64,000 nucleotides of DNA from Erysipelotrichales bacterium (lineage in GTDB: Bacteria > Bacillota_I > Bacilli_A > RFN20 > CAG-826). Made by a program: the position numbers and the translations under genes. Under the pieces are notes generated by a model. That model was not told the origin of the DNA, did not search any database, and worked only from the letters and a program-made list of their open reading frames with translations. The stretch lies in the NCBI GenBank assembly GCA_022508525.1, contig JAFLVA010000001.1, positions 90,879-154,878 on the forward strand. The letters run 5' to 3'. Below are positions 1 to 64,000 of this stretch, in pieces; positions within the stretch are counted from its first letter, which is position 1, and every line of letters begins with the position of its first letter.

Positions 1-35
1 TGAAGAAAGTATTATTAAAGAAAGGAAGAGAGAAG

Positions 36-1697
36 ATGTCGCATTTAATAACCTCACTTAAATCAGTGGCAATATATTGTCGTTTATCTAAAGATGATGG
101 ACTAGATGGCGACTCTTCTTCAATTCAATCACAAAGAAATCTTTTAACAAAGTATGCTGAAGATAATGAATGGCATATTTTTGATATTTATATAGATGAT
201 GGATATTCAGGCACGAACTTTAATCGCCCAGCATTTCAAAAAATGATTAAAGACATCGAACAAAATCGTATAGATATTGTAATAACTAAAGACTTATCAC
301 GTTTAGGAAGAAATTATATTCAAACAGGTTTTTATACAGATGATTATTTTCCAAATCATAATGTTCGATATATTGCTCTTTCAGACAATTTCGATACTCA
401 AAAGGAAGATGATCCAGCTTCTGATTTAGTGCCATTTAAAAACGTTATAAATGAGTGGTATGCTAGAGATACATCTAAAAAGATACGTTCAGTTTTTAAA
501 ATGAAAAATAAAGCAGGAATATTAATTAGAAGACCTGTCCCACTTTATGGTTATAAATATAATCATGAAAATAACACCGTTGAAATAGATGAAGAATCTG
601 CTTCAGTAATTAAATACTTATTTACTGCTTATGCTTCAAACACCCCTATTGCTATTATAAAAAAATATTTAATTGATAATAAGATTCATACTCCTGGATA
701 TTATGCATATCTTAAATATAACTATAACAAAGAAAGATATGGAGCATATTCAGAAGAACAAAAGTATACTTGGAAAAATTGTGTTATAGATAGAATGTTA
801 TCTAATATTGAATACACAGGCATTTACATTGCAAGTAAAACAGCAAGTATAAACTTTAAAAATCATCGAAGAAGAAAAGTAGATACAAAAGAATATACTT
901 TTGAAGGAATAAGACCTCAAATCATATCCAAAGAATTATTTAATAAAGTTGCAGAAAGAAAAGCAAAAACATATCGCCCAAGACTTCAAAGTGAAAATGA
1001 AGTAGTGCTTCAAGGTGTTTTAGAATGCGCAGAATGTGGCAGAAAACTTAATCATAAAAATCAAACATTATATAGAAAAGACCGTAATAAAATTTATCAT
1101 AATCATTATTTTGCTTGCCGCAGTAAAAATTGTTCATTAAAGGCATATGTTAAATATGATGATATAAATCAAATTGTAAAAAATACTTTGTCATCATTAA
1201 AGGAATTTCTTCTTAACAAAGAAGAAAAGTTTTTAGAATACGCTAAAAATTATAAACCTAAAATTAAAGTAGATGAAAAGAAAATAGATACTAAAAAGTT
1301 AATCAAAGATTTAAACATCCAAAAAGCAAAACTTGAGAATCAAATTACAAATTTATTTGAAGGACATGTTAATGGAAATATACCTACTGATTTATTTGAT
1401 AAGTTATCTAAAAAGTATACAGCAGAAGTAAATGATATCATTTTTAAAATTAAAGAATTGACTAAACCAAAAGAAAATAAAGAGACAAATATTAATTATT
1501 TTTTGCAAGCAAAAGAATTTGTTGATAATTTAAAAAAATACAATGAAGATATTTGTGATGAAGAAATAGTGCATTTATTAATCAATAAAATAATTATTGG
1601 AAAAGAATATTATGATAAAAGCACGAGATCAAGATCCAATTATAATGTATTAGTAAACATCCGATTTAACATAACTAACGAATTGTTGGAGTTCTAG
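36..1697 (+). CDS. Large serine recombinase (resolvase/invertase catalytic domain + recombinase domain + zinc ribbon + coiled coil)
   Basis: N-terminal VAIYCRLSKDDG...SSIQSQR catalytic-serine motif and ITKDLSRLGRN. Cys pairs CAECGRKL...FACRSKNC form a zinc ribbon. K/E-rich coiled-coil C-terminus. RBS ggaagagagaag upstream. Confidence 0.9.
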   Translation: MSHLITSLKSVAIYCRLSKDDGLDGDSSSIQSQRNLLTKYAEDNEWHIFDIYIDDGYSGTNFNRPAFQKMIKDIEQNRIDIVITKDLSRLGRNYIQTGFYTDDYFPNHNVRYIALSDNFDTQKEDDPASDLVPFKNVINEWYARDTSKKIRSVFKMKNKAGILIRRPVPLYGYKYNHENNTVEIDEESASVIKYLFTAYASNTPIAIIKKYLIDNKIHTPGYYAYLKYNYNKERYGAYSEEQKYTWKNCVIDRMLSNIEYTGIYIASKTASINFKNHRRRKVDTKEYTFEGIRPQIISKELFNKVAERKAKTYRPRLQSENEVVLQGVLECAECGRKLNHKNQTLYRKDRNKIYHNHYFACRSKNCSLKAYVKYDDINQIVKNTLSSLKEFLLNKEEKFLEYAKNYKPKIKVDEKKIDTKKLIKDLNIQKAKLENQITNLFEGHVNGNIPTDLFDKLSKKYTAEVNDIIFKIKELTKPKENKETNINYFLQAKEFVDNLKKYNEDICDEEIVHLLINKIIIGKEYYDKSTRSRSNYNVLVNIRFNITNELLEF

Positions 1698-1705
1698 TAC
1701 AACTA

Positions 1706-2782
1706 TTATTTCAATTTTGACTTGTAATAGTGTGTAATTCTATCTAATTCAGGGAATAAAGTTGCTTCGTTAATTCCAAACTTATCAAGTTCTTTTAAGA
1801 TTTCCTCTTGATTATGAATTTCTATTTTGCAATATACCATATCTTTAATTTTTGATTCGTTCGTTTTTTCATCTTTGCTTAATCCACTGATTATAAATGC
1901 GCCAGATTGACGCATAATTCTATTGTTAGTTAAATCTGGCTGAACAAAATAATTACGTAAAATATCAATGACATATAATTCTTTATCAAAATTTACTTCA
2001 CTTCTTATTTCATGATATAATTTTTCAACAATTGTTCCATTGTTTTTTTCGTTAAATTTAGCAGCAATATCCTTTGTTTTTTTGATTCTATTAATACATG
2101 CTTTGTAGAGCTCTTTTTGCTCGTATGCATTAAATTTTGATAAGCAAGATACTATAATCGATTTATCACTATCCTTGTATAATAAGTTTTGTTTTGGATT
2201 TAAAAAAACATATACATATCCAAAATTATTCGGATCTTTATTACCATTTGTAAAGTCTTTGCACGCGAAGTATAAAGCTACTAATGGATTAGAGGTGATA
2301 TCTAATAATCTAGTTGGGCATTCATAATGCTGTAAAGTAACAAGAGTATCTAGATGACTTTTATTATTAAAATTGTTTGGTGAGCGAGCAATTACATTAT
2401 GCAATAAATAACTTTCGTGCCCCAAATATGGTTTTCTATAAACTCCAGGTAATAGCGAATATGTATTACGAAAAACACCACGGTAGAATGTATCTGTTTG
2501 ATTTTCGTGCACGAATTTATCATCGTTTTTTGTATTATCTGATTTTAAATTATTAATTTGCTTTGATGAGAAAAGTGTATAAAACCGTATGTATTTATTT
2601 ATAGTTTCCTCTAATTCTTTATCATTTTTTGCGTTTTTAATTTTACCATCATATGCTTGTAATCGGATCATACAATTTATTAATTCGTTGTATCTTATTT
2701 TAGAATTCTCTGTTTGTATTTCTGAAATGGCTTTTATATATTCGGCAATGTTATTTGCAAAAAGTGTTTTTTGTTCAAACAT
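1706..2782 (-). CDS. FRG-domain protein (uncharacterised family)
   Basis: FYRGV motif, LQHYECPTRLLDITSNPLVALYFAC, C-terminal NNRIMRQSGAFII and ATLFPELD, all matching FRG-domain signatures. Convergent with the recombinase gene. Confidence 0.7.
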   Translation of the reverse strand: MFEQKTLFANNIAEYIKAISEIQTENSKIRYNELINCMIRLQAYDGKIKNAKNDKELEETINKYIRFYTLFSSKQINNLKSDNTKNDDKFVHENQTDTFYRGVFRNTYSLLPGVYRKPYLGHESYLLHNVIARSPNNFNNKSHLDTLVTLQHYECPTRLLDITSNPLVALYFACKDFTNGNKDPNNFGYVYVFLNPKQNLLYKDSDKSIIVSCLSKFNAYEQKELYKACINRIKKTKDIAAKFNEKNNGTIVEKLYHEIRSEVNFDKELYVIDILRNYFVQPDLTNNRIMRQSGAFIISGLSKDEKTNESKIKDMVYCKIEIHNQEEILKELDKFGINEATLFPELDRITHYYKSKLK

Positions 2783-2865
2783 AGTGCTATGCCCCCTTTA
2801 TTAAATATATTATATTATTTTTTTTTAGTTTTCATAGCGTTTACATTAAATTATTCCCCAAATTA

Positions 2866-3150
2866 TCTGCGACACCAGCAGGACTAAAAGCAATAAAAAG
2901 AATGAAGGAATTATCAAAAGAAGATGATAAAAGCACTGCGACGAATGAAATGGTTACATTTTTAGTTTTAAATACAGCGGGAGTTACAATATTACCTACA
3001 ACTGTTATGGCAATAAGGCAGAGTTATGGATCTACTAATCCAGCAGATTTCTTAATTCTTTCCTTTGTGGGTACGCTTGCATCGTGCATCTTTGGTCTTT
3101 TATTAGACAAGTATTATCAACGAAAGGCAGAAAGAAAACATGGCAAGTAA
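2866..3150 (+). pseudogene. spmA: 3' fragment of spore maturation protein A gene (spmA), 5'-truncated at the element junction
   Basis: In-frame codons from ~2866 read SATPAGLKAIKRMKEL...MVTFLVLNTAGVTILPTTVMAIRQSYGS...DKYYQRK. This resembles only the C-terminal half of B. subtilis SpmA. No N-terminal ~100 aa, no RBS at the ATG at 2902, and an 11-nt overlap with spmB as in intact operons. Confidence 0.7.
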
Positions 3151-3664
3151 AATATCTCTTATCTTCATACCTCTTTTAGTTTTATTTGCAATTGGGTATT
3201 CATACGCTAAAAAAAATAATGCATATTCTTCATTTATCAAAGGAGTAGAGGAAGGATTACCACTATTTAAAGATTTATTTCCAAGCGTTATTGCTATGCT
3301 TTTATGCGTTACATTACTTAAAAGTTGTGGAATCATTGACGATATTAAAAGTCTTATGATGAAATGGATTCCACAATCTGAGACGGTTATTGATTTAACT
3401 CCAATGATTTTATTTAGACCAATATCTGGTTCTGCTTCAGTTGCTTGCTTTGATGCAATATGTAAAACATTAGGACCAGATTCATTAACAGCAAAAATTG
3501 CAGCAACAATTCAAGGATCAACAGATACAACAATTTATATTCTCGCTCTTTATTTTGGATCAGTTGGAGTTACAAAATGGAAGCATGCATTAAAGACTGG
3601 CTTATTAACTGATATAGTTGGAATAATTGTAGGTATTGTTTTAGCACTAATATTTTTTAAATAA
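3140..3664 (+). CDS. spmB: Spore maturation protein B (nucleoside-recognition/Gate domain membrane protein)
   Basis: FIKGVEEGLPLFKDLFPSVIAML...LFRPISGSASVA...GPDS...QGSTDTTIYILALYFGSVGV resembles SpmB over its full length. Confidence 0.85.
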   Translation: MASKISLIFIPLLVLFAIGYSYAKKNNAYSSFIKGVEEGLPLFKDLFPSVIAMLLCVTLLKSCGIIDDIKSLMMKWIPQSETVIDLTPMILFRPISGSASVACFDAICKTLGPDSLTAKIAATIQGSTDTTIYILALYFGSVGVTKWKHALKTGLLTDIVGIIVGIVLALIFFK

Positions 3665-3672
3665 AATGTGTG

Positions 3673-3700
3673 TTGTTATTTTTTGATATAGTGGTATAAT
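3673..3700 (+). promoter_or_regulatory. Sigma-A-type promoter for the FMN riboswitch-ribU unit
   Basis: TTGTTA (3673-3678), 16-nt spacer, extended -10 TGgTATAAT (3692-3700). Confidence 0.5.
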
Positions 3701-3702
3701 AA

Positions 3703-3858
3703 TATTCGATTCAGGGATAGGTGTAATTCCTTACCGGCGGTATACTCCGCGAGCCGAAAGGTTGAACTAGTGAAATTCTAGTAGCGACAGTTAAAGTCTG
3801 GATGAAAGAATTGTTTTTTTATTCTTTTGTATTTTTGTCCCTGAATAGGGACTTTTTT
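3703..3858 (+). promoter_or_regulatory. FMN riboswitch (RFN element) with candidate terminator expression platform
   Basis: Conserved RFN core: cagggataggtgtaattccttaccggcggt...ccgcgagcc...ggttgaactagtgaaattctagtagcgacagttaaagtctggatgaaaga. Downstream hairpin gtccc-tgaata-gggac plus T6 (3837-3858). tcaggga (3711-3717) is complementary to tccctga (3838-3844), giving an antiterminator option. Confidence 0.9.
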
Positions 3859-3874
3859 ATTGGAGGATAAATAT

Positions 3875-4489
3875 ATGAAGACTAAAGTGTTTACAGTAAG
3901 ATTTATGGCACGTGTGGCAATATTTAGCGCAATTGCAGCAATTTTGTATTGCGTCCCATTCTTAAAATTTAAATTGCCATTTTTCCTTAGTTTTTTAGAA
4001 ATACATTTTGATGAAATACCTGCATTTGTTGCCTCGTTTGCATACGGACCTCTTTGTGGCTCTTTGGTATTAGTTATTAAAACGTTAATAAAACTTCCGT
4101 TTACAAGTACAGCAACTGTTGGAGAGTGGTTAGACTTGCTCTATGGATTAGCTTTGATTTTACCAGCCTCTATCATATACAAAAAACATCGCACTTATAA
4201 AGGTGCGATAATTGGTATAATTGCCAGTATTTTTGCACAATTATTAGTGAGCTTCATTTGTGCTGGAACATTTGTAATTAATTTTTATGCAGCTTTATTT
4301 CATATTGAGCCAGAGAAAATACTTAAAATGGGACAAGCTCTAAATCCTAATGTTAAGAATATATATTTCTCAATGGCTTTCTATTGCTTCTTGCCTTTTA
4401 ATGCTTTCAAGGATGCTATTATTGCAATATTAACGATATTGCTCTATCCAAGAGTTAGATACTTTACAGAAAAAAGATATAAGAAATAA
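3875..4489 (+). CDS. ribU: Riboflavin transporter, ECF-type S component (RibU/FmnP-like)
   Basis: Six-TM small membrane protein directly downstream of the FMN riboswitch. RBS GGAGGA lies 7 nt before the ATG at 3875, so the track's TTG start at 3860 is unlikely. Confidence 0.8.
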   Translation: MKTKVFTVRFMARVAIFSAIAAILYCVPFLKFKLPFFLSFLEIHFDEIPAFVASFAYGPLCGSLVLVIKTLIKLPFTSTATVGEWLDLLYGLALILPASIIYKKHRTYKGAIIGIIASIFAQLLVSFICAGTFVINFYAALFHIEPEKILKMGQALNPNVKNIYFSMAFYCFLPFNAFKDAIIAILTILLYPRVRYFTEKRYKK

Positions 4490-4517
4490 AAAAACTTCCA
4501 CTATGGAAGTTTTTTTT
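4488..4517. terminator. Bidirectional rho-independent terminator between ribU and the ferredoxin gene
   Basis: aacttcca-cta-tggaagtt hairpin flanked by an A-run and a T-run. Confidence 0.75.
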
Positions 4518-4518
4518 A

Positions 4519-4689
4519 TTATTCAACAGTAATTGCTGAAACTGGGCAGCTTGCTGCAGCATCTGCAGCTGCTCCTGCATCATCTAAAACTACTTTTGCT
4601 TTTCCGTCATCATCGAAATCGAAGACTGTTGGAGCCATAGATGTGCATAAGCCACAACCGATGCATAAATCCTTATCTACTTTTACCAT
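4519..4689 (-). CDS. fdx: Small ferredoxin (56 aa). It is absent from the ORF track because it is under 60 aa.
   Basis: Own translation: MVKVDKDLCIGCGLCTSMAPTVFDFDDDGKAKVVLDDAGAAADAAASCPVSAITVE. It has the CxxCxxC...CP cluster motif. RBS AAGGAG lies upstream of the ATG at 4689. Confidence 0.85.
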   Translation of the reverse strand: MVKVDKDLCIGCGLCTSMAPTVFDFDDDGKAKVVLDDAGAAADAAASCPVSAITVE

Positions 4690-4795
4690 GTTTATCTACT
4701 CCTTTATAGTATTAAAATTATAAATTAATATAAGAGTTTTTTCAAGATAAAAAGGGCTAGAAACTTTATAATTTCATATTATCCCTTTTAGATCT

Positions 4796-6334
4796 TTAAT
4801 ATGTTTCAATTTTTAATTTACATGTTAACTCTGTTGTATCTTCAATCGTTACAATATATTTAAAAAAACCTGCTGATTCTTTGAAATATTCATTAGTTTG
4901 GTGAGGAGTCATATCGCGATACTGTGAATTCCTTTGTAAATCAAATACATCACCTTTAATAAATAAATCGTCAGATGTTGCATGAAATGATGAGCCTGTT
5001 AAGCCATTATGACCAAACCTACAATCACGAGGAATTAACGTTGAAATAACTAGGTGCTGACCTTCATTAGTCATGAATCCTTCAATATTACCACGAGGTG
5101 TATTAGAAAATTTAACCCCGATCATCTTATCAATATCATCTTCAAATTCGTTATCAATATTTACAGCACGTGCATTAATATAGGTAATTCTTAATCCTGA
5201 TGTTTGATATCCTTTTTTAATTTCGCCGTTTTCCGATTTTTTATGACCTTCTAGATAATCTTTTTCATTCAAACCAGTTGGTGTAATATATTCCATCATG
5301 ATGTATTCATCAAAGGGAGTACCATTAAAATTATCGGTTTTAAAAATTAAGAAATCTCCAGTTTCTGTTGCGCTATTTAGGGTTATTTCACCAGAGGAAT
5401 CAATAATATATGGATCAGCCCAAGATAATGCAAATTTATTGTACATTGAATGATCACCTAAATCATCGTCCATCATATCAACTTTTCCCATTGGAGCAAC
5501 GTTACTATAGCCAGTGTCATAAAAATCTGTCAAACCTAGTAGATGACCTGTTTCATGAATATAAGTGTGTGCATCTATTGAGTCAAATCCATAACCTTGG
5601 TACATCATATCATACGATGCCCAAGAATAACGCATTGCAATTGGTGAATTAATATCACCTTTATTAATATTGCCTTCATGGTCGTAAGTATAAGCCCAGA
5701 AATACTCTGGTATAGATTCATTATTAGAATAATTTGGTGCACTATAGACAAGATAAATTGCATCAATAAAACCATCTTTATTTTGATCATAATCTAAGAT
5801 GTCATCATAAGTGTCCTTATACCAAGAAACTATTTCGTCTAAAAGAAAATATATCCCATTATCTTGAAAGATTTTATCTTCTTTAGCCTTTAACTCTTCT
5901 GGAGTTAGATCTAAATTAAACCAATCGGTAACTTTACCGGATAAATTTAATTTATTATAGCTAGATTTTTTGTAATAAGAACTAACTGATTCATAAGCTG
6001 TTTCTTCGCTTGTTCCAAAAAATGCTTTTTCTAAATCGTTTCTTATTTTTTCTGTAGCATTATTTTCATAACCTTTAATTGAAATAGGAACAACTAATAT
6101 TTTTTGATTGCCTATTGATGGTAATGTTGGTCGGCCATAATTATTAAATAAAGTAGCGTAGTTATTTTTTTCATTATGCGCTAATTTATTAAACACTTTT
6201 GAATCAGAATAACTTGTAGATGTGAAATCATTAGATACATTTGTAGATGGATTAGGAGATATAGAATTTTTCCCTGTTGAGCAGGAAAATAGGAAAGTAA
6301 TAGATAATAATAGCGGGAAAGTTTTTTTAGTCAT
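4796..6334 (-). CDS. Lipoprotein, M6 (immune inhibitor A-like) zinc metallopeptidase
   Basis: Lipobox LFSC-S. HETGHLLGLTDFYD (HExxH followed by a D.YD-type motif, as in InhA/M6). Last gene of the lipoprotein operon, overlapping the upstream gene by 8 nt. Confidence 0.7.
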   Translation of the reverse strand: MTKKTFPLLLSITFLFSCSTGKNSISPNPSTNVSNDFTSTSYSDSKVFNKLAHNEKNNYATLFNNYGRPTLPSIGNQKILVVPISIKGYENNATEKIRNDLEKAFFGTSEETAYESVSSYYKKSSYNKLNLSGKVTDWFNLDLTPEELKAKEDKIFQDNGIYFLLDEIVSWYKDTYDDILDYDQNKDGFIDAIYLVYSAPNYSNNESIPEYFWAYTYDHEGNINKGDINSPIAMRYSWASYDMMYQGYGFDSIDAHTYIHETGHLLGLTDFYDTGYSNVAPMGKVDMMDDDLGDHSMYNKFALSWADPYIIDSSGEITLNSATETGDFLIFKTDNFNGTPFDEYIMMEYITPTGLNEKDYLEGHKKSENGEIKKGYQTSGLRITYINARAVNIDNEFEDDIDKMIGVKFSNTPRGNIEGFMTNEGQHLVISTLIPRDCRFGHNGLTGSSFHATSDDLFIKGDVFDLQRNSQYRDMTPHQTNEYFKESAGFFKYIVTIEDTTELTCKLKIETY

Positions 6335-7805
6335 TTATTATTACATCTCCATTCTTGCAGTGCACTATATTGATTGAGCTTCCTAAATTCCAACTTATAA
6401 GATTTTCACCAATTATTTCTTCTTTTTCTATTGAATGCCATTGATCCATTGTGCCTGAATAATATATTTCTTCAAGTGATGATGTCATTCTAAATGTATA
6501 AGCTCCTATAAAAGTAATACTAGCTGGTAAAGTTAGCTTCTCTAATCTCAAAACATAAGAAAAAGCTTCACGATCAATTATTTCAACTCCATCACTTACC
6601 TCGTATTCAAATTGTTCATGACGAGCAGGATAAGAAATAAGGCGTGTTTTGTCTTTACTATATAAAACATTATTTTCTACAACAAAATTAGGATTATCTT
6701 TATGCATGCTTATTGTTTCTAAATAACGATCATAAGCAACTAAAGAAGTACCAATTTCTTCAAGTGTAGATGGCAAATATATACTTTCTAATATTTCGCA
6801 ATATGAAAATGCTCCATTGCCGAGAGTGGTAACTCCTTCAGGTATTGTTACACTTTTTAATCTTGGATTACGTATAAATGCATTATCTTTAATTACTCTT
6901 AGGGATGTTGGTAAAACATATTCGTTTGTAGAATTATCAACAAAGGCACCATCTTCAATGACTTCTACACCATTTTCAAGAACAACTCTTTTCAAATGAA
7001 AATTATTTACTACAGCACTTGCGTGTATTACCTTGATATTGCCGGGAATGATTAATTCATCTAAGGAAGAACAGTTACTAATGACATAAGATGATAATTC
7101 GCGCATTCCTTTTCCTAAGGTAATAGATTTAATTGACGAAAGATTAAAAGCATATTCTCCAATACATTCAACCGAATCTGGAATAGTAATAGTAGTTATT
7201 TTTTTAGTAGAAGCAAAAACTCTCTCGCCAATTTCTTTTAGATTTTTACTAAGAATAATTTCTTTGGCATTACTTGCTATAAAAGCATAATCGGCTAATT
7301 TAGTAATTTCGTCATCCAAATGCACAACATCTTTTTTTGGTGGACAGAAAATAAGTTCGTTGCCTAATTTGTTTAAAAGCAGACCATCTTTGCTTTTAAA
7401 ATAAGGATTTTCTGGTTCAACTTCAATATTTTCGATAGTTAAACAATTAGCAAAAGAAATTCCTTTGCATATTGCTATATTTTTTGATAAAACAATAGTT
7501 TTAATGCCACCACTAGATGCAAAAGCATAGTCTAGAATGCCAGTAATTAGTTTGCCATTAAAAGATTCTGGAATAGTTACTTTATTAGGCCTATAGTTTT
7601 TATAATTTTTAATAAATAATGTTCCATCTTCATTTTCGACAAATTCGAAATCATAGATATTAGTAGTTTCTTCTTGCGTTGGAGTAGATGTTGGTGTTTT
7701 AGAGGTTTCTTGACTGCTTATAGAACTTTCACTACTTGTAGAATTGTTTTCTGCACATGAAAACAAAACTAGAGGTAGTAGAAAAATCAATAATTTCTTC
7801 CTCAT
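6327..7805 (-). CDS. Lipoprotein with BspA-type leucine-rich repeats (LRR_5-like)
   Basis: Lipobox LFSC-A, S/T-rich tether, then ~15 repeats of about 23 aa with the pattern I.IP..V..IG..AF..C..L..I. Confidence 0.7.
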   Translation of the reverse strand: MRKKLLIFLLPLVLFSCAENNSTSSESSISSQETSKTPTSTPTQEETTNIYDFEFVENEDGTLFIKNYKNYRPNKVTIPESFNGKLITGILDYAFASSGGIKTIVLSKNIAICKGISFANCLTIENIEVEPENPYFKSKDGLLLNKLGNELIFCPPKKDVVHLDDEITKLADYAFIASNAKEIILSKNLKEIGERVFASTKKITTITIPDSVECIGEYAFNLSSIKSITLGKGMRELSSYVISNCSSLDELIIPGNIKVIHASAVVNNFHLKRVVLENGVEVIEDGAFVDNSTNEYVLPTSLRVIKDNAFIRNPRLKSVTIPEGVTTLGNGAFSYCEILESIYLPSTLEEIGTSLVAYDRYLETISMHKDNPNFVVENNVLYSKDKTRLISYPARHEQFEYEVSDGVEIIDREAFSYVLRLEKLTLPASITFIGAYTFRMTSSLEEIYYSGTMDQWHSIEKEEIIGENLISWNLGSSINIVHCKNGDVIIND

Positions 7806-7809
7806 AAAA

Positions 7810-9192
7810 TTACTCCAAAGTTATACCAAAAGGCAAAATAGTTGTGTTTAAATCTGAGAAAGTCGCAACAACTTTACCAGAACTACTTGTAAATCCGTTA
7901 TTAAAATTAAATCCGATTTCAATTCTATCTAAAAGGCCGCTCTTTAAAAAGATTTCACAGCCAGTTCCGTATCCATCAAGTTCACGTATTACATCTGGAG
8001 ATGGAATGAAACACTCTGCACCAATATAAGTTTTAAGTTCTTCAACCACTTTATAAGATTCGGAATTTGCATCATAATTGAAGATTTCCGGAGCAACTTC
8101 ACTCACTATTGGAATAAAGATATTTTTATCTGCACCATCAAGAGAAGAGAAACCATTTTGCATGGCAGTTTGATAACTCCATGAAGAGTCAGCTTCATTA
8201 TATCCCAAAGGAGTAACTGTCTCTTGATCATCATTAATTACTAGCAATACATCACTTAAAGCGCTTGGAGTTATACCGTCACCCCATTGGCCATATATGG
8301 CATCTTCTGTATAAAAATATTTACTGACAATTGGCTCAGTGGAACCATCGAATTCAAACGAAAGAGTTAATGTGTAATTATTCTTAATTGACTTAAATGC
8401 CTCTCCTAATGCATCATGCTCTGTTTTATGAACTTTTGGTGTTGGTTTTGTGATTGTTGTATTTCCCATATTTGACAATGTTAAAGTAGCAGTGGCATCT
8501 AATAAGAAATAAACATTTTCATAATTAATAGTTTCATATGTTTCTATAGTTGTAGGTTTTAATGTAATTGATTTAATCTCGCCATTTTCTATTATTGCAG
8601 TAGCAGATTCAATAACGCTATAGAATATAGGATCAATATCTCCAAATAATTGACTTGCCAAATAAGAGGCCTTTTTTAAATTTAAAGAATATTCACCATC
8701 TTCTATTTTTGTAAAGTCTTTCTCATTTAAATAATAGAAAGGATTATCGAAATATGATCCATAATTTACTTTAAATCCGGCGCTATCAGTAGCAAGAATC
8801 TTTTCAATTTCATTTTTATAATTTAATTCTAGAAAATACAAATATCCATCATCGCCTTCAGCATAAATATCATTGGTATGTACATAACTTGAGCCATCGG
8901 CTTCATAACCTGTTACTAAACGTTCAATACCAGTCATTTCTTTGTTTTCATATTTAAAAACATAATCGAATTGTGTTTCAGTAATATCTCCATTTAAAAC
9001 TCCACCTAAAATAGAAGAAGCAGTGAGAAATCTTGCTTTTTCGTTAATTGTGCCAGAAATAGTAACACCATCATTAAATTTTTCTAAGGCTTTTTGAATT
9101 TCTGATTTTGTACTATTTGTTCCGCCGTTTCCACAACTTGACAAAGCTATTAATGTTGCAGAACATAAAACGATTAAAAAAGTTTTTTTCAT
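7810..9192 (-). CDS. Lipoprotein of unknown function with an internally duplicated domain
   Basis: Lipobox LSSC-G. Both halves end in a similar strand motif (TLTLSNMGNTTI and ATFSDLNTTIL). Confidence 0.6.
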   Translation of the reverse strand: MKKTFLIVLCSATLIALSSCGNGGTNSTKSEIQKALEKFNDGVTISGTINEKARFLTASSILGGVLNGDITETQFDYVFKYENKEMTGIERLVTGYEADGSSYVHTNDIYAEGDDGYLYFLELNYKNEIEKILATDSAGFKVNYGSYFDNPFYYLNEKDFTKIEDGEYSLNLKKASYLASQLFGDIDPIFYSVIESATAIIENGEIKSITLKPTTIETYETINYENVYFLLDATATLTLSNMGNTTITKPTPKVHKTEHDALGEAFKSIKNNYTLTLSFEFDGSTEPIVSKYFYTEDAIYGQWGDGITPSALSDVLLVINDDQETVTPLGYNEADSSWSYQTAMQNGFSSLDGADKNIFIPIVSEVAPEIFNYDANSESYKVVEELKTYIGAECFIPSPDVIRELDGYGTGCEIFLKSGLLDRIEIGFNFNNGFTSSSGKVVATFSDLNTTILPFGITLE

Positions 9193-9208
9193 AATTATGC
9201 TCCATCCA

Positions 9209-10624
9209 TTAGATTAAACTATTGTAAAAGTCATCAAGGAATTCCAAACCAAAAGTTGAATTTCCGAATTGAGTTAACGTAAATGATATAGTTTCATCAA
9301 TAAATTCTAAAGTTTCCATGTTATATACATACCCAGTGATGTTTATTATGGAAAATTCTTCATTAAGTTCTATTTCTGCAGCACCAATAAATTTACCTTC
9401 TTCAAGTAAAGCACTATCAAAATTATTACTGTAATTCATTAAATTAATCATAGATTCAAGTGAACCATCAGAAATTAGTTTGCCTTCCATTTCCATAAAT
9501 GTTTCGTCAATTAGAGCTGATGGGAATACACCAGTAATTTCGGATAACGATGAAATAGAATAGTTTCTATCTCCTAGTTCAGGAGTTGATGAAGTGAGAT
9601 TAAAATCATATATTCCTGCTCCACGATCATCGTTTGCAGGGAGTTTAATAAATCCTTCGCTAGTAAATCCATCAACTACAAAGTTTTCAGTTACGATTCT
9701 GTAAAATTTTTCAACAGATGGATCAGTTATAACGTAGTTTTGTAAATCTAACAATGCTTTTATTTTGTCTTTAAGACTTAATTGTTCATTTCCGCCATCT
9801 TCTAAAGCACCATTACCATCTTCTAAGTAGGTGGTTATTTCATCAATTGCAGTTGTTCCAATATCACTAACAGTCAGGCGTGTTAGTGATCCCCAAGAGT
9901 CTTTGAATTCTATTACTAAACCTGTCTTGTTCTCTGACAAACTAATGTGGCTAGAAGCATTGTTATCATACATATAACTTTGGGCCATCATTTCATCTAG
10001 CAGAGGAAGTACAGCTTGAATGTCGATATCAAACATTTTAGAGTTGTCCTCATTAGCAGTAAGTTCGCTAAAATTATCAGCATCTACGAGATTAAATGAA
10101 TGAGCTAAGTAGACTAAATCTCCCCAATTGTCTTCAATTTGTGTTGTGTATAGACCATGAAGTTTTTCACCCTCATCATTTTCTAAATATGCTGTAGTAG
10201 GGACTGCCACTTCATCTTCGATTGTATAACCGAAAATACCCTCATCATTTTCCGCATATGCAATCTCTTCATCTCCCATATAAGGGACTGTATGAATGGT
10301 ATAGAATGCATTTGGAAGAATTTTTGTCACAAAGGTTTCTTCATCCGCTAATGATTCAACAACTATTGTATAATTGTTATCTTCAATTAGTGTTTCAATC
10401 ATTTTTTGAATTAGTACATCATCTTCAATAGGTTCAGGAGTTGTTGAATCTGAGGTTGCTCCTGAAAATGCTGAATCTGAAGAAGTTGCATCAGATGTCG
10501 GCTGTGATGTTTCACTGGTTGATACGCTTGGCATAGAGGACTCTTCACTAGTGGAAGGGTCATTTTTGTTACATGCGACTAATGCTAAACTACAAATAGC
10601 TAAAATTAAAAGTTTTTTGTTCAT
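9209..10624 (-). CDS. Lipoprotein of unknown function, paralogue of 7810-9192
   Basis: Start reassigned to MNKKLLILAICSLALVAC-N (RBS AAAAGGAG). A promoter lies inside the track's 47-aa N-terminal extension. Long S/T/E-rich tether. Motifs TRLTVSDIGTTAI and SFTLTQFGNSTF parallel the neighbouring gene. Confidence 0.6.
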   Translation of the reverse strand: MNKKLLILAICSLALVACNKNDPSTSEESSMPSVSTSETSQPTSDATSSDSAFSGATSDSTTPEPIEDDVLIQKMIETLIEDNNYTIVVESLADEETFVTKILPNAFYTIHTVPYMGDEEIAYAENDEGIFGYTIEDEVAVPTTAYLENDEGEKLHGLYTTQIEDNWGDLVYLAHSFNLVDADNFSELTANEDNSKMFDIDIQAVLPLLDEMMAQSYMYDNNASSHISLSENKTGLVIEFKDSWGSLTRLTVSDIGTTAIDEITTYLEDGNGALEDGGNEQLSLKDKIKALLDLQNYVITDPSVEKFYRIVTENFVVDGFTSEGFIKLPANDDRGAGIYDFNLTSSTPELGDRNYSISSLSEITGVFPSALIDETFMEMEGKLISDGSLESMINLMNYSNNFDSALLEEGKFIGAAEIELNEEFSIINITGYVYNMETLEFIDETISFTLTQFGNSTFGLEFLDDFYNSLI

Positions 10625-10670
10625 AATTATTTCTCCTTTTCTCTTAAAAACTTTATATATAATTTTTAAA

Positions 10671-10699
10671 ATTATACTAGTTTTAAATAGTAAAGGCAA
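10671..10699 (-). promoter_or_regulatory. Sigma-A-type promoter of the lipoprotein operon
   Basis: On the minus strand: TTGCCT (10699-10694), 17-nt spacer, TATAAT (10676-10671). About 40 nt upstream of the ATG at 10624. Confidence 0.55.
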
Positions 10700-10885
10700 C
10701 ATTTTTATTAATGACTGACTTATATAAACAGCTAATGAAATATTTTTAATGAAGAAATAACGCATAAAATGATGCCTTTATATTAATGGAAAATATTTCC
10801 GAATAAAAAAAATTTATATTTTTCAATTTAAACTATCTTTTTTATTTTAATTTTATTAAAATATTGTAGGAACGGAGGAAGGTAT

Positions 10886-11218
10886 ATGAATCGAGAAACG
10901 CGAGTTCAAAAATATGCTAAACTTCGTGAAGATATTGATAACATTGATGAAACAATATTAGGTAACATTCAAAAAAAGAAATTTGATGTTGTAAAAGAGT
11001 CTATGAAACACGGGACTCAATCTAAAGAAAAGAGTAATATCAATACATCTAATTTATCTATTGAGGATATTTTAGAAGGTCATTCAAAGTACGTGGACTT
11101 AGAAAATTATCAAATTGATAAACATAAATCAAAACCAAAAACAAAGCTATTTATTTTGTTAGGTGTTGTATTTGTTGTTGTAATTGTTCTAGTTATGATA
11201 GCGTTGTTTAGGAGGTAG
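10886..11218 (+). CDS. Hypothetical tail-anchored membrane protein
   Basis: RBS GGAGGAAGG. Hydrophilic K/E-rich body and a single C-terminal TM (LFILLGVVFVVVIVLVMIALF). No family recognised. Confidence 0.45.
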   Translation: MNRETRVQKYAKLREDIDNIDETILGNIQKKKFDVVKESMKHGTQSKEKSNINTSNLSIEDILEGHSKYVDLENYQIDKHKSKPKTKLFILLGVVFVVVIVLVMIALFRR

Positions 11219-11223
11219 TAAAT

Positions 11224-11889
11224 ATGAAAAAGATGATTGTAGCGATTGATGGACCTGCAGCAGCTGGAAAATCAACAATAGCTAAAAAAGTTGCAAGTAT
11301 TTTAGGTTATACATATGTAGATACAGGTGCAATGTATCGTGCTTTTACTTACTATGTCTTAAAAAATGGTATTGATCCTAAAGATGAATCAGCATCAATT
11401 GCTGTTATTAAAGATGTAGATATCAAATTAGAACCTAATGGAAAAGTTTTGTGTAATGATGAAGATGTTACTGCTGTAATTCGTTCAAATGAAGTGTCTC
11501 AAAATGTATCTTTCATTGCTTCTTATAAAGAAATAAGACTTGAGCTAGTAAAGGCCCAAAGAAAAATGGCGGAATCTGTTTCTGTGGTTATGGATGGAAG
11601 AGATATAGGAACTTATGTTTTACCTAATGCGAATGTAAAAATTTATCAAGTAGCATCTGTTAAGGCAAGAGCAGAAAGACGTTTTAAAGAAAACATTGAA
11701 AAAGGAATACCTTGCACGATAGAGCAACTAGAAAAGGATATTGAAAGAAGAGATTATATAGATTCACATCGTGATTTTGCACCATTAAAACAAGCTGAAG
11801 ACGCTATTCTTTTAGATACCTCAGATATGACAATTGATGAAGTCGTTAATAAAGTTTTAGAAATTATTAAAGAAAAGGCTGGAAATTAA
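11224..11889 (+). CDS. cmk: Cytidylate kinase
   Basis: IAIDGPAAAGKSTIAK P-loop, YVDTGAMYRA, DGRDIGT. Confidence 0.92.
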   Translation: MKKMIVAIDGPAAAGKSTIAKKVASILGYTYVDTGAMYRAFTYYVLKNGIDPKDESASIAVIKDVDIKLEPNGKVLCNDEDVTAVIRSNEVSQNVSFIASYKEIRLELVKAQRKMAESVSVVMDGRDIGTYVLPNANVKIYQVASVKARAERRFKENIEKGIPCTIEQLEKDIERRDYIDSHRDFAPLKQAEDAILLDTSDMTIDEVVNKVLEIIKEKAGN

Positions 11890-11891
11890 CA

Positions 11892-13199
11892 ATGACTAAT
11901 GGTGTTGTTGCAGTTGTTGGCTCTCCTAATGTTGGAAAATCGACAATTTTCAATCGTATCGTAGGAAAAAGACACTCTATTGTCGATGATGCTGCAGGTA
12001 TTACTAGAGATAGAATATACGCCAAAGCATCATGGTTGACAAAAGAGTTTTCAGTTATTGATACCGGTGGAGTAGAAATAGAAAGTGTTCCATTTCAAAA
12101 GCAAATTAGAGCACAAGTAGAAATAGCAATTGAAGAGGCTGATGTCATTGTTTTTGTTGTGGATGGTAAAGTTGGTATAACACGGGATGATAGAATTGTA
12201 GCAAAAATGTTATACAAATCTAATAAACCTATAATTTTGGCAGTAAACAAAATTGACTCTATTGAACAAATGGATAATATTAGTGAATTTTATGCTTTGG
12301 GCTTAGGGGATCCATTGGCTATTTCCGGTGCCCATGGCATTGGTATTGGCGATTTACTTGATAAGATAATTGCGATTCTTCCTGAAAAGAAAAATAAAGA
12401 ATACGAAGATATGATTTGTTTTTCTCTTATCGGAAGACCAAATGTCGGAAAATCTAGTTTAGTAAATGCTATATTGAATCAAAATCGTGTAATAGTATCA
12501 AATATCGAAGGTACAACACGAGACGCTATTGACACACCTTTTAAAAGAGAAGGAAAAAACTATATGGTCATTGATACTGCGGGATTAAAAAAACGCGGTA
12601 AAATATATGAATCTGTAGATAAATATAGTGCATTACGTGCATTAAGTGCGATTGAAAGAAGCCAAATAGTTTTACTTGTTATTGATGCAAAAGATGGTAT
12701 AAAAGAGCAAGACAAGCATGTAGTTGGATATGCCATCGAAGCAAAAAAATCAATCATAATTGTAGTCAATAAATGGGATGCAATTGAAAAGAATGAAAAA
12801 ACAATGGCAGAGTTTACCAAAACGGTTCGAGATAATTTTAAATTTTTAGATTATGCTCCAATAGTATTTGTCTCTGCATTAAATAAAAGTAGAATTAATA
12901 CTATCTTTGATGCTATAGATGCATCATATGAGGCTTATAATACTCGTGTTGCGACTTCAGTCTTAAATGAAGTTATGCAAGATGCACAAATTATGAATCC
13001 TGCTCCATATTTTAATGGAGGAAGAATTAGAATATTCTTTGCAAATCAAGTATCTGTATGTCCTCCTACTTTCGTTTTATTTGTAAATGATCCAAATTAT
13101 ATGCATTTTTCATATAATAGATATATAGAAAATAGATTAAGAGATACTTTTGATTTTAGTGGTACACCAATTAATATCATTTGTCGTGAAAGAAAATAA
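11892..13199 (+). CDS. der: Ribosome-biogenesis GTPase Der (EngA), double GTPase domain
   Basis: Two G domains (GSPNVGKST / GRPNVGKSS, DTGG / DTAG, NKID / NKWD) plus a KH-like C-terminus. Confidence 0.95.
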   Translation: MTNGVVAVVGSPNVGKSTIFNRIVGKRHSIVDDAAGITRDRIYAKASWLTKEFSVIDTGGVEIESVPFQKQIRAQVEIAIEEADVIVFVVDGKVGITRDDRIVAKMLYKSNKPIILAVNKIDSIEQMDNISEFYALGLGDPLAISGAHGIGIGDLLDKIIAILPEKKNKEYEDMICFSLIGRPNVGKSSLVNAILNQNRVIVSNIEGTTRDAIDTPFKREGKNYMVIDTAGLKKRGKIYESVDKYSALRALSAIERSQIVLLVIDAKDGIKEQDKHVVGYAIEAKKSIIIVVNKWDAIEKNEKTMAEFTKTVRDNFKFLDYAPIVFVSALNKSRINTIFDAIDASYEAYNTRVATSVLNEVMQDAQIMNPAPYFNGGRIRIFFANQVSVCPPTFVLFVNDPNYMHFSYNRYIENRLRDTFDFSGTPINIICRERK

Positions 13200-13240
13200 C
13201 ATTTTATGAATCACTGCATATGATAATTTGGGTGATTATC

Positions 13241-13477
13241 ATGGATGATTCAATATTTGATAAGGTTGAAAAGAAAACAAATGTCAAAAAGAATGATATT
13301 CTTAAATTGGCCAAATCTTTATCTGGCAAAGATTTAAATGATGAAAAAGTTTTGCGATCCTTAATTAAGGATGTGGCTAAACTTGCAAATAAGCCAGTCT
13401 CTAAGGAAAAAGAAGAAAAAATTATTAATGCAGTTAAAAAAGACAAAATTCCAAAGAATCTAAATAAAATAATTTGA
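13241..13477 (+). CDS. spoVIF: Small sporulation protein resembling SpoVIF (YjcC family)
   Basis: MDDSIFDKVEKKTNVKKNDILKLAKSL...EKVLRSLIKDVAKLANKPVSKEKEEKII resembles my recollection of B. subtilis SpoVIF. RBS GGGTGA precedes the ATG at 13241. Confidence 0.5.
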   Translation: MDDSIFDKVEKKTNVKKNDILKLAKSLSGKDLNDEKVLRSLIKDVAKLANKPVSKEKEEKIINAVKKDKIPKNLNKII

Positions 13478-13568
13478 TAAGGCACATAACAAATGTGTCT
13501 TTTTTTGTTCTAAATAAATAATCCCAATCATAATTATTAACGAGTAAGTAATTTTAGGAGGTTGCTAT

Positions 13569-15047
13569 ATGGAAACTCAATCCGTGCTAAAAGATATTGG
13601 TTTAAGAAATAATGGTGACATTTATTTGGGTGTTGTTGGTCCTGTGCGCGTTGGAAAATCAACATTTATTAAAAGATTTATGGAAGTGTTGGTAATCCCT
13701 CGAATTATCAATGAAGATGAGAAAAAAAGAGCAATGGATGAACTTCCACAATCGGGAACCGGAAAGACAATTATGACAATGGAACCAAAATTTGTTCCTG
13801 CAAATGCAGCGGAGATTTTGGTTGAAGATAATTTGAGTGTGAAAGTTAGACTCATCGATTGTGTTGGTTATGTTATTGAAAGCGCACAAGGGTATTTAGA
13901 AGATGGCAATATGCGTCTTGTTAAAACACCATGGTTTAGTGAGACTATACCTTTTGATGACGCCGCAAAAATTGGAACACAAAAAGTAATTAAAGAACAT
14001 TCGACATTAGGAGTTTGTGTTTTAAGTGATGGAACAATTAATGAATTTAATCGCGCTGACTATATTTCTGCAGAGGAACAAGTTATTGAGGAATTAAATG
14101 CAATTAATAGGCCATATGTTATTGTTTTAAATAGTAAGACACCTACTGCAGATTCAACACTAAAAACCAAAGAAGAACTAGAAAGCAAATATAATGTTCC
14201 TGTTATTCCTTTAAATGTCGAAGAAATGAGTGAAAGAGATGCCACTAATATATTAAAAGAAGCATTATATCAATATCCAATTTCAAATATCGATGTGGCA
14301 TTGCCTTCTTGGGTTAGTGTTCTTGATGAAGAACATTATCTCAAAATTAGTATTAAGACTACTATTGAAGAGGCAATGAATACAGCAAAAACAATTCGTG
14401 ATGTGAATTCAATTAGTGAGATCATTAAACAGAATGAATATGTTTCTAATGCTACATTAGCAAATGTAGATACTGGAAGTGGCGTAGTTACTTTACAAAT
14501 GGATGTAAAAGATGGGCTATATGAAGTGATTTTAAAAGAATTAGTGGGCTGTGAAATATCTGATAAGGCACAATTGATTGCAGTATTAACAGATTTTGTA
14601 AAAGCTAAAAAGGATTATGAACTTCTAGGCACAGCTTTAAAAACAGCAGAAGCTACGGGATATGGATTTTCAAGCGCTAGTCTTGACAATATGAAAATAG
14701 AAAAACCTACTGCAACAAAATCTTCTAATAGATATGGCGTAAAAGTCAAAGCGACGGCGTCGACATATCACATTATTAAAGTAGATTTAGAAACATCGTT
14801 TGAACCAACACTTGGATCAAAAATGCAAAGTGATTATTTCCTAGACTATTTGTTAAAAGCTTACGAAGAAGATCCTAAAAAGATTTTAGATTGCGAGATC
14901 TTTGGACAGAAGTTTGGCGATATAATTAAGGCTGGCATAACTGGCAAACTTGCAACATTACCAGAACCTGTAAAGATTAAATTACAGCAATTAGTAAAGA
15001 CTATTTCTAATAAAGGAAAAACAAATTTAATAGCATTCGTATTTTAG
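13569..15047 (+). CDS. spoIVA: Stage IV sporulation protein A (spore coat basement-layer ATPase)
   Basis: 492 aa, with IYLGVVGPVRVGKSTFIKRFME Walker A and full-length SpoIVA-like sequence. Adjacent to hbs, as in Bacillus. Confidence 0.92.
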   Translation: METQSVLKDIGLRNNGDIYLGVVGPVRVGKSTFIKRFMEVLVIPRIINEDEKKRAMDELPQSGTGKTIMTMEPKFVPANAAEILVEDNLSVKVRLIDCVGYVIESAQGYLEDGNMRLVKTPWFSETIPFDDAAKIGTQKVIKEHSTLGVCVLSDGTINEFNRADYISAEEQVIEELNAINRPYVIVLNSKTPTADSTLKTKEELESKYNVPVIPLNVEEMSERDATNILKEALYQYPISNIDVALPSWVSVLDEEHYLKISIKTTIEEAMNTAKTIRDVNSISEIIKQNEYVSNATLANVDTGSGVVTLQMDVKDGLYEVILKELVGCEISDKAQLIAVLTDFVKAKKDYELLGTALKTAEATGYGFSSASLDNMKIEKPTATKSSNRYGVKVKATASTYHIIKVDLETSFEPTLGSKMQSDYFLDYLLKAYEEDPKKILDCEIFGQKFGDIIKAGITGKLATLPEPVKIKLQQLVKTISNKGKTNLIAFVF

Positions 15048-15075
15048 TCACATACTATATGTGACTTTTCTTTTT
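15046..15075 (+). terminator. Rho-independent terminator after spoIVA
   Basis: agtcacata-cta-tatgtgact hairpin followed by a T-rich tract. Confidence 0.75.
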
Positions 15076-15199
15076 AAAACGGCTTAAAATCGGCATTTTT
15101 TCGAACTACAAGCATAAAAGAAAGTAAAAGTCAAGACTTAACATTTACAATAAGTGTTATTATGATTTAGAAAAAGAGAAAAAATGGAGGTCTCTAATA

Positions 15200-15472
15200 A
15201 TGAACAAAGTTGATTTAGTCGAATTAGTTGCTGAGAAAGCTCATTTAACAAAGAAAGATGCTGCTGTTGCTGTTGATGCAATTTTTGATGGCATGGTCGA
15301 GGCTCTTGTTAAAGGTGATGATGTCCGTGTTGCAGGATTTGGTACTGTTGCAGTTAAAGAACGTAAAGCTCGTAAAGGTGTCAATCCATCAACTCATGAA
15401 GAAATGGAAATTCCAGCATCTAAAGTTGTTACATTTAAAGTCGCTAAAGTATTAAAAGAAAAATTAAACTAA
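15200..15472 (+). CDS. hup: DNA-binding protein HU
   Basis: MNKVDLVELVAEKAHLTKKDAAVAVDAIF...GFGTVAVKERKARKGVNPST is the classic HU/IHF fold sequence. Confidence 0.93.
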   Translation: MNKVDLVELVAEKAHLTKKDAAVAVDAIFDGMVEALVKGDDVRVAGFGTVAVKERKARKGVNPSTHEEMEIPASKVVTFKVAKVLKEKLN

Positions 15473-15490
15473 TTAACTTTTGACAATCTA

Positions 15491-15519
15491 AGAAGGGATT
15501 TTATTCCCTTCTTTTTTTT
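15491..15519 (+). terminator. Rho-independent terminator after hup
   Basis: agaaggga-loop-tcccttct followed by T8. Confidence 0.8.
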
Positions 15520-15556
15520 ATGCTTTTTTCATATATTCTAGTTAAGGGTGAGATTA

Positions 15557-16186
15557 ATGAAATTAGTATTAAATGGTTTTAGTGGGAAAATGGGAAGCGT
15601 TGTGTATGAATATTTAAAACAAAATCATGAGTTTATAGGACTAGGAGATTTAGAAAACAAAATTACTGAAGATATGATTAAAAAATGTGATGCAATAATT
15701 GATTTTTCTTCTAGAGATTCCTCATTATCAATATTTAAAATGGCAACAAAATATCATAAAAACATGATTGTGGGAACGACTGGATTTTTAGATACTGATT
15801 TAAAATATTTCGAAGAAAAAAGCAAAGAAGCAAATATATCATTGTTTGTTGTTTATAATTTTTTACCTAGTGTTCATCATTTGAAAAAGTTTATTGATTC
15901 TTTGGACTTTGATAAACTATACATTACAGAAAGTCATCATAAATCGAAAAAAGATAAACCAAGTGGAACAGCAAAATTTCTTTTGACTGATTTGGCTAAA
16001 GAAAAAGTTGAAGTGGCAAGCATTAGAACTGATTTTTATTGTTATGAACACAAAATAGAAGTTATTAATGAATTTGAAACTATCGAAATTGTTCATAGAT
16101 GTTATAATAAAGTTGGCTACGCCAAAGGAGTTGAATTAGCTTTGCAACAATTAGGAACTTTTGTTGGATTAAAGCAAAATATTTAA
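15557..16186 (+). CDS. dapB: 4-hydroxy-tetrahydrodipicolinate reductase (compact form, about 209 aa)
   Basis: NGFSGKMGS dinucleotide-binding motif, VGTTGF, ESHHKSKKDKPSGTA (E.HH..K.D.PSGTA signature). Confidence 0.75.
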   Translation: MKLVLNGFSGKMGSVVYEYLKQNHEFIGLGDLENKITEDMIKKCDAIIDFSSRDSSLSIFKMATKYHKNMIVGTTGFLDTDLKYFEEKSKEANISLFVVYNFLPSVHHLKKFIDSLDFDKLYITESHHKSKKDKPSGTAKFLLTDLAKEKVEVASIRTDFYCYEHKIEVINEFETIEIVHRCYNKVGYAKGVELALQQLGTFVGLKQNI

Positions 16187-16860
16187 TGGAATTACTGGAA
16201 CTATTAAAAAAAGTAACTAAAACATTTAACTCACATGGTTTCTTTCTTTATGCTGTCGGAGGTACTGTGCGAGATTTTTTGCTTGGAAAAGAAGTGAAAG
16301 ATTTCGATTTTGTTACCGATGCAACGCCAGAAGAAATGGAGTCATTTTTAGAAAATTATAATAATGTCTTTAAAAGATTTGGCGTAATGATATGCAAATT
16401 TGATAATACGCGCATCGAAATAACAACTTTGAGACAAGAAACTTCATACAAAGATTCACGTCATCCAGATAAAATAACTTTCGTAAATAATATTTCAGAA
16501 GATTATTTAAGGCGCGACTTTACAATTAATGCATTATATATGGATTATAAAGGTAAATTGTATGACTTTTGCAATGGTTTAGAAGATTTAAATAAAAAAA
16601 CAATAAGAGTAATTGGAGATGTTGATAAACGAATGAAAGAAGATCCGTTGCGTATATTGAGAGCGATTCGTTTTTCTATGATTTTAGATTTTGAGTTAGA
16701 GGATAATCTAGATACATATATACAAAATAATATTGATCTACTCAAAAAATTAAATGTGGAAAAAATAAAACAAGAAATAACAAAAATGATGAATTATGAT
16801 CAAGATAAGACTAATGTATTATTAAATAAATATAAAATTAATTTATTTAATATTAATTAA
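16186..16860 (+). CDS. cca: Class II tRNA nucleotidyltransferase/poly(A) polymerase-family protein, head and neck only (224 aa)
   Basis: GGTVRDFLLGKEVKDFDFVT (motif A), RRDFTINA (motif B), EDPLRILRAIRF (motif D). The ORF stops ~60 aa after motif D, with only 18 nt before dnaD. Confidence 0.75.
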   Translation: MELLELLKKVTKTFNSHGFFLYAVGGTVRDFLLGKEVKDFDFVTDATPEEMESFLENYNNVFKRFGVMICKFDNTRIEITTLRQETSYKDSRHPDKITFVNNISEDYLRRDFTINALYMDYKGKLYDFCNGLEDLNKKTIRVIGDVDKRMKEDPLRILRAIRFSMILDFELEDNLDTYIQNNIDLLKKLNVEKIKQEITKMMNYDQDKTNVLLNKYKINLFNIN

Positions 16861-16896
16861 TAGTGTGATAATATTTATTTGCTTGGTGGTGATGTT

Positions 16897-17550
16897 ATGC
16901 CAAATAACTTAAAGGCTCTAGATTTTGATTACTTGTTAATTGAACACTATAAAAAAATGAATATTTCTGAAGATGAACTAGCAGTAATTTTAGTTCTTAA
17001 TCATTTGTTGAAACAACACAATGATATAATTACCGCAGAAGATTTATCTTTTAAAATGAATTTAGATGCTCAAAAAATAGATGAAATTCTCTCGATTTTG
17101 GTAAAAAAGAATATTGTGAATCTTGATTTTGCAAGAAATAAAGCAAGACTATCTTTAAAACCTTTATGGATGAAGCTCTTTAATCAATTTAAAATTGATA
17201 TTTTAAATGAGGAGGAAACTCAAAAGGAAGAAATTGCAAAGCAAGTTCAAAATATTTATGCAATTTTAGAGAGCGAATTAAAAAGAACTTTATCACCAAT
17301 TGAAATATCTCGCATTCAAGAGTGGTTTACAATGAATTATACTGAGGAAGATATTGTAAACGCTATTAAAGATTTAATTGCAATTAACAAAAAAATTACA
17401 ATTAAAGCAATTGATAAGAAATTACTTGCTAAGGCCAAAGCAGAAGAGATAGATAAAGAAGGTGTAACTGCCTTAAGTGATAATTGGTCAAAAAGTTTAG
17501 AAGAGACAATAAAATTAGCAAAGACAAAGTGGTTAGAAGATGATGAATAA
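16897..17550 (+). CDS. dnaD: DnaD-domain replication initiation/membrane attachment protein
   Basis: N-terminal winged-helix-like region plus C-terminal DnaD/DnaB_2-type region (LSPIEISRIQEWF...YTEEDIVNAI). dnaD-nth synteny as in Bacillus. Confidence 0.7.
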   Translation: MPNNLKALDFDYLLIEHYKKMNISEDELAVILVLNHLLKQHNDIITAEDLSFKMNLDAQKIDEILSILVKKNIVNLDFARNKARLSLKPLWMKLFNQFKIDILNEEETQKEEIAKQVQNIYAILESELKRTLSPIEISRIQEWFTMNYTEEDIVNAIKDLIAINKKITIKAIDKKLLAKAKAEEIDKEGVTALSDNWSKSLEETIKLAKTKWLEDDE

Positions 17551-18184
17551 TACTGAAAGAATATTTGCTTATTTAGAAGAATTATTTCCGGATGCTCATT
17601 GTGAATTAGAATATACTAAAGACTATGAATTACTTATTGCCATAATTTTATCTGCACAATGCACGGATAAAAGAGTGAATATGGTGACAAGGGAAATGTT
17701 TAAAAAATACACGACCCTTGAATCTATTAATGTTGCCTCTCTTAATGACATAGAAAATGAAATAAAATCTTTGGGCTTGTTTAAAAACAAAGCAAAAAGC
17801 ATTAAAGAAACAGTAAAAATATTAATTGAAGAATATGATGGCGAAATACCAGAAGATAAAAGCTTATTAATAAAACTTCCTGGTGTAGGAAATAAAACTG
17901 CAAATGTCTTTAGAGCTGAATGGCTTAAAGAACCTGAAATCGCAGTGGATACACATGTGGCAAGGGTCTCAAAAAGATTAGGATTTGCTAATGAAAAAGA
18001 CGATGTTGGCGTTGTCGAAAAGAAATTAAGAAAGCAGTTAAAACGCGAACAATATATAAAAGCCCATCATTTATTAATTCATTTTGGTCGATATTTCTGC
18101 AAAGCGGTAAATCCAAATTGTACGGAGTGCCAATTGAAAGATATTTGTAAATTATATAATTCTAAACTCACTAGAAAAAGCTAG
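17540..18184 (+). CDS. nth: Endonuclease III
   Basis: HhH-GPD (LPGVGNKTANV, VDTHV) and the 4Fe-4S cluster loop CKAVNPNCTECQLKDIC. Confidence 0.92.
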   Translation: MMNNTERIFAYLEELFPDAHCELEYTKDYELLIAIILSAQCTDKRVNMVTREMFKKYTTLESINVASLNDIENEIKSLGLFKNKAKSIKETVKILIEEYDGEIPEDKSLLIKLPGVGNKTANVFRAEWLKEPEIAVDTHVARVSKRLGFANEKDDVGVVEKKLRKQLKREQYIKAHHLLIHFGRYFCKAVNPNCTECQLKDICKLYNSKLTRKS

Positions 18185-20467
18185 TGAGCTTTTTTCATAT
18201 GCAGGAATAATTGATAAAAACTCTATATTTTCAAATTTGTATGATAATTGTATGTTGTTTTGAGTAAAAAACAATGACTCATAGTCACTTTCAAATTCTT
18301 TGATTTTTATTTTATAACCTATTTGTCCAAATATTTTTGTATAATCAAATGGGAGTATAGGATCACTATCACGTAAAATGTCTAAATATATTTCATTATC
18401 CATGATATATGTTTTAACGTCAGTAATGCCAGATAAAATTGGCATTGGTAATGTATCAGTTGGAACATCGTTTACGGTAAAAATCCCGTTAATTATGTAA
18501 CTGTTTGGAATTAAATTATTAGCTAGATAATAGCCGTTAGTTCCTTTTACAACATTGACTCTTACAATACCGGTAGGTGTTTCTCTTTTTTGGTTTTTTA
18601 AATTAATTTTTTCCATAACTGTTTTAAATATTTGCTTTGGAATTTGACGTCTAGAATCTCCTTTTCCAAAATAATTTTTCTCTCCTTGTTTCGGTATATC
18701 CCAACCAGACCACACAGTCATGGTATATTCACTAGAAAATCCTGCAAGCCAAGAATCTTTATCTGCATATGAGGGGTATCCTAGAGCTCTTGCTTGTGCA
18801 TCATCGTATCCGTTAGTGCCGGTTTTTGCCCCAATTTCAATACCATTCACTTTTACTACGCCAATATTATAATAGTTTTCGTTAACAATATTAACGAGTG
18901 TAGATGATACCTTATATGCAGCTTGTTCAGAAATTAATTGTTTCTTTTGTAGATTTCTTTGGTATAAAATTTCTCCAGTAGTTGCGTCTTTTATCATTGA
19001 TATTGTAGAAGGTTTTAAATACTTTCCATTATCTATAAGCATAGAATATGCACCGGAAAGTTGAGTGGTTGAAACGCCATAAGTCATTCCACCAATACCA
19101 TAAGCATAAGTGAATGGCCCATCATCCATAATTCCTATTTCGTTTAAATATTTTTCACATTCCTTTATGCCAATTTTATGTGCAACATTTTCTAATGTAT
19201 ACAAAGCCGCAGTGTTTTTTGAATAACCTAAAGCATCTTGAACTGTGATATTTCCTAAATATACTTTATCCGCATTTTGTACTGTACTAGTGCTATTTGG
19301 ATAAGTATATGGTGCATCTAATACAGAAGTTGCATTGGTGTAGTTTAAATATTCATAGGCTAAGGCATATTCAAAAATTGGCTTCATTGTAGAAGCTGGC
19401 TGTCTTTGCATAGAATATGCGCGATTATATAATCTTGATCCGTGATAGTTTCTTCCGCCAATTACTCCTACAATGCTACTATCAGAATTTTTAATTATAG
19501 TAGATGCAATTTGTTGACTTTCATCAGTGAAATTAATGACTTTGCCTTCTTGAATGTCGTCTAAATACGTTTGAATAGAAGTGTCTAGGTATGTATAAAT
19601 TTCTAATTTATCCACTAGGGGATTTTTTCCAATCAATTCTTCGACTTCGAGATAGACAATATCTAAATATGCTTGAAAGCGATAGTGGTCTTTTAATGTG
19701 TTTTCATTTTTACATATCAGGCTTTCTGTTGAAATTTTTATAGCAGCGCTATATTCCGCATTAGAAATATAACCATCTTCAAGCATATTTGCTAATACCA
19801 AATTTTTTCTATTATCTATGCGATCAAAATATTTAAGAGGATTATAATAACTTGCAGATTTAACAACACCGGCCAAAATTGCAATTTCTGGTAAAGTAAG
19901 TTGATTTAATTCTTTATTAAAATATCTTCGCGAGGCATAAACAACTCCCGGTGTAGTTTGTTCAAAATATATACTATTAAAATAAAGAGTAATTATATCC
20001 TCTTTACTAAATTGTTGCTCAAGTTGAAAGGCCAAATATGCCTCTTGAATTTTTCTTTTATATGTTTGTTCATTAGTTAACATGATGTTTTTTACTAATT
20101 GTTGTGTTATTGTTGAACCGCCATGTTTATTACTAGAGAACATGTTATGTACGAATGCTTCAACTGTTCTTTTTGGATCAATGCCTGGATGAGTAAAGAA
20201 ATTTTTATCTTCGATACTTACTAAAGCATTAATCAGTAGTGGTGGAATATCTTCATAATCTACATATTCTTTTTTGTCTTTTCCAATGACTTCAACAACA
20301 GATCTATTATGATCATATATTTTAGAATATGATTCATTTTTTAACTTAGAAATTTCGTTTAATTTAACACCGTCTAAAGAATAAAAAACATATCCTATTG
20401 TAAAAATAGTAGACACAATTGTAAAAATAGATGAAACTGTAAAAATTATTTTAATTATTTTCTTCAT
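18152..20467 (-). CDS. ponA: Class A penicillin-binding protein (glycosyltransferase + transpeptidase), PBP1-like
   Basis: EDKNFFTHPGID, GGSTITQQ, RKIQE (GT51). STMKP, SKN, KTGT (transpeptidase). Start set at MKKIIKIIF before the TM. recU-ponA operon as in Bacillus. Confidence 0.85.
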   Translation of the reverse strand: MKKIIKIIFTVSSIFTIVSTIFTIGYVFYSLDGVKLNEISKLKNESYSKIYDHNRSVVEVIGKDKKEYVDYEDIPPLLINALVSIEDKNFFTHPGIDPKRTVEAFVHNMFSSNKHGGSTITQQLVKNIMLTNEQTYKRKIQEAYLAFQLEQQFSKEDIITLYFNSIYFEQTTPGVVYASRRYFNKELNQLTLPEIAILAGVVKSASYYNPLKYFDRIDNRKNLVLANMLEDGYISNAEYSAAIKISTESLICKNENTLKDHYRFQAYLDIVYLEVEELIGKNPLVDKLEIYTYLDTSIQTYLDDIQEGKVINFTDESQQIASTIIKNSDSSIVGVIGGRNYHGSRLYNRAYSMQRQPASTMKPIFEYALAYEYLNYTNATSVLDAPYTYPNSTSTVQNADKVYLGNITVQDALGYSKNTAALYTLENVAHKIGIKECEKYLNEIGIMDDGPFTYAYGIGGMTYGVSTTQLSGAYSMLIDNGKYLKPSTISMIKDATTGEILYQRNLQKKQLISEQAAYKVSSTLVNIVNENYYNIGVVKVNGIEIGAKTGTNGYDDAQARALGYPSYADKDSWLAGFSSEYTMTVWSGWDIPKQGEKNYFGKGDSRRQIPKQIFKTVMEKINLKNQKRETPTGIVRVNVVKGTNGYYLANNLIPNSYIINGIFTVNDVPTDTLPMPILSGITDVKTYIMDNEIYLDILRDSDPILPFDYTKIFGQIGYKIKIKEFESDYESLFFTQNNIQLSYKFENIEFLSIIPAYEKSSLAFSSEFRII

Positions 20468-21056
20468 GGAAATATGCCTCGTCAATCGCTTCTAAAATTT
20501 GATATCTTGGCATATAACCTTGTTTTATTTCGATTCCATTTTCAATAATTTCTGATACAGGAATGGATGCTCGTTCTTTTGATTTGTAAAAAGAAATAAC
20601 ATAACTAGCGTCTAAAAGATAAACTTTATCAATACTTTCAAGTGATATTACAAAAAATGCAATACCACCATATTTGATAACTTTTTCTAAGTGGCTGATT
20701 TGATGAGGTGTGATATTGTGCAAAGGAAGTGAAGTCTTACTTTTTGTGTTTTTAGCTTCAAAATCAATGTATTTTCCACGATACACGCCATTATAGTCGG
20801 TTGTGGATTGTTTTTCAAAGTAAGCATCAATAATTTTTGCACCATGTGTATAATCAACACGTACAACATTAATAGGTGTAGGACGCTTTGTAATAATTGC
20901 AAGTCCTGCTCCATCAAAATATTCTAAAGATATATTTATATCGTTTTCAAAATCCATACCACGATTTTTATATATGGTATCTTTGTTTTTGCTTTTCTTG
21001 CTTTCGCTTTGAAAATTCATTTGTTTTCCATTTGGATATTTTATCACATTACTCAC
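20451..21056 (-). CDS. recU: Holliday junction resolvase RecU
   Basis: NRGMDFENDIN...ITKRPTPINVV...DYNGVYRGKYIDFEAKNT is RecU-like. Located immediately upstream of ponA. Confidence 0.88.
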   Translation of the reverse strand: MSNVIKYPNGKQMNFQSESKKSKNKDTIYKNRGMDFENDINISLEYFDGAGLAIITKRPTPINVVRVDYTHGAKIIDAYFEKQSTTDYNGVYRGKYIDFEAKNTKSKTSLPLHNITPHQISHLEKVIKYGGIAFFVISLESIDKVYLLDASYVISFYKSKERASIPVSEIIENGIEIKQGYMPRYQILEAIDEAYFHEENN

Positions 21057-21093
21057 CTCCTAATTTTATATGCCACTTATATTGTGGTCGATT

Positions 21094-21819
21094 TTAAGAA
21101 AGATAATTACGAACATTTTCTTTAAATTCATTAGATGTTACATCTTCGCCATCAATTAATTTCCCAATAGCGTTTTGAATAGGCTCTGGGAAATGTCTCA
21201 TGTGCTTTAACACTTTCAAATATTCTTCGTAAATTTTTTCATCGGATTTTAATACAATTTTATATAACAACATTAAATCTTTTGCATCGTTTAATGGGTC
21301 GTGAGAAACACCAGTGGGTTCTACTCCAAAAAGCTTTAAATAATTTACTAAGGAATAAGGATTATCCTTGTCGTCTTTGACATATTGTGACAAAACTGCT
21401 GCAAAATCTATATCGTTTTTAATAATATGTTGAACGATGTCTTTATCTGCGTTTGGGTGTGCCTCAAGTGACTTAGCAAGAATCCTTAAGTCGTGATTAC
21501 CAAATGTCATAAAGGCTGTTTTTTTGTATGACAAACCACAATACTTTTTAAGTTTTTCCATTGCTTCTTTAAAACTAATTCCCTCTTTGTTTAGTAAATC
21601 TGGAGTTATTCCTGTTAATTCTTGAACAAATCTACCAATAGGACCTGTTGATTTAACATAAAATTTAATGCCTTGGTATATTTTTCTAATTCGATACTTA
21701 TAATCTAAATCAACTTTTACTGCACCTAACGCAATCATTTCATGAGAAAATTGTGTTCCTTCTAAATCTATAAATACGATATGTTTTCTTTTATTCAATA
21801 ATTTTATAAGACTTTTCAT
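21094..21819 (-). CDS. DEDDh-type 3'-5' exonuclease (KapD/ERI-1-like)
   Basis: FIDLEGT (Exo I), FGNHDLRIL (Exo II), SHDPLNDAKDL (Exo III with His). Confidence 0.65.
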   Translation of the reverse strand: MKSLIKLLNKRKHIVFIDLEGTQFSHEMIALGAVKVDLDYKYRIRKIYQGIKFYVKSTGPIGRFVQELTGITPDLLNKEGISFKEAMEKLKKYCGLSYKKTAFMTFGNHDLRILAKSLEAHPNADKDIVQHIIKNDIDFAAVLSQYVKDDKDNPYSLVNYLKLFGVEPTGVSHDPLNDAKDLMLLYKIVLKSDEKIYEEYLKVLKHMRHFPEPIQNAIGKLIDGEDVTSNEFKENVRNYLS

Positions 21820-21953
21820 AATACAACCTCGTAATTAGTATACCATTGTACAAAAAATAGTCCATTTAAAACAAAATAAGTAACTAGATTTTTTTTGACT
21901 CATATAAATAAGTGAGCTTGTTAAAGCTCTTAAACTGTAGGTGAAAGTTAAAT

Positions 21954-22439
21954 ATGTTTTTTTGTAATAATAGTTTTTTAAAAAACTTTAACAATTGCTG
22001 TGTATCGACTTGTACACCAACAGCTTGTGGACCAACTGTCGTAATTACTTGTGATAATTGTTGTACTAGGGTATGTTCAGAAGTAACATTTACTATTACA
22101 ATCACAAATACTGCTACATGCACAATTGAGTGCGCAGCTTTACATATCAATGTGCCACGTTCATTCTGCTTCCATCCAGGAAGTATAAATGTTGATAGTA
22201 CTCCACAAGAAACAGCTACACCTGATTGTATTTCATTAGGAACAATTTCCCCAAGCCAAACTATAACAGTCACATATACTGTTACTGTTATGGAATGCAA
22301 ACGTTACAATAAAACGCAAGCGTTATTAACAGGTGTTGTATGCTGCTGCTGTGAAAATAAGAAAGTTGCAATTCCATCTAATGTAAATTGCTTACAAGTA
22401 TGTTGTTGCTGCTGTGGCGGATCAAGTACAGCTGAATAG
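21954..22439 (+). CDS. Cysteine-rich protein (24 Cys in 161 aa) with a central T/V/I-rich beta-sandwich-like segment. Candidate spore-surface structural protein.
   Basis: RBS AGGTGA and a strong downstream terminator. N-terminal CC/CxxxxC cluster, central TFTITITNTATCTIE...LGTISPSQTITVTYTVTV (DUF11-like pattern), C-terminal CCCC and CCCCC runs. No signal peptide. Confidence 0.6.
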   Translation: MFFCNNSFLKNFNNCCVSTCTPTACGPTVVITCDNCCTRVCSEVTFTITITNTATCTIECAALHINVPRSFCFHPGSINVDSTPQETATPDCISLGTISPSQTITVTYTVTVMECKRYNKTQALLTGVVCCCCENKKVAIPSNVNCLQVCCCCCGGSSTAE

Positions 22440-22458
22440 TTAAAGTAATAAAATATTT

Positions 22459-22481
22459 AGGCCAACTATGTTGGCCTTTTT
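22459..22481 (+). terminator. Rho-independent terminator after the Cys-rich gene
   Basis: aggccaac-tat-gttggcct followed by a T-run. Confidence 0.85.
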
Positions 22482-22504
22482 AATTTTTCAAAACTATAAA
22501 ATTA

Positions 22505-22533
22505 TTGAATACTATTTATTAAAATAGTATAAT
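22505..22533 (+). promoter_or_regulatory. Sigma-A promoter of gpsB
   Basis: TTGAAT, 17-nt spacer, TATAAT. Confidence 0.6.
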
Positions 22534-22554
22534 ACTCTTTGTAGGAAAAGAATT

Positions 22555-22914
22555 ATGAAAAGTAGAATAGCATTAGATTCAAATAAAATTATTGATAAAA
22601 CTTTCTCGGTTTCTGTGAAGGGATATCGTGCTCTTGAAGTTGATGAATTTCTTGATGTCGTCGCAAACGATTATGAGGCATTTGAAGAGGAATTCAATAA
22701 GATAAACAAAGAGTTAGAAACTTTGAGAAATCAAAACAAAGAATATTTTAAACAAATATCCGAATTGGAAGCTAAAAATACAATGCTTAGCAACAAAATA
22801 TCTTCAATTAAGGATGATACTGCTGTTTCTATTTCTAATTTGGATTTATTGAATCGTATAAAAAAATTAGAAGATGCCTTGTATAAAGCAGGCATTGATC
22901 CTACAAAAATGTAA
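22555..22914 (+). CDS. gpsB: Cell-cycle protein GpsB (DivIVA-domain)
   Basis: IIDKTFSVSVKGYRALEVDEFLDVVANDYE is a DivIVA N-domain, followed by a coiled coil. Immediately upstream of rnpB, as in B. subtilis. Confidence 0.8.
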   Translation: MKSRIALDSNKIIDKTFSVSVKGYRALEVDEFLDVVANDYEAFEEEFNKINKELETLRNQNKEYFKQISELEAKNTMLSNKISSIKDDTAVSISNLDLLNRIKKLEDALYKAGIDPTKM

Positions 22915-22918
22915 TTTA

Positions 22919-23263
22919 ATTTCGACCTGGATAATTGCTGATGTATTTACATTAGAGGAAAGTCCATGCTCGCACCAGCTGAGATGCTGGTAGTGATTGT
23001 GCTAGATGAAACAATAAATCTAGGTATATGGGAGCATATAACGGCAATTCGATAACCTAAGTCGCGAGATATGGTTTAGAATTTGAAAGTGCCATAGTGA
23101 CGATTTTTATGGGAAACCATAATAGTGGAACGCGGTAAACCCCACAAGCGAGAAACCCAAATTTGGTAGGGGAAGTTTAGAAGAAGAATTCAATTTTTCT
23201 AGGCATGCTTAACGCATAGATAAATAATTATCCTTGACAGAACATGGCTTATAGGGTCGAAAT
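22919..23263 (+). ncRNA. rnpB: RNase P RNA (bacterial type B, compact, about 345 nt)
   Basis: P1 pairing atttcgacc / ggtcgaaat. Universally conserved GAGGAAAGTCCATGCTCGCAC and ACAGAACATGGCTTA blocks, plus AGTGCCATAGTGACG. Confidence 0.9.
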
Positions 23264-23282
23264 ACTCAACTGGAGGCATAAC

Positions 23283-23867
23283 ATGAATTTACCAAATAAA
23301 ATAACAACTTTTAGAATGGTTTTAGTTGTAGCATTGTTAGCTGTGTTGCTTTTACCTTTTGAATACAGCTGTGTGCCAGGTAGTTCTGTTTTGACATGGC
23401 AATATGTAGTTGCTTTTATTATTTTTATCATTGCTAGTGTGTCAGATTTTTTTGATGGCTATATTGCAAGAAAATATAATATGGTCACCACATTTGGAAA
23501 ATTTATGGACCCTATAGCAGATAAGTTACTTGTAAATTCAACGTTCATTATTCTAGCGATTCAAGGACCGTATCACATTCCGGCAATAGTTACTGTCATT
23601 ATTATTGCAAGAGATATAATTGTTGATGCGTTAAGAATGATATCAGTAGAAAAAGGTATAGTAATTGCTGCAAGTAAATTAGGAAAGTTGAAAACAGTCA
23701 CACAAATGGTTGCATTATCATTTGTACTATTGGCTGATTGGCCATTTAGTTACTTAAAGACAAATGGATGGGTGGGAATTTCACTCTGTTATCTAGCAGC
23801 AATAGTTTCTCTCATATCTGGTATCGATTATATTATTAAAGGACGCAAAGTTTTTAAGGATAAATAG
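23283..23867 (+). CDS. pgsA: CDP-diacylglycerol--glycerol-3-phosphate 3-phosphatidyltransferase
   Basis: NLPNKITTFRM...SDFFDGYIARKYNMVTTFGKFMDPIADK (CDP-alcohol phosphatidyltransferase motif). Start moved to 23283 (RBS GGAGG) because the track's ORF overlaps rnpB. Confidence 0.9.
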   Translation: MNLPNKITTFRMVLVVALLAVLLLPFEYSCVPGSSVLTWQYVVAFIIFIIASVSDFFDGYIARKYNMVTTFGKFMDPIADKLLVNSTFIILAIQGPYHIPAIVTVIIIARDIIVDALRMISVEKGIVIAASKLGKLKTVTQMVALSFVLLADWPFSYLKTNGWVGISLCYLAAIVSLISGIDYIIKGRKVFKDK

Positions 23868-23869
23868 TT

Positions 23870-24328
23870 ATGTTCAGTCAACTAGTAGAAAAATTAAAAG
23901 AAAAAAAATTTACAATTAGCAGTGTAGAAAGTTTGACGGCAGGACTCTTTTGTTCATATATTGCTAGCATTCCAGGAGCAAGTTCTGTGTATAAGGGAAG
24001 TCTCATTACATATGCAAGCGAAATGAAAACTAAACTTGCTGAGGTTGATAAAGAGATTATTGAGCAATATGGTGTGGTTTCTGAAGAAGTAGCTGGTTTG
24101 ATGGCTAAAGGTGGCAAAGAAAAAATAGAAACAGATATATGTGTTTCGTTTACCGGTAATGCAGGTCCATCAGTTTTGGATAACAAAAAAGTTGGAGAAG
24201 TATTTATTGGGTTTGCTATTAATGATAAAATTATTGTAGAACATGAAATATTTTCAGGAAATAGAAATGAAATTCGTGAACAAGTATGTAAATTTGCTTG
24301 TGAAAAACTATTAGAATTAATTGATTAA
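23870..24328 (+). CDS. pncC: CinA C-terminal domain protein (nicotinamide-nucleotide amidohydrolase PncC-like)
   Basis: SSVESLTAGLF...IPGASSVYKGSLITYASEMK...VSEEVA..MA...SFTGNAGP. pgsA-cinA-recA synteny. Confidence 0.8.
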   Translation: MFSQLVEKLKEKKFTISSVESLTAGLFCSYIASIPGASSVYKGSLITYASEMKTKLAEVDKEIIEQYGVVSEEVAGLMAKGGKEKIETDICVSFTGNAGPSVLDNKKVGEVFIGFAINDKIIVEHEIFSGNRNEIREQVCKFACEKLLELID

Positions 24329-24378
24329 TCCGAAGTTTAATAAATTAATGACTATATTATTAATGGAAGGTGAAGAAT

Positions 24379-25389
24379 ATGGCGGAAAAAGTAGAAAAAA
24401 CAAAATCAAAAGATGAAGCACTTGCAGATGCAATAAAAAATATTGAAAAAGCATTTGGCAAGGGTTCAATCATGAAATTAGGTGAAAGACCAAATGTTGA
24501 TGTAGATGTTATACCAACTGGTTCCTTATCACTTGATTATGCATTGGGAATTGGTGGATATCCTAAAGGCAGAATTATTGAAATATATGGACCAGAGTCA
24601 TCAGGTAAAACAACATTTGCCTTACATGCTATTGCAGAATGTCAAGCTCGTGGTGGACGTGCAGCGTTCGTCGATGCGGAGCATGCAATAGATCCAGTTT
24701 ATGCAAAGAATTTAGGTGTTAATACTGATGAATTGATTTTGTCTCAACCAGATAATGGTGAACAAGCCTTAGAAATCGTTCACATGTTAGCATCCTCAAA
24801 TGCGATTGATATTATTGTAGTAGACAGTGTAGCAGCTTTAGTTCCACAAGCAGAACTTGATGGAGAAATGGGAGATGCTCAAGTTGGTTTACAAGCACGC
24901 TTAATGTCCAAAGCAATGCGTAAACTTGCAGGTATTTTAAATAAATCATCATGTACTATTATTTTCATTAACCAATTAAGAGAAAAAGTCGGAGTAATTT
25001 ATGGTAATCCAGAAACTACTACTGGCGGACGTGCGCTAAAATTCTATGCTTCAATTCGTATTGAAATTAGACGTGGCGAAGTTATTAAAGAAGGAAGCGA
25101 CATTGTTGGTAATTCGGTTAATGTGAAAATTGTAAAAAATAAAGTTGCGCCACCATTTAAAACATGTAAAGTAGATGTTATCTATGGACAAGGTGTTTCT
25201 AAGTACGGAGAAGCAGTTGATTTAGGAATATTATCAGGAATAGTCAAAAAAGCTGGATCATGGTATGAAATCAATGGTGATAGAATTGGTCAAGGTCGCG
25301 AGACAGCTGTTGAATTCTTAAAAGAACATGAAGATGTTTATCGAGAAGTTTTAAAAAGCATTCGCGAAATGCAAGAAAATAAAATCTAA
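24379..25389 (+). CDS. recA: Recombinase RecA
   Basis: [50 protein letters not shown]. Confidence 0.98.
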
Positions 25390-25638
25390 ATTCAAAAAGG
25401 GAGCCTGTGCTTCCTTTTTATGATAAAAAATTTCTTTTATATATAATATAAATTTGTTATAATAATATCGTATCTGAGTTACAGATTACCTATAAATGTC
25501 GTCGATAAGTTTTAAATAAGCAAAAGCTTTTAAATACATAGTCGAATAGTGAATATTTTTTATGCTACTAAAACGATGTTTAGGATATTTTTACTAAAGA
25601 TATAAAAATTTTAATATTGGAAGAAAGGGGATAAAAAA

Positions 25639-27213
25639 ATGCCAATAATGTTATCAGCAAACACTCCGGTCTATGTTACAGTTATTGTTGGTATTGCTGG
25701 TCTTGCACTTGGTGTTGCCGCGATTATTTTATTTCAAAAAATCAAAGGTCAAAACGCTGAAAAAACTGCTAAAAAGATTATTAAAGATGCAGAAAATAAG
25801 AGCGAACACTTAATTAAAACTGCACAACTAGATGCCAAACAAGCTGCATATGAATTGAAAATTGAAGCTGAAAAAGAAATTAAAGAAAAGAAAAACGAAT
25901 TAAATCAAGCAGAAAACAAATTATTTCAAAGAGAACAAGCAATTGATCGTCGTGATATCGCTTTGATAGAAAAAGAAAAGAATATCGAGATGAAAAACGA
26001 AGATGCTAATAAACGTTTGAAAGAAATCCAAAGAAAAGATGAATTACTTCAAGCAAAAATCGATTCAATTATTGTTGAACTTGAAAAAGTCTCTAATATG
26101 TCAGTTAATGAAGCTAGAGATGAAATATTTAAAAGAGTAGAATCAAAACTTTCGAAAGAAATTGCTACTTTCATTAAAAATAAAGAGGAAGAAGCAAAAG
26201 AAGAATGCAATTCTAAGGCAAAAGAAATGTTAGGCATGGCAATCAGCAAATATGCTCAAGAAGTTACAATTGAAAGAACTGTATCAGTTGTATCATTACC
26301 TAACGATGAAATGAAAGGTCGAATAATCGGACGTGAAGGTCGAAATATTAGATCTCTAGAACAATTATTAGGTGTTGATTTGATCATTGATGATACACCA
26401 GAAGTAATTACAATTTCTTGTTTTAATCCAATTAGAAGAGAAATTGCTCGCCGTTCTTTAGAATATTTAATAAAAGACGGAAGAATTCAACCTGGTAGGA
26501 TTGAAGAAATAGTTGAAAAAGCCAAAGGCGAAGTTGATGAAATTATTACTGCTGCTGGACAAGAAGCTGCATTTAAATTAGGTATTTCTAGAATATCAAA
26601 AGAATTACTTAACTATGTTGGTAGACTTAAGTTTAGAACATCTTATGGTCAAAATGTCTATGAGCATTCTATTGAAGCCGCAATGCTTGCAGGATCAATG
26701 GCAGCAGAATTAGGACTTGATCAAAACTTGGCAAAACGTGCAGGATTATTACATGATATTGGTAAAGCTGTTGATTTTGAAATGGATGGAAGCCATGTTG
26801 AAATCGGTGTACGTCTAGCTAAAAAGTATGGTGAAGGCGAAGTTGTTATTAACGCAATTGAATCTCACCATGGTGATGTAGAAGCTAAATTTGTAATTTC
26901 AAATCTTGTTCAAGCTGCTGACACATTATCAGCTGCACGACCTGGAGCAAGAAGTGAAACACTAGAAAATTACATTAAACGTATTGAACAATTAGAAGAA
27001 ATTTGTAAATCTTTTGAAGGAGTTTCTTCTTCATATGCAATGCAATCAGGACGTGAAGTGCGTGTCATGGTAGTTCCTGAAAAGATTGATGATTTACAAG
27101 CTTATAAATTAGCACGTGATATTCGTGAAAAGATTGAAAATGAAATGACTTATCCAGGACAAATTAAAGTTTCGGTAATTCGAGAATATCGTGCTATTGA
27201 AACAGCAAAATAA
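25639..27213 (+). CDS. rny: Ribonuclease Y
   Basis: N-terminal TM, coiled coil, KH domain ([12 protein letters not shown]), HD domain (LLHDIGKA). Confidence 0.96.
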
Positions 27214-27220
27214 TTTATTT

Positions 27221-27251
27221 GTGGGCCGAAGTCGCTTGGCCCACTTTATTT
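27221..27251 (+). terminator. GC-rich hairpin between rny and ymdB (terminator/attenuator)
   Basis: gtgggcc-g-aag-tcg-ctt-ggcccac followed by tttattta. Confidence 0.6.
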
Positions 27252-27269
27252 ATGAGAGGAGTTGAAAAC

Positions 27270-28058
27270 GTGAAAATATTAATGATTGGTGATATTGTTG
27301 GCAAAAACGGCCGCCAAATCGTCAATAAACTTTTACCAGGTATTATCAAAAAACATGGCATTGACTTCGTAATTGCAAATGGCGAAAATGCCACACATGG
27401 TAAAGGAATAATTGAGAATCACTATAATTATTTAATAAATGCTGGTGTTGATGTTGTAACATTAGGTAATCACTATAACTCCAAGGATGAGATAGTCTCT
27501 TATATTAATGGAGCTGAACAATTGATAAGACCATATAATTTAAAAAAAGATTTTCCGGGTGTTGGAACTGCTTTATACTATGTAAACGATTATCAAATCC
27601 GTGTCACAAATATTCTTGGTAAAGCATTTATGAGAGAAGAAGTTATTTCTCCTTATGATGCCATCAAAGAAATTATTGAAAAAGAAGAAAAAGCAGATAT
27701 ACATATTATTGATTTTCACGGTGAAGCAACAGGCGAGAAACAAAGTATTGCTTGGGCGTTTGATGGACAAGTGTCTGCAGTCATTGGTACGCACACGCAC
27801 GTTCAAACTCGTGATGCTAGAATATTGCCACAAGGAACTGGCTTTATGTGTGATGTGGGAATGTGTGGACCATTAAATGGTATATTAGGTTCGAAAAAAG
27901 AAAATGTAATTTCTACTTTATGGTTAGGAGAATCTAAACCATTTATTATTGAAGACCACGATGATTCATTATTTAATGCGGTAGTGTTAGATATTAATGA
28001 AGAAAACGGAAAATGTGAAAATATTTCACCAATTTATCTTATAGAAAATCATAAGTAA
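27270..28058 (+). CDS. ymdB: 2',3'-cyclic-nucleotide 2'-phosphodiesterase YmdB (calcineurin-like metallophosphoesterase)
   Basis: GTG start 8 nt after GAGAGGAG. KILMIGDIVGKNGR, ANGENATHGKG, DFHGEATGEK, GTHTHVQT. Confidence 0.88.
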   Translation: MKILMIGDIVGKNGRQIVNKLLPGIIKKHGIDFVIANGENATHGKGIIENHYNYLINAGVDVVTLGNHYNSKDEIVSYINGAEQLIRPYNLKKDFPGVGTALYYVNDYQIRVTNILGKAFMREEVISPYDAIKEIIEKEEKADIHIIDFHGEATGEKQSIAWAFDGQVSAVIGTHTHVQTRDARILPQGTGFMCDVGMCGPLNGILGSKKENVISTLWLGESKPFIIEDHDDSLFNAVVLDINEENGKCENISPIYLIENHK

Positions 28059-28096
28059 AAAAATGCAATCATAAGTTTTCTTAAGGGAGAAAAATT

Positions 28097-28369
28097 ATGA
28101 TAGAATTAATTAAAGTTTCAAAGAATTCAAATGTGAATGCAGTAGCAGGAAGTATGGCAAGTATCATGCGTGGACAAAGCCAACTTATTGTTCAAACAGT
28201 AGGTGCTGGTTCGCTTAATCAAGCTATTAAGGCCCTGGCAATTGCAAGAGGATATTTAACACCAAGTGGTATTGAGTTATATTGTTATCCATCTTTTAAA
28301 GAAGTCATCATTGATAAGATGACAAAAACTGCAATTCGACTAACAATTGTTAAAAAATTGACGAAGTAG
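28097..28369 (+). CDS. spoVS: Stage V sporulation protein S
   Basis: LIKVSKNSNVNAVAGSMA...VGAGSLNQAIKALAIARGYL is SpoVS-like. rny-ymdB-spoVS synteny. Confidence 0.9.
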   Translation: MIELIKVSKNSNVNAVAGSMASIMRGQSQLIVQTVGAGSLNQAIKALAIARGYLTPSGIELYCYPSFKEVIIDKMTKTAIRLTIVKKLTK

Positions 28370-28380
28370 GAGTGATGTAA

Positions 28381-29823
28381 ATGGCATTTTGTAAGGTAGT
28401 GCATACACCAGAAATGAAAGAAGCTGCTAAACGTAATAAAGAAATTATAAATGCAACTTACAAAAATCTTGAAGTATCAGAAAATTTAAAAAATATCGCG
28501 AAAACGCGTTCTTATTTTATTCGTACATATGGCTGTCAAGCTAATGTACGTGATGAAGAGACAATGGCGGGTATTTTAGAGTTTGCGGGATTTACTAAAG
28601 CTAAAAAAATTGAAGACGCTAATATAATCATTTTAAATACTTGTGCTGTTAGAGAAAACGCAGAGGACAAGGTATTTGGAGAAATTGGTCAACTAAAAGG
28701 ATTAAAACATAAAGGCGATGATCGAATAATTGCTATTTGTGGATGTATGATTCAACAAACACATATAGTTGACATTATTCAAGAAAAATTCCGCCATGTT
28801 GATTTATTATTTGGCACACACAATATTGATAACATTCTTAATTTGCTTGAAGAAGTATATGAAAAGAAAGTGCGCTTAATTGATGTAGAATCCAAAATGG
28901 GAGAAGTAATTGAAAATCTTCCAACAACGCGAATTGATCCATACAAAGCATTTGTTAATATTATGTATGGTTGTGATAAGTTTTGCACATATTGTATTGT
29001 TCCATATACTAGAGGAAAAGAACGTTCACGTAAAATGGAAGATATCCTAAAAGAATGTCAAGAATTAGTGGACAAAGGCTATCAAGAAATTACCCTTTTA
29101 GGTCAAAATGTAAATGCATATGGTAAAGATTTAAAAGATGGCTCTAGTTTTGCAAATTTAATGGAATGTGTTGCTAAATTAGGTATTCCTCGTCTTCGCT
29201 TTACAACTTCACATCCATGGGATTTCACTGATGAAATGATTGATATAATAGCAAAATACGATAATATTATGAAATCAATTCATCTTCCAGTTCAATCCGG
29301 AAATGATGAGATTTTGCGACTCATGGGTAGACGTTACACATCGGAACAATACAAACAATTAGTTGACAAAATGAAAGCAAAAATTCCTAATCTTGTTTTA
29401 ACAACAGATATAATTGTTGGTTTCCCAAATGAAACATATGAACAATTTGCTGATACTTTAAAAATGGTCGAGTATGTGAAATATGATGGAGCATTTACAT
29501 TTATTTATTCTCCGCGTGTTGGAACACCTGCCGCAAAAATGATTGATAATGTTACGATGGAAGAAAAACATAAACGATTCGATGAATTAGTAAAAACCGT
29601 TGAAAAACACGCTATTCCAAAAGCTGAATCTTATGTTGGAAAAACATTGAAAGTATTAGTTGATGGAACATCAAAGAAAAATAAAGATGTACTATCTGGA
29701 TATAGTGAAGAAAATAAACTTGTTCATTTTAGAGGCAATTCATCTTTAGTTGGTAAAATCGTTAAAGTTAAAATAAAAGAATCGCATTTATATAGTGTGA
29801 TTGGAGAACTTGTAGATGAGTAA
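28381..29823 (+). CDS. miaB: tRNA-2-methylthio-N6-dimethylallyladenosine synthase (radical SAM)
   Basis: UPF0004 N-domain (TYGCQAN...NTCAVRE), CDKFCTYCIVP radical-SAM motif, TRAM C-terminus. Confidence 0.95.
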   Translation: MAFCKVVHTPEMKEAAKRNKEIINATYKNLEVSENLKNIAKTRSYFIRTYGCQANVRDEETMAGILEFAGFTKAKKIEDANIIILNTCAVRENAEDKVFGEIGQLKGLKHKGDDRIIAICGCMIQQTHIVDIIQEKFRHVDLLFGTHNIDNILNLLEEVYEKKVRLIDVESKMGEVIENLPTTRIDPYKAFVNIMYGCDKFCTYCIVPYTRGKERSRKMEDILKECQELVDKGYQEITLLGQNVNAYGKDLKDGSSFANLMECVAKLGIPRLRFTTSHPWDFTDEMIDIIAKYDNIMKSIHLPVQSGNDEILRLMGRRYTSEQYKQLVDKMKAKIPNLVLTTDIIVGFPNETYEQFADTLKMVEYVKYDGAFTFIYSPRVGTPAAKMIDNVTMEEKHKRFDELVKTVEKHAIPKAESYVGKTLKVLVDGTSKKNKDVLSGYSEENKLVHFRGNSSLVGKIVKVKIKESHLYSVIGELVDE

Positions 29824-30127
29824 TTTTGACTCGCAATTAGAAAAATTAAAAGATAAGCTTTTTGATCAAGAGAGTGTTAAAACATATTTTTCGTTAAAAT
29901 CGCAAATTGAACAAAGTACTGAATTAAATGAATTAAGAAATAAAATTAGGTATTATGCTCAAGAAATGACAAAAAATATGGACGATGACGAAACTTATTT
30001 TAAAAACAAAGAATTATATGAACGAGTTTTGAGTGAATATAATGAACATCCACTTGTTGTAGATTATAATGTGGTAGCAGAAGAAGTTAATAATTTACTA
30101 AAACAATTAAAAAATATTATCGAATAA
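29816..30127 (+). CDS. YlbF/YmcA-family protein (RicA-like)
   Basis: Small helical protein immediately downstream of and overlapping miaB, as ymcA is in B. subtilis. Weak sequence pattern only. Confidence 0.45.
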   Translation: MSNFDSQLEKLKDKLFDQESVKTYFSLKSQIEQSTELNELRNKIRYYAQEMTKNMDDDETYFKNKELYERVLSEYNEHPLVVDYNVVAEEVNNLLKQLKNIIE

Positions 30128-30150
30128 GAGAGTAAAACTCTCTTTTTTTT
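30127..30150 (+). terminator. Rho-independent terminator
   Basis: gagagt-aaa-actctc followed by T8. Confidence 0.8.
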
Positions 30151-30168
30151 ATTTATTCAAACAAAGTG

Positions 30169-30213
30169 TTGATTGATGATGCTTTAATGTTATAATTAAT
30201 ACAGTTAATACAG
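30169..30213 (+). promoter_or_regulatory. Promoter plus tandem-repeat candidate operator of the GntR-ABC operon
   Basis: TTGATT, 16-nt spacer, TGtTATAAT. The -10 is immediately followed and overlapped by a perfect tandem TTAATACAG TTAATACAG (30196-30213). Confidence 0.5.
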
Positions 30214-30228
30214 ATTGGAGTGATGCCA

Positions 30229-30579
30229 ATGCGGACAGAAAGTAAACTTAGTGTCTATGAAAGTATCGTAGAAAGAATTAAACGCGAAATTTCTTTAGGC
30301 ATTTTAACAGAAGGAGAAAGACTTCCTTCTTGTCGCGAGCTAGCATTAGAAATGGGTGTTAATCCTAATACTGTTCAACGCGCGTATTCAACTTTAGAAG
30401 AACAAGGGATAATATATACAATTCCTAAAAAAGGTGTATATGTTAATAGTGGAAAAACTTCAAACATCTTATGTGAAGCAAAAAACCAGATTAAACTTTT
30501 AAAAGAACTTGGTGTCACGAAAGAACAATTAAAACAAATTATAGATAACGTATTTGAGGAGGATGAAAACAATGATTGA
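30229..30579 (+). CDS. GntR-family (YtrA-subfamily) transcriptional regulator
   Basis: Winged-HTH sequence GERLPSCRELALEMGVNPNTVQRAYSTLEEQGIIYT with a short C-terminal extension typical of YtrA-like regulators. Confidence 0.8.
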   Translation: MRTESKLSVYESIVERIKREISLGILTEGERLPSCRELALEMGVNPNTVQRAYSTLEEQGIIYTIPKKGVYVNSGKTSNILCEAKNQIKLLKELGVTKEQLKQIIDNVFEEDENND

Positions 30580-31447
30580 TGTCATTAACTTATGTAAAAG
30601 TTATGGAAAAAATAATGTACTAATTAATGCTAACTTGAAAATTGGCGATGGCAATATCTTTGGACTTGTCGGTATTAATGGTGCTGGTAAATCAACTCTT
30701 TTACGTCTTTTAAGTGGAGTAATGCAGGCAGATAGCGGACAAATTCTTATTAATGGTGAAGAAGTTTATGAAAATGAAAACATTAAAAAAGATATTTTCT
30801 TTTTGCCAGATGATCCTTATTACACGACAAATTTGACCGGAAATCAGCAGGCTATGTTTTATAAAAACTTTTATGAATTTGATGATAATATTTTCAAAAG
30901 TTATATAGAAAAATTTTCTTTAAATCCTAATAAGCCAATACGAAATTTTTCTAAAGGAATGAAAAGGCAAATATTTATATCATTAGCTTTAGCGTGTCGT
31001 CCAAAATATTTATTCCTTGATGAAGCATTTGATGGATTAGATCCTTTGGCAAGATTAGAGTTTAAACGTGGCTTAATCGAATTGCAAGAACAAGGAACAT
31101 CCGTAGTGATTGCCTCACATTCTTTACGTGAATTAGAAGATATATGTGATAGTTTTGCTTTGCTTGATGGTCATGTTGTAAAAGCATATGGAAAAATTGA
31201 TAATGAATTATCAAAACTTAATAAATATCAGTTGGTTTTTGCCACAAATATTGAACAGAAAGATTTACCATTTGAATGCATTCACTTTGAAAAAACAGGA
31301 AGAGTAATTAAAGTTGTTGTACGTGGCGATAGTGAAGAAGTGCGTACAAAAATTGCTGCAATGAAACCATTAATTGTAGATGAAATTCCAATGGACTTTG
31401 AAGATTTATTTATTTATGAAGTTGGAGAAAGGGGATATATCAAATGA
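30572..31447 (+). CDS. ABC transporter ATP-binding protein
   Basis: GINGAGKST, FSKGMKRQ signature variant, LFLDEAFDGLD, ASHS. Start at 30572, 9 nt after GAGGAGG. Confidence 0.85.
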   Translation: MIDVINLCKSYGKNNVLINANLKIGDGNIFGLVGINGAGKSTLLRLLSGVMQADSGQILINGEEVYENENIKKDIFFLPDDPYYTTNLTGNQQAMFYKNFYEFDDNIFKSYIEKFSLNPNKPIRNFSKGMKRQIFISLALACRPKYLFLDEAFDGLDPLARLEFKRGLIELQEQGTSVVIASHSLRELEDICDSFALLDGHVVKAYGKIDNELSKLNKYQLVFATNIEQKDLPFECIHFEKTGRVIKVVVRGDSEEVRTKIAAMKPLIVDEIPMDFEDLFIYEVGERGYIK

Positions 31448-32592
31448 AAAAGTATTTTACGTATTTATTAAAGAAAAATCTTTTGCCTCTTACTTTTTTA
31501 ACTCTGTTTTGCATAATTGTTTATGTTATTCCAATTTGGAATCAAAATTATAGTTTTTGGAATGATAATTACTTTACTTATTTTGCAGAACATGGATTCT
31601 ATCCATATTTAGATCTTCATTATTCAAAAATATCTCTTGCATTAGGTTTGATAGCAGTATTTATTCCGATTCTTGTTTTTTCATACAAAATGAATAAAAG
31701 AAGCGTAGATATGCATTACTCGTTGCCGTTAAGTAAAACTAAGGTCCTTATCTCACATTTCTTAGTAGGATTGGTCTTAATGTATGGCGCGTATACAATT
31801 GCTTATCTTTTAGGATTTTTGACGATAGCTCTTAACGTAAGACACATACATTTAATTTATTATCTTTGGCTTTATCTTGCCTCATTGATTCCTGCATTTA
31901 TCTTGTATTCTGTCACAGCTTTTGTTTATACACGCGCTAATACAAGAAAAGATGGAATAATTTCTGTAATCGGTGCGATTTGCTTATTTGCTCTAGTGTA
32001 TTCGCTAGTAGATAATTTAGCCTCTTCAAATTTTCCCAATGCGAATTTAGCATTTGGTGAGGGATCATTATTTCCTTTCCGTGTCTTATATGTAGTATCA
32101 GAAAAACTCGGTGATGCTATAAAAAACGGAAAAGTTGAATACTGGTTTAGTTCTACATCAAAAACTGTCATTTTAGATGATGCATTTATTTTAATAGGTG
32201 CAATACTATGGACTTTACTTAGTGCAGGGGCAACGGCAGGATTAATTTTAATGGAAAAGAAATCTAAAGCTGAAAATGTTGGACAAATATCGGAAAGTAT
32301 TTTCTGTTATAAACTTCAAATTCCTGCATATACCACAATATTAATTGCGACAGTTTTAACTATAGGTGGAGGAATGTTTATATTTTTCCTCATAATTTTT
32401 ATGGCATTTATTATGACGATTGTCTATCGACGCACAATCAAAATTGGAAACAAAGAAGCAATAATACTATGCTCTTCAATCATGGCTAGTGTAATTATAT
32501 ACTCCATTGTATATTTGATTGGAAAAGAACTTTATCCACCAGAAGAGATAGATTCTAGCACAGTTTCAATGATAAAGAATTGTTTATTTTAA
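31444..32592 (+). CDS. Polytopic membrane protein, probable permease partner of the ABC ATPase
   Basis: About 10 predicted hydrophobic segments. ATGA overlap with the ATPase gene. Confidence 0.6.
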   Translation: MKKYFTYLLKKNLLPLTFLTLFCIIVYVIPIWNQNYSFWNDNYFTYFAEHGFYPYLDLHYSKISLALGLIAVFIPILVFSYKMNKRSVDMHYSLPLSKTKVLISHFLVGLVLMYGAYTIAYLLGFLTIALNVRHIHLIYYLWLYLASLIPAFILYSVTAFVYTRANTRKDGIISVIGAICLFALVYSLVDNLASSNFPNANLAFGEGSLFPFRVLYVVSEKLGDAIKNGKVEYWFSSTSKTVILDDAFILIGAILWTLLSAGATAGLILMEKKSKAENVGQISESIFCYKLQIPAYTTILIATVLTIGGGMFIFFLIIFMAFIMTIVYRRTIKIGNKEAIILCSSIMASVIIYSIVYLIGKELYPPEEIDSSTVSMIKNCLF

Positions 32593-32706
32593 TAAGAACT
32601 AAGAAGAGTATTTAAATATAAATTTAGATGCTCTTTTTTATGATTAATTTAAATCATTTTTGCACTATTGAATGCGATTTTTCATATATTTTATTGGGTG
32701 AATATA

Positions 32707-33228
32707 ATGAATCGAGAAATTATTGCTAAAACTCTTGTAGGAAAAGGTAAGCTTGCTTTACAAGAAAGACAAGTTATAACTTTAGATGAAAACGTTTCAA
32801 AACCATTGGGTTGCTGGATTATTAATCATAAATTTGACACTAATCAAAGTGGAAAAAATATTGAATTAAGTGGAACGTATGATATTCAAATTTGGTATGC
32901 CTATGATGATGACAAGAAGACCAATGTATTTTACAAAACTGTACCATTTAACGGAACATTTATGGTTTCTTGGAAAAAGATAAAAACTTTAGATGACGAA
33001 ACAAAGCAAAAAGTGCATGTTATTAAATATCCTACTGCAACAGGCATGAATCAAAAAAGTGAGCACGAGGTAGAAATTATTATTGAGTCAGTATATTTTG
33101 TGGATGTATTTCAAGATTCAATTCTCACCATTAATACTTTAGAAGAAGATAAAGATGATGAAATAATTGACGAAGAAATCATTATGAATGTAAATCCAAA
33201 CTATCTCACGGATAAAAAAGAGAGTTAA
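32707..33228 (+). CDS. cotE: Spore coat morphogenetic protein CotE
   Basis: REIIAKTLVGKGK...PLGCWIINHKFD...GTYDIQIWYAY plus an acidic C-terminus resemble B. subtilis CotE. cotE-mutS-mutL synteny. Confidence 0.8.
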   Translation: MNREIIAKTLVGKGKLALQERQVITLDENVSKPLGCWIINHKFDTNQSGKNIELSGTYDIQIWYAYDDDKKTNVFYKTVPFNGTFMVSWKKIKTLDDETKQKVHVIKYPTATGMNQKSEHEVEIIIESVYFVDVFQDSILTINTLEEDKDDEIIDEEIIMNVNPNYLTDKKES

Positions 33229-33303
33229 AAATTAATTAATATAATTTTTAATATATGGTATCATTAATAAGATAGAAGATTTATTCTTTTCGAGGTGAAG
33301 TAT

Positions 33304-35823
33304 ATGAAAGAAAAATATTCTCCAATGATGATGCAATATTTAAAAATTAAAGAATCTTATCCAGATGTTTTGATTTTATTTAGACTCGGAGATTTTTATG
33401 AGCTATTTTTTGATGATGCAAAAATTGCTTCTAAAGAACTTCAATTAGCTCTAACCGGAAAAAATGCTGGAACAGAAGAAAGAGTGCCAATGTGTGGAGT
33501 GCCTCACCACGCAATAAAAAGCTACATTGCTAAACTTATTAATCGTGGCTATCGTGTTGGAATAGTTGAACAAATGACAGATCCTGCTTTAACTAAAGGT
33601 TTGGTGGAAAGAGATGTTGTTCAAATAATCACACCAGGAGCCTTTATGGATGTTAACTCCGATGATAATAATTACACAGTTGCAATTGATGAAACAGATT
33701 ATTGCTATGTTTTAGCATATTCTGATTTATCAACCGGAGAAATTAATGTCATGAATGTTGAAAAAGATGTTAATGTTCTCATCTCGGAATTAGATAATAT
33801 TTTAACTCATGAAATTATTGTTAAGACTTCTTTTAATAAAAACACCTTAGATATTATTCGTGGAAAAAGAAGTATTTTAGTGTCATATGAAGATAACGAT
33901 AACATTGAGCTTGAATTTGAAGGAATACTTCAAGAAGTTAAAGACTTATATCAAATGCGTGTTGTAATGCGTTTAATAAATTATTTTAGAAAAACTCAAA
34001 AAAGAGGATTAGATTATTTACAAGTTGCTCGTGTTATTAAGACAAATAAAGCTTTACAAATTGATGCTTATTCAAGATTAAATTTGGAATTAACACGCAC
34101 AATTAGAAGTGATGAAAAATACGGCTCACTCTATTGGTTACTTGATGAAACCAAAACTGCAATGGGTGGAAGATTACTTAAAAATTGGATTTCTAAACCA
34201 TCATCTGATATTGAAGAGATTTTATCTCGTCAAAATATGATTCAAAGTTTTGTGGATAACTTTATGATCAGAAATGATATAAGAGTTATGCTTGATGAAG
34301 TTTATGATTTAGAAAGACTTATTGCTCGCATTTCATTTGGTAACGCAAACGGGAGAGATTTATTACAACTTAAAAATTCTTTAATACCTTTACCAAAATT
34401 AAAAGAAACATTAAAACAATTAAATAATTCTCAAATTGATGAATTAGTAAATAAAATGTCCGATTTCTCTGAAATGGTAGAGTTATTAGAAAAGGCTATT
34501 TCTGAAGATGCTCCAATAACCGTAAAAGAAGGCGGAATATTTAAACCAAATTATTCTTCTGAATTAGATGAAATAATTGAACTTTCTCATGGTGGTAAAA
34601 AATGGGTAGCGGAACTTGAAGAGAAAGAACGCGAAAGAACCGGAATTAAAACTTTAAAGATTGGTTATAATCGTGTTTTTGGCTACTACATTGAAGTATC
34701 AAAAGGCGCTAAAGATCAAATTCAAGATGAATGGGGATATGAAAGAAAGCAAACTACGATTAATGGAGAACGTTTCATTACTCAAGAATTGAAAGAAAAA
34801 GAAGCACTTATTTTAAACGCCGATGAGAGAAGAATGCGTTTAGAATACGAACTTTTTGTCGATATTAGAAAGAAGATTCAAGATAAAACAACGCTTATTC
34901 AAAGGCTAGCTAATAATTTAGCTATTGTTGATGTCTTGGTATCTCTTTCAGAAGTATGTGCGCAAAATAATTTCGTGCGACCTAGATTTAATTTTGAAAG
35001 AAAACTTGAAATTATTGAGGGTAGACATCCTGTTATTGAAAAAGTCTTAAAAAATAAACGATATGTTCCTAATGATGTAGTATTAGATGAAAATACCGAT
35101 GTTTTACTAATTACTGGCCCAAATATGGGTGGTAAATCCACATATATGCGCGAGTTAGCGATTATTGTTGTAATGGCACAAATTGGATGTTTTGTTCCAG
35201 CAAAAGAAGCAAATTTAATGGTATTTGATCAAATATTTACGCGTATTGGAGCGAGTGATGATTTAGTATCTGGCCAATCAACATTTATGGTTGAGATGAA
35301 TGAAACTAATAATGCTTTAAGACACGCAACTGAAAATTCATTACTTATATTTGACGAAATCGGACGTGGTACAGCAACATTTGATGGTATGGCACTTGCT
35401 CAAGCTATTATTGAATATATAACTGCACGTTTACATGCTAAAACAATGTTTTCAACGCATTATCATGAATTAACCAATTTAGATGCCAAAATTCCTGCTT
35501 TAAAAAATGTTCATGTATGTGTAAAAGAAAATGAAGATGACATTACTTTCCTTTATAAGATTCAAAATGGAACAATGAATAAATCATACGGTATTAATGT
35601 AGCTCGTCTTGCGCATTTGCCAGATGAATTACTAGTGAGAGCAAAAGAGATTCTTTTAACATTAGAAAAAAATGGTGTTCAAACATCCACTAATGTATTG
35701 GTGAAAAAGGATCCTATAGAAGAAGAATGGATTAAAGATGTTAAGAATCTTGATCCTTTAAATATGTCACCATTAGAAGCACTTAATTTCTTATATGAAC
35801 TAAAGAAGAAAATGAAAAAGTAG
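33304..35823 (+). CDS. mutS: DNA mismatch repair protein MutS
   Basis: TPMMMQYL..K, FRLGDFYELFF, TGPNMGGKST, STFMVEM, DEIGRGT, THYHEL. Confidence 0.98.
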   Translation: MKEKYSPMMMQYLKIKESYPDVLILFRLGDFYELFFDDAKIASKELQLALTGKNAGTEERVPMCGVPHHAIKSYIAKLINRGYRVGIVEQMTDPALTKGLVERDVVQIITPGAFMDVNSDDNNYTVAIDETDYCYVLAYSDLSTGEINVMNVEKDVNVLISELDNILTHEIIVKTSFNKNTLDIIRGKRSILVSYEDNDNIELEFEGILQEVKDLYQMRVVMRLINYFRKTQKRGLDYLQVARVIKTNKALQIDAYSRLNLELTRTIRSDEKYGSLYWLLDETKTAMGGRLLKNWISKPSSDIEEILSRQNMIQSFVDNFMIRNDIRVMLDEVYDLERLIARISFGNANGRDLLQLKNSLIPLPKLKETLKQLNNSQIDELVNKMSDFSEMVELLEKAISEDAPITVKEGGIFKPNYSSELDEIIELSHGGKKWVAELEEKERERTGIKTLKIGYNRVFGYYIEVSKGAKDQIQDEWGYERKQTTINGERFITQELKEKEALILNADERRMRLEYELFVDIRKKIQDKTTLIQRLANNLAIVDVLVSLSEVCAQNNFVRPRFNFERKLEIIEGRHPVIEKVLKNKRYVPNDVVLDENTDVLLITGPNMGGKSTYMRELAIIVVMAQIGCFVPAKEANLMVFDQIFTRIGASDDLVSGQSTFMVEMNETNNALRHATENSLLIFDEIGRGTATFDGMALAQAIIEYITARLHAKTMFSTHYHELTNLDAKIPALKNVHVCVKENEDDITFLYKIQNGTMNKSYGINVARLAHLPDELLVRAKEILLTLEKNGVQTSTNVLVKKDPIEEEWIKDVKNLDPLNMSPLEALNFLYELKKKMKK

Positions 35824-35831
35824 GTGAATAT

Positions 35832-37667
35832 ATGGGAAAAATACAAGTATTAGATACTAAACTCGCTAATATGATTGCGGCTGGAGAAGTCGTTGAACGT
35901 CCTAGTAGCGTTTTAAAAGAATTAGTGGAAAATAGTATTGATGCACATTCAAAAAATGTGTCTGTATATGTTTATGATGCTGGAAGGAAAAAGATTGTTA
36001 TAGAAGATGATGGAGATGGAATGGACCGTGATGATGCATTAACATCTTTAAAAAGACATGCAACAAGCAAAATTTCTTCTTCCTTTGATTTGTTTAGAAT
36101 TAAGACTTTAGGCTTTAGAGGCGAAGCATTACCTTCTATTGCTTCAGTATCAAAAATGAAAATTACAACTTCAACTGGTGTTGGTGTCGGAACTGAATTA
36201 ATAGTAATAAATGAAGAAGCAACAGTAAATGATGCTCCTTTAAGAAAAGGAACAGTTGTTGAGGTCGAAGAATTATTTTATAACACACCTGCTAGATTAA
36301 AATTTTTAAAGACAGATTATACTGAAAACGCTAATAACATTGAAGTAATGAGTCGTATTGCTATGGCTCATCCTGAAGTATCAATTAAGTTTTATATTGA
36401 TGATAAAAAGCAATTTGCAACTACTGGAAGAGGAGATTTATTAGAAGTAATTGCTAACATTTATGGCTACCAATCAGCTAAATCTATGGTTCCATTTAGT
36501 TTTGAAGCAGTTGACTTTAAAGTCACTGGATTTTTAGGTAAACCTGATATTGCTAAAGCTTCAAGGTACTATACAATTACTCTTCTAAATGGAAGAAATG
36601 TTTATATGCCAAAAGTGCAAAAGGCTATAACTGATGCATATTCTGATTTTATTCCACCAAGTAAGTATCCTTTTGTAGTACTTAATTTTGAGGTCGATTT
36701 TGCTCTTGTTGATGTGAATGTTCATCCTGCCAAAAGAGAAGTAAGATTTTCTAAAGAGGAAGAACTTCGTCTTGCACTTTTAGAGCATATTCCGGGCGCT
36801 TTACGTCCTAAAACAATATTTGATGAAATCGAAATTAAAAAAGATCGAATTGTTAAAGAAGAAATTGAACATGTTAGTTTGTTTGATGAAAATGAACTTA
36901 ATAATGCTTCACAAGGTAATGTAGTCGTTAAATTCAAAGAACTTGAAGTTAAGGAAAATATAGTTCCTGAGGATTTATTTGAAGATGAAGAAATAGCAAA
37001 TGTAAAAAAAGAAGACCTGCATGATGAGAAAATAACTGAAATTAGTGAAGAAGTAAAAAAAGAAACAAGAAAAGTTTCTCCAATTAAGCCGTTAGCGCAA
37101 CTTAACAAAACTTATATTATTGGTGAAGATTATGATAATTCACAAGGTGGATTTTATCTTATTGATCAACATGCGGCAATGGAAAGAATCAATTATGAAT
37201 ACTTTAGTAGACTTTATGCTGGAAAAATTACTACCATGCAACCGTTATTTCCTGAAGTAATTCATCTTAGACCAAGTGATGTTAAATTATTTACTGAAGA
37301 TATAAGAGAGATGTTAAAAGCAATTGGTTTAGAATTTGAGCCGTTTGGTTTAAACACTTATAAAGTGGTCACAATTCCAACTTGGATTAGAAAAGATGAC
37401 GAAAAAGAGTATATTGATGAATTATTAGAAATGGCACTTCATGAAGATAAATTAGATACATTTAAATTACAAAAACATGCAATTGCTACTATGGCGTGCA
37501 AGGCGTCATTAAAGGCAAATATGAATTGTACAATGGAAGAGGCAAAAGTAATGCTAGATCGCTTGTTTAATTGCGAAAATCCGCATAATTGCCCACATGG
37601 TAGACCAATAATTATTAAATTTAGTAAATATGAACTGGAAAAGTTATTTAAAAGGACGGGCGTATGA
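35832..37667 (+). CDS. mutL: DNA mismatch repair protein MutL
   Basis: IAAGEVVERPSSVLKELVENSIDA, DDGDGM, GFRGEAL. C-terminal endonuclease motifs (DQHAAMERI, CP.GRP). Confidence 0.97.
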   Translation: MGKIQVLDTKLANMIAAGEVVERPSSVLKELVENSIDAHSKNVSVYVYDAGRKKIVIEDDGDGMDRDDALTSLKRHATSKISSSFDLFRIKTLGFRGEALPSIASVSKMKITTSTGVGVGTELIVINEEATVNDAPLRKGTVVEVEELFYNTPARLKFLKTDYTENANNIEVMSRIAMAHPEVSIKFYIDDKKQFATTGRGDLLEVIANIYGYQSAKSMVPFSFEAVDFKVTGFLGKPDIAKASRYYTITLLNGRNVYMPKVQKAITDAYSDFIPPSKYPFVVLNFEVDFALVDVNVHPAKREVRFSKEEELRLALLEHIPGALRPKTIFDEIEIKKDRIVKEEIEHVSLFDENELNNASQGNVVVKFKELEVKENIVPEDLFEDEEIANVKKEDLHDEKITEISEEVKKETRKVSPIKPLAQLNKTYIIGEDYDNSQGGFYLIDQHAAMERINYEYFSRLYAGKITTMQPLFPEVIHLRPSDVKLFTEDIREMLKAIGLEFEPFGLNTYKVVTIPTWIRKDDEKEYIDELLEMALHEDKLDTFKLQKHAIATMACKASLKANMNCTMEEAKVMLDRLFNCENPHNCPHGRPIIIKFSKYELEKLFKRTGV

Positions 37668-38548
37668 TATTTGTAATTGCAGGACCAACTTGTTCAGGCA
37701 AATCGTCTTTGGCAATTCGCCTTGCTACTGCCATTAATGGAGAAATAATTAATGGTGATGCTTTTCAGGTATACAAAGAATTAAATATTGGTACGGCAAA
37801 ACCTAGTGAAGAAGAAAGAAAAATTGTTAAACATCATCTGTTTGATTTTATTTCTCCAAGTAGAGAATATAATGTGAAAGATTATCAAGATGATGTACGA
37901 AAAGTTATAAACGAATTAACCACACAAAGAAAGAATATTATTATTGTGGGTGGGACTGGATTATATCAAAAGGCCGCCCTATATGACTTTGATTTTTCAG
38001 ATGAATTAGAAAAAGTAGATATGTCGGATTTAAATGAAAAATCTAATGAAGAATTATATGATTATTTAAAATCAATTGATGAGGAAGCCACAAAAAATAT
38101 TCATAAGAATAATCGTAAGAGAGTTTTAAGAGCGATAGAAATTTATCGATCTTCGGGAAAAACTAAATCAGAAATTATTCATGCTCAAGAGCACAAATTA
38201 GTTTATGACACATTATTTATTGGACTAAATATAAATCGTGATGTTTTATATGATATGATTAATGCGCGAGTAGATAAAATGATAAGCGATGGACTAGTGG
38301 AAGAAGTCAAGAATCTAAAAGCAAATTATGATATTACAAAGCATGCTTTTCAAGCAATAGGATACAAAGAATTGATTGATTATTTGGATGATAAAACTAG
38401 TTTAGAGGACGCTATAGAGTTAATTAAAAAACACTCAAGAAATTATGCAAAAAGGCAAATGACGTATTTTAAAAATCAATTACCAATGATTTGGTTTGAT
38501 AATGTGAATGATGCCTATGAGCATGTGTTAAATAAAATAAGCAAATAG
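37664..38548 (+). CDS. miaA: tRNA dimethylallyltransferase
   Basis: GPTCSGKSSLA, QVYKELNIGTAKP, GGTGLY, YAKRQMTYF. Confidence 0.95.
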   Translation: MIFVIAGPTCSGKSSLAIRLATAINGEIINGDAFQVYKELNIGTAKPSEEERKIVKHHLFDFISPSREYNVKDYQDDVRKVINELTTQRKNIIIVGGTGLYQKAALYDFDFSDELEKVDMSDLNEKSNEELYDYLKSIDEEATKNIHKNNRKRVLRAIEIYRSSGKTKSEIIHAQEHKLVYDTLFIGLNINRDVLYDMINARVDKMISDGLVEEVKNLKANYDITKHAFQAIGYKELIDYLDDKTSLEDAIELIKKHSRNYAKRQMTYFKNQLPMIWFDNVNDAYEHVLNKISK

Positions 38549-38559
38549 GAGGCAATTTT

Positions 38560-40176
38560 ATGGAAGAAAATTTATGGAAAATAACTGAAGTAGCAAAGGC
38601 TGCGAAAATACCAGAAAAATACTTAGAACCATATGGGTTTTATAAAGCTAAAATCAATATGGAAATTATGGAAGAATTAAAAAATAAGCAAAACGGCAAA
38701 TTAGTTTTAGTCACTGCAATTACTCCAACTAAAGCTGGCGAAGGTAAAACCACAACATCTATCGCACTTGCAGATGGATTAGCTAAAATTAAGAAAAAAT
38801 GTATGCTAGTTCTCCGTGAACCATCTTTAGGCCCGGTATTTGGTATTAAAGGTGGTGCAACAGGCGGAGGTAAAGTTTGCATCGCACCAAGTGAAGATAT
38901 TAATCTTCACTTTACTGGAGACATGCATGCATTAACTTCATCCATTAATTTAATTTCTGCTGTTATCGACAATCATATTTTTCAAGGAAATGAACTAAAT
39001 ATTGATCCAAATAAAGTTGTATGGAAACGTGCACTTGATATGAATGATCGCGCATTAAGAGAAATAACTATTGCGCAAGGAAAAGGTAATGGTGTTGTTC
39101 GTCAAGATGGATTCGTTATAACAGTAGCATCAGAATTGATGGCAATAATGTGTTTGGCAGAAAATCCCGATGATTTTATGGCTAGAGTAAATAAAATAAT
39201 TGTTGCTTACACATATGAAGATACTCCAATTACTGTTAAAGACTTAAGAATATCTAAAGCAATATTAAAACTTATGAAAGAAGCTTTAAAACCAAATTTA
39301 GTTCAAACACTTGAACACAACCCTTGCTTGATTCATGGCGGACCATTTGCAAATATTGCACATGGATGTAATTCAATTATTGCAACAAAACTTGGCTTAA
39401 AACTTGCAGATATTGTTGTAACTGAAGCAGGATTTGGTGCTGATTTGGGTGCGGAAAAATTTCTAGATATTAAATGTCGCTTCGGCGGATTAAAACCAGA
39501 TATGGCTGTAATGGTAGCAACAATTAGAGCACTTAAAACTCATGGTGGAGTAGAGTTCGATAATCTAAAAGAAGAAAATGTGACTGCTATGTTAGATGGA
39601 TGTGCCAATTTAGAAAGACATTTGGAAAATATTAAAAAATTTGGCTTGCCATTTGTAGTTGCAATTAACCACTTTGCTGATGATACGGAAGAAGAAGTTA
39701 AGGCTCTTACAAAATGGTGCAAAGAAAGAAATTATCCGGTTTCATTCCTTGATGGTTTCTTAAAAGGCGGAGAAGGAGCGGTTGACTTAGCAAATAAAGT
39801 TGCTGAAGTACTTGATACAAAAAAATCTAATTATCATCCTCTTTACGATGTTAACTTATCTATAAAAGAGAAAATAACTAAAATTGCGAAGGAAATTTAT
39901 CGTGCTGCTGATGTTGTTTTCCTTGAGGATGCAGAAAAGAATATTGAAAAATTTGAAAAAATGGGTTTTACAAATACGCCAGTATGCATTGCTAAAACAC
40001 CTCAATCTTTTACAGATAACGCGAAAATTCTTGGTGCTCCTAATGGCTTCACTTTAACGGTTAGAGATGTAACTTTATCAAGTGGTGCAGGATTTGTCGT
40101 TGCTTTAACAGGAAACATTCTCACTATGCCAGGACTTCCTAAAGTACCTGCAGCTGTAAAGATGGAAGATATGTAA
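38560..40176 (+). CDS. fhs: Formate--tetrahydrofolate ligase
   Basis: TPTKAGEGKTTTSI, EPSLGPVFGIKGGATGGG, HGGPFANIAHG. Confidence 0.97.
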   Translation: MEENLWKITEVAKAAKIPEKYLEPYGFYKAKINMEIMEELKNKQNGKLVLVTAITPTKAGEGKTTTSIALADGLAKIKKKCMLVLREPSLGPVFGIKGGATGGGKVCIAPSEDINLHFTGDMHALTSSINLISAVIDNHIFQGNELNIDPNKVVWKRALDMNDRALREITIAQGKGNGVVRQDGFVITVASELMAIMCLAENPDDFMARVNKIIVAYTYEDTPITVKDLRISKAILKLMKEALKPNLVQTLEHNPCLIHGGPFANIAHGCNSIIATKLGLKLADIVVTEAGFGADLGAEKFLDIKCRFGGLKPDMAVMVATIRALKTHGGVEFDNLKEENVTAMLDGCANLERHLENIKKFGLPFVVAINHFADDTEEEVKALTKWCKERNYPVSFLDGFLKGGEGAVDLANKVAEVLDTKKSNYHPLYDVNLSIKEKITKIAKEIYRAADVVFLEDAEKNIEKFEKMGFTNTPVCIAKTPQSFTDNAKILGAPNGFTLTVRDVTLSSGAGFVVALTGNILTMPGLPKVPAAVKMEDM

Positions 40177-40177
40177 T

Positions 40178-40378
40178 ATGGAATATATAAAAATATCAGT
40201 CGGTGACATTGTTGAAATGAAAAAAGAACATCCATGTGCTAAGCGCAGTAAATTATTTGAAGTTGTGCGTGTTGGCGCTGATGTAAAATTAAAGTGCCAA
40301 GCATGTGGAAATATTGTAATGCTAGACCGTGAAGTATTTAATAAAAAAATAAAAAAAATAGTTTCGTCCGAAAATTGA
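40178..40378 (+). CDS. DUF951-family small protein
   Basis: VGDIVEMKKEHPC...WEV-like core, VGADVKLKCQACG and a zinc-ribbon-like pattern typical of DUF951. Confidence 0.65.
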   Translation: MEYIKISVGDIVEMKKEHPCAKRSKLFEVVRVGADVKLKCQACGNIVMLDREVFNKKIKKIVSSEN

Positions 40379-40414
40379 TAAATGACTTCCTATATTATTA
40401 TAGGGAGTTTTTTT

Positions 40415-42319
40415 ATGCTAAAAGTTAAAAATCTTACAAAAAAATTTCAATCAAGAGTTATTCTTAATGATCTATCATTCTCATTCCCAAACACTGGTTT
40501 AATTGCAATAGTTGGTGAATCAGGGTGTGGTAAATCAACTTTGTTAAACATCATTGCGAATCTTGATAAAGAGTATAATGGTGACATACTTTTTAATAAC
40601 TATAATTATCGAGATTATCAAAAAGAAATATCAAAAGGAATTGGAATTATTTATCAAAATTACAATTTGTTAGATAATTACACTGCATTTGAAAATATCA
40701 AGATTTCAGCATTGATTAATGATAATTTCATAGAAAATGATATTTATACTTTAGCTAATGAGTTTGGGATTGATAATAAATTATTGAAGAAAAAATGTGC
40801 AGTCTTATCTGGTGGAGAAAAGCAAAGAATCGCAATATTAAGAGTGTTGATAAATAAACCTAGTATTATTTTGGCGGATGAGCCGACCGGAGCATTAGAT
40901 AGCAAAAATAGTGAGATTGTAATGAAAATATTAAAAGATATTAGTAAGACTTCGTTGGTAATTGTTGTTACACATAATTTGGTACTTGCTAATAAGTATT
41001 GCGATAATGTAATAGCGTTTTCTTCACTTAATAATATTGATCTATCTAGAGATAAAGAAGAAAAGAAAAAATTAAAAAAAATTACAAATGATAAGTCATT
41101 TTTTCAATTGATTAAATGCCATATCTTAGAAAACAAAATAAGACACTTTCTAGCAATTTTAGCACTGGTGTTTACATTTATTTTTACTAACTTGTGTTTG
41201 ACATTTGTTCTAGAGAGTAGAAGTATTGGAAAAACTGTTTCATCAAATTTTTATGATCGCTCTGTTTTTGCTGTGTCCAAAAGTGAAAAAGAAAAAATTG
41301 AAGATTCTTTATTTTCATATGTTCAACTTACTAGGCCTAATACTTCGGAAATGATGTCATTAAAAAGAATTTTACCAGATTTTGATTTTTATTATGATTT
41401 GAGTGCATTTTATCCTAATGTTATTTCTATTACTGCGAATGACAAAGTAATTAATAATGTTTTATTTTTACCTTGTTTTGAAGACTTAAAAAATAATGAA
41501 ATAGTAATTAATAGCACTCTAGAGAAACTAATAGATTCTAATTTATTAACAACAAAATTAGAAACACATTTTTTATATCAAAATGAGACTTTTCAATTTA
41601 GAAATGAGCTATCGTTAAGAGTAGTAAATATAATTGAGGAAGTTAGTGTACTAAACAATCCTAAAATCTATTACAACTATTTTTTGGCCTATAATAATTT
41701 AAATAGTATGTATTTATCTGATGCTGTTCCTAAGACATATATACAAATAATAAAAGAAGTAGATAATAATGATTTGTTATCAAATTATCAGATGCTTATT
41801 AATATTAATGATAAAACGAAAATACCTGATATGTATAAAATAATGAATAAGGGTATCACTAATTATGAAATAAGCTCAAATGCATATAGCATCGAAAATA
41901 CAATAAATGAGATTGTTAAAGCATTTTTACTTGTATTAGCGATGTTTGAAATAATAACTCTAATATCGTGCTTTTCAATAATCCTTTACATCACTTTGTC
42001 TATAATTATTGATTATCAAAAAGAAAAAGCAATTCTTATAAGTTTGGGAAAAAATAAAAATAGTTTCTTTAGTATATTTTTTACAGAAATGATATTATTA
42101 CTTACCTTTTCCACAATTGTAAGTTCAATTGTTTTGATGGTTTTAAGACATTATTTAAAATCAACAATTACAGCTTTTTCAATACCTTTAAACTTGAATA
42201 TGTTTATACCATTCTGTCTATCAACAATTTTTTATGTATTAATAATTTTTATGATAACGCTCATTGCAAACGAAAAACTAAAAAAAGAAAATCTGATTAA
42301 TCTTTTGAGGAACGAATAA
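40415..42319 (+). CDS. Fused ABC transporter: N-terminal ATPase + C-terminal FtsX/MacB-type permease
   Basis: GESGCGKST, LSGGEKQRIAILR, ILADEPTGALD, VVTHN. Then a TM, a large extracytoplasmic domain and 3 TMs. Start at 40415 (RBS GGGAG). Confidence 0.8.
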   Translation: MLKVKNLTKKFQSRVILNDLSFSFPNTGLIAIVGESGCGKSTLLNIIANLDKEYNGDILFNNYNYRDYQKEISKGIGIIYQNYNLLDNYTAFENIKISALINDNFIENDIYTLANEFGIDNKLLKKKCAVLSGGEKQRIAILRVLINKPSIILADEPTGALDSKNSEIVMKILKDISKTSLVIVVTHNLVLANKYCDNVIAFSSLNNIDLSRDKEEKKKLKKITNDKSFFQLIKCHILENKIRHFLAILALVFTFIFTNLCLTFVLESRSIGKTVSSNFYDRSVFAVSKSEKEKIEDSLFSYVQLTRPNTSEMMSLKRILPDFDFYYDLSAFYPNVISITANDKVINNVLFLPCFEDLKNNEIVINSTLEKLIDSNLLTTKLETHFLYQNETFQFRNELSLRVVNIIEEVSVLNNPKIYYNYFLAYNNLNSMYLSDAVPKTYIQIIKEVDNNDLLSNYQMLININDKTKIPDMYKIMNKGITNYEISSNAYSIENTINEIVKAFLLVLAMFEIITLISCFSIILYITLSIIIDYQKEKAILISLGKNKNSFFSIFFTEMILLLTFSTIVSSIVLMVLRHYLKSTITAFSIPLNLNMFIPFCLSTIFYVLIIFMITLIANEKLKKENLINLLRNE

Positions 42320-44967
42320 TGATTAAATTAATTAATATATGTAAAACAATTAAAGGACAAAATATTTTATCAAACATTAGTATTACATTTCCAAATACAG
42401 GCTTTTTCGTCATTTGTGGTCCATCAGGATGTGGGAAAACGACACTTTTAAATATAATTGCAGGTTTAGACAATGAATATGAAGGAATATATTTGATAGA
42501 TGGTGTAAATAGCAAAGATAAAGTTGAACGATTTGCATATGTGAATCAAAAAAACATGGTTTTGGCTGATGAAAATATTCAAAGTAATATTAATATTTCC
42601 GCACATTTATCAAATAAAAGTATCGATAATTCTGAAATTATTTCATTATTAGCCCAGTTTTCTTTGGGTAAAATCAATCCTAAACGAAAAACAAGATTGC
42701 TATCAGGAGGAGAAAATCAAAGATTGTCTCTAGTAATGGGACTAGCTAAAAAATCAAGAGTAATTTTATGCGACGAGATTACTTCAAAACTAGATAACGA
42801 AAATGCTTTATTAGTCATTAGTAAATTAAAAGAAATTTCCAAGTCAAAGTTAGTGATTCTTGTTACTCACGATTTAGAGCTTGTTAAAAATAAATACACG
42901 GGTTTAATTAGTTTAAAAGATGGTAAGTTGATTTCTGTTCATATGAAAAAATCTCAAGGTAATGTAAAACAATCCAAAGAGAAATATAAAAAATTGGGAA
43001 TAAGAAGTATTTTTAAAATCACATTTAATAAAATTTTAACAAAAAAGAAGCGAGTTGGATTGTGCACGAGCCTTTTAACAATAGGATTGGTGGCGTTTAG
43101 TCTATCAATTTTTATTTCTAAAACCTTAAAACAAAATTTGGATGATGCTTTTTCTTCTTTTATCAACAAAGACGAAATAGTAATGCGACACAAATTAAAA
43201 AACACTAAAAAAGATTTAGTTGAGATTAACTACGAAGAATATAAAGATATTTATCAAAAGTATCCTGACTATTTTTCATCAGTAGGAGTGGATTATAAGA
43301 CAAACATTAGTACTCTATTAGATCAAAATGATTGCAGAATATATAGAGAAAATAGATATTTGTCTATGCCGGCTTTATCAATAGAAAAAATTAATAACTA
43401 TGAATGTGTTGAGGGTAATTTTGATAATGATGTGACTAATTTAATTTTAAATCAAAATGATTTACGTAATTTTATGATGTTTTTACGTTTGAATAACTAT
43501 GATATTAATTATTTAAACGAATACTTAAAAAAGAATAGTGTTTTGATGGTATTGCAAATTGGGAATAAGAATTGGAGTTATCAAGATACAATTACTTTTA
43601 GAATTCAAGAAGTCACAGAAGGAGTTGAAACAAAATTTGTACATACAAATCCAACATTTAATGAATACATTTATGAAGAGTTGATGCGTTTTAAAGATAT
43701 TGACAATATTGTTGAAATGGTACCATGGGCATTAGAAAAACAATATTATTTGCGCACGTACAATACTAATGAATTTTTAAATTATAGTTTTAGTGATGAT
43801 TTCTTTAAAAAATATTATCCATCACTACATAATAATCATATTAAATTTTTTCAATATAGTGGCCTATGTATAAATAATAATGACATCAACTTAAATATTT
43901 TAAATAAGACAAAAGTTAAAAACATAAGGATTTCTACAGGTGGTAGTTATCTAATATTGGATGAGTCATCAATATCTGGATTTAGTAGTGATTTTTTGCT
44001 TACAAATAATGAAATACTTTTAAATGAAACAATTGAATACAATACTACAATTGAAAAGAATAAATCAGTTAAATACCCAACTGGCATATATTTGGGAAAT
44101 ATAACAAATTTAGCAGGAAAAAACATCAATTTTTCTAGCGATTTATCAAATGTCATAGGTGATGATCCTATCTCAAATGATGAAATTGTAATATCATCCA
44201 AACTTGCAGAAGAACTTTTCGATTCAAAATGGAAAAATCAAGAATTGCATGTGGGGTATTTAAAAAGTAAGACATTAAATAATGATAGAGTGCGGAACGA
44301 TTTTTCTAAAGCAAAACTTAGAGTCGTAGGAATCGTTAAAAATGACCGTTTTTTAATTTATCAAAATTATTGTTGGTTAATAAGTTTCTTTAGAGATAAC
44401 TTAGGAGTGAAAAATGAAAATTTAATTGTAGATGCTGTACAATTTTCTCTTGACACAAGCAAAACATTTAATGAAGTTTTAAATAGTTTAAATAAAAATG
44501 AAATTTTCGAATACAAAAATACTTCGGAAAATATTTCTTCGACAATACAAGAGACAATCAATATAGTACAAGTGGTTTTACTAATTTTTTCATTTTTTAC
44601 GATTTTTCTGTCCTTAATAATGTTAACACTTATATTATATTTATTTAAAAAAGAAAACGGACGTGATTTTGCTGCAATTTATGCACTAGGAGGACAACAT
44701 AATGACGTAATGAATTACAAGTATTTTTATGCCGTGTTTGTCATTGTTTCTGCGTTTGTATCTTCAATATTTGTTTTGACACTTTTTTTTGTTGTTTTTA
44801 AATACACAAATATGGCTTTTTTTAGTTATTCATTTAAAGATGTTATAGTTATTTATCGATATTTGCTATATTTTGTTACCTTAATTTGCTTGTTTTTGCG
44901 ATGCATTTTCACAATTTTTAGTAGAAAAAATCAAAATATTGCTCAAATAATGCATTTTTATGAATAA
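42319..44967 (+). CDS. Fused ABC transporter: ATPase + FtsX/MacB-type permease with a very large (~480 aa) extracytoplasmic domain
   Basis: GPSGCGKTT, LSGGENQRLSL, ILCDEITSKLD, VTHD. TM near aa 245-265 and 3 C-terminal TMs. TAATG coupling to the upstream paralogue. Confidence 0.8.
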   Translation: MIKLINICKTIKGQNILSNISITFPNTGFFVICGPSGCGKTTLLNIIAGLDNEYEGIYLIDGVNSKDKVERFAYVNQKNMVLADENIQSNINISAHLSNKSIDNSEIISLLAQFSLGKINPKRKTRLLSGGENQRLSLVMGLAKKSRVILCDEITSKLDNENALLVISKLKEISKSKLVILVTHDLELVKNKYTGLISLKDGKLISVHMKKSQGNVKQSKEKYKKLGIRSIFKITFNKILTKKKRVGLCTSLLTIGLVAFSLSIFISKTLKQNLDDAFSSFINKDEIVMRHKLKNTKKDLVEINYEEYKDIYQKYPDYFSSVGVDYKTNISTLLDQNDCRIYRENRYLSMPALSIEKINNYECVEGNFDNDVTNLILNQNDLRNFMMFLRLNNYDINYLNEYLKKNSVLMVLQIGNKNWSYQDTITFRIQEVTEGVETKFVHTNPTFNEYIYEELMRFKDIDNIVEMVPWALEKQYYLRTYNTNEFLNYSFSDDFFKKYYPSLHNNHIKFFQYSGLCINNNDINLNILNKTKVKNIRISTGGSYLILDESSISGFSSDFLLTNNEILLNETIEYNTTIEKNKSVKYPTGIYLGNITNLAGKNINFSSDLSNVIGDDPISNDEIVISSKLAEELFDSKWKNQELHVGYLKSKTLNNDRVRNDFSKAKLRVVGIVKNDRFLIYQNYCWLISFFRDNLGVKNENLIVDAVQFSLDTSKTFNEVLNSLNKNEIFEYKNTSENISSTIQETINIVQVVLLIFSFFTIFLSLIMLTLILYLFKKENGRDFAAIYALGGQHNDVMNYKYFYAVFVIVSAFVSSIFVLTLFFVVFKYTNMAFFSYSFKDVIVIYRYLLYFVTLICLFLRCIFTIFSRKNQNIAQIMHFYE

Positions 44968-45054
44968 TTTTGTTTTATTTTAAAAAAATAAGTGTTAAAC
45001 TAAAGGTGAAGTTATTAGGTCGATAGAATCATGAGCTTCAGAAAGGGTCAAGTT

Positions 45055-45252
45055 ATGAAGGGGACAGTTAAAATGTTCAATGCAGAAAAAGGCTATGGCT
45101 TTATCCGCACTGAAGATGGCAGAGACGCATTCTTTCACTATTCAGCTCTAGTAATGGATAATTACAAAACTGCTGAAAAAGGTGAAGCGGTTGAATTCGA
45201 ACTAGAAGAATCCGAACGTGGATTACGTGCTAATAATATCCACAAATTATAA
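45055..45252 (+). CDS. csp: Cold-shock protein (CspA family)
   Basis: MKGTVKMFNAEKGYGFI (RNP1), DAFFHYSAL (RNP2-like). Confidence 0.9.
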   Translation: MKGTVKMFNAEKGYGFIRTEDGRDAFFHYSALVMDNYKTAEKGEAVEFELEESERGLRANNIHKL

Positions 45253-45273
45253 AAAGTTGACTATTGACTATAC

Positions 45274-45301
45274 AGCCACTCTTTAAAAGAGATGGCTTTT
45301 T
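45274..45301 (+). terminator. Rho-independent terminator after csp
   Basis: agccactctt-taa-aagagatggct (one bulge) followed by a T-run. Confidence 0.75.
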
Positions 45302-45320
45302 ATTTGTATTTGTATTCACT

Positions 45321-45342
45321 TTATACAATTTAAATTGTATAA
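45321..45342. promoter_or_regulatory. 22-bp perfect palindrome overlapping the putative extended -10 of the ychF promoter (candidate operator)
   Basis: TTATACAATTTAAATTGTATAA is its own reverse complement. TGTATAAT (45336-45343) lies in its right arm. Confidence 0.4.
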
Positions 45343-45373
45343 TAAATGAGTTTATGAGTAGGAGTGATTATTT

Positions 45374-46480
45374 ATGGGATTAAAAGCAGGAATAGTTGGA
45401 TTGCCAAATGTTGGTAAATCTACTTTATTTAATGCAATAACTAACTCACACGTAGAAGCCGCTAATTATCCATTTGCGACTATCAACCCAAATAATGGCA
45501 TAGTAATGGTGCCAGATCAAAGACTCGATGACTTAACTGATATTTTTCATCCAAAGAAAAAAATTAACGCAACTTTTGAATTTTATGATATTGCTGGTTT
45601 GGTTCGAGGAGCATCTAAAGGTGAAGGATTAGGAAATCAATTCTTAGCTCATATTCGTGAATGTGATGCAATTGTTGAAGTTGTCCGTTGTTTTGATTCA
45701 AATGAAATTATTCACGTAGATAACACAGTTGATCCAAAAAGAGATATTGAAACAATTAATTTGGAACTTGTCATGGCTGATCTTGAAACTATACAAAAAA
45801 GAATTGATAAAGTTGCCAACAAAGCTCGTGTAGCAAAAGATAAACTTTCCATGTTTGAAATGGATATTTTAAATCCACTATATAACGCCCTCCAAGGTGG
45901 TCTCCCAGCAAGATCTGTTAGTTTGTCTGAAGAGCAAAGACAATATGCTAAAGTTAATTTTGGATTACTAACTTTAAAACCAATAATCTATGTTGCTAAT
46001 GTTTCAGAAAATGATTATGCCAATGTCGATGCTTGTGAATACTATCAAGTAGTTAAAGAAATTGCAAATTCAGAAGGTGCACAAGCAATTCCAGTATCTT
46101 GTGAAATAGAAAGTCAATTATCTGAGTTGACTAAAGAAGAAAAAGAGATGTTTTTAACAGAGTTAGGTGCAACTGAATCCGGACTAGATAAAGTTATTAA
46201 ATCAGCATATAAACTCTTAAATCTAAGAACATTTTTTACTGTCGGTGAAGATGAATGCCGTGCTTGGACGTTTAAAGAAGGAATGCTTGCACCACAATGT
46301 GCTGGTGTTATTCATACAGATTTCGAAAAAGGCTTTATTAAAGCAGAAGTCTATACTTATGATGATATAATGAAATATAAGACTGAGTTAGGTGTAAAAG
46401 AGGCTGGCAAACTACGTATGGAAGGTAAAGATTACGTAGCAAAAGATGGCGATATCATGCACTTTAGATTCAATGTGTAG
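45374..46480 (+). CDS. ychF: Ribosome-binding ATPase YchF
   Basis: GIVGLPNVGKSTLFNA, DIAGLVRGAS, TGS-like C-terminal domain. Confidence 0.95.
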   Translation: MGLKAGIVGLPNVGKSTLFNAITNSHVEAANYPFATINPNNGIVMVPDQRLDDLTDIFHPKKKINATFEFYDIAGLVRGASKGEGLGNQFLAHIRECDAIVEVVRCFDSNEIIHVDNTVDPKRDIETINLELVMADLETIQKRIDKVANKARVAKDKLSMFEMDILNPLYNALQGGLPARSVSLSEEQRQYAKVNFGLLTLKPIIYVANVSENDYANVDACEYYQVVKEIANSEGAQAIPVSCEIESQLSELTKEEKEMFLTELGATESGLDKVIKSAYKLLNLRTFFTVGEDECRAWTFKEGMLAPQCAGVIHTDFEKGFIKAEVYTYDDIMKYKTELGVKEAGKLRMEGKDYVAKDGDIMHFRFNV

Positions 46481-46489
46481 GAGTGTATT

Positions 46490-46972
46490 ATGTATAGAAT
46501 AGGTTATGCAAGTGATATTCATCGCTTAGTTCAAAATAGAAAATTGATTTTAGGGGGAATTGAAATTCCTCATACTTTAGGATTATTAGGACATAGTGAT
46601 GCCGATGTTGTAATTCATGCTTTGTCAGAAGCAATTCTTGGAGCTTTAGCACTTGGTGATTTAGGAACACATTTTCCTGATACCGATGAAAAGTATCGTG
46701 GCATTGATTCTAAATTAATTTTAAAAGAAGTTAAAAGAATGATGAATGAAAAGGGTTATGTGATAAATAACATAGATATTTCGATTAGTTTAGAAAAACC
46801 AAAATTGAAAAAATATATTATAGATATGCGCACGACACTAGCGGGTATTTTAAATATAGATTTATCACAAATTTCAATAAAGGCTGGCACTAATGAAGGT
46901 GTTGATGCAGTCGGAAAAGAAGAGGCATGTGTTGCAACAGCAATTGTGCTTTTAAAGAAAGGGGAATTCTAA
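46490..46972 (+). CDS. ispF: 2-C-methyl-D-erythritol 2,4-cyclodiphosphate synthase
   Basis: IGYASDIHRL, GHSDADVVIHA, GDLGTHFPDTD. Confidence 0.95.
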   Translation: MYRIGYASDIHRLVQNRKLILGGIEIPHTLGLLGHSDADVVIHALSEAILGALALGDLGTHFPDTDEKYRGIDSKLILKEVKRMMNEKGYVINNIDISISLEKPKLKKYIIDMRTTLAGILNIDLSQISIKAGTNEGVDAVGKEEACVATAIVLLKKGEF

Positions 46973-48414
46973 TGGGAAATAAGGTGCGTGTAAGATATGC
47001 TCCATCACCAACTGGATTTTTGCATATTGGTGGTGCAAGATCTGCACTATTTAACTATTTGTATGCCAAAAGAAATGGTGGAGACTTTGTTTTTCGTATT
47101 GAAGACACAGACATTGAAAGAAATGTTAAAGGCGGAGAGGAAAGTCAACTCAACGACTTAATGTGGCTTGGGATTGTTCCTGATGAATCTCCTCTTAATC
47201 CTAATCCTAAATATGCTCCATATCGACAAATGGAGCGTTTGGAAATGTATCATAAGTATGCTAAGTGGTTAATTGATCAAGGTTATGCTTATGAGTGCTA
47301 TTGTAGTGAAGAAGAATTAGATAAAAGTCGTGAGGAACAATATGCACGTGGAATAAATGCACCTAAATATGATCGTCATTGTCTTCATTTGAGCGAAGAA
47401 GAAAAAGAAAAATATAAAAAAGAAGGCAGAAAACCATGTATTCGTCTAAAACTAGAAGATCATTTAACTATCAGTTTTGATGATTTAATACGCGGTAAAG
47501 TTGTATTTAATAATGACGATATAGGTGATTGGGTTATCATGAAATCTAATGGTATACCTACATATAATTTTGCAGTTGTTATTGATGATCATATGATGGA
47601 AATAACACATGTTTTGCGTGGAGAAGAGCATTTATCTAATACTCCAAAGCAAATTCAATTATATAAATATTTTGGTTGGGAAGTACCAACATTTGGACAT
47701 ATGACAATTATTGTTAACGAGAATGGTAAAAAATTATCTAAACGTGATAACAATATATTGCAATTCATGTCACAATATCGCGATTTAGGATATCTCCCTG
47801 AGGCAATTTTTAATTTTATTTTACTCTTAGGTTGGACTCCAAATGAAGAAAGAGAAATATTTACGTTAGAAGAGGCAAAAGAAATTTTTGATCCAAGCAG
47901 AATGTCTGCGTCTCCATCTATGTTTGATCAACGCAAACTCAATTGGATGAATTCTCAATATATTCGTAAATTGAGCGACGAAGATTATTTGTCTTTTATA
48001 AAACCATATTTAGCAAAAGTTATTGATTTAGAAAAATATAGTGATGAACAATTATTATTTATGGCTAATATGTTTAAAAGCGAAATACAATATGGTGCCC
48101 AAATTGTTGATTTATTAAAACCTTTGTTTGCGTATCATCTTGAAGAAAATGATGAGATAAAAGAAATTTTATCATTGGAATCCACCCCTAAAGTTTTAGC
48201 ATCTTTCGAAGAACATCTTAAAACAATAGACAATTTAGAAATAGAAACTGTTAAACAATTATTTAAGGATGTTGGAAGTGAAACTGGTATAAAAGGTAAA
48301 GCACTTTATATGCCAATAAGATTAATGTTAACTGGTCAGATGCATGGCGCAGAGTTAGTTAACATAATTAAACTATTAGGAAAAGAAGAAGCTATCAAGC
48401 GTCTTAATAAATAG
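46972..48414 (+). CDS. gltX: Glutamate--tRNA ligase
   Basis: RYAPSPTGFLHIGGAR (HIGH), KLSKR (KMSKS). Start at 46972 (TAATG overlap with ispF). Confidence 0.95.
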   Translation: MGNKVRVRYAPSPTGFLHIGGARSALFNYLYAKRNGGDFVFRIEDTDIERNVKGGEESQLNDLMWLGIVPDESPLNPNPKYAPYRQMERLEMYHKYAKWLIDQGYAYECYCSEEELDKSREEQYARGINAPKYDRHCLHLSEEEKEKYKKEGRKPCIRLKLEDHLTISFDDLIRGKVVFNNDDIGDWVIMKSNGIPTYNFAVVIDDHMMEITHVLRGEEHLSNTPKQIQLYKYFGWEVPTFGHMTIIVNENGKKLSKRDNNILQFMSQYRDLGYLPEAIFNFILLLGWTPNEEREIFTLEEAKEIFDPSRMSASPSMFDQRKLNWMNSQYIRKLSDEDYLSFIKPYLAKVIDLEKYSDEQLLFMANMFKSEIQYGAQIVDLLKPLFAYHLEENDEIKEILSLESTPKVLASFEEHLKTIDNLEIETVKQLFKDVGSETGIKGKALYMPIRLMLTGQMHGAELVNIIKLLGKEEAIKRLNK

Positions 48415-50251
48415 AGTAATAAGTTTTAGAATTTTTTCCGTTTCTTTGGATTTTGAATGGTTTAAGTTCTAAATCTGGTTTGTAAAAATTATCTAATTTA
48501 TTTTCCATTAAACTATCGGCAATCTCGACAAATAATTCCTTTGCGAGAGAGCCGTTTTTTAATTCATCGTTTTCATCATTTCCAACATGAACTAATATGG
48601 TATATTCTTTGTTAAAACCTACGACCCAAGAATCTGATAATGTTGAGCCAGTTTTTGCAGCAAAGGTGTTTTTTGTTTGATAGTTGATAAGGGAAGGATT
48701 TGTATATGATGATAGTGCTTGGTCAAAAGGACTAGTTAACATAAAATTAACTGCAAGAACATATTTTTTATTTAAAGAAAATTTATATGAATTAGAAGAA
48801 CGATATATTATTTCACCATTTTTTAAGCGAGCCTCTTTAATTATATTTGGGGAAAAGTACTTTCCTTCACTTGAAAATGCGTTGTAAATAGATGCAAGCT
48901 GCAATGGAGTCATTTCATTTGTTCCTAGACCAATAGTTGGATTTTGTATGACGTTTTTTATTCCAAATTTTTTTAAACTATTAGCGAGTGTTTCGCTTCC
49001 AATGAGCAATAATGTCTTTGTGGCATAAATATTGTCTGATAACGCCACTGCTTCAACCATTGTTATTGGACCATTGGCATAAGTGTTTGTGGCATTAGAT
49101 GGAGAATATTCACCAATATTTTCTAACTTAAATGTTGTTTGTTTAGATATTAATTCGGTTTTAGTATCTAATCCTGCCTCTAGTGCTAAATAGTACAAAA
49201 GAGGTTTGATAGTAGATCCAGTTTGACGATAAGAAGATGTGGCGCGATTAAATTGTGAATTATTATAGTCAACTCCACCAATAAGACATAAAACATCGCC
49301 ACTATTAGGCCTCATAATCACAACAGATATTTGATTTTCTTGTTCGTTGATATTTGAATTTTTAATAATTTTATTAATTTTTTCCGTTATTTTTAAGTCT
49401 ATTGTACTTTTTATATCTATTCCAAAAGATGAGGTGGAAGAGTTAAGCAACCCTTTTTCATTTAATGTTTGTTTTATAGCATCAAAATAATATAAAATGT
49501 TAGAATTTTGTTCGCTTTTTTTTATAAAACTATACTTAATTTCCTCGCTAATTGCTGAATCATATTCGCTACTAGTTATATCTTTTCTTTTTAGCATAAT
49601 GCGTAAAACTTGCTCTTTTTTTCGTGTGCTTTGGATTTCGTCTACATCTGGCGAATAATATGATGGAGCAGAAATTATACCAGTTAACAGGGCAGATTCA
49701 GCAAGTGTTAATTCACTAGGCTTTTTTTCAAAAAAGAAGTAACTTGCCTCATCAATTCCATAGATGTTATGCCCAAAGTAGACACAATTTAAATAAGCTT
49801 CAAGAATTTTATCTTTGCTATATGACATTTCCAATTTTCGTGCTAAAATTGCTTCTTTTACTTTTCTTAAAATAGTCTTTTTATTGTCTAAATATAACGT
49901 TCTTGCTACTTGTTGGGTAATAGTAGAACCACCTGCTACAATTTCTCTATTTCGAATGTTATCAATAATACTTGCGACAATTCTTTTATAATCAAAACCA
50001 TGATGTGAATAAAAACTCTGATCCTCAGAAGCAATGATGCTTTTTAACATATAAGGAGAAATATCATCAAGAGATACATATTTTCCCATTCCGTAATAGT
50101 GATAAGAAAATTCCTCATTGTTATTATCATAAACTGTAAATTCATTGTTATGACCAACAATAAGAGATGGACCTAGGAATATTGCTACATTGATAACAAG
50201 GATAAAAACAATTGGAAGTAATATGAGTGTTTTAAGTATTTTCTTTTTCAT
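48404..50251 (-). CDS. Class A penicillin-binding protein (second paralogue)
   Basis: EDQSFYSHHGFD, GGSTITQQ (GT51). STIKP, SDN, KTGS (transpeptidase). Start set at MKKKILK before the TM, but no strong RBS, so the start is uncertain. Confidence 0.8.
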   Translation of the reverse strand: MKKKILKTLILLPIVFILVINVAIFLGPSLIVGHNNEFTVYDNNNEEFSYHYYGMGKYVSLDDISPYMLKSIIASEDQSFYSHHGFDYKRIVASIIDNIRNREIVAGGSTITQQVARTLYLDNKKTILRKVKEAILARKLEMSYSKDKILEAYLNCVYFGHNIYGIDEASYFFFEKKPSELTLAESALLTGIISAPSYYSPDVDEIQSTRKKEQVLRIMLKRKDITSSEYDSAISEEIKYSFIKKSEQNSNILYYFDAIKQTLNEKGLLNSSTSSFGIDIKSTIDLKITEKINKIIKNSNINEQENQISVVIMRPNSGDVLCLIGGVDYNNSQFNRATSSYRQTGSTIKPLLYYLALEAGLDTKTELISKQTTFKLENIGEYSPSNATNTYANGPITMVEAVALSDNIYATKTLLLIGSETLANSLKKFGIKNVIQNPTIGLGTNEMTPLQLASIYNAFSSEGKYFSPNIIKEARLKNGEIIYRSSNSYKFSLNKKYVLAVNFMLTSPFDQALSSYTNPSLINYQTKNTFAAKTGSTLSDSWVVGFNKEYTILVHVGNDENDELKNGSLAKELFVEIADSLMENKLDNFYKPDLELKPFKIQRNGKNSKTYYSIY

Positions 50252-50339
50252 ACATTTATTTTTTGTCTCAAATGAGAATATATACAATAGTTTGAACTGT
50301 TTATATTATTTGACGTATAATTATGAAAGGTGAATCATA

Positions 50340-50711
50340 ATGAACTTTGTAGAAATTGAACAAACTCAAATTGTGGAAGACACCATCAAATCAATATTTG
50401 AAGGTAAGGTTGTTACGAGAACAAAAAACACAATTAAAATAGTGTATAAAAATCAAAATAAATTATATAGTTTGATAGTTGAAAAAATTTCAGATGACAA
50501 AATTTTATTAGGTACTTTATCGCATTTAAACGAATTAGAAATTAATAAAATTACATCATTTAGACATGAGATCGAAGGATATGAGATTAATTGCCAAAGT
50601 AGATTAATTGATTTTAAATTTGATGACTCACTTATTGAAATACGTTATGATTTAATTCTTGTTGATGACATTCTTAGCAGCAATATCCTAAGAATAAGAT
50701 ATAAAAATTGA
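50340..50711 (+). CDS. Hypothetical protein (123 aa), beta-rich, family not recognised
   Basis: ORF with RBS AAAGGTGA. Lies upstream of rpoE. No diagnostic motif. Confidence 0.4.
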   Translation: MNFVEIEQTQIVEDTIKSIFEGKVVTRTKNTIKIVYKNQNKLYSLIVEKISDDKILLGTLSHLNELEINKITSFRHEIEGYEINCQSRLIDFKFDDSLIEIRYDLILVDDILSSNILRIRYKN

Positions 50712-50828
50712 TAATATTGTATTAAAAATGATATTCTTACTTGAAATTTTAAAAAAAATAGTTCATTATTTATTAGTTGAGTATTTAATAGTATACTATT
50801 AATACTCACATAATTAGGAGGAAAACTT

Positions 50829-51239
50829 ATGGCACAAAAATCAATGGTAGATATTGCTTATGAATACGCAAAACAATTTGACCAATTAGTTCCATTTAAA
50901 GATTTATGGGAAAAGGTAGTGGAAGAATTAGGATTTAGCGAAGAAGAAGCAAAAGCCAAAATAAGTATTTTTTATACAAATCTTTCTTTGGATTGCCGTT
51001 TCCATTGCGAATCAGATAACACTTGGATTTTAAGATCAAAGTTATTGTTTGATGATGCTACAAAGAACACATTCTTAGTAGAAGATGATACTGATGGAGA
51101 ATTAGAAGAAGATTACGAAGAGGAAGAAGATGATGAGAATGAAGAAGATTCCATCTCAACTGAATCAGATGAAGAAGATGATACATTAAATAGTAATATG
51201 TATAACAACGATGATGAAGATGACGAAGATGTCATGTAA
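50829..51239 (+). CDS. rpoE: DNA-directed RNA polymerase subunit delta
   Basis: N-terminal HARE-HTH-like [11 protein letters not shown]...FKDLWEKV, then a long D/E-rich tail. RBS AGGAGG. Confidence 0.85.
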
Positions 51240-51259
51240 TAAATAAAAGGAGAATTTTT

Positions 51260-52117
51260 ATGGGTTTAGTTAGTATGAAAGAAATGCTCATTAAAGCACG
51301 TAATGAGCACTATGCTGTTGGTCAATTTAATATTAATAATCTTGAATGGACACAAGCAATTCTTGATGAAGCACAAGCTTTAAATGCACCAGTTATTTTG
51401 GGTGTATCAGAAGGTGCTGGAAAGTATATGGGAGGATGGCCAGTTGTCGCAGCAATGGTTAAAGCTTATGTTGAAGCAAAACACATCACTGTGCCTGTTG
51501 CTTTGCATGTTGACCATGGTACATCATTTGAAAGTGTTAAGGCTGCTATTGATGCAGGATTCACATCAGTCATGATTGATGCATCCCATCATCCATTTGA
51601 AGAAAATGTTGAAATAACAAAGAAAGTTGTTGATTATGCACATGCACGTGGTGTATCTGTTGAAGCCGAACTTGGTAAAGTTGGTGGACAAGAAGATAAC
51701 ATTGTTGCAGAAACTATGTATGCAGATCCTGAAGAATGCCGCGTTTTAGTAGAAAAAACAGGTATTGACTGCTTAGCACCTGCTTTAGGCTCAGTTCATG
51801 GACCATACCATGGAGAACCAAAATTAGGTTTTGATGAAATGGCACATATCAATGAATTATTAAAAATGCCTTTAGTACTTCACGGTGGTTCTGGAATTCC
51901 TGATGATCAATTAAGAAAAGCAATTGATCGTGGAACTGCAAAAATTAATGTTAACACTGAATCACAACAAGCATGGACAGCAATTGTTCGTAAAGTTGTT
52001 GCAGAAAATGCTACTGTATATGATCCACGTAAAATCATCGGTCCTGGTAAAGAGGGAATTCGTGAAGTTGTACGTGCAAAGTGTGAAGTTTTCGGTTGTA
52101 TAAATAAAGCAAATTAA
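51260..52117 (+). CDS. fba: Class II fructose-bisphosphate aldolase
   Basis: [31 protein letters not shown]. Confidence 0.95.
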
Positions 52118-52118
52118 C

Positions 52119-52144
52119 AAAATGCCTTTTTAGGCATTTTTATT
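52119..52144 (+). terminator. Rho-independent terminator after fba
   Basis: aaaatgcct-tttt-aggcatttt followed by T-rich sequence. Confidence 0.8.
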
Positions 52145-52162
52145 TGGAAGGAGTGTCTAAAT

Positions 52163-53116
52163 TTGGAAAAGAAAATTTATCAAAAAATTGCTGAATATGA
52201 TATCATCACAATTTTTGGACATGTAATGCCTGATGGTGACTGCTATGGTTCGCAATTAGGATTAAAAGAAGCAATTAAAGAAACTTTTCCCAATAAGAAA
52301 GTTTATGTTTTGGGAAGTGGACTGCCTTTTCTTTTTGAAAGATTATCGCCAATGGATAAAGTTGATGATGAAACGATAAAACTATCTTTGGCAATTGTAT
52401 TGGATGTTGGAAATGTTGAACGCGTAGAAGACCAAAGATTTTTAACAGCCAAAGATATAATAAAAATTGATCATCACATATTTGTTCATAAATATGGATC
52501 ATTGGAATTGGTTGATGAAAGTGCAATTGCCTGTGCACAAATTATCACTCGTATCGTTATGGAAAATAACATGAAAATAAACAAACTTGGTGCAGAAGCA
52601 TTAATGTTAGGCATTACTACTGATTCTGGTCGTTTTCTTTATGGACAAACTGGTGAAAATACTTTTAAAGCAGCAAGCTTTTTAATGTCTAAAGGCGTAG
52701 ATTTGCGCTCTCTTTACGATACTCTTTATTCTACAAGTCTTAAGGAAATAAAATTTAAAGGATTTGTATTGAATAATTTTATTACCAAAGAAAACCTTTG
52801 TTTTGTGAAGATGACTTTGGATGATGTTCGAAAGTTGAACGTAGATTCTGATTATGCCGCTAGTCAAGTAAATCTATTATCTGGTATTGAAGGATTTCCA
52901 ATTTGGGCAACTTTTGTTGAAAAAGATAATGGCTTAATTCGTTGTGAACTAAGAAGTAAAAATACTAATTACAATGTGCAATTAGTGGCCAAAAAATACG
53001 GCGGTGGTGGACATATTCAAGCTGCAGGATGCCGAGTTTTATCATTTGAAGAAGTAGATAAGGTCATTGATGATTTATTACTTCTTATAAAAGGAGAATT
53101 TAAAGATGTGGAATAA
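52163..53116 (+). CDS. nrnA: DHH/DHHA1 phosphoesterase NrnA (oligoribonuclease / pAp phosphatase), TTG start
   Basis: GHVMPDGDCYGS, DVGN, IDHH, GGGH. TTG lies 9 nt after GGAAGGAG. No in-frame ATG upstream of motif I. Confidence 0.85.
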   Translation: MEKKIYQKIAEYDIITIFGHVMPDGDCYGSQLGLKEAIKETFPNKKVYVLGSGLPFLFERLSPMDKVDDETIKLSLAIVLDVGNVERVEDQRFLTAKDIIKIDHHIFVHKYGSLELVDESAIACAQIITRIVMENNMKINKLGAEALMLGITTDSGRFLYGQTGENTFKAASFLMSKGVDLRSLYDTLYSTSLKEIKFKGFVLNNFITKENLCFVKMTLDDVRKLNVDSDYAASQVNLLSGIEGFPIWATFVEKDNGLIRCELRSKNTNYNVQLVAKKYGGGGHIQAAGCRVLSFEEVDKVIDDLLLLIKGEFKDVE

Positions 53117-53882
53117 AGAATTAGAAGCAGCAATAGAAATTGGATTGAAGGCCAAAGAAAAAATCATGGAAATTTATAATGCTGGTTTTGATGTTGAGAT
53201 TAAAGATGATAATTCTCCAGTTACTTTAGCTGATAAAACCGCAGATAAAATGATTAGAGAATATTTAGAAGAATTATTTCCTGATTATGCATTTTTGACT
53301 GAAGAATCCGAAGATGATTTGAAACGCCGAAAAAAAGATTATGTCTGGATTGTTGATCCAGTTGATGGAACAAAAGATTTTGTGGCAAAAGACAACGAAT
53401 TTACCACAAATATTGCACTTTGCTATAAGCATGAAATAGTTGTAGGTGTTGTTATTATTCCAGCAAGTGATGAATATTACTATGCAGTAAAAGGTGAAGG
53501 TGCTTTTAAAGTAAAAGGAAATCAAGTCACTAAAATTCATGTGAATGATAAATTAACTGATTTAACAGTTTTATCTTCCAGGTTTCATAATTGTCCAAAT
53601 GAGTTAGAAGTAATTGAAAAGCATAATGATAAAATAAAATTCGTTGAGCATTTTGGATCTTCGATAAAAGCGTGTAAAATTGCTTCTGGTCTTGCTGAAA
53701 TATCATATCGCTTATCTAGTGGTACAAAAGAATGGGATACCGCAGCAATTCAGATTATTGTTGAAGAATCCGGTGGAATATTCGTCAAACCTAACGGGGA
53801 TAGAATGACCTATAATCGTGAAGATGTTTATAATCGCGAAGGATACATTATTGCAAACAGAAAAGAAAATATATTGCTATAA
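53106..53882 (+). CDS. Inositol monophosphatase-family phosphatase (CysQ / 3'(2'),5'-bisphosphate nucleotidase-like)
   Basis: FLTEES, WIVDPVDGTKDF, WDTAA motifs. Overlaps the nrnA end by 11 nt. Confidence 0.75.
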   Translation: MWNKELEAAIEIGLKAKEKIMEIYNAGFDVEIKDDNSPVTLADKTADKMIREYLEELFPDYAFLTEESEDDLKRRKKDYVWIVDPVDGTKDFVAKDNEFTTNIALCYKHEIVVGVVIIPASDEYYYAVKGEGAFKVKGNQVTKIHVNDKLTDLTVLSSRFHNCPNELEVIEKHNDKIKFVEHFGSSIKACKIASGLAEISYRLSSGTKEWDTAAIQIIVEESGGIFVKPNGDRMTYNREDVYNREGYIIANRKENILL

Positions 53883-53941
53883 GGAATCACTCTTAGTGGT
53901 TCTTTTTTTTACTTAAAATTGCAATATCAGCATAAAATTTA

Positions 53942-54700
53942 ATGGTGATTATGATGCTTAGTAAAATTAAAAGCAAATTATCTAAAACAAAAATATCGAT
54001 ATTTGGCAAAACGTTGATTATTTTTGTTTCATTTATTGCTTCATCAATATATGGAATAAAAGCAACAAGTAATAATTTCAAATCGCATATATTAGATTAT
54101 GCTTTGATACAAGCACAAAAAGTTATGACATATATTTCCACAACTGTAGTGGAAGAATTGAATGAAGAATATAGTATATCAAGTAAGGATTTAATAACTT
54201 ATGAAACTAATAGTGATGATGTAACCACTATTGAGTTTGATACAAAATTTCTTAATAGCTTTTTAAAAATTGCGACAACAAAAACACTTTATTTGATTAA
54301 AGAAGTGGAAAATGGAAAATATGATAATAAATATTTTCCAGAATCCCAAACATATAAAAATAGTTCGGGAATTGTATATGAAATTCCAGTTGGCTTGATA
54401 ACAAATAACGTAATTCTTTCAAATGTTGGAGGTAAAGTACCTATAAAATTTGAATGCTTAGGAAGTGTAGAAGGAAATATCGTTAGTAAAACATCATCCT
54501 TTGGTTTAAATAATGCGTTAATAAACATATATTTGAATTTATCTATAAATACTCAGGTTGTTGTACCTGATTCATCGACAATTCAAAACACACAAGTGGA
54601 AATGCCGATTTTTATGTATATCATAAATGGTAAAGTGCCTTCATATTATTATGGAACAAACATGGTATGTAATAATATTGCAGACGAGGTGGGAATATAA
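53942..54700 (+). CDS. yunB: Sporulation protein YunB
   Basis: N-terminal TM. VYEIPVGLITNNVILSNVGGKVPIKFECLGSV...FGLNNALINIYLNLSI...GKVPSYYYG resembles YunB. Confidence 0.75.
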   Translation: MVIMMLSKIKSKLSKTKISIFGKTLIIFVSFIASSIYGIKATSNNFKSHILDYALIQAQKVMTYISTTVVEELNEEYSISSKDLITYETNSDDVTTIEFDTKFLNSFLKIATTKTLYLIKEVENGKYDNKYFPESQTYKNSSGIVYEIPVGLITNNVILSNVGGKVPIKFECLGSVEGNIVSKTSSFGLNNALINIYLNLSINTQVVVPDSSTIQNTQVEMPIFMYIINGKVPSYYYGTNMVCNNIADEVGI

Positions 54701-55599
54701 TGCGAGCATATATATTTGATAAATATGGTTATTACGAAGAAGATGAATTCGCCACAGAATTTGATTTTCAAGGATGGCATTTCAAACTTGAAAAAATAGA
54801 TAAAACAGAACAAGAACTAGCGGATTTAAATGATTATATAAAAAAATTAGAAAATATTTTTTATGATAGTGGAGTTTCGATTATTAAAAATCGTGATGGA
54901 AATTTTTTATCTGTCGCTGATTTTGGAAATTGTGCCCTTGTATCGGTTAAAGACTACTCGTTAACAGCAAATGATTTATTAAAAATGCATACTTACTTCA
55001 AAAATGAAGAAAAAGAAGCAAAATATACAATTAAAGAAATGACAAAATTATGGGAAGATAAATTGGATTTAGTAGAAGAAAGAATTTTGCCGTCTTTTAA
55101 AATCGATGACTATTCCTATGAAAAGGTAATGACAACAATTATTTTTTCATTAGGTCTTGCAGAAAACGCTCTTCAGTATTTGGCAGAATTGGCGCTTGAT
55201 TATGGCGATAATATTGAAAATTTAACTCTTACTCATAAGAGATTTTACCAATTTTCAAGTTATGAATTTTTTTCTCCGTTTAATTTAATAATAGATTCAC
55301 CAATGCGTGACTTAGCGGAACTATATAAATGCGAATTTATTGATAATACAAGATTATTGCAATTGCTTGCCAGTTATAATCCGACTGGAAAAGAAGTAGG
55401 ACTTCTTTTGGCAAGAATTTTATTTCCAACACCATTGTTTGATTTGCTAGATGAATATTATGTTTTAAGAAAAGATGTTAAGTTGCAAATTTTAGAATAC
55501 AAAGAAAAAGCCCCTAAAAAATTAGAGGCATTAAAAGATTTAGAAAAAAAACTTGTAAAAATGTATAGTATTAGACCAATAAAGTGGATGAATGAATAA
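54700..55599 (+). CDS. Hypothetical protein, possibly YutH/CotS-like spore coat protein (kinase-like fold)
   Basis: LTHKRF...DSPMRDLAEL loosely resembles the CotS/YutH catalytic-loop region. Lies between yunB and nfu (yutI). Weak call. Confidence 0.35.
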   Translation: MRAYIFDKYGYYEEDEFATEFDFQGWHFKLEKIDKTEQELADLNDYIKKLENIFYDSGVSIIKNRDGNFLSVADFGNCALVSVKDYSLTANDLLKMHTYFKNEEKEAKYTIKEMTKLWEDKLDLVEERILPSFKIDDYSYEKVMTTIIFSLGLAENALQYLAELALDYGDNIENLTLTHKRFYQFSSYEFFSPFNLIIDSPMRDLAELYKCEFIDNTRLLQLLASYNPTGKEVGLLLARILFPTPLFDLLDEYYVLRKDVKLQILEYKEKAPKKLEALKDLEKKLVKMYSIRPIKWMNE

Positions 55600-55845
55600 T
55601 TATTTTATCTCACGTTCACTTGCTAATTTAACACCTAACACGCCAGGGACTTCTTCCATAAGAATCATCTCAATACCATCAGAAATGGTTGTGTCAATCA
55701 TCATGCAATCCGCACAAGCACCAATCATATTAATATAAACAATACCATCTTCAAAAGCGACAAATTCGACATCGCCACCATCGCGTCGAATGAATGGACG
55801 AATCTTGTTTATTGTTGCTTGAATTTGTTCCTCAATACTTACCAT
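55600..55845 (-). CDS. nfu: NifU-C-terminal-domain Fe-S cluster protein (Nfu/YutI-like)
   Basis: IRPFIRRDGGDVEFV...GACADC motif. Confidence 0.85.
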   Translation of the reverse strand: MVSIEEQIQATINKIRPFIRRDGGDVEFVAFEDGIVYINMIGACADCMMIDTTISDGIEMILMEEVPGVLGVKLASEREIK

Positions 55846-55942
55846 ATTTTCCTCCGAGTATTACTAAATATTTACTATAAAAAACTCATTGTTTAATAAT
55901 AAAACGCGCCTATTTTATTTCTAGACGCGTTTTCTAACAAAA

Positions 55943-56029
55943 TGGTGCCCGGGACCGGAATCGAACCGGTACGGTATCGCTACCGCAGGATTTTAAGTCC
56001 TGTGCGTCTACCTATTCCGCCACCTGGGC
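55943..56029 (-). tRNA. tRNA-Leu (anticodon UAA), CCA encoded
   Basis: Own fold: GCCCAGG acceptor, anticodon loop CTTAAAA, long variable arm, TTCGATT T-loop, ...GCACCA 3' end. Confidence 0.9.
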
Positions 56030-56036
56030 ATCAAGA

Positions 56037-56112
56037 TGGTGACTCGCCGGAGATTCGAACTCCGGACCCCTTGATTAAAAGTCAAGTGCTCTACCGTCTG
56101 AGCTAGCGAGTC
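56037..56112 (-). tRNA. tRNA-Lys (anticodon UUU), CCA encoded
   Basis: GACTCGC TA GCTC AGACGGTA GAGC, anticodon loop CTTTTAA, TTCGAAT T-loop. Confidence 0.92.
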
Positions 56113-56113
56113 A

Positions 56114-56189
56114 TGGCTGGGGTAACTGGGATCGAACCAGTGAAATGACAGAGTCAAAGTCTGTTGCCTTACCGCTTGGCTATACCCCA
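56114..56189 (-). tRNA. tRNA-Gln (anticodon UUG), CCA encoded
   Basis: TGGGGTA TA GCCA AGCGGTAA GGCA, anticodon loop CTTTGAC, TTCGATC T-loop. Confidence 0.9.
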
Positions 56190-56196
56190 ATAAGGA

Positions 56197-56280
56197 TGGT
56201 GGAGGAAGGTGGATTTGAACCACCGAACCCTAAGGAACTGATTTACAGTCAGCCGCGTTTGGCCGCTTCGCTATTCCTCC
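56197..56280 (-). tRNA. tRNA-Tyr (anticodon GUA), CCA encoded
   Basis: GGAGGAA acceptor, anticodon loop CTGTAAA, long variable arm, TTCAAAT T-loop. Confidence 0.9.
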
Positions 56281-56295
56281 ACGTTACATATATAA

Positions 56296-56371
56296 TGGTG
56301 GATGTTGAGGGGATCGAACCCACGACCTCTACCTTGTAAGGGTAATGCTCTCCCAGCTGAGCTAAACATCC
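56296..56371 (-). tRNA. tRNA-Val (anticodon UAC), CCA encoded
   Basis: GGATGTT TA GCTC AGCTGGGA GAGC, anticodon loop CTTACAA, TTCGATC T-loop. Confidence 0.92.
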
Positions 56372-56395
56372 GCATATAATTATACATGCTTTTAT

Positions 56396-56424
56396 AATAT
56401 ATCATTGCGATATCAATTAGTCAA
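56396..56424 (-). promoter_or_regulatory. Sigma-A-type promoter of the tRNA operon
   Basis: On the minus strand: TTGACT (56424-56419), 17-nt spacer, TATATT (56401-56396). About 25 nt upstream of tRNA-Val. Confidence 0.5.
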
Positions 56425-56561
56425 TAATTTTTAATTTAATTTTTTATAAAGTTTGGTTGGGTAATTAACTAATTTTTTATTGCCATTTTGATAATATAAA
56501 AAAGAAAAAGAACCCATATAAATTACAGATTCTTTTTCATATTTTTCTTTTGAATTACTTA

Positions 56562-58223
56562 TTAATAACCTTTCTTTCCTAATAGGTGGAACATATTTCT
56601 CTTATATATCTCAACACCAGGTTGATTGAATGGATTTATATCTAGTAAATATGCAGACATTGCGCAAGCACGCATAAAGAAATAGAAGAGGCCGCCGAGA
56701 TGATATGCATCCATTTTATCAACAGATATAACGATATTTGGAACTTTTCCATCTTCAACGTGGGCTTTAATTGTGCCTTGCATTGCTTTCTCGTTAATAA
56801 AGGATAAGGTTTTTCCTTCCAAATAATTTAATCCGTCAAGATCAGCATCATCATGAGGAACTTCAATATCAAGAGATGGATTTTCAACTTTAACAATAGT
56901 TTCAAACAATATATGAGATCCATCTTGAATAAATTGACCAAGTGAATGTAAATCAGTTGAGAAAGTTACAGATCCAGGTAATAGACCTTTGCCTTCTTTT
57001 CCTTCTGATTCACCAAATAATTGTTTTAACCATTCACTGATGTGAGAAAGTGATGGTTCATAAGTAACAAATAATTCAACGGATTTATTATGGTGATAGA
57101 AGTAATCACGGATTATTGCATATTTATAACAATCATTATTCATAATATCATCATTATCATATTTGATCATTGCATCATATGCACCACGAATCATTTCTTT
57201 AATATCTAATCCAGCACATGCAATAGGGAATAAACCAACAGCAGTTAAGACAGAGTATCTACCACCGATGTCATCAGGCAATACAAATGTTTCGTAACCT
57301 TCAGTATTACATAATGTTTTTAGTGCACCACGTTCTTTATCTGTAGTAGCAAAAATAGATTTTCTTGCTTCGTCTTTTCCAACTTGTTTTTCAAGTAAAT
57401 CTTTAACTAGTCTAAATGCAATTGATGTTTCTGTTGTTGTACCGGATTTTGAAATGACATTTATAGCAAATTTTTTCTCTTTTAAATAGTTCATAACTTG
57501 TGCAATGTATAATGGTGAGAATGTTTGTCCTAAATATATAATTTCAAGCTTATCATCACTGTATAATCCTCTTAATGCATCAATAGCAGCTTTTGCTCCT
57601 AGATAGGATCCTCCGATACCACAGACAACAAGAATGTCATAGTTATCGCGCACATATTTCGCGCATTTTACCATTCTTTCTAATTCTTCTTTGTCATAGT
57701 CTTTTGGCCATGTTGTCCATCCAAGAAAATCATTTCCTGCTCCTGATTTGTTATTTATCATGTCATTGATTTGTTTGGCACGGTAGCAATAACTTTCAAA
57801 ATTAATGTTTTCAATTATGTTTGTAAAATCTGTTTTAATCATATTTTGTTCCTCCAAAGATTTGTTAATCCAATTGTCTAAATTTAATCTTAATTTTTCA
57901 AAATCATGTTCGCTATTTAAAACACGCACTCTTTTTGGTTTGTTAAATATTAATGGCTTTTTTATTTTTTGTCGTTCGCGATCATTTAAAGCTTTTAGTG
58001 AAAGTTTTAAATAATTGTTTTTATCTTCAATGCCAAGTACTTTTACGCGAACTTGGTCTCCGACTTTAACATAATCTTCTATATTCTTGACAAATTTTGC
58101 TGAAATTTCTGAAATATGAATTAAGCCGATTTGACCATTTTCAAAACTTACAAATGCACCATAGTTTTGAATACCTGTAACTTTTCCAATTACAATATCA
58201 TTTTCTTTATATAACTCTGTCAT
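56562..58223 (-). CDS. pgi: In-frame fusion ORF: S1 RNA-binding domain protein (YugI/GSP13-like, aa 1-127) + glucose-6-phosphate isomerase (aa 128-553)
   Basis: S1: GKVTGIQNYGAFVSFENGQIGLIHISE. Pgi: GAGNDFLGWTTWP, GIGGSYLG, SKSGTTTE, GGRYS, QLFGESEGK, NPFNQPGVE. There is no stop between the two parts. An internal GGAGG-N8-ATG sits at 57842. Confidence 0.85.
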   Translation of the reverse strand: MTELYKENDIVIGKVTGIQNYGAFVSFENGQIGLIHISEISAKFVKNIEDYVKVGDQVRVKVLGIEDKNNYLKLSLKALNDRERQKIKKPLIFNKPKRVRVLNSEHDFEKLRLNLDNWINKSLEEQNMIKTDFTNIIENINFESYCYRAKQINDMINNKSGAGNDFLGWTTWPKDYDKEELERMVKCAKYVRDNYDILVVCGIGGSYLGAKAAIDALRGLYSDDKLEIIYLGQTFSPLYIAQVMNYLKEKKFAINVISKSGTTTETSIAFRLVKDLLEKQVGKDEARKSIFATTDKERGALKTLCNTEGYETFVLPDDIGGRYSVLTAVGLFPIACAGLDIKEMIRGAYDAMIKYDNDDIMNNDCYKYAIIRDYFYHHNKSVELFVTYEPSLSHISEWLKQLFGESEGKEGKGLLPGSVTFSTDLHSLGQFIQDGSHILFETIVKVENPSLDIEVPHDDADLDGLNYLEGKTLSFINEKAMQGTIKAHVEDGKVPNIVISVDKMDAYHLGGLFYFFMRACAMSAYLLDINPFNQPGVEIYKRNMFHLLGKKGY

Positions 58224-58915
58224 GAATTGTTCCTCCTAAGAATTGACTCAAGAAGAATCAAATCACTTTCTGTTGTAATCTTGAAATTTTGTTTATTACC
58301 TTCGACAATATAATATTTTTTGTTGAGAAGACACATAAGCTGGGCATCATCAGTTGCACTTTTAATACCTTCTTTTAAAGCTTTTTTATGAGCTCTCAAA
58401 ATTGCACCATATTTAAATGCTTGAGGTGTTTGAATACTTATGAGATCATCACGGTCTATAGTTTCTAAGAATTTATGATTTTTAACTTTTATTGTTGTGT
58501 CTACAACTTTTGTTCCTAAAGAAGCGGAAGTGTGTTTTTCCATAGCCAAAATTAAGTTATTAATATCTTCATTACTAATAAGTGGCCGTGCAGCATCATG
58601 AATAATAACTATATCATCTTTAATAGCAAAGCCATTTAAAGCCATTAGAGCATTGTAAGATGATTCTTGGCGATATTTTCCGCCCTCTACAATTAAATGT
58701 ACTTTATCAAATGAATACTCTTCAATGATTTGATACATTTTCTTGAAATACTTACGCTTTGTTACAATGACTACTTCATCAATATTCTTATTATTTTCAA
58801 ATGTTGTAAGAGAGTAATAAATCAAAGGTTTATTTAATATTTCTAGAAATTGCTTTGGTGTTGTATTATTCATTCGTTTACCAGAACCGGATGCTAGTAA
58901 AATTAAATAGTTCAT
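58220..58915 (-). CDS. ispD: 2-C-methyl-D-erythritol 4-phosphate cytidylyltransferase
   Basis: LILLASGSGKRM, IHDAARP, QTPQAF. ATGA overlap with the downstream S1-pgi ORF. Confidence 0.9.
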   Translation of the reverse strand: MNYLILLASGSGKRMNNTTPKQFLEILNKPLIYYSLTTFENNKNIDEVVIVTKRKYFKKMYQIIEEYSFDKVHLIVEGGKYRQESSYNALMALNGFAIKDDIVIIHDAARPLISNEDINNLILAMEKHTSASLGTKVVDTTIKVKNHKFLETIDRDDLISIQTPQAFKYGAILRAHKKALKEGIKSATDDAQLMCLLNKKYYIVEGNKQNFKITTESDLILLESILRRNNS

Positions 58916-58961
58916 ACAATCACCTCTTTACCATTGCTTATTATAAAACAAATAAATCAAG

Positions 58962-58993
58962 AACAAAAGAAAAAGTGAATTATAAATTCACTT
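58962..58993 (-). terminator. Rho-independent terminator after the HAD gene
   Basis: aagtgaat-tataa-attcactt hairpin followed on the minus strand by TTTTCTTTTG. Confidence 0.7.
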
Positions 58994-59032
58994 ATTATTT
59001 CTTTTATGTAGTAATTAAACTTTTGATCTAAA

Positions 59033-59863
59033 TTAGTTTTCTGTTAATTTGTTTTCAAATGTCAACAATTCTGCGCTTATTGCGACAGAATTTATGATGA
59101 GTTTTAAAACTTTTTCTAATTGACTGTTGCTTGAGTAATCCGCTTTACAAATAAAATTAACGCGGTTTTCATCATATAATTCTTTTGCTTTATTTTTTGA
59201 ATCTGGTGTATAAACTGCAATAGATTTTCCGCCACTTTCTTTAACTAAAGCCATACATGGAATATCAGTCATTCCATCTCCTAGATAGACAATATTTTGA
59301 TATGGAACACGTTTGTTTTCGATTCTTCTATTTACATTGTTATCGTCAGAAATGTCTAAGACACCTTTAGTAATTCGATAAATAAATTGTGTTTTTGCTG
59401 TATAATTAATAGTTAATTTTGGCCAAACTGGCTCATTGTTATCATCAAATAAGAATTCACAACCATATATTGCTTTAAATTCATCGGCAATGGCACAGCC
59501 GTCAATTATTTCTTTAGTTCCAGATGATACTAAATAGTGCTCAACATTAACACCTACTGAAGCACCATATTCGTTAATCCTTTTAAACCAAGTAGAAACA
59601 CCAGAGAAAAATTTAATGTCTTTTCCTAAGTTTTTTAAGTACTCTTTAGTAAGTTTGATGCCTTTTTGTTTTGAAAGATAAACCATCATATACATATATG
59701 ATAAAATTCTTTCAACATTGGTTTTTTCAGAAAAAATTGATACTTCATTCCAGAATTCACTTGGTGTCATACCTAGGGCAGGAATAAAAGAATAGTTTTG
59801 CATATCCTCTTTACATAAAGTTTTATCGAAGTCATATACAATAGCAATGATAGGTTTTTTCAT
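59033..59863 (-). CDS. HAD-superfamily hydrolase
   Basis: VYDFDKTL (DxDxT), SSGT, GDGMTD. Start set at MKKPII after GGAGG. Confidence 0.7.
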   Translation of the reverse strand: MKKPIIAIVYDFDKTLCKEDMQNYSFIPALGMTPSEFWNEVSIFSEKTNVERILSYMYMMVYLSKQKGIKLTKEYLKNLGKDIKFFSGVSTWFKRINEYGASVGVNVEHYLVSSGTKEIIDGCAIADEFKAIYGCEFLFDDNNEPVWPKLTINYTAKTQFIYRITKGVLDISDDNNVNRRIENKRVPYQNIVYLGDGMTDIPCMALVKESGGKSIAVYTPDSKNKAKELYDENRVNFICKADYSSNSQLEKVLKLIINSVAISAELLTFENKLTEN

Positions 59864-60094
59864 AATTTCCTCCAAACATACAAAATATGTTTCCAATATA
59901 ATAATAACTTAAATTTCTTTTGTTGTAAATAATCCCGTCATAAAGCGATTTTTTGTGATTTTTGAGTTTTAAATATGATTGGAAAATTATAAGAGATTAC
60001 CATCGTAATTGGATAGATATAATTTTAGTGTAATTAATACTTATTTTCTTGAATAAAATTTTGATAAAATATAAAATGTTTTTGGAGGAAAAGT

Positions 60095-60652
60095 ATGTTT
60101 TTAATAGAAGGCGCAACGTATCAATTAACAATAGTTCAAATTATATTAATATCGCTTGGAGCGCTATTGTTTTTGTTCTTTATTTTTGAAGTTGTTGCCC
60201 TTAGTCTTTTAACCAAACACAATGACCGTATAGAAAAAAGAAACCATAATGTAAATATTTTATTGGCACAAAAATATGATATTTTGATTTTAATTGCGAG
60301 AATATTCAAAAAATATAATTTGGAAATACCTAGTGAATTTGAAGAAGAATTATCACCTAAAATGGAAGATTCTTTAAGAAACTTAACTTTAACAGAAAGA
60401 TTAACTGTTAAAGCGTATTTAATGAAAGCTTCACAAAGTCTCTTATATTTTGCAGAAACCAACAAAAATGTTAAAAATGATAACGAATTTAAAATATTGA
60501 AAAAGTCTCTTTTGACTATAGATGTTAATTATCGAAAAGCAATTTCTTTATATAATGCTGATGCTCTAGGATTTAATTATTGGATTCATTTTCCATTGTT
60601 TCGTCCGATAGCAATAGTTAAAAGATTTAAAGACAAAGAAATTCTTTCGTAA
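60095..60652 (+). CDS. LemA-like membrane protein
   Basis: N-terminal TM. C-terminal YRKAISLYNADALGFNYWIHFPLFRPIA resembles the LemA R..YN....YN....P...A motif. Confidence 0.45.
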   Translation: MFLIEGATYQLTIVQIILISLGALLFLFFIFEVVALSLLTKHNDRIEKRNHNVNILLAQKYDILILIARIFKKYNLEIPSEFEEELSPKMEDSLRNLTLTERLTVKAYLMKASQSLLYFAETNKNVKNDNEFKILKKSLLTIDVNYRKAISLYNADALGFNYWIHFPLFRPIAIVKRFKDKEILS

Positions 60653-60757
60653 TATATATGAACAGATGATTTTAGTCACTAGTGACTATTTTAAGCATAT
60701 TACTTTTTTTCATAAAGAAAATGTGTATAATAATATACTTGGAAGAGGTGTTTTAAA

Positions 60758-62359
60758 ATGAATAATTTACCAATTGTTTTAGTTATTATGGATGGCTATG
60801 GTATTAGGAAAGAATTATACGGCAATGCTATTGCAGAAGCAAAAAAACCTAATCTTGATATGCTAATGGCAAAATATCCAATGACTTTAATTGAAGCATC
60901 GGGAGAATACGTGGGATTACCTGATGGTCAAATGGGAAATTCAGAAGTAGGCCATTTAAATCTTGGAGCTGGAAGAATTGTATATCAGTCGTTGAGCTTG
61001 CTTAATAAAGCAGTTAAAGATGGCGAGTTTTATAAAAATGAACATTATCTTAATGCAATAAATCACGTAAAAAAGAATCACTCACACTTACATATAATGG
61101 GTTTATTATCTGATGGTGGTGTTCACTCACATATTAATCATATTATTGCCATGATTCGTATGGCTAAAAAAGAAGGATTAGATGATGTATTTGTGCATGC
61201 TTTTATGGATGGAAGAGATGTTGATCCTCAAGTAGGAGCAAGCTATGTAAAACAAATTGTTGATGTTATGGAAGAAGAACATTTTGGTCATTTAGCAGAT
61301 ATATCCGGTCGTTATTATGCGATGGATAGAGATAAAAATTTAGAACGCAATGATGTTAGTTACCGTGTAATGGTTGATCATGATGGTCCTAGTTTTGAAA
61401 ATTATGAAGAATTCTTTAAGGAACAATATGCTTATTTACCTACAACTGGTAAAGATGCATCTGATGAATTTATAGTTCCGCATTACAATGCTAAAGTCGA
61501 TGGAAGAATCAAGGATGATGATGCAGTTATCTTTATGAACTTTAGACCTGATCGTGCAATACAAATTGGAACTATACTATCAAATCCACATTTCTATGAG
61601 AATCCACCTAAAAAAGAAGATGGCACACTTGCTTATAAACCATATGTTCCAAATCATGTATTAAAAAATATTTTCTTTGTTTCGACAATGAAATACGCAG
61701 ATTCTGTAAAGGGTGAAATTGCGTTTGCTTTACCTTCATTAAATAATACATTTGGCGAATGGCTAGCTAATAATGGCTATAAACAACTTCGTATTGCAGA
61801 AACTGAAAAATACGCTCATGTTACATTCTTCTTTGATGGAACTATAAATTATGATGGTGTAGAAAAACCAGAATTAAAAGGATGCCGTAGAGTATTAGTT
61901 AATTCGCCAAAAGTTGCAACATATGATATGCAACCAGAAATGTCTGCGTATGAAGTAACAGATAAATTACTCATGGAATTAGATAAAAAGGATTTAGATG
62001 TAGTTATTCTCAATTTTGCAAACTGTGATATGGTTGGACATACTGCTGTAGAACCTGCTGTTGTTAAGGCTGTTGAAACAGTAGATGAATGTGTTGGTAA
62101 GATTTATAACTATATACAAAAAAATGGTGGCACAATGTTAATTACTGCAGATCATGGTAATGCTGATATCATTAAGGATGAGGAAGGAAAACCATTTACA
62201 GCACATACAACAAGTAAAGTTCCAGTTATAATTACACGTGAAGATTTGAAACTTCAACAAGATGGTGGAAAACTATCAAATATTGCTCCAACTATTATCG
62301 ATTTATTAGGTGCAGAAAAACCAATTGAGATGTCCGAAGATAGCTTAATTATTAAATAG
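60758..62359 (+). CDS. gpmI: 2,3-bisphosphoglycerate-independent phosphoglycerate mutase
   Basis: LVIMDGYG, NSEVGHLNLGAGR, LLSDGGVHSH, NFANCDMVGHT, TADHGNA. Confidence 0.96.
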   Translation: MNNLPIVLVIMDGYGIRKELYGNAIAEAKKPNLDMLMAKYPMTLIEASGEYVGLPDGQMGNSEVGHLNLGAGRIVYQSLSLLNKAVKDGEFYKNEHYLNAINHVKKNHSHLHIMGLLSDGGVHSHINHIIAMIRMAKKEGLDDVFVHAFMDGRDVDPQVGASYVKQIVDVMEEEHFGHLADISGRYYAMDRDKNLERNDVSYRVMVDHDGPSFENYEEFFKEQYAYLPTTGKDASDEFIVPHYNAKVDGRIKDDDAVIFMNFRPDRAIQIGTILSNPHFYENPPKKEDGTLAYKPYVPNHVLKNIFFVSTMKYADSVKGEIAFALPSLNNTFGEWLANNGYKQLRIAETEKYAHVTFFFDGTINYDGVEKPELKGCRRVLVNSPKVATYDMQPEMSAYEVTDKLLMELDKKDLDVVILNFANCDMVGHTAVEPAVVKAVETVDECVGKIYNYIQKNGGTMLITADHGNADIIKDEEGKPFTAHTTSKVPVIITREDLKLQQDGGKLSNIAPTIIDLLGAEKPIEMSEDSLIIK

Positions 62360-62381
62360 GATTGTGAAAACAATCCTTTTA
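62358..62381 (+). terminator. Rho-independent terminator after gpmI
   Basis: aggattgt-gaaa-acaatcct followed by TTTT. Overlaps the stop codon. Confidence 0.8.
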
Positions 62382-62600
62382 GTTTCAAAAGTAAAAAATC
62401 TATATGTAAACATTGAGATTTATATGTTAGAAACTAATTATTTATTTAGTTAAGTTTTAGTAAGTGCTAAGTATATACTAATTACCAACTATTATTAGTA
62501 GATAATGTGCAGCAATTTAGTATATTTAATTAATGTTAAATATTTTTAATGTTATAGTAAAAATATAGTATAATTTTATATAAGAAAGAGGTCGTTATTT

Positions 62601-64000
62601 ATGAAATTTGAAGAATATCCAATGGTAATTCCTAATTTAGAGGAATTGGCTAAGAAACATGAAAAAATAATACAAAAAATTGAAAATAGCAAAACAGCAA
62701 ACGAGCAAATAAAAGTAGTTCGTGAAATGTTCAAACTCACTGACTATGTATCAACGATATTTACTGTTATCTCAATCCGTTATTCGTTAGATACAACAAA
62801 TGAAGAATACATAAAAGCACAAGAAATTGCTGATGAAGTCGCACCGCAATTACAAGTATATAGTGACAAAATAAATAAACTATTAATAAATTCTCCTTTT
62901 CGCAAAGAATTAGAAGAAACATTTGGTGAATACTTCTTTAAACAAGTTGAAATATCATTAAAATGTTTTGATGAGAAAATTGTTGAAGATTTACAACAAG
63001 AAAACAAACTCGTCTCAAAATATAATAAAGTAATGGCAAGTGCAAAAATAAAATTTGAAGGCCAAGTTTATAATTTGTCTCAAATGGGAAAATTTACTAC
63101 AGATGTAGATCGTGAAAGAAGAAAGAATGCTACTAAGGCAGTGGCAAAATTTTTTGAAAAAAATCATGAAGAAATAGGACAAATTTATGATGAATTAGTT
63201 CATCTTCGTGATGGAATGGCAAAAAAATTAGGATTTAAAAATTATGTTGAGCTTGGATATCTTGCTTTAGGACGCACTGATTATGATGCAGAAATGGTAA
63301 AAGTGTACCGTAAGCAAATCGAAGACTATTTTGTACCAGTTTGGAAAAAATTATTTAAACGCCAAATGAAACGAATTAAAGTAAAAGGTCCAAGATTCTA
63401 CGATATGGGCTTAAATTATTTAACAGGAAATCCTATTCCTCAAGGAACTCCAGATGAACTAGTAGAAAAGGCACGTGAAATGTATAAAGAAATGTCTAAA
63501 GAAACCGGCGAATTCTTTGATTTTATGACAGAAAATCACTTGATGGATTTAGTTGCAAAACCAGGGAAACAAGGTGGCGGATATATGACTTATTTGCCTG
63601 ATTACAAAGCACCATTTATTTTCTCAAACTTTAACGGAACATCAGGAGATGTTGATGTATTAACTCATGAATTTGGTCACGCATATCAAGGTTATTGTGC
63701 AAGAAACATGAAAGTGCCTACTTATCGTAGCCCAACTTTAGAAGCTTGTGAAATTCATTCAATGTCTATGGAGTTCTTTGCTTGGCCTTGGATGGATAAA
63801 TTCTTTGGAAAAGATGATGATAAATATCGTTATGCCCATTTAGCAGACGCAATTATGTTCCTTCCATATGGTGCAACAGTTGATGAATTCCAGCACTTTG
63901 TCTATGAAAATCCTAATGCAAGTCATAATGAAAGATGCGCAAAGTGGCGTGAAATAGAAAAAAAATATACTCCATTAAAGTCTTATAAAGGATATAAAGT
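62601..64000 (+). CDS. M3-family oligoendopeptidase (PepF-like), 3'-partial. It is not in the ORF track because it runs off the window.
   Basis: Own translation from the ATG at 62601 (RBS AAGAAAGAGG) is open to the window end. It contains THEFGHAYQ (HExxH) and EACEIHSMSMEFF. Confidence 0.85.
   Translation, partial: MKFEEYPMVIPNLEELAKKHEKIIQKIENSKTANEQIKVVREMFKLTDYVSTIFTVISIRYSLDTTNEEYIKAQEIADEVAPQLQVYSDKINKLLINSPFRKELEETFGEYFFKQVEISLKCFDEKIVEDLQQENKLVSKYNKVMASAKIKFEGQVYNLSQMGKFTTDVDRERRKNATKAVAKFFEKNHEEIGQIYDELVHLRDGMAKKLGFKNYVELGYLALGRTDYDAEMVKVYRKQIEDYFVPVWKKLFKRQMKRIKVKGPRFYDMGLNYLTGNPIPQGTPDELVEKAREMYKEMSKETGEFFDFMTENHLMDLVAKPGKQGGGYMTYLPDYKAPFIFSNFNGTSGDVDVLTHEFGHAYQGYCARNMKVPTYRSPTLEACEIHSMSMEFFAWPWMDKFFGKDDDKYRYAHLADAIMFLPYGATVDEFQHFVYENPNASHNERCAKWREIEKKYTPLKSYKGYK

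Follow-up and report, generated by a model that had tools for sequence, protein, structure and literature searches.

The window, that is, the whole 64-kb stretch of DNA that was analysed, opens with a gene for a large serine recombinase (LSR), followed by a cargo gene for an FRG-domain protein on the opposite strand, an AT-rich non-coding stretch and the 3' portion of spmA, which overlaps an intact spmB, the downstream gene of the interrupted operon (Table 1). The recombinase, the FRG gene and the non-coding stretch had been described in a first-pass annotation and lie essentially where it placed them. Only 2.9 kb of the element are visible, corresponding to its right end, and the recombinase gene is situated near that end, 1.2 kb from the spmA junction. 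That the element extends beyond the start of the window, as had been supposed, is confirmed by a conserved small ORF ahead of the LSR gene, which is cut by position 1.

Table 1. Features at the interrupted spmA locus (positions in the window).
Feature	Position	Strand	Basis or remark
Small ORF remnant, last 19 codons and stop	2-61	+	Runs over the LSR start codon; truncated at position 1
LSR gene, 553 aa, apparently intact	36-1697	+	ORF and Pfam domains
FRG-domain cargo gene, 358 aa	1706-2782	-	Pfam FRG, 3.3e-17
Non-coding AT-rich stretch, about 90 nt	2783-2874
attR	2846-2900	.	Junction alignments, mirror comparison of arms, intact-spmA homology start at 2869
spmA 3' portion, codons about 104-197	2869-3150	+	Stop at 3148-3150; without its own start codon or RBS
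spmB, 174 aa, intact	3140-3664	+	Overlaps the spmA stop

Homology to SpmA begins abruptly at 2863-2869, at codon 104 of about 197. By tblastn, SpmA residues 103-119 align at 2863-2913, and by blastn against intact relatives the similarity starts at 2869 (nucleotide 313 of the intact gene) in seven of them and at 2867 in the eighth. As the first reading of this locus had it, the homology continues to the normal stop and into the overlap with spmB, and the N-terminal codons and the ribosome binding site are missing; none of the first ~105 codons turns up anywhere in the window. The 102-aa fragment has no significant Pfam or NCBIfam match, and its homologues are full-length SpmA proteins, 89% to 47% identical, one of which was named 'spore maturation protein A' by JGI. 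This homology, the neighbouring spmB and the dacB-spmA-spmB order of the relatives identify the fragment, by sequence comparison, as part of SpmA. The spmB product has a weak Pfam Gate match, and its gene is collinear with spmB in all relatives.

The split gene shows no signs of decay. Compared with the intact SpmA of relative L004, the 3' half has 2 amino-acid differences in 93 residues at 85% nucleotide identity, and it contains neither stops nor frameshifts. Since dN/dS is 0.018 for this half and 0.048 for spmB against the same relative, we conclude that the split spmA has not decayed. An intact spoIVA is also kept by the host. The insertion separates the 3' half from the dacB-spmA promoter region, and spmB is likewise cut off from the operon promoter. 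A sigma-70 promoter scan found no site in the gap at 2783-2875 placed to drive spmA'-spmB, and sigma-70 sites were overall fewer than in shuffled sequence. In B. subtilis, the dacB-spmAB operon is controlled by sigmaE and expressed in the mother cell (PMC517825).

The product of the recombinase gene is a large serine recombinase, bearing the catalytic domain (Resolvase, PF00239, 7.7e-24, residues 11-161), the Recombinase domain (PF07508, 8.8e-12, residues 186-311; above the Pfam cut-off) and the zinc ribbon (Zn_ribbon_recom, PF13408, 5.1e-07, residues 325-385; above the Pfam cut-off). The motif residues R16, S18, R89 and R92 are invariant in an alignment of eight clade members. A second ORF of 553 aa, at 56562-58223 on the minus strand, was considered as another recombinase and is unrelated to the LSR.

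In every related LSR examined, a small ORF of 41-58 aa precedes and overlaps the recombinase start. In the window its frame-2 translation, EESIIKERKREDVAFNNLT followed by the stop, aligns with the C-terminus of the small ORF of L015 (...EENIFKERKEEDVTINNIT, also followed by the stop). A gene for a small recombination directionality factor had been proposed as something to look for in the element; a conserved ORF lies at the LSR start, and no Pfam or PHROG family was found for it. We regard its product as a candidate for a directionality factor or another accessory protein of recombination. Located 11-33 nt upstream of the small ORF is a conserved CATATATT-type motif. We considered a sigmaE/sigmaK promoter here and did not retain it, as there is only a CATAnnnT-like motif with no consistent -35; because DNA as AT-rich as this has the CATAnnnT pattern about twice per kb on each strand, the motif is weak evidence for such a promoter and stays a hint. 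The small ORF-LSR order is the same as in the rdf-int-attR units of SPbeta and phi3T.

Relatives with an uninterrupted spmA, a comparison that the first-pass annotation had recommended, were readily found: the gene is intact in 11 of 11 related species-representative genomes, and where its neighbourhood was inspected, dacB immediately precedes it. Similarity to the window begins at nucleotide 313 in seven loci and within 2 nt of that position in an eighth. LSRs 55-59% identical to that of the window occur, in the same orientation, upstream of an spmA 3' half in L016, L017, L018/L019 and L020, and in these four other contigs spmA is broken at the same codon. More distant LSRs, with identities of about 50% or below, do not adjoin spmA. 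These data show that the LSR of the window belongs to a new clade with one integration site, in spmA. In JGI metagenome contigs and IMG/VR, scanned with the LSR clade alignment, the best full-length matches reached at most 39% identity and none was beside spmA; two short partial matches reached 52-56%, neither of them beside spmA. Exact-pattern searches of IMG/VR for circular attP junctions gave no matches. A closer recombinase, 83% identical to that of the window, is found in L015 together with hsdM/hsdS, and L066, from the same sample, carries the attL side and hsdR; no terminal overlap between them was found, and we infer no more than that both may derive from a single element.

Contig L017 contains a complete element of 6,279 bp, lying between the spmA 5' half (6608-6931) and the 3' half (13202-13465), and both junctions contain ACACCCGCGG, a 10-bp repeat. 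In-silico removal of the 6,279 bp yields an intact SpmA of 194 aa, collinear with the intact orthologues. The comparison shows that recombination between the two directly repeated junctions would remove the element exactly and rebuild an in-frame spmA. Furthermore, at least 16 additional protein clusters represent SpmA N-terminal halves ending 2-10 residues after ...GFAATP, and of the SpmA N-terminal clusters obtained from this host group, about half are att-truncated in this way. Three of these 5' halves were inspected in context, and the order is dacB-spmA5'-foreign genes in L065 and L066 and spmA5'-foreign genes in L069. With four other 3' halves next to an LSR and at least 16 clusters of truncated 5' halves all sharing this breakpoint, it is not due to chance.

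An spmA pseudogene generated by deletion or rearrangement, or an assembly chimera, with no functional element at all, would account for the absence of the spmA 5' half from the window. We regard this as highly improbable, because the same codon-level breakpoint is found beside a related intact LSR in independent assemblies from different samples, a complete element has the 10-bp repeat at both of its junctions, the attP arms appear mirror-related in comparisons between elements, and the 3' half keeps an open frame. A short SpmA of 83 aa in L001, with no element next to it, was taken up as a possible refuting case and discarded, as it results from a scaffold gap of 10 N in an spmA that is intact apart from this. 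Thus, the structural part of the earlier reading, that a discrete LSR-carrying element splits spmA, is strongly supported by the sequence comparisons: L017 provides the complete element, its excision restores the gene, and the closest relatives have it intact.

The attachment site core, which was to be defined by aligning the junctions of the element, was predicted from relatives. Alignment of five attR, four attL and five attB sites, with the crossover bracketed to 6 nt by host-like versus element-like bases, puts the predicted crossover within 2873-2878, most likely at the CC of 2875-2876, positions 1 and 2 of the Pro106 codon. spmA is broken at codon 105/106, inside the conserved GLGFAATPAGLK coding stretch. 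In attR, the element-derived arm extends over about 2846-2874 and contains TCCCCAAATTA at 2855-2865, and the host-derived arm starts at 2877. The rejoined attB form would read ...GCAACACC up to the crossover and NGCNGGA... after it. The element arms appear to mirror each other about the central CC: the left arm of L016, gtcctggcgaaatgttgcaccgccaCC, resembles the reverse complement of the right arm of L069, gtctcgcaaaatgttgcaccgccaGG, and this match is strong, while that between the left arm of the window and the right arm of L066, taken as its reverse complement, is fair, with a 1-nt shift. In L017, which offers the sole within-element arm pair, the palindrome is weak (about 8 of 20 positions). 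Taken as a whole, positions 1-2876 of the window are best read as the right end of an integrative element of non-phage type, whose recombinase belongs to a clade that integrates at the Pro106 codon of spmA. Integration, as deduced from the junctions, leaves spmA codons 1-105 on one side with the upstream operon genes, and codons 106-197 on the other side with spmB.

What does the element carry? The FRG protein matches the PADLOC PDC-S15 profile PDLC04936 (4.6e-68, residues 75-357), and since the PADLOC PDC families are candidate defence systems, its gene is a candidate single-gene anti-phage defence system of the PDC-S15 type. The slot between the LSR gene and attR is occupied by different genes in each related element; this cargo is variable and often defence-related, with PDC-S01 or type I restriction-modification genes in others. 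The first-pass annotation had drawn an analogy with prophage-like elements, and here it did not hold, as the related elements lack phage genes and the LSR catalytic domain is nearest to that of TnpX, not to SpoIVCA or SprA. A prophage or degraded prophage like skin or SPbeta, with the rest of the phage lying upstream of the window, could be hidden from view when only 2.9 kb are visible, and the FRG protein does match phrog_4962 (3.4e-35), a PHROG of unknown function. However, no phage structural, packaging or lysis genes were found in the related elements, either in the complete 6.3-kb one of L017 or in the partial ones, whose genes instead code for restriction-modification, defence candidates, an HTH regulator, an HNH protein and Rep_trans. 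In addition, IMG/VR holds no relative above 38% identity, and the best matches among 50,697 phage records are at most 34% identical over most of the LSR. A phage origin is therefore improbable.

Our preferred explanation is that the window contains the right end of an spmA-specific LSR element that would be excised in the mother cell at sporulation, rebuilding spmA; taken jointly, we hold this proposal to be evenly balanced between true and false. In the element of the window itself, the left end would lie beyond the window and adjoin the spmA 5' half, with an arm predicted to resemble GGGAGAGTAAATTGGGGA. The LSR would catalyse excision, probably aided by the small protein whose conserved ORF precedes the LSR gene. 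Excision in the mother cell during sporulation would restore dacB-spmA-spmB there, and the spore would keep the element, by analogy with skin, SPbeta and gin. Sporulation-coupled excision of the spmA element is plausible.

The element could also be an ordinary integrative (mobilizable) element or defence island, for which the spmA stretch is simply an att site, and which excises rarely and without developmental timing for horizontal transfer, the host tolerating a disrupted spmA and a promoter-less spmB until excision takes place. This is a serious possibility, which we place clearly under an even chance. The closest solved catalytic domain to that of the LSR belongs to TnpX of Tn4451/Tn4453 from Clostridium perfringens/difficile (E 1.1e-32, residues 10-121, a comparison that covers the N-terminal domain only), the recombinase of a non-phage element excised as a circle. 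TnpX excises and integrates, and is not known to need a directionality factor or to be under developmental control, and for this reason the likeness was counted against developmental excision. Tn4451 inserts at many GA-containing sites and is not known to be confined to one gene. The element of L020 carries Rep_trans and a UvrD-type helicase, which are typical of mobilizable elements, the cargo is defence-like and not sporulation-related, and each of the 11 species-representative genomes that were found has an intact spmA. In many cases the LSRs of two elements are more alike than the SpmB proteins of their hosts, for example 69% versus 47%, which indicates that the elements move between lineages by horizontal spread rather than residing in them vertically for long, and this also counts against our preferred explanation. 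Furthermore, B. subtilis spmA mutants still sporulate, so a permanent knockout might be tolerated. Set against the ordinary mobile element are the att-truncation of about half of the recovered SpmA N-terminal clusters, which suggests that carriage costs little, the strong purifying selection on the split halves and spmB, the fact that insertion severs spmB as well from the operon promoter, and the precedent of other mother-cell genes as targets (PMC6957869).

If excision at sporulation is correct, a programmed DNA rearrangement carried out by an LSR with a new directionality factor of 41-58 aa would turn on dacB-spmA-spmB spore maturation, spmA, of the dacB-spmAB cortex and core-dehydration operon, would join the short list of element-interrupted sporulation genes, and the phenomenon, known from Bacillus and Clostridium, would be extended to uncultured Erysipelotrichales-like bacteria of the gut. 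More broadly, and with somewhat less than even confidence, we propose that small non-viral, defence-carrying elements are widespread in uncultured gut spore-formers and are kept in the germ line by mother-cell excision from spmA. Genomes with such an insertion will come out of annotation pipelines as devoid of spmA or with a pseudogene in its place, biasing the prediction of sporulation capacity from MAGs. The new LSR clade, with a known attB and a partly reconstructed attP, is raw material for genome-engineering tools, and the variable slot between the recombinase gene and attR gathers candidate anti-phage defence genes.

How does this element compare with those already known? Inserted in the coding sequence of a sporulation gene and with its own recombinase near one end, it resembles in these respects the sporulation-gene intervening elements. 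The targets that we found in the literature are sigK, spsM, spoVFB, spoVR, gerE, kamA, yabG and spoVK; spmA is not named as a target in the literature searched, which is consistent with the suggestion that it had gone undescribed, and we could not find it described before within this known class. Known intervening elements reside almost all in mother-cell genes, and those of SPbeta and phi3T are organised as rdf-int-attR units (PMC6957869). At the level of the recombinase, the best full-length NCBIfam matches of the LSR are CcrB (9.1e-24) and CcrC (1.5e-22) of SCCmec and XisF (2.1e-19), the latter from the fdxN element of Anabaena, whose developmental excision also rebuilds a gene in a terminally differentiated cell. 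Membership of the CcrB or XisF family was rejected, with 84 bits against a cut-off of 900 for CcrB and 70 against 375 for XisF; scores so far under the cut-offs put the LSR of the window outside the CcrB, CcrC and XisF families.

Similarly to skin with SpoIVCA in sigK, SPbeta with SprA-SprB in spsM and phi3T in kamA, all in B. subtilis (PMC4191935, PMC6957869), the spmA element has an LSR at one end, splits a gene that is mother-cell-expressed in B. subtilis, would restore the frame by precise excision, and shows the small gene-int-attR recombination unit. In contrast, those are prophages or remnants of 48-135 kb, while the complete relative of the spmA element measures 6.3 kb, the LSR of the window matches the solved structure of SprA as a distant relative only (E 1.3e-09), and the spmA elements are set apart by a slot for variable cargo that follows the recombinase gene and ends at attR. 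The gin element in gerE of Bacillus cereus ATCC 10987 (PMC5595907) differs in its target and in its host, which here is an uncultured gut Erysipelotrichales-like member of the Bacilli, and the spmA elements differ from it in their defence-like and variable cargo. GirX is the small directionality factor of gin, while the small protein of the window's element is a candidate for this role, and sporulation-specific excision was shown experimentally for gin (PMC5595907), the spmA element being known from sequence. As in the spmA case, however, gin is a small, non-prophage element within the coding region of a sporulation gene, and it bears its own serine recombinase, the GirC integrase; its excision rebuilds the gene (PMC5595907), as that of the spmA element would.

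Comparison of related contigs shows that a family of elements bearing a large serine recombinase (LSR) integrates at one codon of the sporulation gene spmA, and that precise deletion restores the gene in the complete relative, L017. In the window, the LSR, FRG, spmA fragment and spmB genes follow one another within the first 3.7 kb, the 553-aa LSR and the FRG gene lying directly upstream of the fragment as the first-pass annotation had described. Homologues of the fragment are full-length SpmA proteins of 172–197 aa, one of which JGI names 'spore maturation protein A'. With a full-length relative as tblastn query, only the part from residues 103–119 onward was recovered in the window and residues 1–102 gave no match there, which bears out the reported loss of the N-terminal ~100 codons. 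The DNA has a G+C content of ~30%. Since the window encodes an intact SpoIVA (63% identical to a relative's), the host is, judged by gene content, a member of an endospore-forming lineage; spoIVA, the RNase P RNA and the tRNA cluster are ordinary features that help to place it among the spore-forming Bacillota.

Table. Positions of features in the window and in related contigs
Contig	Feature	Position	Strand	Remarks
Window	Small ORF, last 19 codons	2-61	+	Cut by window start
Window	LSR, 553 aa	36-1697	+	Resolvase, Recombinase, Zn_ribbon_recom domains
Window	FRG-domain gene, 358 aa	1706-2782	-	Convergent to LSR
Window	AT-rich non-coding DNA, about 90 nt			Between FRG gene and spmA fragment
Window	Putative exchange region, C-A-C-C-N-G	2873-2878
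Window	Putative crossover dinucleotide	2875-2876
Window	spmA 3' fragment	stop at 3150	+	Open frame; SpmA similarity abrupt from ...SATPAGLKAIKRMKEL
Window	spmB	3140-3664	+	Overlaps spmA stop
Window	FMN riboswitch	3703-3817		98.9 bits
Window	Terminator-like hairpin	3837-3852
Window	ECF-transporter S component	3860-4489
Window	6-kb block, four genes	4754-10802	-	512, 492, 460, 518 aa
Window	spoIVA	13569-15047
Window	Class B RNase P RNA	22923-23256
Window	Five tRNAs	55943-56371	-	Leu, Lys, Gln, Tyr, Val
L017	spmA 5' half	6608-6931		Residues 1-108
L017	spmA 3' half	13202-13465		Residues 106-195
L001	10-N gap	9939-9948
L015	Putative type I restriction-modification region	494-5487		Two opposed hsdS genes beside tyrosine recombinase
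L066	Putative restriction-modification region, with hsdR	2001-4838		hsdR beside spmA 5' half
L022	Sister-clade LSR region	10001-15153
L069	spmA 5' half and genes after it	6039-15336		GCA_054282015.1, JAZPWY010000059.1
L015, L016, L017, L018, L020	CATATATT or CATAGAAT motif	about 6464, 2298, 9857, 2542, 5506		Just upstream of small ORF-LSR operon

A full-length SpmA query recovered 11 loci in a species-representative genome scan (uncultured Erysipelotrichales, Bacilli and a few Clostridia), and spmA was uninterrupted in all of them, in the order dacB-spmA-spmB where gene lists were inspected. Similarity to the window begins at 2869, nt 313 of spmA, in seven compared loci and at 2867 in an eighth, L009, while positions 1–2866 match none of the compared intact loci; the nearest of these is L004 (Erysipelotrichales bacterium HAN092), at ~86% nucleotide identity. 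P0001, a short SpmA ORF on L001 that seemed to be the contrary case anticipated in the first-pass annotation, a short ORF with no element, was rejected: it arises artificially from a 10-N scaffold gap in a gene that is otherwise complete. This gap, in a scaffold assembled from the metagenome of a related species, lies about 30–45 nt upstream of the attachment core; a break of the assembly graph at this point could mean that the sample contained occupied and empty sites side by side.

LSR homologues were taken from the protein database and their contigs read. Recombinases 55–59% identical lie upstream of an spmA 3' half, with the same codon break and orientation, in L016, L017, L018/L019 and L020/L021. 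The L015 LSR is 83% identical to that of the window, on an 11-kb contig that stops short of any junction; neither the sister-clade LSRs of L022/L023 (~50% identical) nor the distant ones that scans of JGI metagenomes and IMG/VR gave, most of them at no more than 39% identity, adjoin spmA. L017 holds a whole element, with both spmA halves and ACACCCGCGG at both junctions, and in-silico removal of the 6,279 bp between the ACACCCGCGG copies leaves an ORF of 194 aa that is collinear with intact SpmA through ...GLGFAATPAGLKAMK..., in agreement with the split first proposed from the window. The SpmA N-terminal half, used as query, returned 33 protein clusters; 16 of the 19 inspected are proteins of 110–129 aa ending 2–10 residues past ...GFAATP, and their tails fall into a few types (e.g. 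VGE*, AGE*, AEATN*, GGATFRETK...). Element-derived residues open two 3'-half proteins (MPPPAGLK... and ...FIPPPSGLK...). Three truncated 5' halves were viewed in gene context: L065 (gidAB-parAB-dacB-spmA5'-foreign genes), L066 (dacB-spmA5'-two small genes-hsdR) and L069. In the last, the genes that follow encode a HAD hydrolase, an AraC regulator, a pair of family-2 glycoside hydrolases and an EamA transporter, with no recombinase within 9 kb of the 5' half; the locus is a large element whose cargo is metabolic or else a rearrangement of a more complex kind.

The junctions also delimit the crossover. At the attR of L016, L018 and L020 the bases are non-host-like up to and including base one of codon Thr105 (CCG/CCA CCA CC against GCN ACN CC in hosts), and codon 107 is already foreign (GTG or GGC for GCN) in the attL of L066 and L069 and in several protein tails common to divergent hosts, which argues that exchange occurs within C-A-C-C-N-G. 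Compared between elements, the arms of element origin are mirror-related around the CC of codon Pro106: in L016 the left arm, gtcctggcgaaatgttgcaccgccaCC, matches the reverse complement of the right arm of L069, gtctcgcaaaatgttgcaccgccaGG, and the window left arm ttccccaaattatctgcgacaCC resembles, with a 1-nt shift, that of the L066 right arm, atccccaatttactctcccacaGG. This symmetry would make CC the crossover dinucleotide, although each of these matches joins arms from two different elements, and in L017, where both arms come from a single element, the symmetry is only weak.

The first-pass annotation had likened the element to a prophage. This analogy fails, as neither the complete relative nor any of the partial ones shows phage structural, packaging or lysis genes, and among solved catalytic domains that of TnpX of Tn4451 is the closest (1.1e-32), SprA of SPbeta matching the LSR at 1.3e-09 only. 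Even the nearest phage integrases share no more than 34% identity with the LSR over most of its length, and PHROG matches are limited to an HTH regulator and a family of unknown function for the FRG protein. The carried genes vary between elements: the FRG protein in the window (PADLOC candidate PDC-S15, 4.6e-68); AAA_14/DUF4143 proteins in L016 and L017 (PDC-S01, ~1e-165), with a weak HamA-like match in L016 and an HNH protein in L017; hsdM/hsdS with tyrosine recombinase, SymE and hsdR in L015 and L066; Rep_trans and a UvrD-type helicase in L020. Nucleotide similarity between the window and L015 (~82%) ends exactly at the LSR stop codon, so the stretch from LSR to attR is, on this comparison, an exchangeable cargo slot. 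The L015 element seems to encode a type I restriction-modification system, whose opposed hsdS genes suggest a phase-variable specificity switch; hsdR lies on a separate contig from the same sample. In L022/L023, which have the same small upstream ORF, genes for an AAA_21 ATPase and for an ADP-ribosyltransferase-like protein are among the cargo downstream, and the element ends beside an NMT1-family gene fragment of 74 aa instead of spmA; this clade probably targets a different gene.

An ORF of 41–58 aa (consensus M.KIIDGKKYEI.I.F...N.SLFD.IM.EIE...) precedes and overlaps every related LSR gene, the 19 C-terminal codons in the window matching the L015 version; it belongs to no Pfam or PHROG family. 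A CATATATT-type motif, preceded by AC(C/T)TTT, is conserved 11–33 nt upstream of it in relatives, a region that falls outside the window. This motif, a pattern common in such AT-rich DNA, resembles the -10 element of sigmaE/sigmaK mother-cell promoters; no consistent -35 element was found upstream of the small ORF. Because it is placed as in the rdf-int-attR arrangement reported for SPbeta and phi3T (PMC6957869), we regard the small ORF as a candidate directionality factor, and as that only.

What is the role of the insertion? LSR identity between elements often exceeds host SpmB identity (L016 vs L018, 69% vs 47%), which indicates horizontal movement. Together with the TnpX-like recombinase and the Rep_trans gene of L020, such spread speaks for the main rival, a mobilizable defence island of the ordinary kind, whose disruption of spmA the host tolerates, a serious if somewhat improbable possibility. 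The unseen left end of the window element would carry the spmA 5' half, and the LSR, possibly with the small ORF, would perform the excision. As to timing we favour, with our judgement about evenly balanced, excision in the mother cell during sporulation. We do so because dacB-spmAB is under sigmaE control in the B. subtilis mother cell (PMC517825), because nearly all known intervening elements occupy mother-cell genes (PMC6957869), and because the insertion is present in roughly one in two of the N-terminal SpmA clusters that the search gave for this host group, which argues for a low cost. While the element is integrated, spmA' and spmB are severed from the upstream part of the operon, and no sigma-70-like promoter is predicted on the + strand of the 2783–2875 gap. 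Compared with L004, the window spmA 3' half has two amino-acid changes in 93 residues (85% nucleotide identity, dN/dS 0.018) and spmB a dN/dS of 0.048; neither is, on this comparison, decaying, and the low dN/dS fits recent insertion and continued use after excision equally.

Beyond spmB, the FMN riboswitch and the hairpin lie upstream of an ECF-transporter S component, probably a riboflavin transporter, which looks ordinary. The 6-kb block is missing from L004, where its flanks are 26 bp apart; one gene encodes a BspA-type leucine-rich-repeat protein and the first has a lipoprotein-like N-terminus and a HETGH motif, and the block seems to be a second island that varies between strains, coding for surface proteins.

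Previous work has described sigK, spsM, spoVFB, spoVR, gerE, kamA, yabG and spoVK as targets of intervening elements. In the full-text literature searched, which takes in few subscription papers, no paper connects an intervening element, an integrase or a serine recombinase with spmA or spmB, in line with the initial impression that spmA had not been described. The phenomenon itself is already known, and spmA is a sporulation-gene target undescribed in that literature; the closest analogue of the spmA insertion is the gin element of gerE, which is non-prophage like the elements here.

Follow-up and report, generated by a model that had tools for sequence, protein, structure and literature searches.

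A poly-cysteine DUF11/CLIPPER protein as a candidate spore-envelope subunit of uncultured gut Bacilli

We suggest that the cysteine-rich protein of 161 aa encoded in the 64-kb window (the whole stretch of DNA analysed here) is probably a subunit of the spore coat, crust/exosporium or appendages, made in the mother cell and cross-linked by disulfides. The host lineage is a spore former, having spoIVA, spoVIF, spoVS and cotE within the window; related loci, reached via contig look-ups with the exact protein, hold the same four genes plus gerQ. The preliminary description had proposed a structural spore-surface protein of an undescribed type. The family without annotated members, the DUF11 fold, the lack of an export signal, the spore-former lineage, the conserved sigma-K-like box and the DUF11 precedents in other spores agree with this proposal, while we infer the location on the spore, the disulfide cross-linking and the self-assembly, and likewise a place at the spore surface as against somewhere in the coat.

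The ORF at 21954-22439 (+ strand, stop codon included) is a real, constrained gene, described here as a single-domain DUF11/CLIPPER protein by its composition, its PF01345 match and its dN/dS. The dN/dS of 0.06-0.19 against orthologues indicates purifying selection and, together with the one architecture kept across about 55-60 protein clusters, excludes reading the ORF as a non-gene or shadow ORF; the antisense ORF at 21884-22300 (- strand) is the shadow ORF of the pair. Cysteine accounts for 24 of the 161 residues (14.9%), compared with a mean of 1.1-1.3% for the long ORFs of the window and 2.8% for the runner-up ORF (of at least 100 aa). The positions are 4, 15, 16, 20, 25, 33, 36, 37, 41, 56, 60, 72, 92, 115, 130-133, 146 and 150-154. 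A recount of the translation returned the same total as reported earlier, and the runs VVCCCCENK and LQVCCCCCGG are letter-exact. The earlier N-terminal list was right for C4, CC15-16, C20 and C25 and off by one for each of C32, CC35-36 and C40 (true positions 33, 36-37 and 41). Cysteine clusters do flank the T/V/I-rich core, as had been described, but six more cysteines fall within that core, so it is not Cys-free. The absence of a signal peptide and of a transmembrane segment was also confirmed: no hydrophobic segment was found in the protein (maximum 19-residue Kyte-Doolittle mean 1.26), and an h-region is lacking at the N-terminus, where a single basic residue occurs.

The Pfam scan detected PF01345 (DUF11/CLIPPER) at residues 29-121 with 26.6 bits, above the gathering threshold of 24.6, in line with the earlier guess of a DUF11-type beta-sandwich. 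The suggested TIGR01451 search gave 16.2 bits, under the cutoff of 24; one homologue is labelled by its source 'uncharacterized repeat protein (TIGR01451 family)'. With E values up to 10 allowed, Pfam returned DUF11 and DUF7927 and nothing else, and searching PDB sequences with the family profile gave chance-level matches only. The structure prediction proposed in the preliminary description, run for a single chain with AF2 on 44 sequences, gave a confident model (mean pLDDT 85.1), in which residues 27-152 (22032-22409, + strand) are predicted to form an Ig-like beta-sandwich of the CnaA/CLIPPER type with 10 strands; the 10-residue blocks average about 89-97 across residues 31-150. Foldseek matched the model to TRAP-beta (TM 0.56), to the CLIPPER structure 9IFR (E 2.3e-4, TMt 0.61) and to pilins, all with TM values that are moderate only.

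The conserved cysteines lie in the N-terminal tail, at C41 and in the two poly-cysteine runs. Eight of them (C16, C25, C41, C130, C132, C150, C152 and C153) are kept in at least 95% of the 44 members, and roughly half of the cysteine positions vary freely. Residues 1-26 (21954-22031, + strand) make up a predicted disordered tail carrying C4, C15, C16, C20 and C25, with pLDDT below 50 at residues 1-7 and 13-15 and on average over residues 1-20. In this tail C16 (95%) and C25 (100%) are conserved among the 44 members, and the remaining sequence and the length are variable. The CCCC run C130-C133 (22341-22352, + strand) stands at the end of the strand 118-131, and its conservation is 98% for C130 and C132, 80% for C131 and 41% for C133. 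The CCCCC run C150-C154 (22401-22415, + strand) belongs to the invariant motif LQVCxCC, where C150, C152 and C153 are present in 100% of the 44 members, preceded by an invariant Q148 and by V149, kept in at least 90%.

The family appears to have lost the chemistry that is typical of its domain type. 9IFR, the CLIPPER domain of an Acinetobacter silvestris fibrillar adhesin, has the triad K715/N806/D748, an intramolecular Lys-Asn isopeptide plus its catalytic Asp, and one CxxC disulfide (10.1101/2025.04.25.650565), against eight conserved and up to 27 cysteines in the Cys-rich family. Alignments with canonical repeats place the Lys in columns 29-32 and the Asp in column 65. Among the 44 members the Lys columns never hold K, the Asp column never holds D (V/L/I instead) and I predominates in the Asn column; by this alignment, the Lys-Asn isopeptide triad of canonical CLIPPER is absent from the family. 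Some DUF11 domains without the isopeptide bond are noted in the paper that defined CLIPPER (10.1101/2025.04.25.650565).

Such a protein might instead bind metal or buffer redox state in the cytoplasm (metallothionein-like, or as a carrier of Fe-S, Zn or Cu clusters) and have no part in the spore envelope, with the CCC and CxCC motifs as metal ligands. The 15% cysteine content in invariant clustered motifs would suit this function, as would the lack of an export signal, since a reducing cytoplasm is favourable to thiolate-metal chemistry. We consider it unlikely. No metal-binding family of Pfam or NCBIfam was matched at E up to 10, and the model places the Cys runs on strands of an Ig-like domain of 125 residues, where the chelation geometry would be poor because adjacent side chains face opposite sides. 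The free variation at about half of the Cys positions is easier to reconcile with cross-linking than with a defined metal site, and the conserved promoter box, described below, is mother-cell-like and not sigma-A-like.

Upstream of the gene, we detected the conserved box CATATAAATAAGTG (21901-21914, + strand), consisting of the -10-like CATATAAAT and the presumed transcription-start region, and a -35-like AC (21883-21884, + strand) 16 nt upstream of the -10 box; AC-N16-CATATAAAT thus occupies 21883-21909, the position claimed for it earlier. The C. difficile sigma-K promoter has AC at -35 and CATATAAT at -10, and sigma-E shares a near-identical -10 and has ATA at -35 (PMC3789822). The box matches this sigma-K -10 at 7/8 bases. 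In the window by itself the AC-N16 pattern is at chance level (strict, 1 observed and 1.03 expected; loose, 11 and 8.6), so the significance of the promoter comes only from its conservation across orthologous loci. There the AC is located 15-17 nt upstream of CATAT in 13/15 unique upstream regions and 6/8 sequence sub-groups, in accordance with the published -35; two sub-groups (L016 and L021-23) are without it at the canonical spacing. The 14-mer (with at most one mismatch) was present in all loci examined, and in 370 kb of related loci it was found only before genes of the Cys-rich family; it is kept in the L021-23 subfamily despite a different genomic context. No sigma-A-like promoter was found on the + strand at 21820-21953. 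The B. subtilis sigma-K -10 consensus is CATAnnnTA, from which the family box deviates. The AC-N16/17 and CATA-type -10 of the window and most orthologues match the mother-cell sigma-K pattern, and -10 elements of the same type stand at the known mother-cell genes cotE, gerQ and spoIVA of these organisms; sigma-K is the most likely factor and late sporulation the most likely time.

Sigma-E and sigma-K cannot be cleanly separated by sequence, and the protein could be sporulation-specific without being a late sigma-K surface component: it could be forespore-made (sigma-F/sigma-G), or an early, inner-layer or regulatory mother-cell protein under sigma-E. The near likeness of the two -10 elements (PMC3789822), the missing -35 AC in two sub-groups and the related CATA-type boxes of spoIVA (a sigma-E gene in model organisms) in these organisms all leave room for such timing. 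It is an improbable reading in our judgement, as no ATA was found at the sigma-E spacing, and the window and most of its orthologues have an AC at 16 nt instead. The forespore promoter consensus is GnATR...CATnnTA, and CATATAAAT does not fit it. Furthermore, the extremely Cys-rich proteins of characterised spores are outer-layer proteins (PMC7333573).

A stem-loop GAGCTT-gtta-AAGCTC (21914-21929, + strand) begins 4-5 nt past the -10 box, and a hairpin of 6-9 bp is predicted at the same site in 14/14 syntenic loci with differing stem sequences (z-scores -2.3 to -6.2); the orthologue stems GAACAA/TTGTTC, GAACCA/TGGTTC and AATGGA/TCCATT represent compensatory changes. The leaders were folded one by one, because the MAFFT alignment left the stems out of register, and the stems were compared by eye and z-score; the Rfam scan of the leader gave nothing meaningful. 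The ribosome-binding site AGGTGA (21939-21944, + strand) lies 9 nt before the ATG, with GGTGA near-invariant in the orthologue leader alignment, and AGGCCAAC-tat-GTTGGCCT and the T-run behind it form an intrinsic terminator at 22459-22485 (+ strand), its stem (22459-22477) having 8 bp with 5 GC pairs; the earlier description of a good ribosome-binding site and a strong terminator therefore stands. Because the Cys-rich gene has its own terminator it is monocistronic, and the downstream gpsB has its own sigma-A-like promoter at 22505-22533.

The Cys-rich DUF11 family comprises about 55-60 protein clusters, and no member has a functional annotation. The members are single-domain proteins of 143-206 aa with 13-27 cysteines (mean 12%), most homologues carry a precomputed PF01345 match, and the sources are uncultured gut Bacilli/Erysipelotrichales from rabbit, rumen and human samples. 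A further, enlarged profile search returned fewer matches than the first owing to its word prefilter and added only six clusters. The family was found in none of the cultured spore formers of the searched databases and thus cannot be counted among the general sporulation genes. The usual locus lies between a block of DEDDh exonuclease, recU and ponA and the gpsB gene; the divergent L021-23 subfamily has no sporulation gene within 16 kb of its locus.

The divergent neighbour of the Cys-rich gene is the DEDDh (RNase_T-type) exonuclease (21094-21819, - strand), given here as context only. In B. subtilis, the 3'-exoribonuclease KapD is captured and inhibited by the Cys-rich crust protein CotY (PMC11736430), and on this model the protein could be a spore-associated docking or sequestering partner of the adjoining exonuclease, not a bulk structural protein. 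In favour of this idea, the exonuclease is the invariable neighbour in 9/9 syntenic sub-groups, even where the downstream gene differs, and KapD is its best curated family in NCBIfam. The KapD match reaches only 37.9 bits against a cutoff of 169, however, with PolC-type exonuclease models nearly equal, and KapD is reported to be specific to Bacillaceae among spore formers (PMC11736430). The exonuclease has sigma-A-like promoters (TATACT/TATAAT) and stands before recU-ponA, and the divergent subfamily retains the promoter box without an exonuclease neighbour. A docking role thus seems very unlikely to us.

The nearest parallels to the proposed function come from proteins of other folds. The mutually unrelated Cys-rich proteins CotY, ExsY, CsxA and CdeC self-assemble and cross-link by disulfides into spore outer layers; such proteins are small to medium, lineage-restricted, made in the mother-cell cytoplasm and locked by disulfides after self-assembly, and more families of this kind have been predicted (PMC7333573). 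With CotY/CotZ/ExsY (Bacillus), CsxA (Clostridium sporogenes/botulinum) and CdeC/CdeM (C. difficile) our protein shares the proposed way of working only. None of them is among its Pfam (E up to 10, including the CotZ/CotY family), PDB sequence or fold matches, and its cysteine density (15%, with the CCCC and CCCCC runs) is higher than in proteins of the CotY/CsxA/CdeC type.

The Ena appendage subunits (Ena1A/B, Ena2A and Ena3A; DUF3992) resemble it in being small, all-beta and without a signal peptide, and in having a disordered N-terminal connector with CC. The counterpart in the model would be the disordered 26-residue tail with C15-C16, in which C16 and C25 are conserved. The Ena fold is a jellyroll, in contrast to the predicted Ig-like/CnaA sandwich of the Cys-rich protein. 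The DUF3992/Ena search recommended earlier gave no match in Pfam even with E values up to 10 allowed, and no Ena structure was among the top 50 Foldseek matches of either model. In Ena, the CC motif of the connector cross-links neighbouring subunits (PMC12357932).

DUF11 itself has precedents on spores. It occurs in the appendage proteins CRD1/2 and P29a/b of C. taeniosporum, in B. cereus CrdA-C and in the F-ENA anchor F-Anchor-3 of C. aceticum (PMC5749712, PMC12357932), and putative late mother-cell promoters were reported for the C. taeniosporum appendage genes (PMC5749712). These proteins, compared with ours by description only, are multi-domain or repeat proteins, and the cited text does not call them Cys-rich.

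The relationship to CLIPPER/DUF11 (PF01345) is one of homology above the Pfam threshold with a CnaA-like Ig beta-sandwich, and the family profile matches canonical repeats of DUF11 with E values as low as 1e-239. CLIPPER domains usually form tandem arrays within secreted adhesins that are thousands of residues long, while here a single-domain protein of 161 aa without a signal peptide is found. The canonical DUF11 role would make the protein an adhesin at the surface of vegetative cells, or a stalk module associated with their wall, that leaves the cell by a non-classical route. DUF11 is typical of fibrillar adhesins (10.1101/2025.04.25.650565), and the strong profile matches to giant multi-repeat proteins would point the same way. 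This role is highly improbable for a single domain without a transmembrane segment, sorting motif or repeats, with no adjoining secretion genes and with the isopeptide triad that defines adhesin-type CLIPPER missing in 44/44 members.

Returning to the spore-envelope subunit, we propose the following mechanism. Mother-cell RNA polymerase, most likely with sigma-K, would initiate just downstream of CATATAAAT late in sporulation. The stem-loop at the 5' end of the transcript probably shields it against 5'-dependent decay, and jointly with the strong ribosome-binding site and the gene's own terminator it would favour high output. As the protein has no export signal, it would be made in the mother-cell cytoplasm and deposited from there around the forespore. 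The predicted fold is an Ig-like beta-sandwich of the CLIPPER type, now without the Lys-Asn isopeptide, and the eight conserved and many variable cysteines may lock this fold and join neighbouring subunits by disulfides. The cross-linking would take place upon packing in a symmetric assembly or upon exposure to oxidants after mother-cell lysis, and the flexible Cys-bearing N-tail may serve as a connector between subunits.

A more far-reaching version is possible, and we put it forward tentatively. The family may represent a new class of spore armour, in which an Ig domain of the CLIPPER/CnaA type, otherwise an isopeptide-stabilised part of secreted adhesins, has moved to the mother-cell cytoplasm and exchanged its isopeptide for a dense set of cysteines. 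Polymerising via the Cys-rich N-terminal connector and the poly-Cys strands of the C-terminus, it would form a fibre or lattice, locked by disulfides, on the spores of uncultured gut Bacilli with small genomes. The CotY/CsxA/Ena principle would then have been invented here independently, with an unusually conserved cassette of promoter and 5' hairpin driving the gene.

For many strictly anaerobic gut bacteria, spores are the means of surviving oxygen and of transfer from host to host, and resistance, adhesion and germination are set by the outermost proteins of the spore. Knowledge of spore outer layers is scant beyond Bacillus and a few Clostridia, because lineage-specific Cys-rich proteins escape homology search. 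If the proposed function is true, the protein would give an abundant uncultured group of gut Bacilli/Erysipelotrichales its first candidate envelope subunit, and its gene, with the recognisable promoter cassette, could serve as a marker in the search for further parts of the late sporulation regulon of this lineage. It would also provide a CLIPPER domain in which disulfide chemistry has replaced the isopeptide, of relevance to protein-material design. Should the spore prediction fail, an unusual poly-Cys Ig domain would still have been described.

A phage or defence origin was considered and rejected, with no matches to PHROGs or PADLOC, and so was a RiPP precursor, the protein being a folded 125-residue domain with no modifying enzymes in the vicinity. 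The locus was found in two DNA metagenome runs only and in no RNA run. Some homologues have C-terminal tails rich in Thr, Pro and Glu, of a type typical of surface-exposed linkers.

The gene at 21954-22439 on the forward strand encodes a 161-aa protein with 24 Cys (14.9%), as placed and counted in the preliminary description. Mean Cys content across the window's long ORFs is 1.1-1.3%, and the runner-up among ORFs of at least 100 aa reaches 2.8%. We predict that the product is, on balance, probably a disulfide-locked spore-envelope protein made late in the mother cell. The gene is real and monocistronic: dN/dS is 0.06-0.19 (dS 0.8-2.5) against five orthologues, its own terminator (22459-22477, +) ends it, and the downstream gpsB is served by a separate sigma-A-like promoter. 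This terminator, the RBS AGGTGA (21939-21944, +) and the motif AC-N16-CATATAAAT (21883-21909, +) had all been proposed from the sequence, and all were found in the window. Nothing supports the antisense ORF 21884-22300 (-, 138 aa) as a gene; it is a shadow ORF opposite the T/V-rich coding strand.

The motif AC-N15-17-CATA is not enriched in the window alone (strict form, 1 observed and 1.03 expected; loose form, 11 and 8.6). CATAT(A/T)nAT followed by AAGTGA was found in all loci compared, and a search of 370 kb of related DNA located the 14-mer CATATAAATAAGTG, allowing at most one mismatch, nowhere but upstream of Cys-rich family genes, those in the P0269-type context included. AC lies 15-17 nt (mostly 16) upstream of this box in 13 of 15 unique upstream regions, representing 6 of 8 sub-groups. 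The P0269-type loci (L021, L022, L023) keep the exact 14-mer and lack AC at the usual -35 spacing. The C. difficile sigma-K promoter consists of AC and CATATAAT, and sigma-E has the same -10 but ATA as the -35 (PMC3789822). Expression of the gene in the forespore or early mother cell seems improbable to us. We detected a mother-cell-type promoter, AC-N17-CATATATTT (32664-32691), at cotE of the window, the start of which is most likely ATG 32707, preceded by GGGTGA, not the mechanically listed TTG 32668. The gerQ promoter of locus L015 reads AC-N15-CATATATT, and in related loci the -10 elements of gerQ and spoIVA are of the same class as that of cotE. No sigma-A-like promoter was found on the forward strand of the intergenic region before the Cys-rich gene.

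Directly after the box, at a constant offset, a hairpin of 6-9 bp is present in 14 of 14 syntenic loci (z-scores -2.3 to -6.2) and absent from the P0269-type loci. Its stems vary (GAGCTT/AAGCTC, GAGCG/CGCTC, GAACTA/TAGTTC, GAACAA/TTGTTC, GAACCA/TGGTTC, GAGA/TCTC, AATGGA/TCCATT); complementarity is kept and sequence is not, a pattern that points to a structured RNA located at the transcript's 5' end or close to it. In Firmicutes, 5'-terminal stem-loops guard mRNA against 5'-end-dependent attack by RNase J and RNase Y, and the leader hairpin may therefore act as a transcript stabiliser.

The DUF11-type core suspected earlier was confirmed by a match to Pfam PF01345 (DUF11, recently renamed CLIPPER) at residues 29-121, with 26.6 bits and a gathering threshold of 24.6; the TIGR01451 HMM remained sub-threshold. 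AlphaFold pLDDT rose from 67 with 7 sequences to 85.1 with 44 family members. The latter model has ten beta-strands spanning residues 28-150, with averages of ~89-97 for 10-residue blocks over residues 31-150 and pLDDT <50 at residues 1-7 and 13-15. Foldseek matched the models to generic Ig-like sandwiches, namely TRAP-beta (TM ~0.55), Gram-positive pilins, BslA and 9IFR, the CLIPPER domain of a fibrillar adhesin (E 2e-4, TMt 0.61); neither Ena nor another spore protein was found among the top 50 matches of either model. The CLIPPER hallmark is an Asp-catalysed Lys-Asn isopeptide (K715/N806/D748 in 9IFR), although some members have no bond (10.1101/2025.04.25.650565). When the family profile was set against canonical repeats from giant DUF11 proteins, the Lys fell at columns 29-32 and the Asp at column 65. 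Among the 44 members, K never occurs in the Lys columns or D in the Asp column, and Ile predominates in the Asn column. Judged by this alignment, the family has a CLIPPER-type fold without the isopeptide. The protein belongs to the superfamily by sequence and fold, but departs from it in the defining covalent bond and the usual architecture, and would represent a natural isopeptide-to-disulfide swap within the CLIPPER domain.

The Cys residues lie at 4, 15, 16, 20, 25, 33, 36, 37, 41, 56, 60, 72, 92, 115, 130-133, 146 and 150-154. The CCCC and CCCCC runs had been described exactly, and four N-terminal numbers were off by one; the clusters had been described as flanking the T/V/I-rich core, and six Cys are inside it. 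Eight Cys (C16, C25, C41, C130, C132, C150, C152, C153) are kept in at least 95% of the 44 members, and each protein adds 5-19 variable ones (total 13-27, mean 12%). A metal or redox protein is conceivable on composition alone, but the location of the Cys runs in strands, the free variation of half of the Cys positions and the promoter type make it unlikely.

In nine sequence sub-groups (to 34% identity) the gene is divergent from a DEDDh exonuclease gene (21094-21819, -, 241 aa, in the window), with recU-ponA beyond and usually gpsB-pgsA-cinA-recA downstream. This striking synteny with an invariable neighbour could suggest an exonuclease partner modelled on KapD-CotY (PMC11736430). The best curated family of the exonuclease is indeed KapD, the spore-crust 3'-exoribonuclease (NF005838), but the match is far under the cutoff (37.9 bits vs 169), the exonuclease promoter is sigma-A-like (TATACT/TATAAT adjoining the RBS) and the P0269-type subfamily lacks this neighbour, so we regard a partnership as very unlikely. 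That subfamily, the most divergent (206 aa, GCGCGC-rich N-terminus; L021 5714-5760, also L022 and L023), is flanked by an ABC-transporter binding protein on one side and formate-tetrahydrofolate ligase on the other, unlike the other loci, and no sporulation genes were seen within 16 kb of it. The syntenic loci encode SpoVIF and SpoIVA upstream and/or SpoVS, CotE or GerQ downstream; SpoVIF (13220-13477), SpoIVA (13569-15047), SpoVS (28097-28369) and CotE are all encoded in the window, which marks the lineage as endospore-forming.

The spore-envelope protein that we propose would be synthesised at a late stage of sporulation, in the cytoplasm of the mother cell. Its Ig-like domain is predicted to be compact, with two strands of poly-Cys and a flexible N-tail rich in Cys; the protein would be deposited on the forespore and then fixed by intra- and inter-subunit disulfides, as a lattice, a fibre or an inner-coat component. 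As noted earlier, the protein has no hydrophobic segment fit for a signal peptide or membrane anchor; with the export signal absent and the architecture wrong, a canonical secreted adhesin module is hardly credible. The proposed locking principle is the same as that shown for CotY/ExsY, CsxA and CdeC, which are mutually unrelated, and more Cys-rich families have been explicitly predicted in other spore formers (PMC7333573). DUF11 domains are known in C. taeniosporum spore appendage proteins, B. cereus CrdA-C and the F-ENA exosporium anchor (PMC5749712, PMC12357932). In the case of a fibre, the N-tail recalls the Ena connector. The protein belongs neither to Ena or CotY/Z nor to another named family of spore proteins. 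By candidate function it is best filed as a new family in the already known class of Cys-rich proteins of the spore envelope.

A word-indexed search returned only six relatives, and an exhaustive profile search returned many canonical multi-repeat DUF11 giants and ~10 short, full-length, single-domain relatives. Profile searches from the latter extended the family to ~55-60 clusters at 90% identity. Except for two fragments of 98 and 114 aa, the members are 143-206 aa long. Every one of them comes from a metagenome or MAG, and no cultured organisms were found among these clusters. The genome-collection matches are an uncultured Bacilli MAG (rabbit), an Erysipelotrichales MAG and a rumen Erysipelotrichaceae MAG, and one locus originates from a human gut metagenome. 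The sole source names are [quoted passage not shown] and "uncharacterized repeat protein (TIGR01451 family)". The family would provide a first handle on the spore-surface biology of an uncultured, host-associated Bacilli lineage.

The homologues P0003, P0005, P0033 and P0269 (loci L004, L007, L021) have Thr/Pro/Glu-rich low-complexity tails beyond the last CCCC motif, for instance TPTETPETPE and PTPEPTPEPTTPEE; the window protein has no such tail. Tails of this composition would fit surface exposure. P0060, a 176-aa cluster representative, matches the family to residue ~120 and then diverges, as a copy of P0005 with a frameshift or an assembly error would.

Elsewhere in the window, four large ORFs follow in succession at 4796-10765 (-; 512, 492, 460 and 518 aa), one with BspA-type leucine-rich repeats and three without a Pfam match at E <=1e-5. 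The ORFs 3140-3664 (+, 174 aa) and 50340-50711 (+, 123 aa) have none at E <=1e-5, and 10886-11218 (+, 110 aa) has none at E <=1e-3. At the left edge, a large serine recombinase (36-1697, +, 553 aa; Resolvase, Recombinase and Zn-ribbon domains) adjoins an FRG-domain protein (1706-2782, -), and the pair may mark the border of an integrated element.
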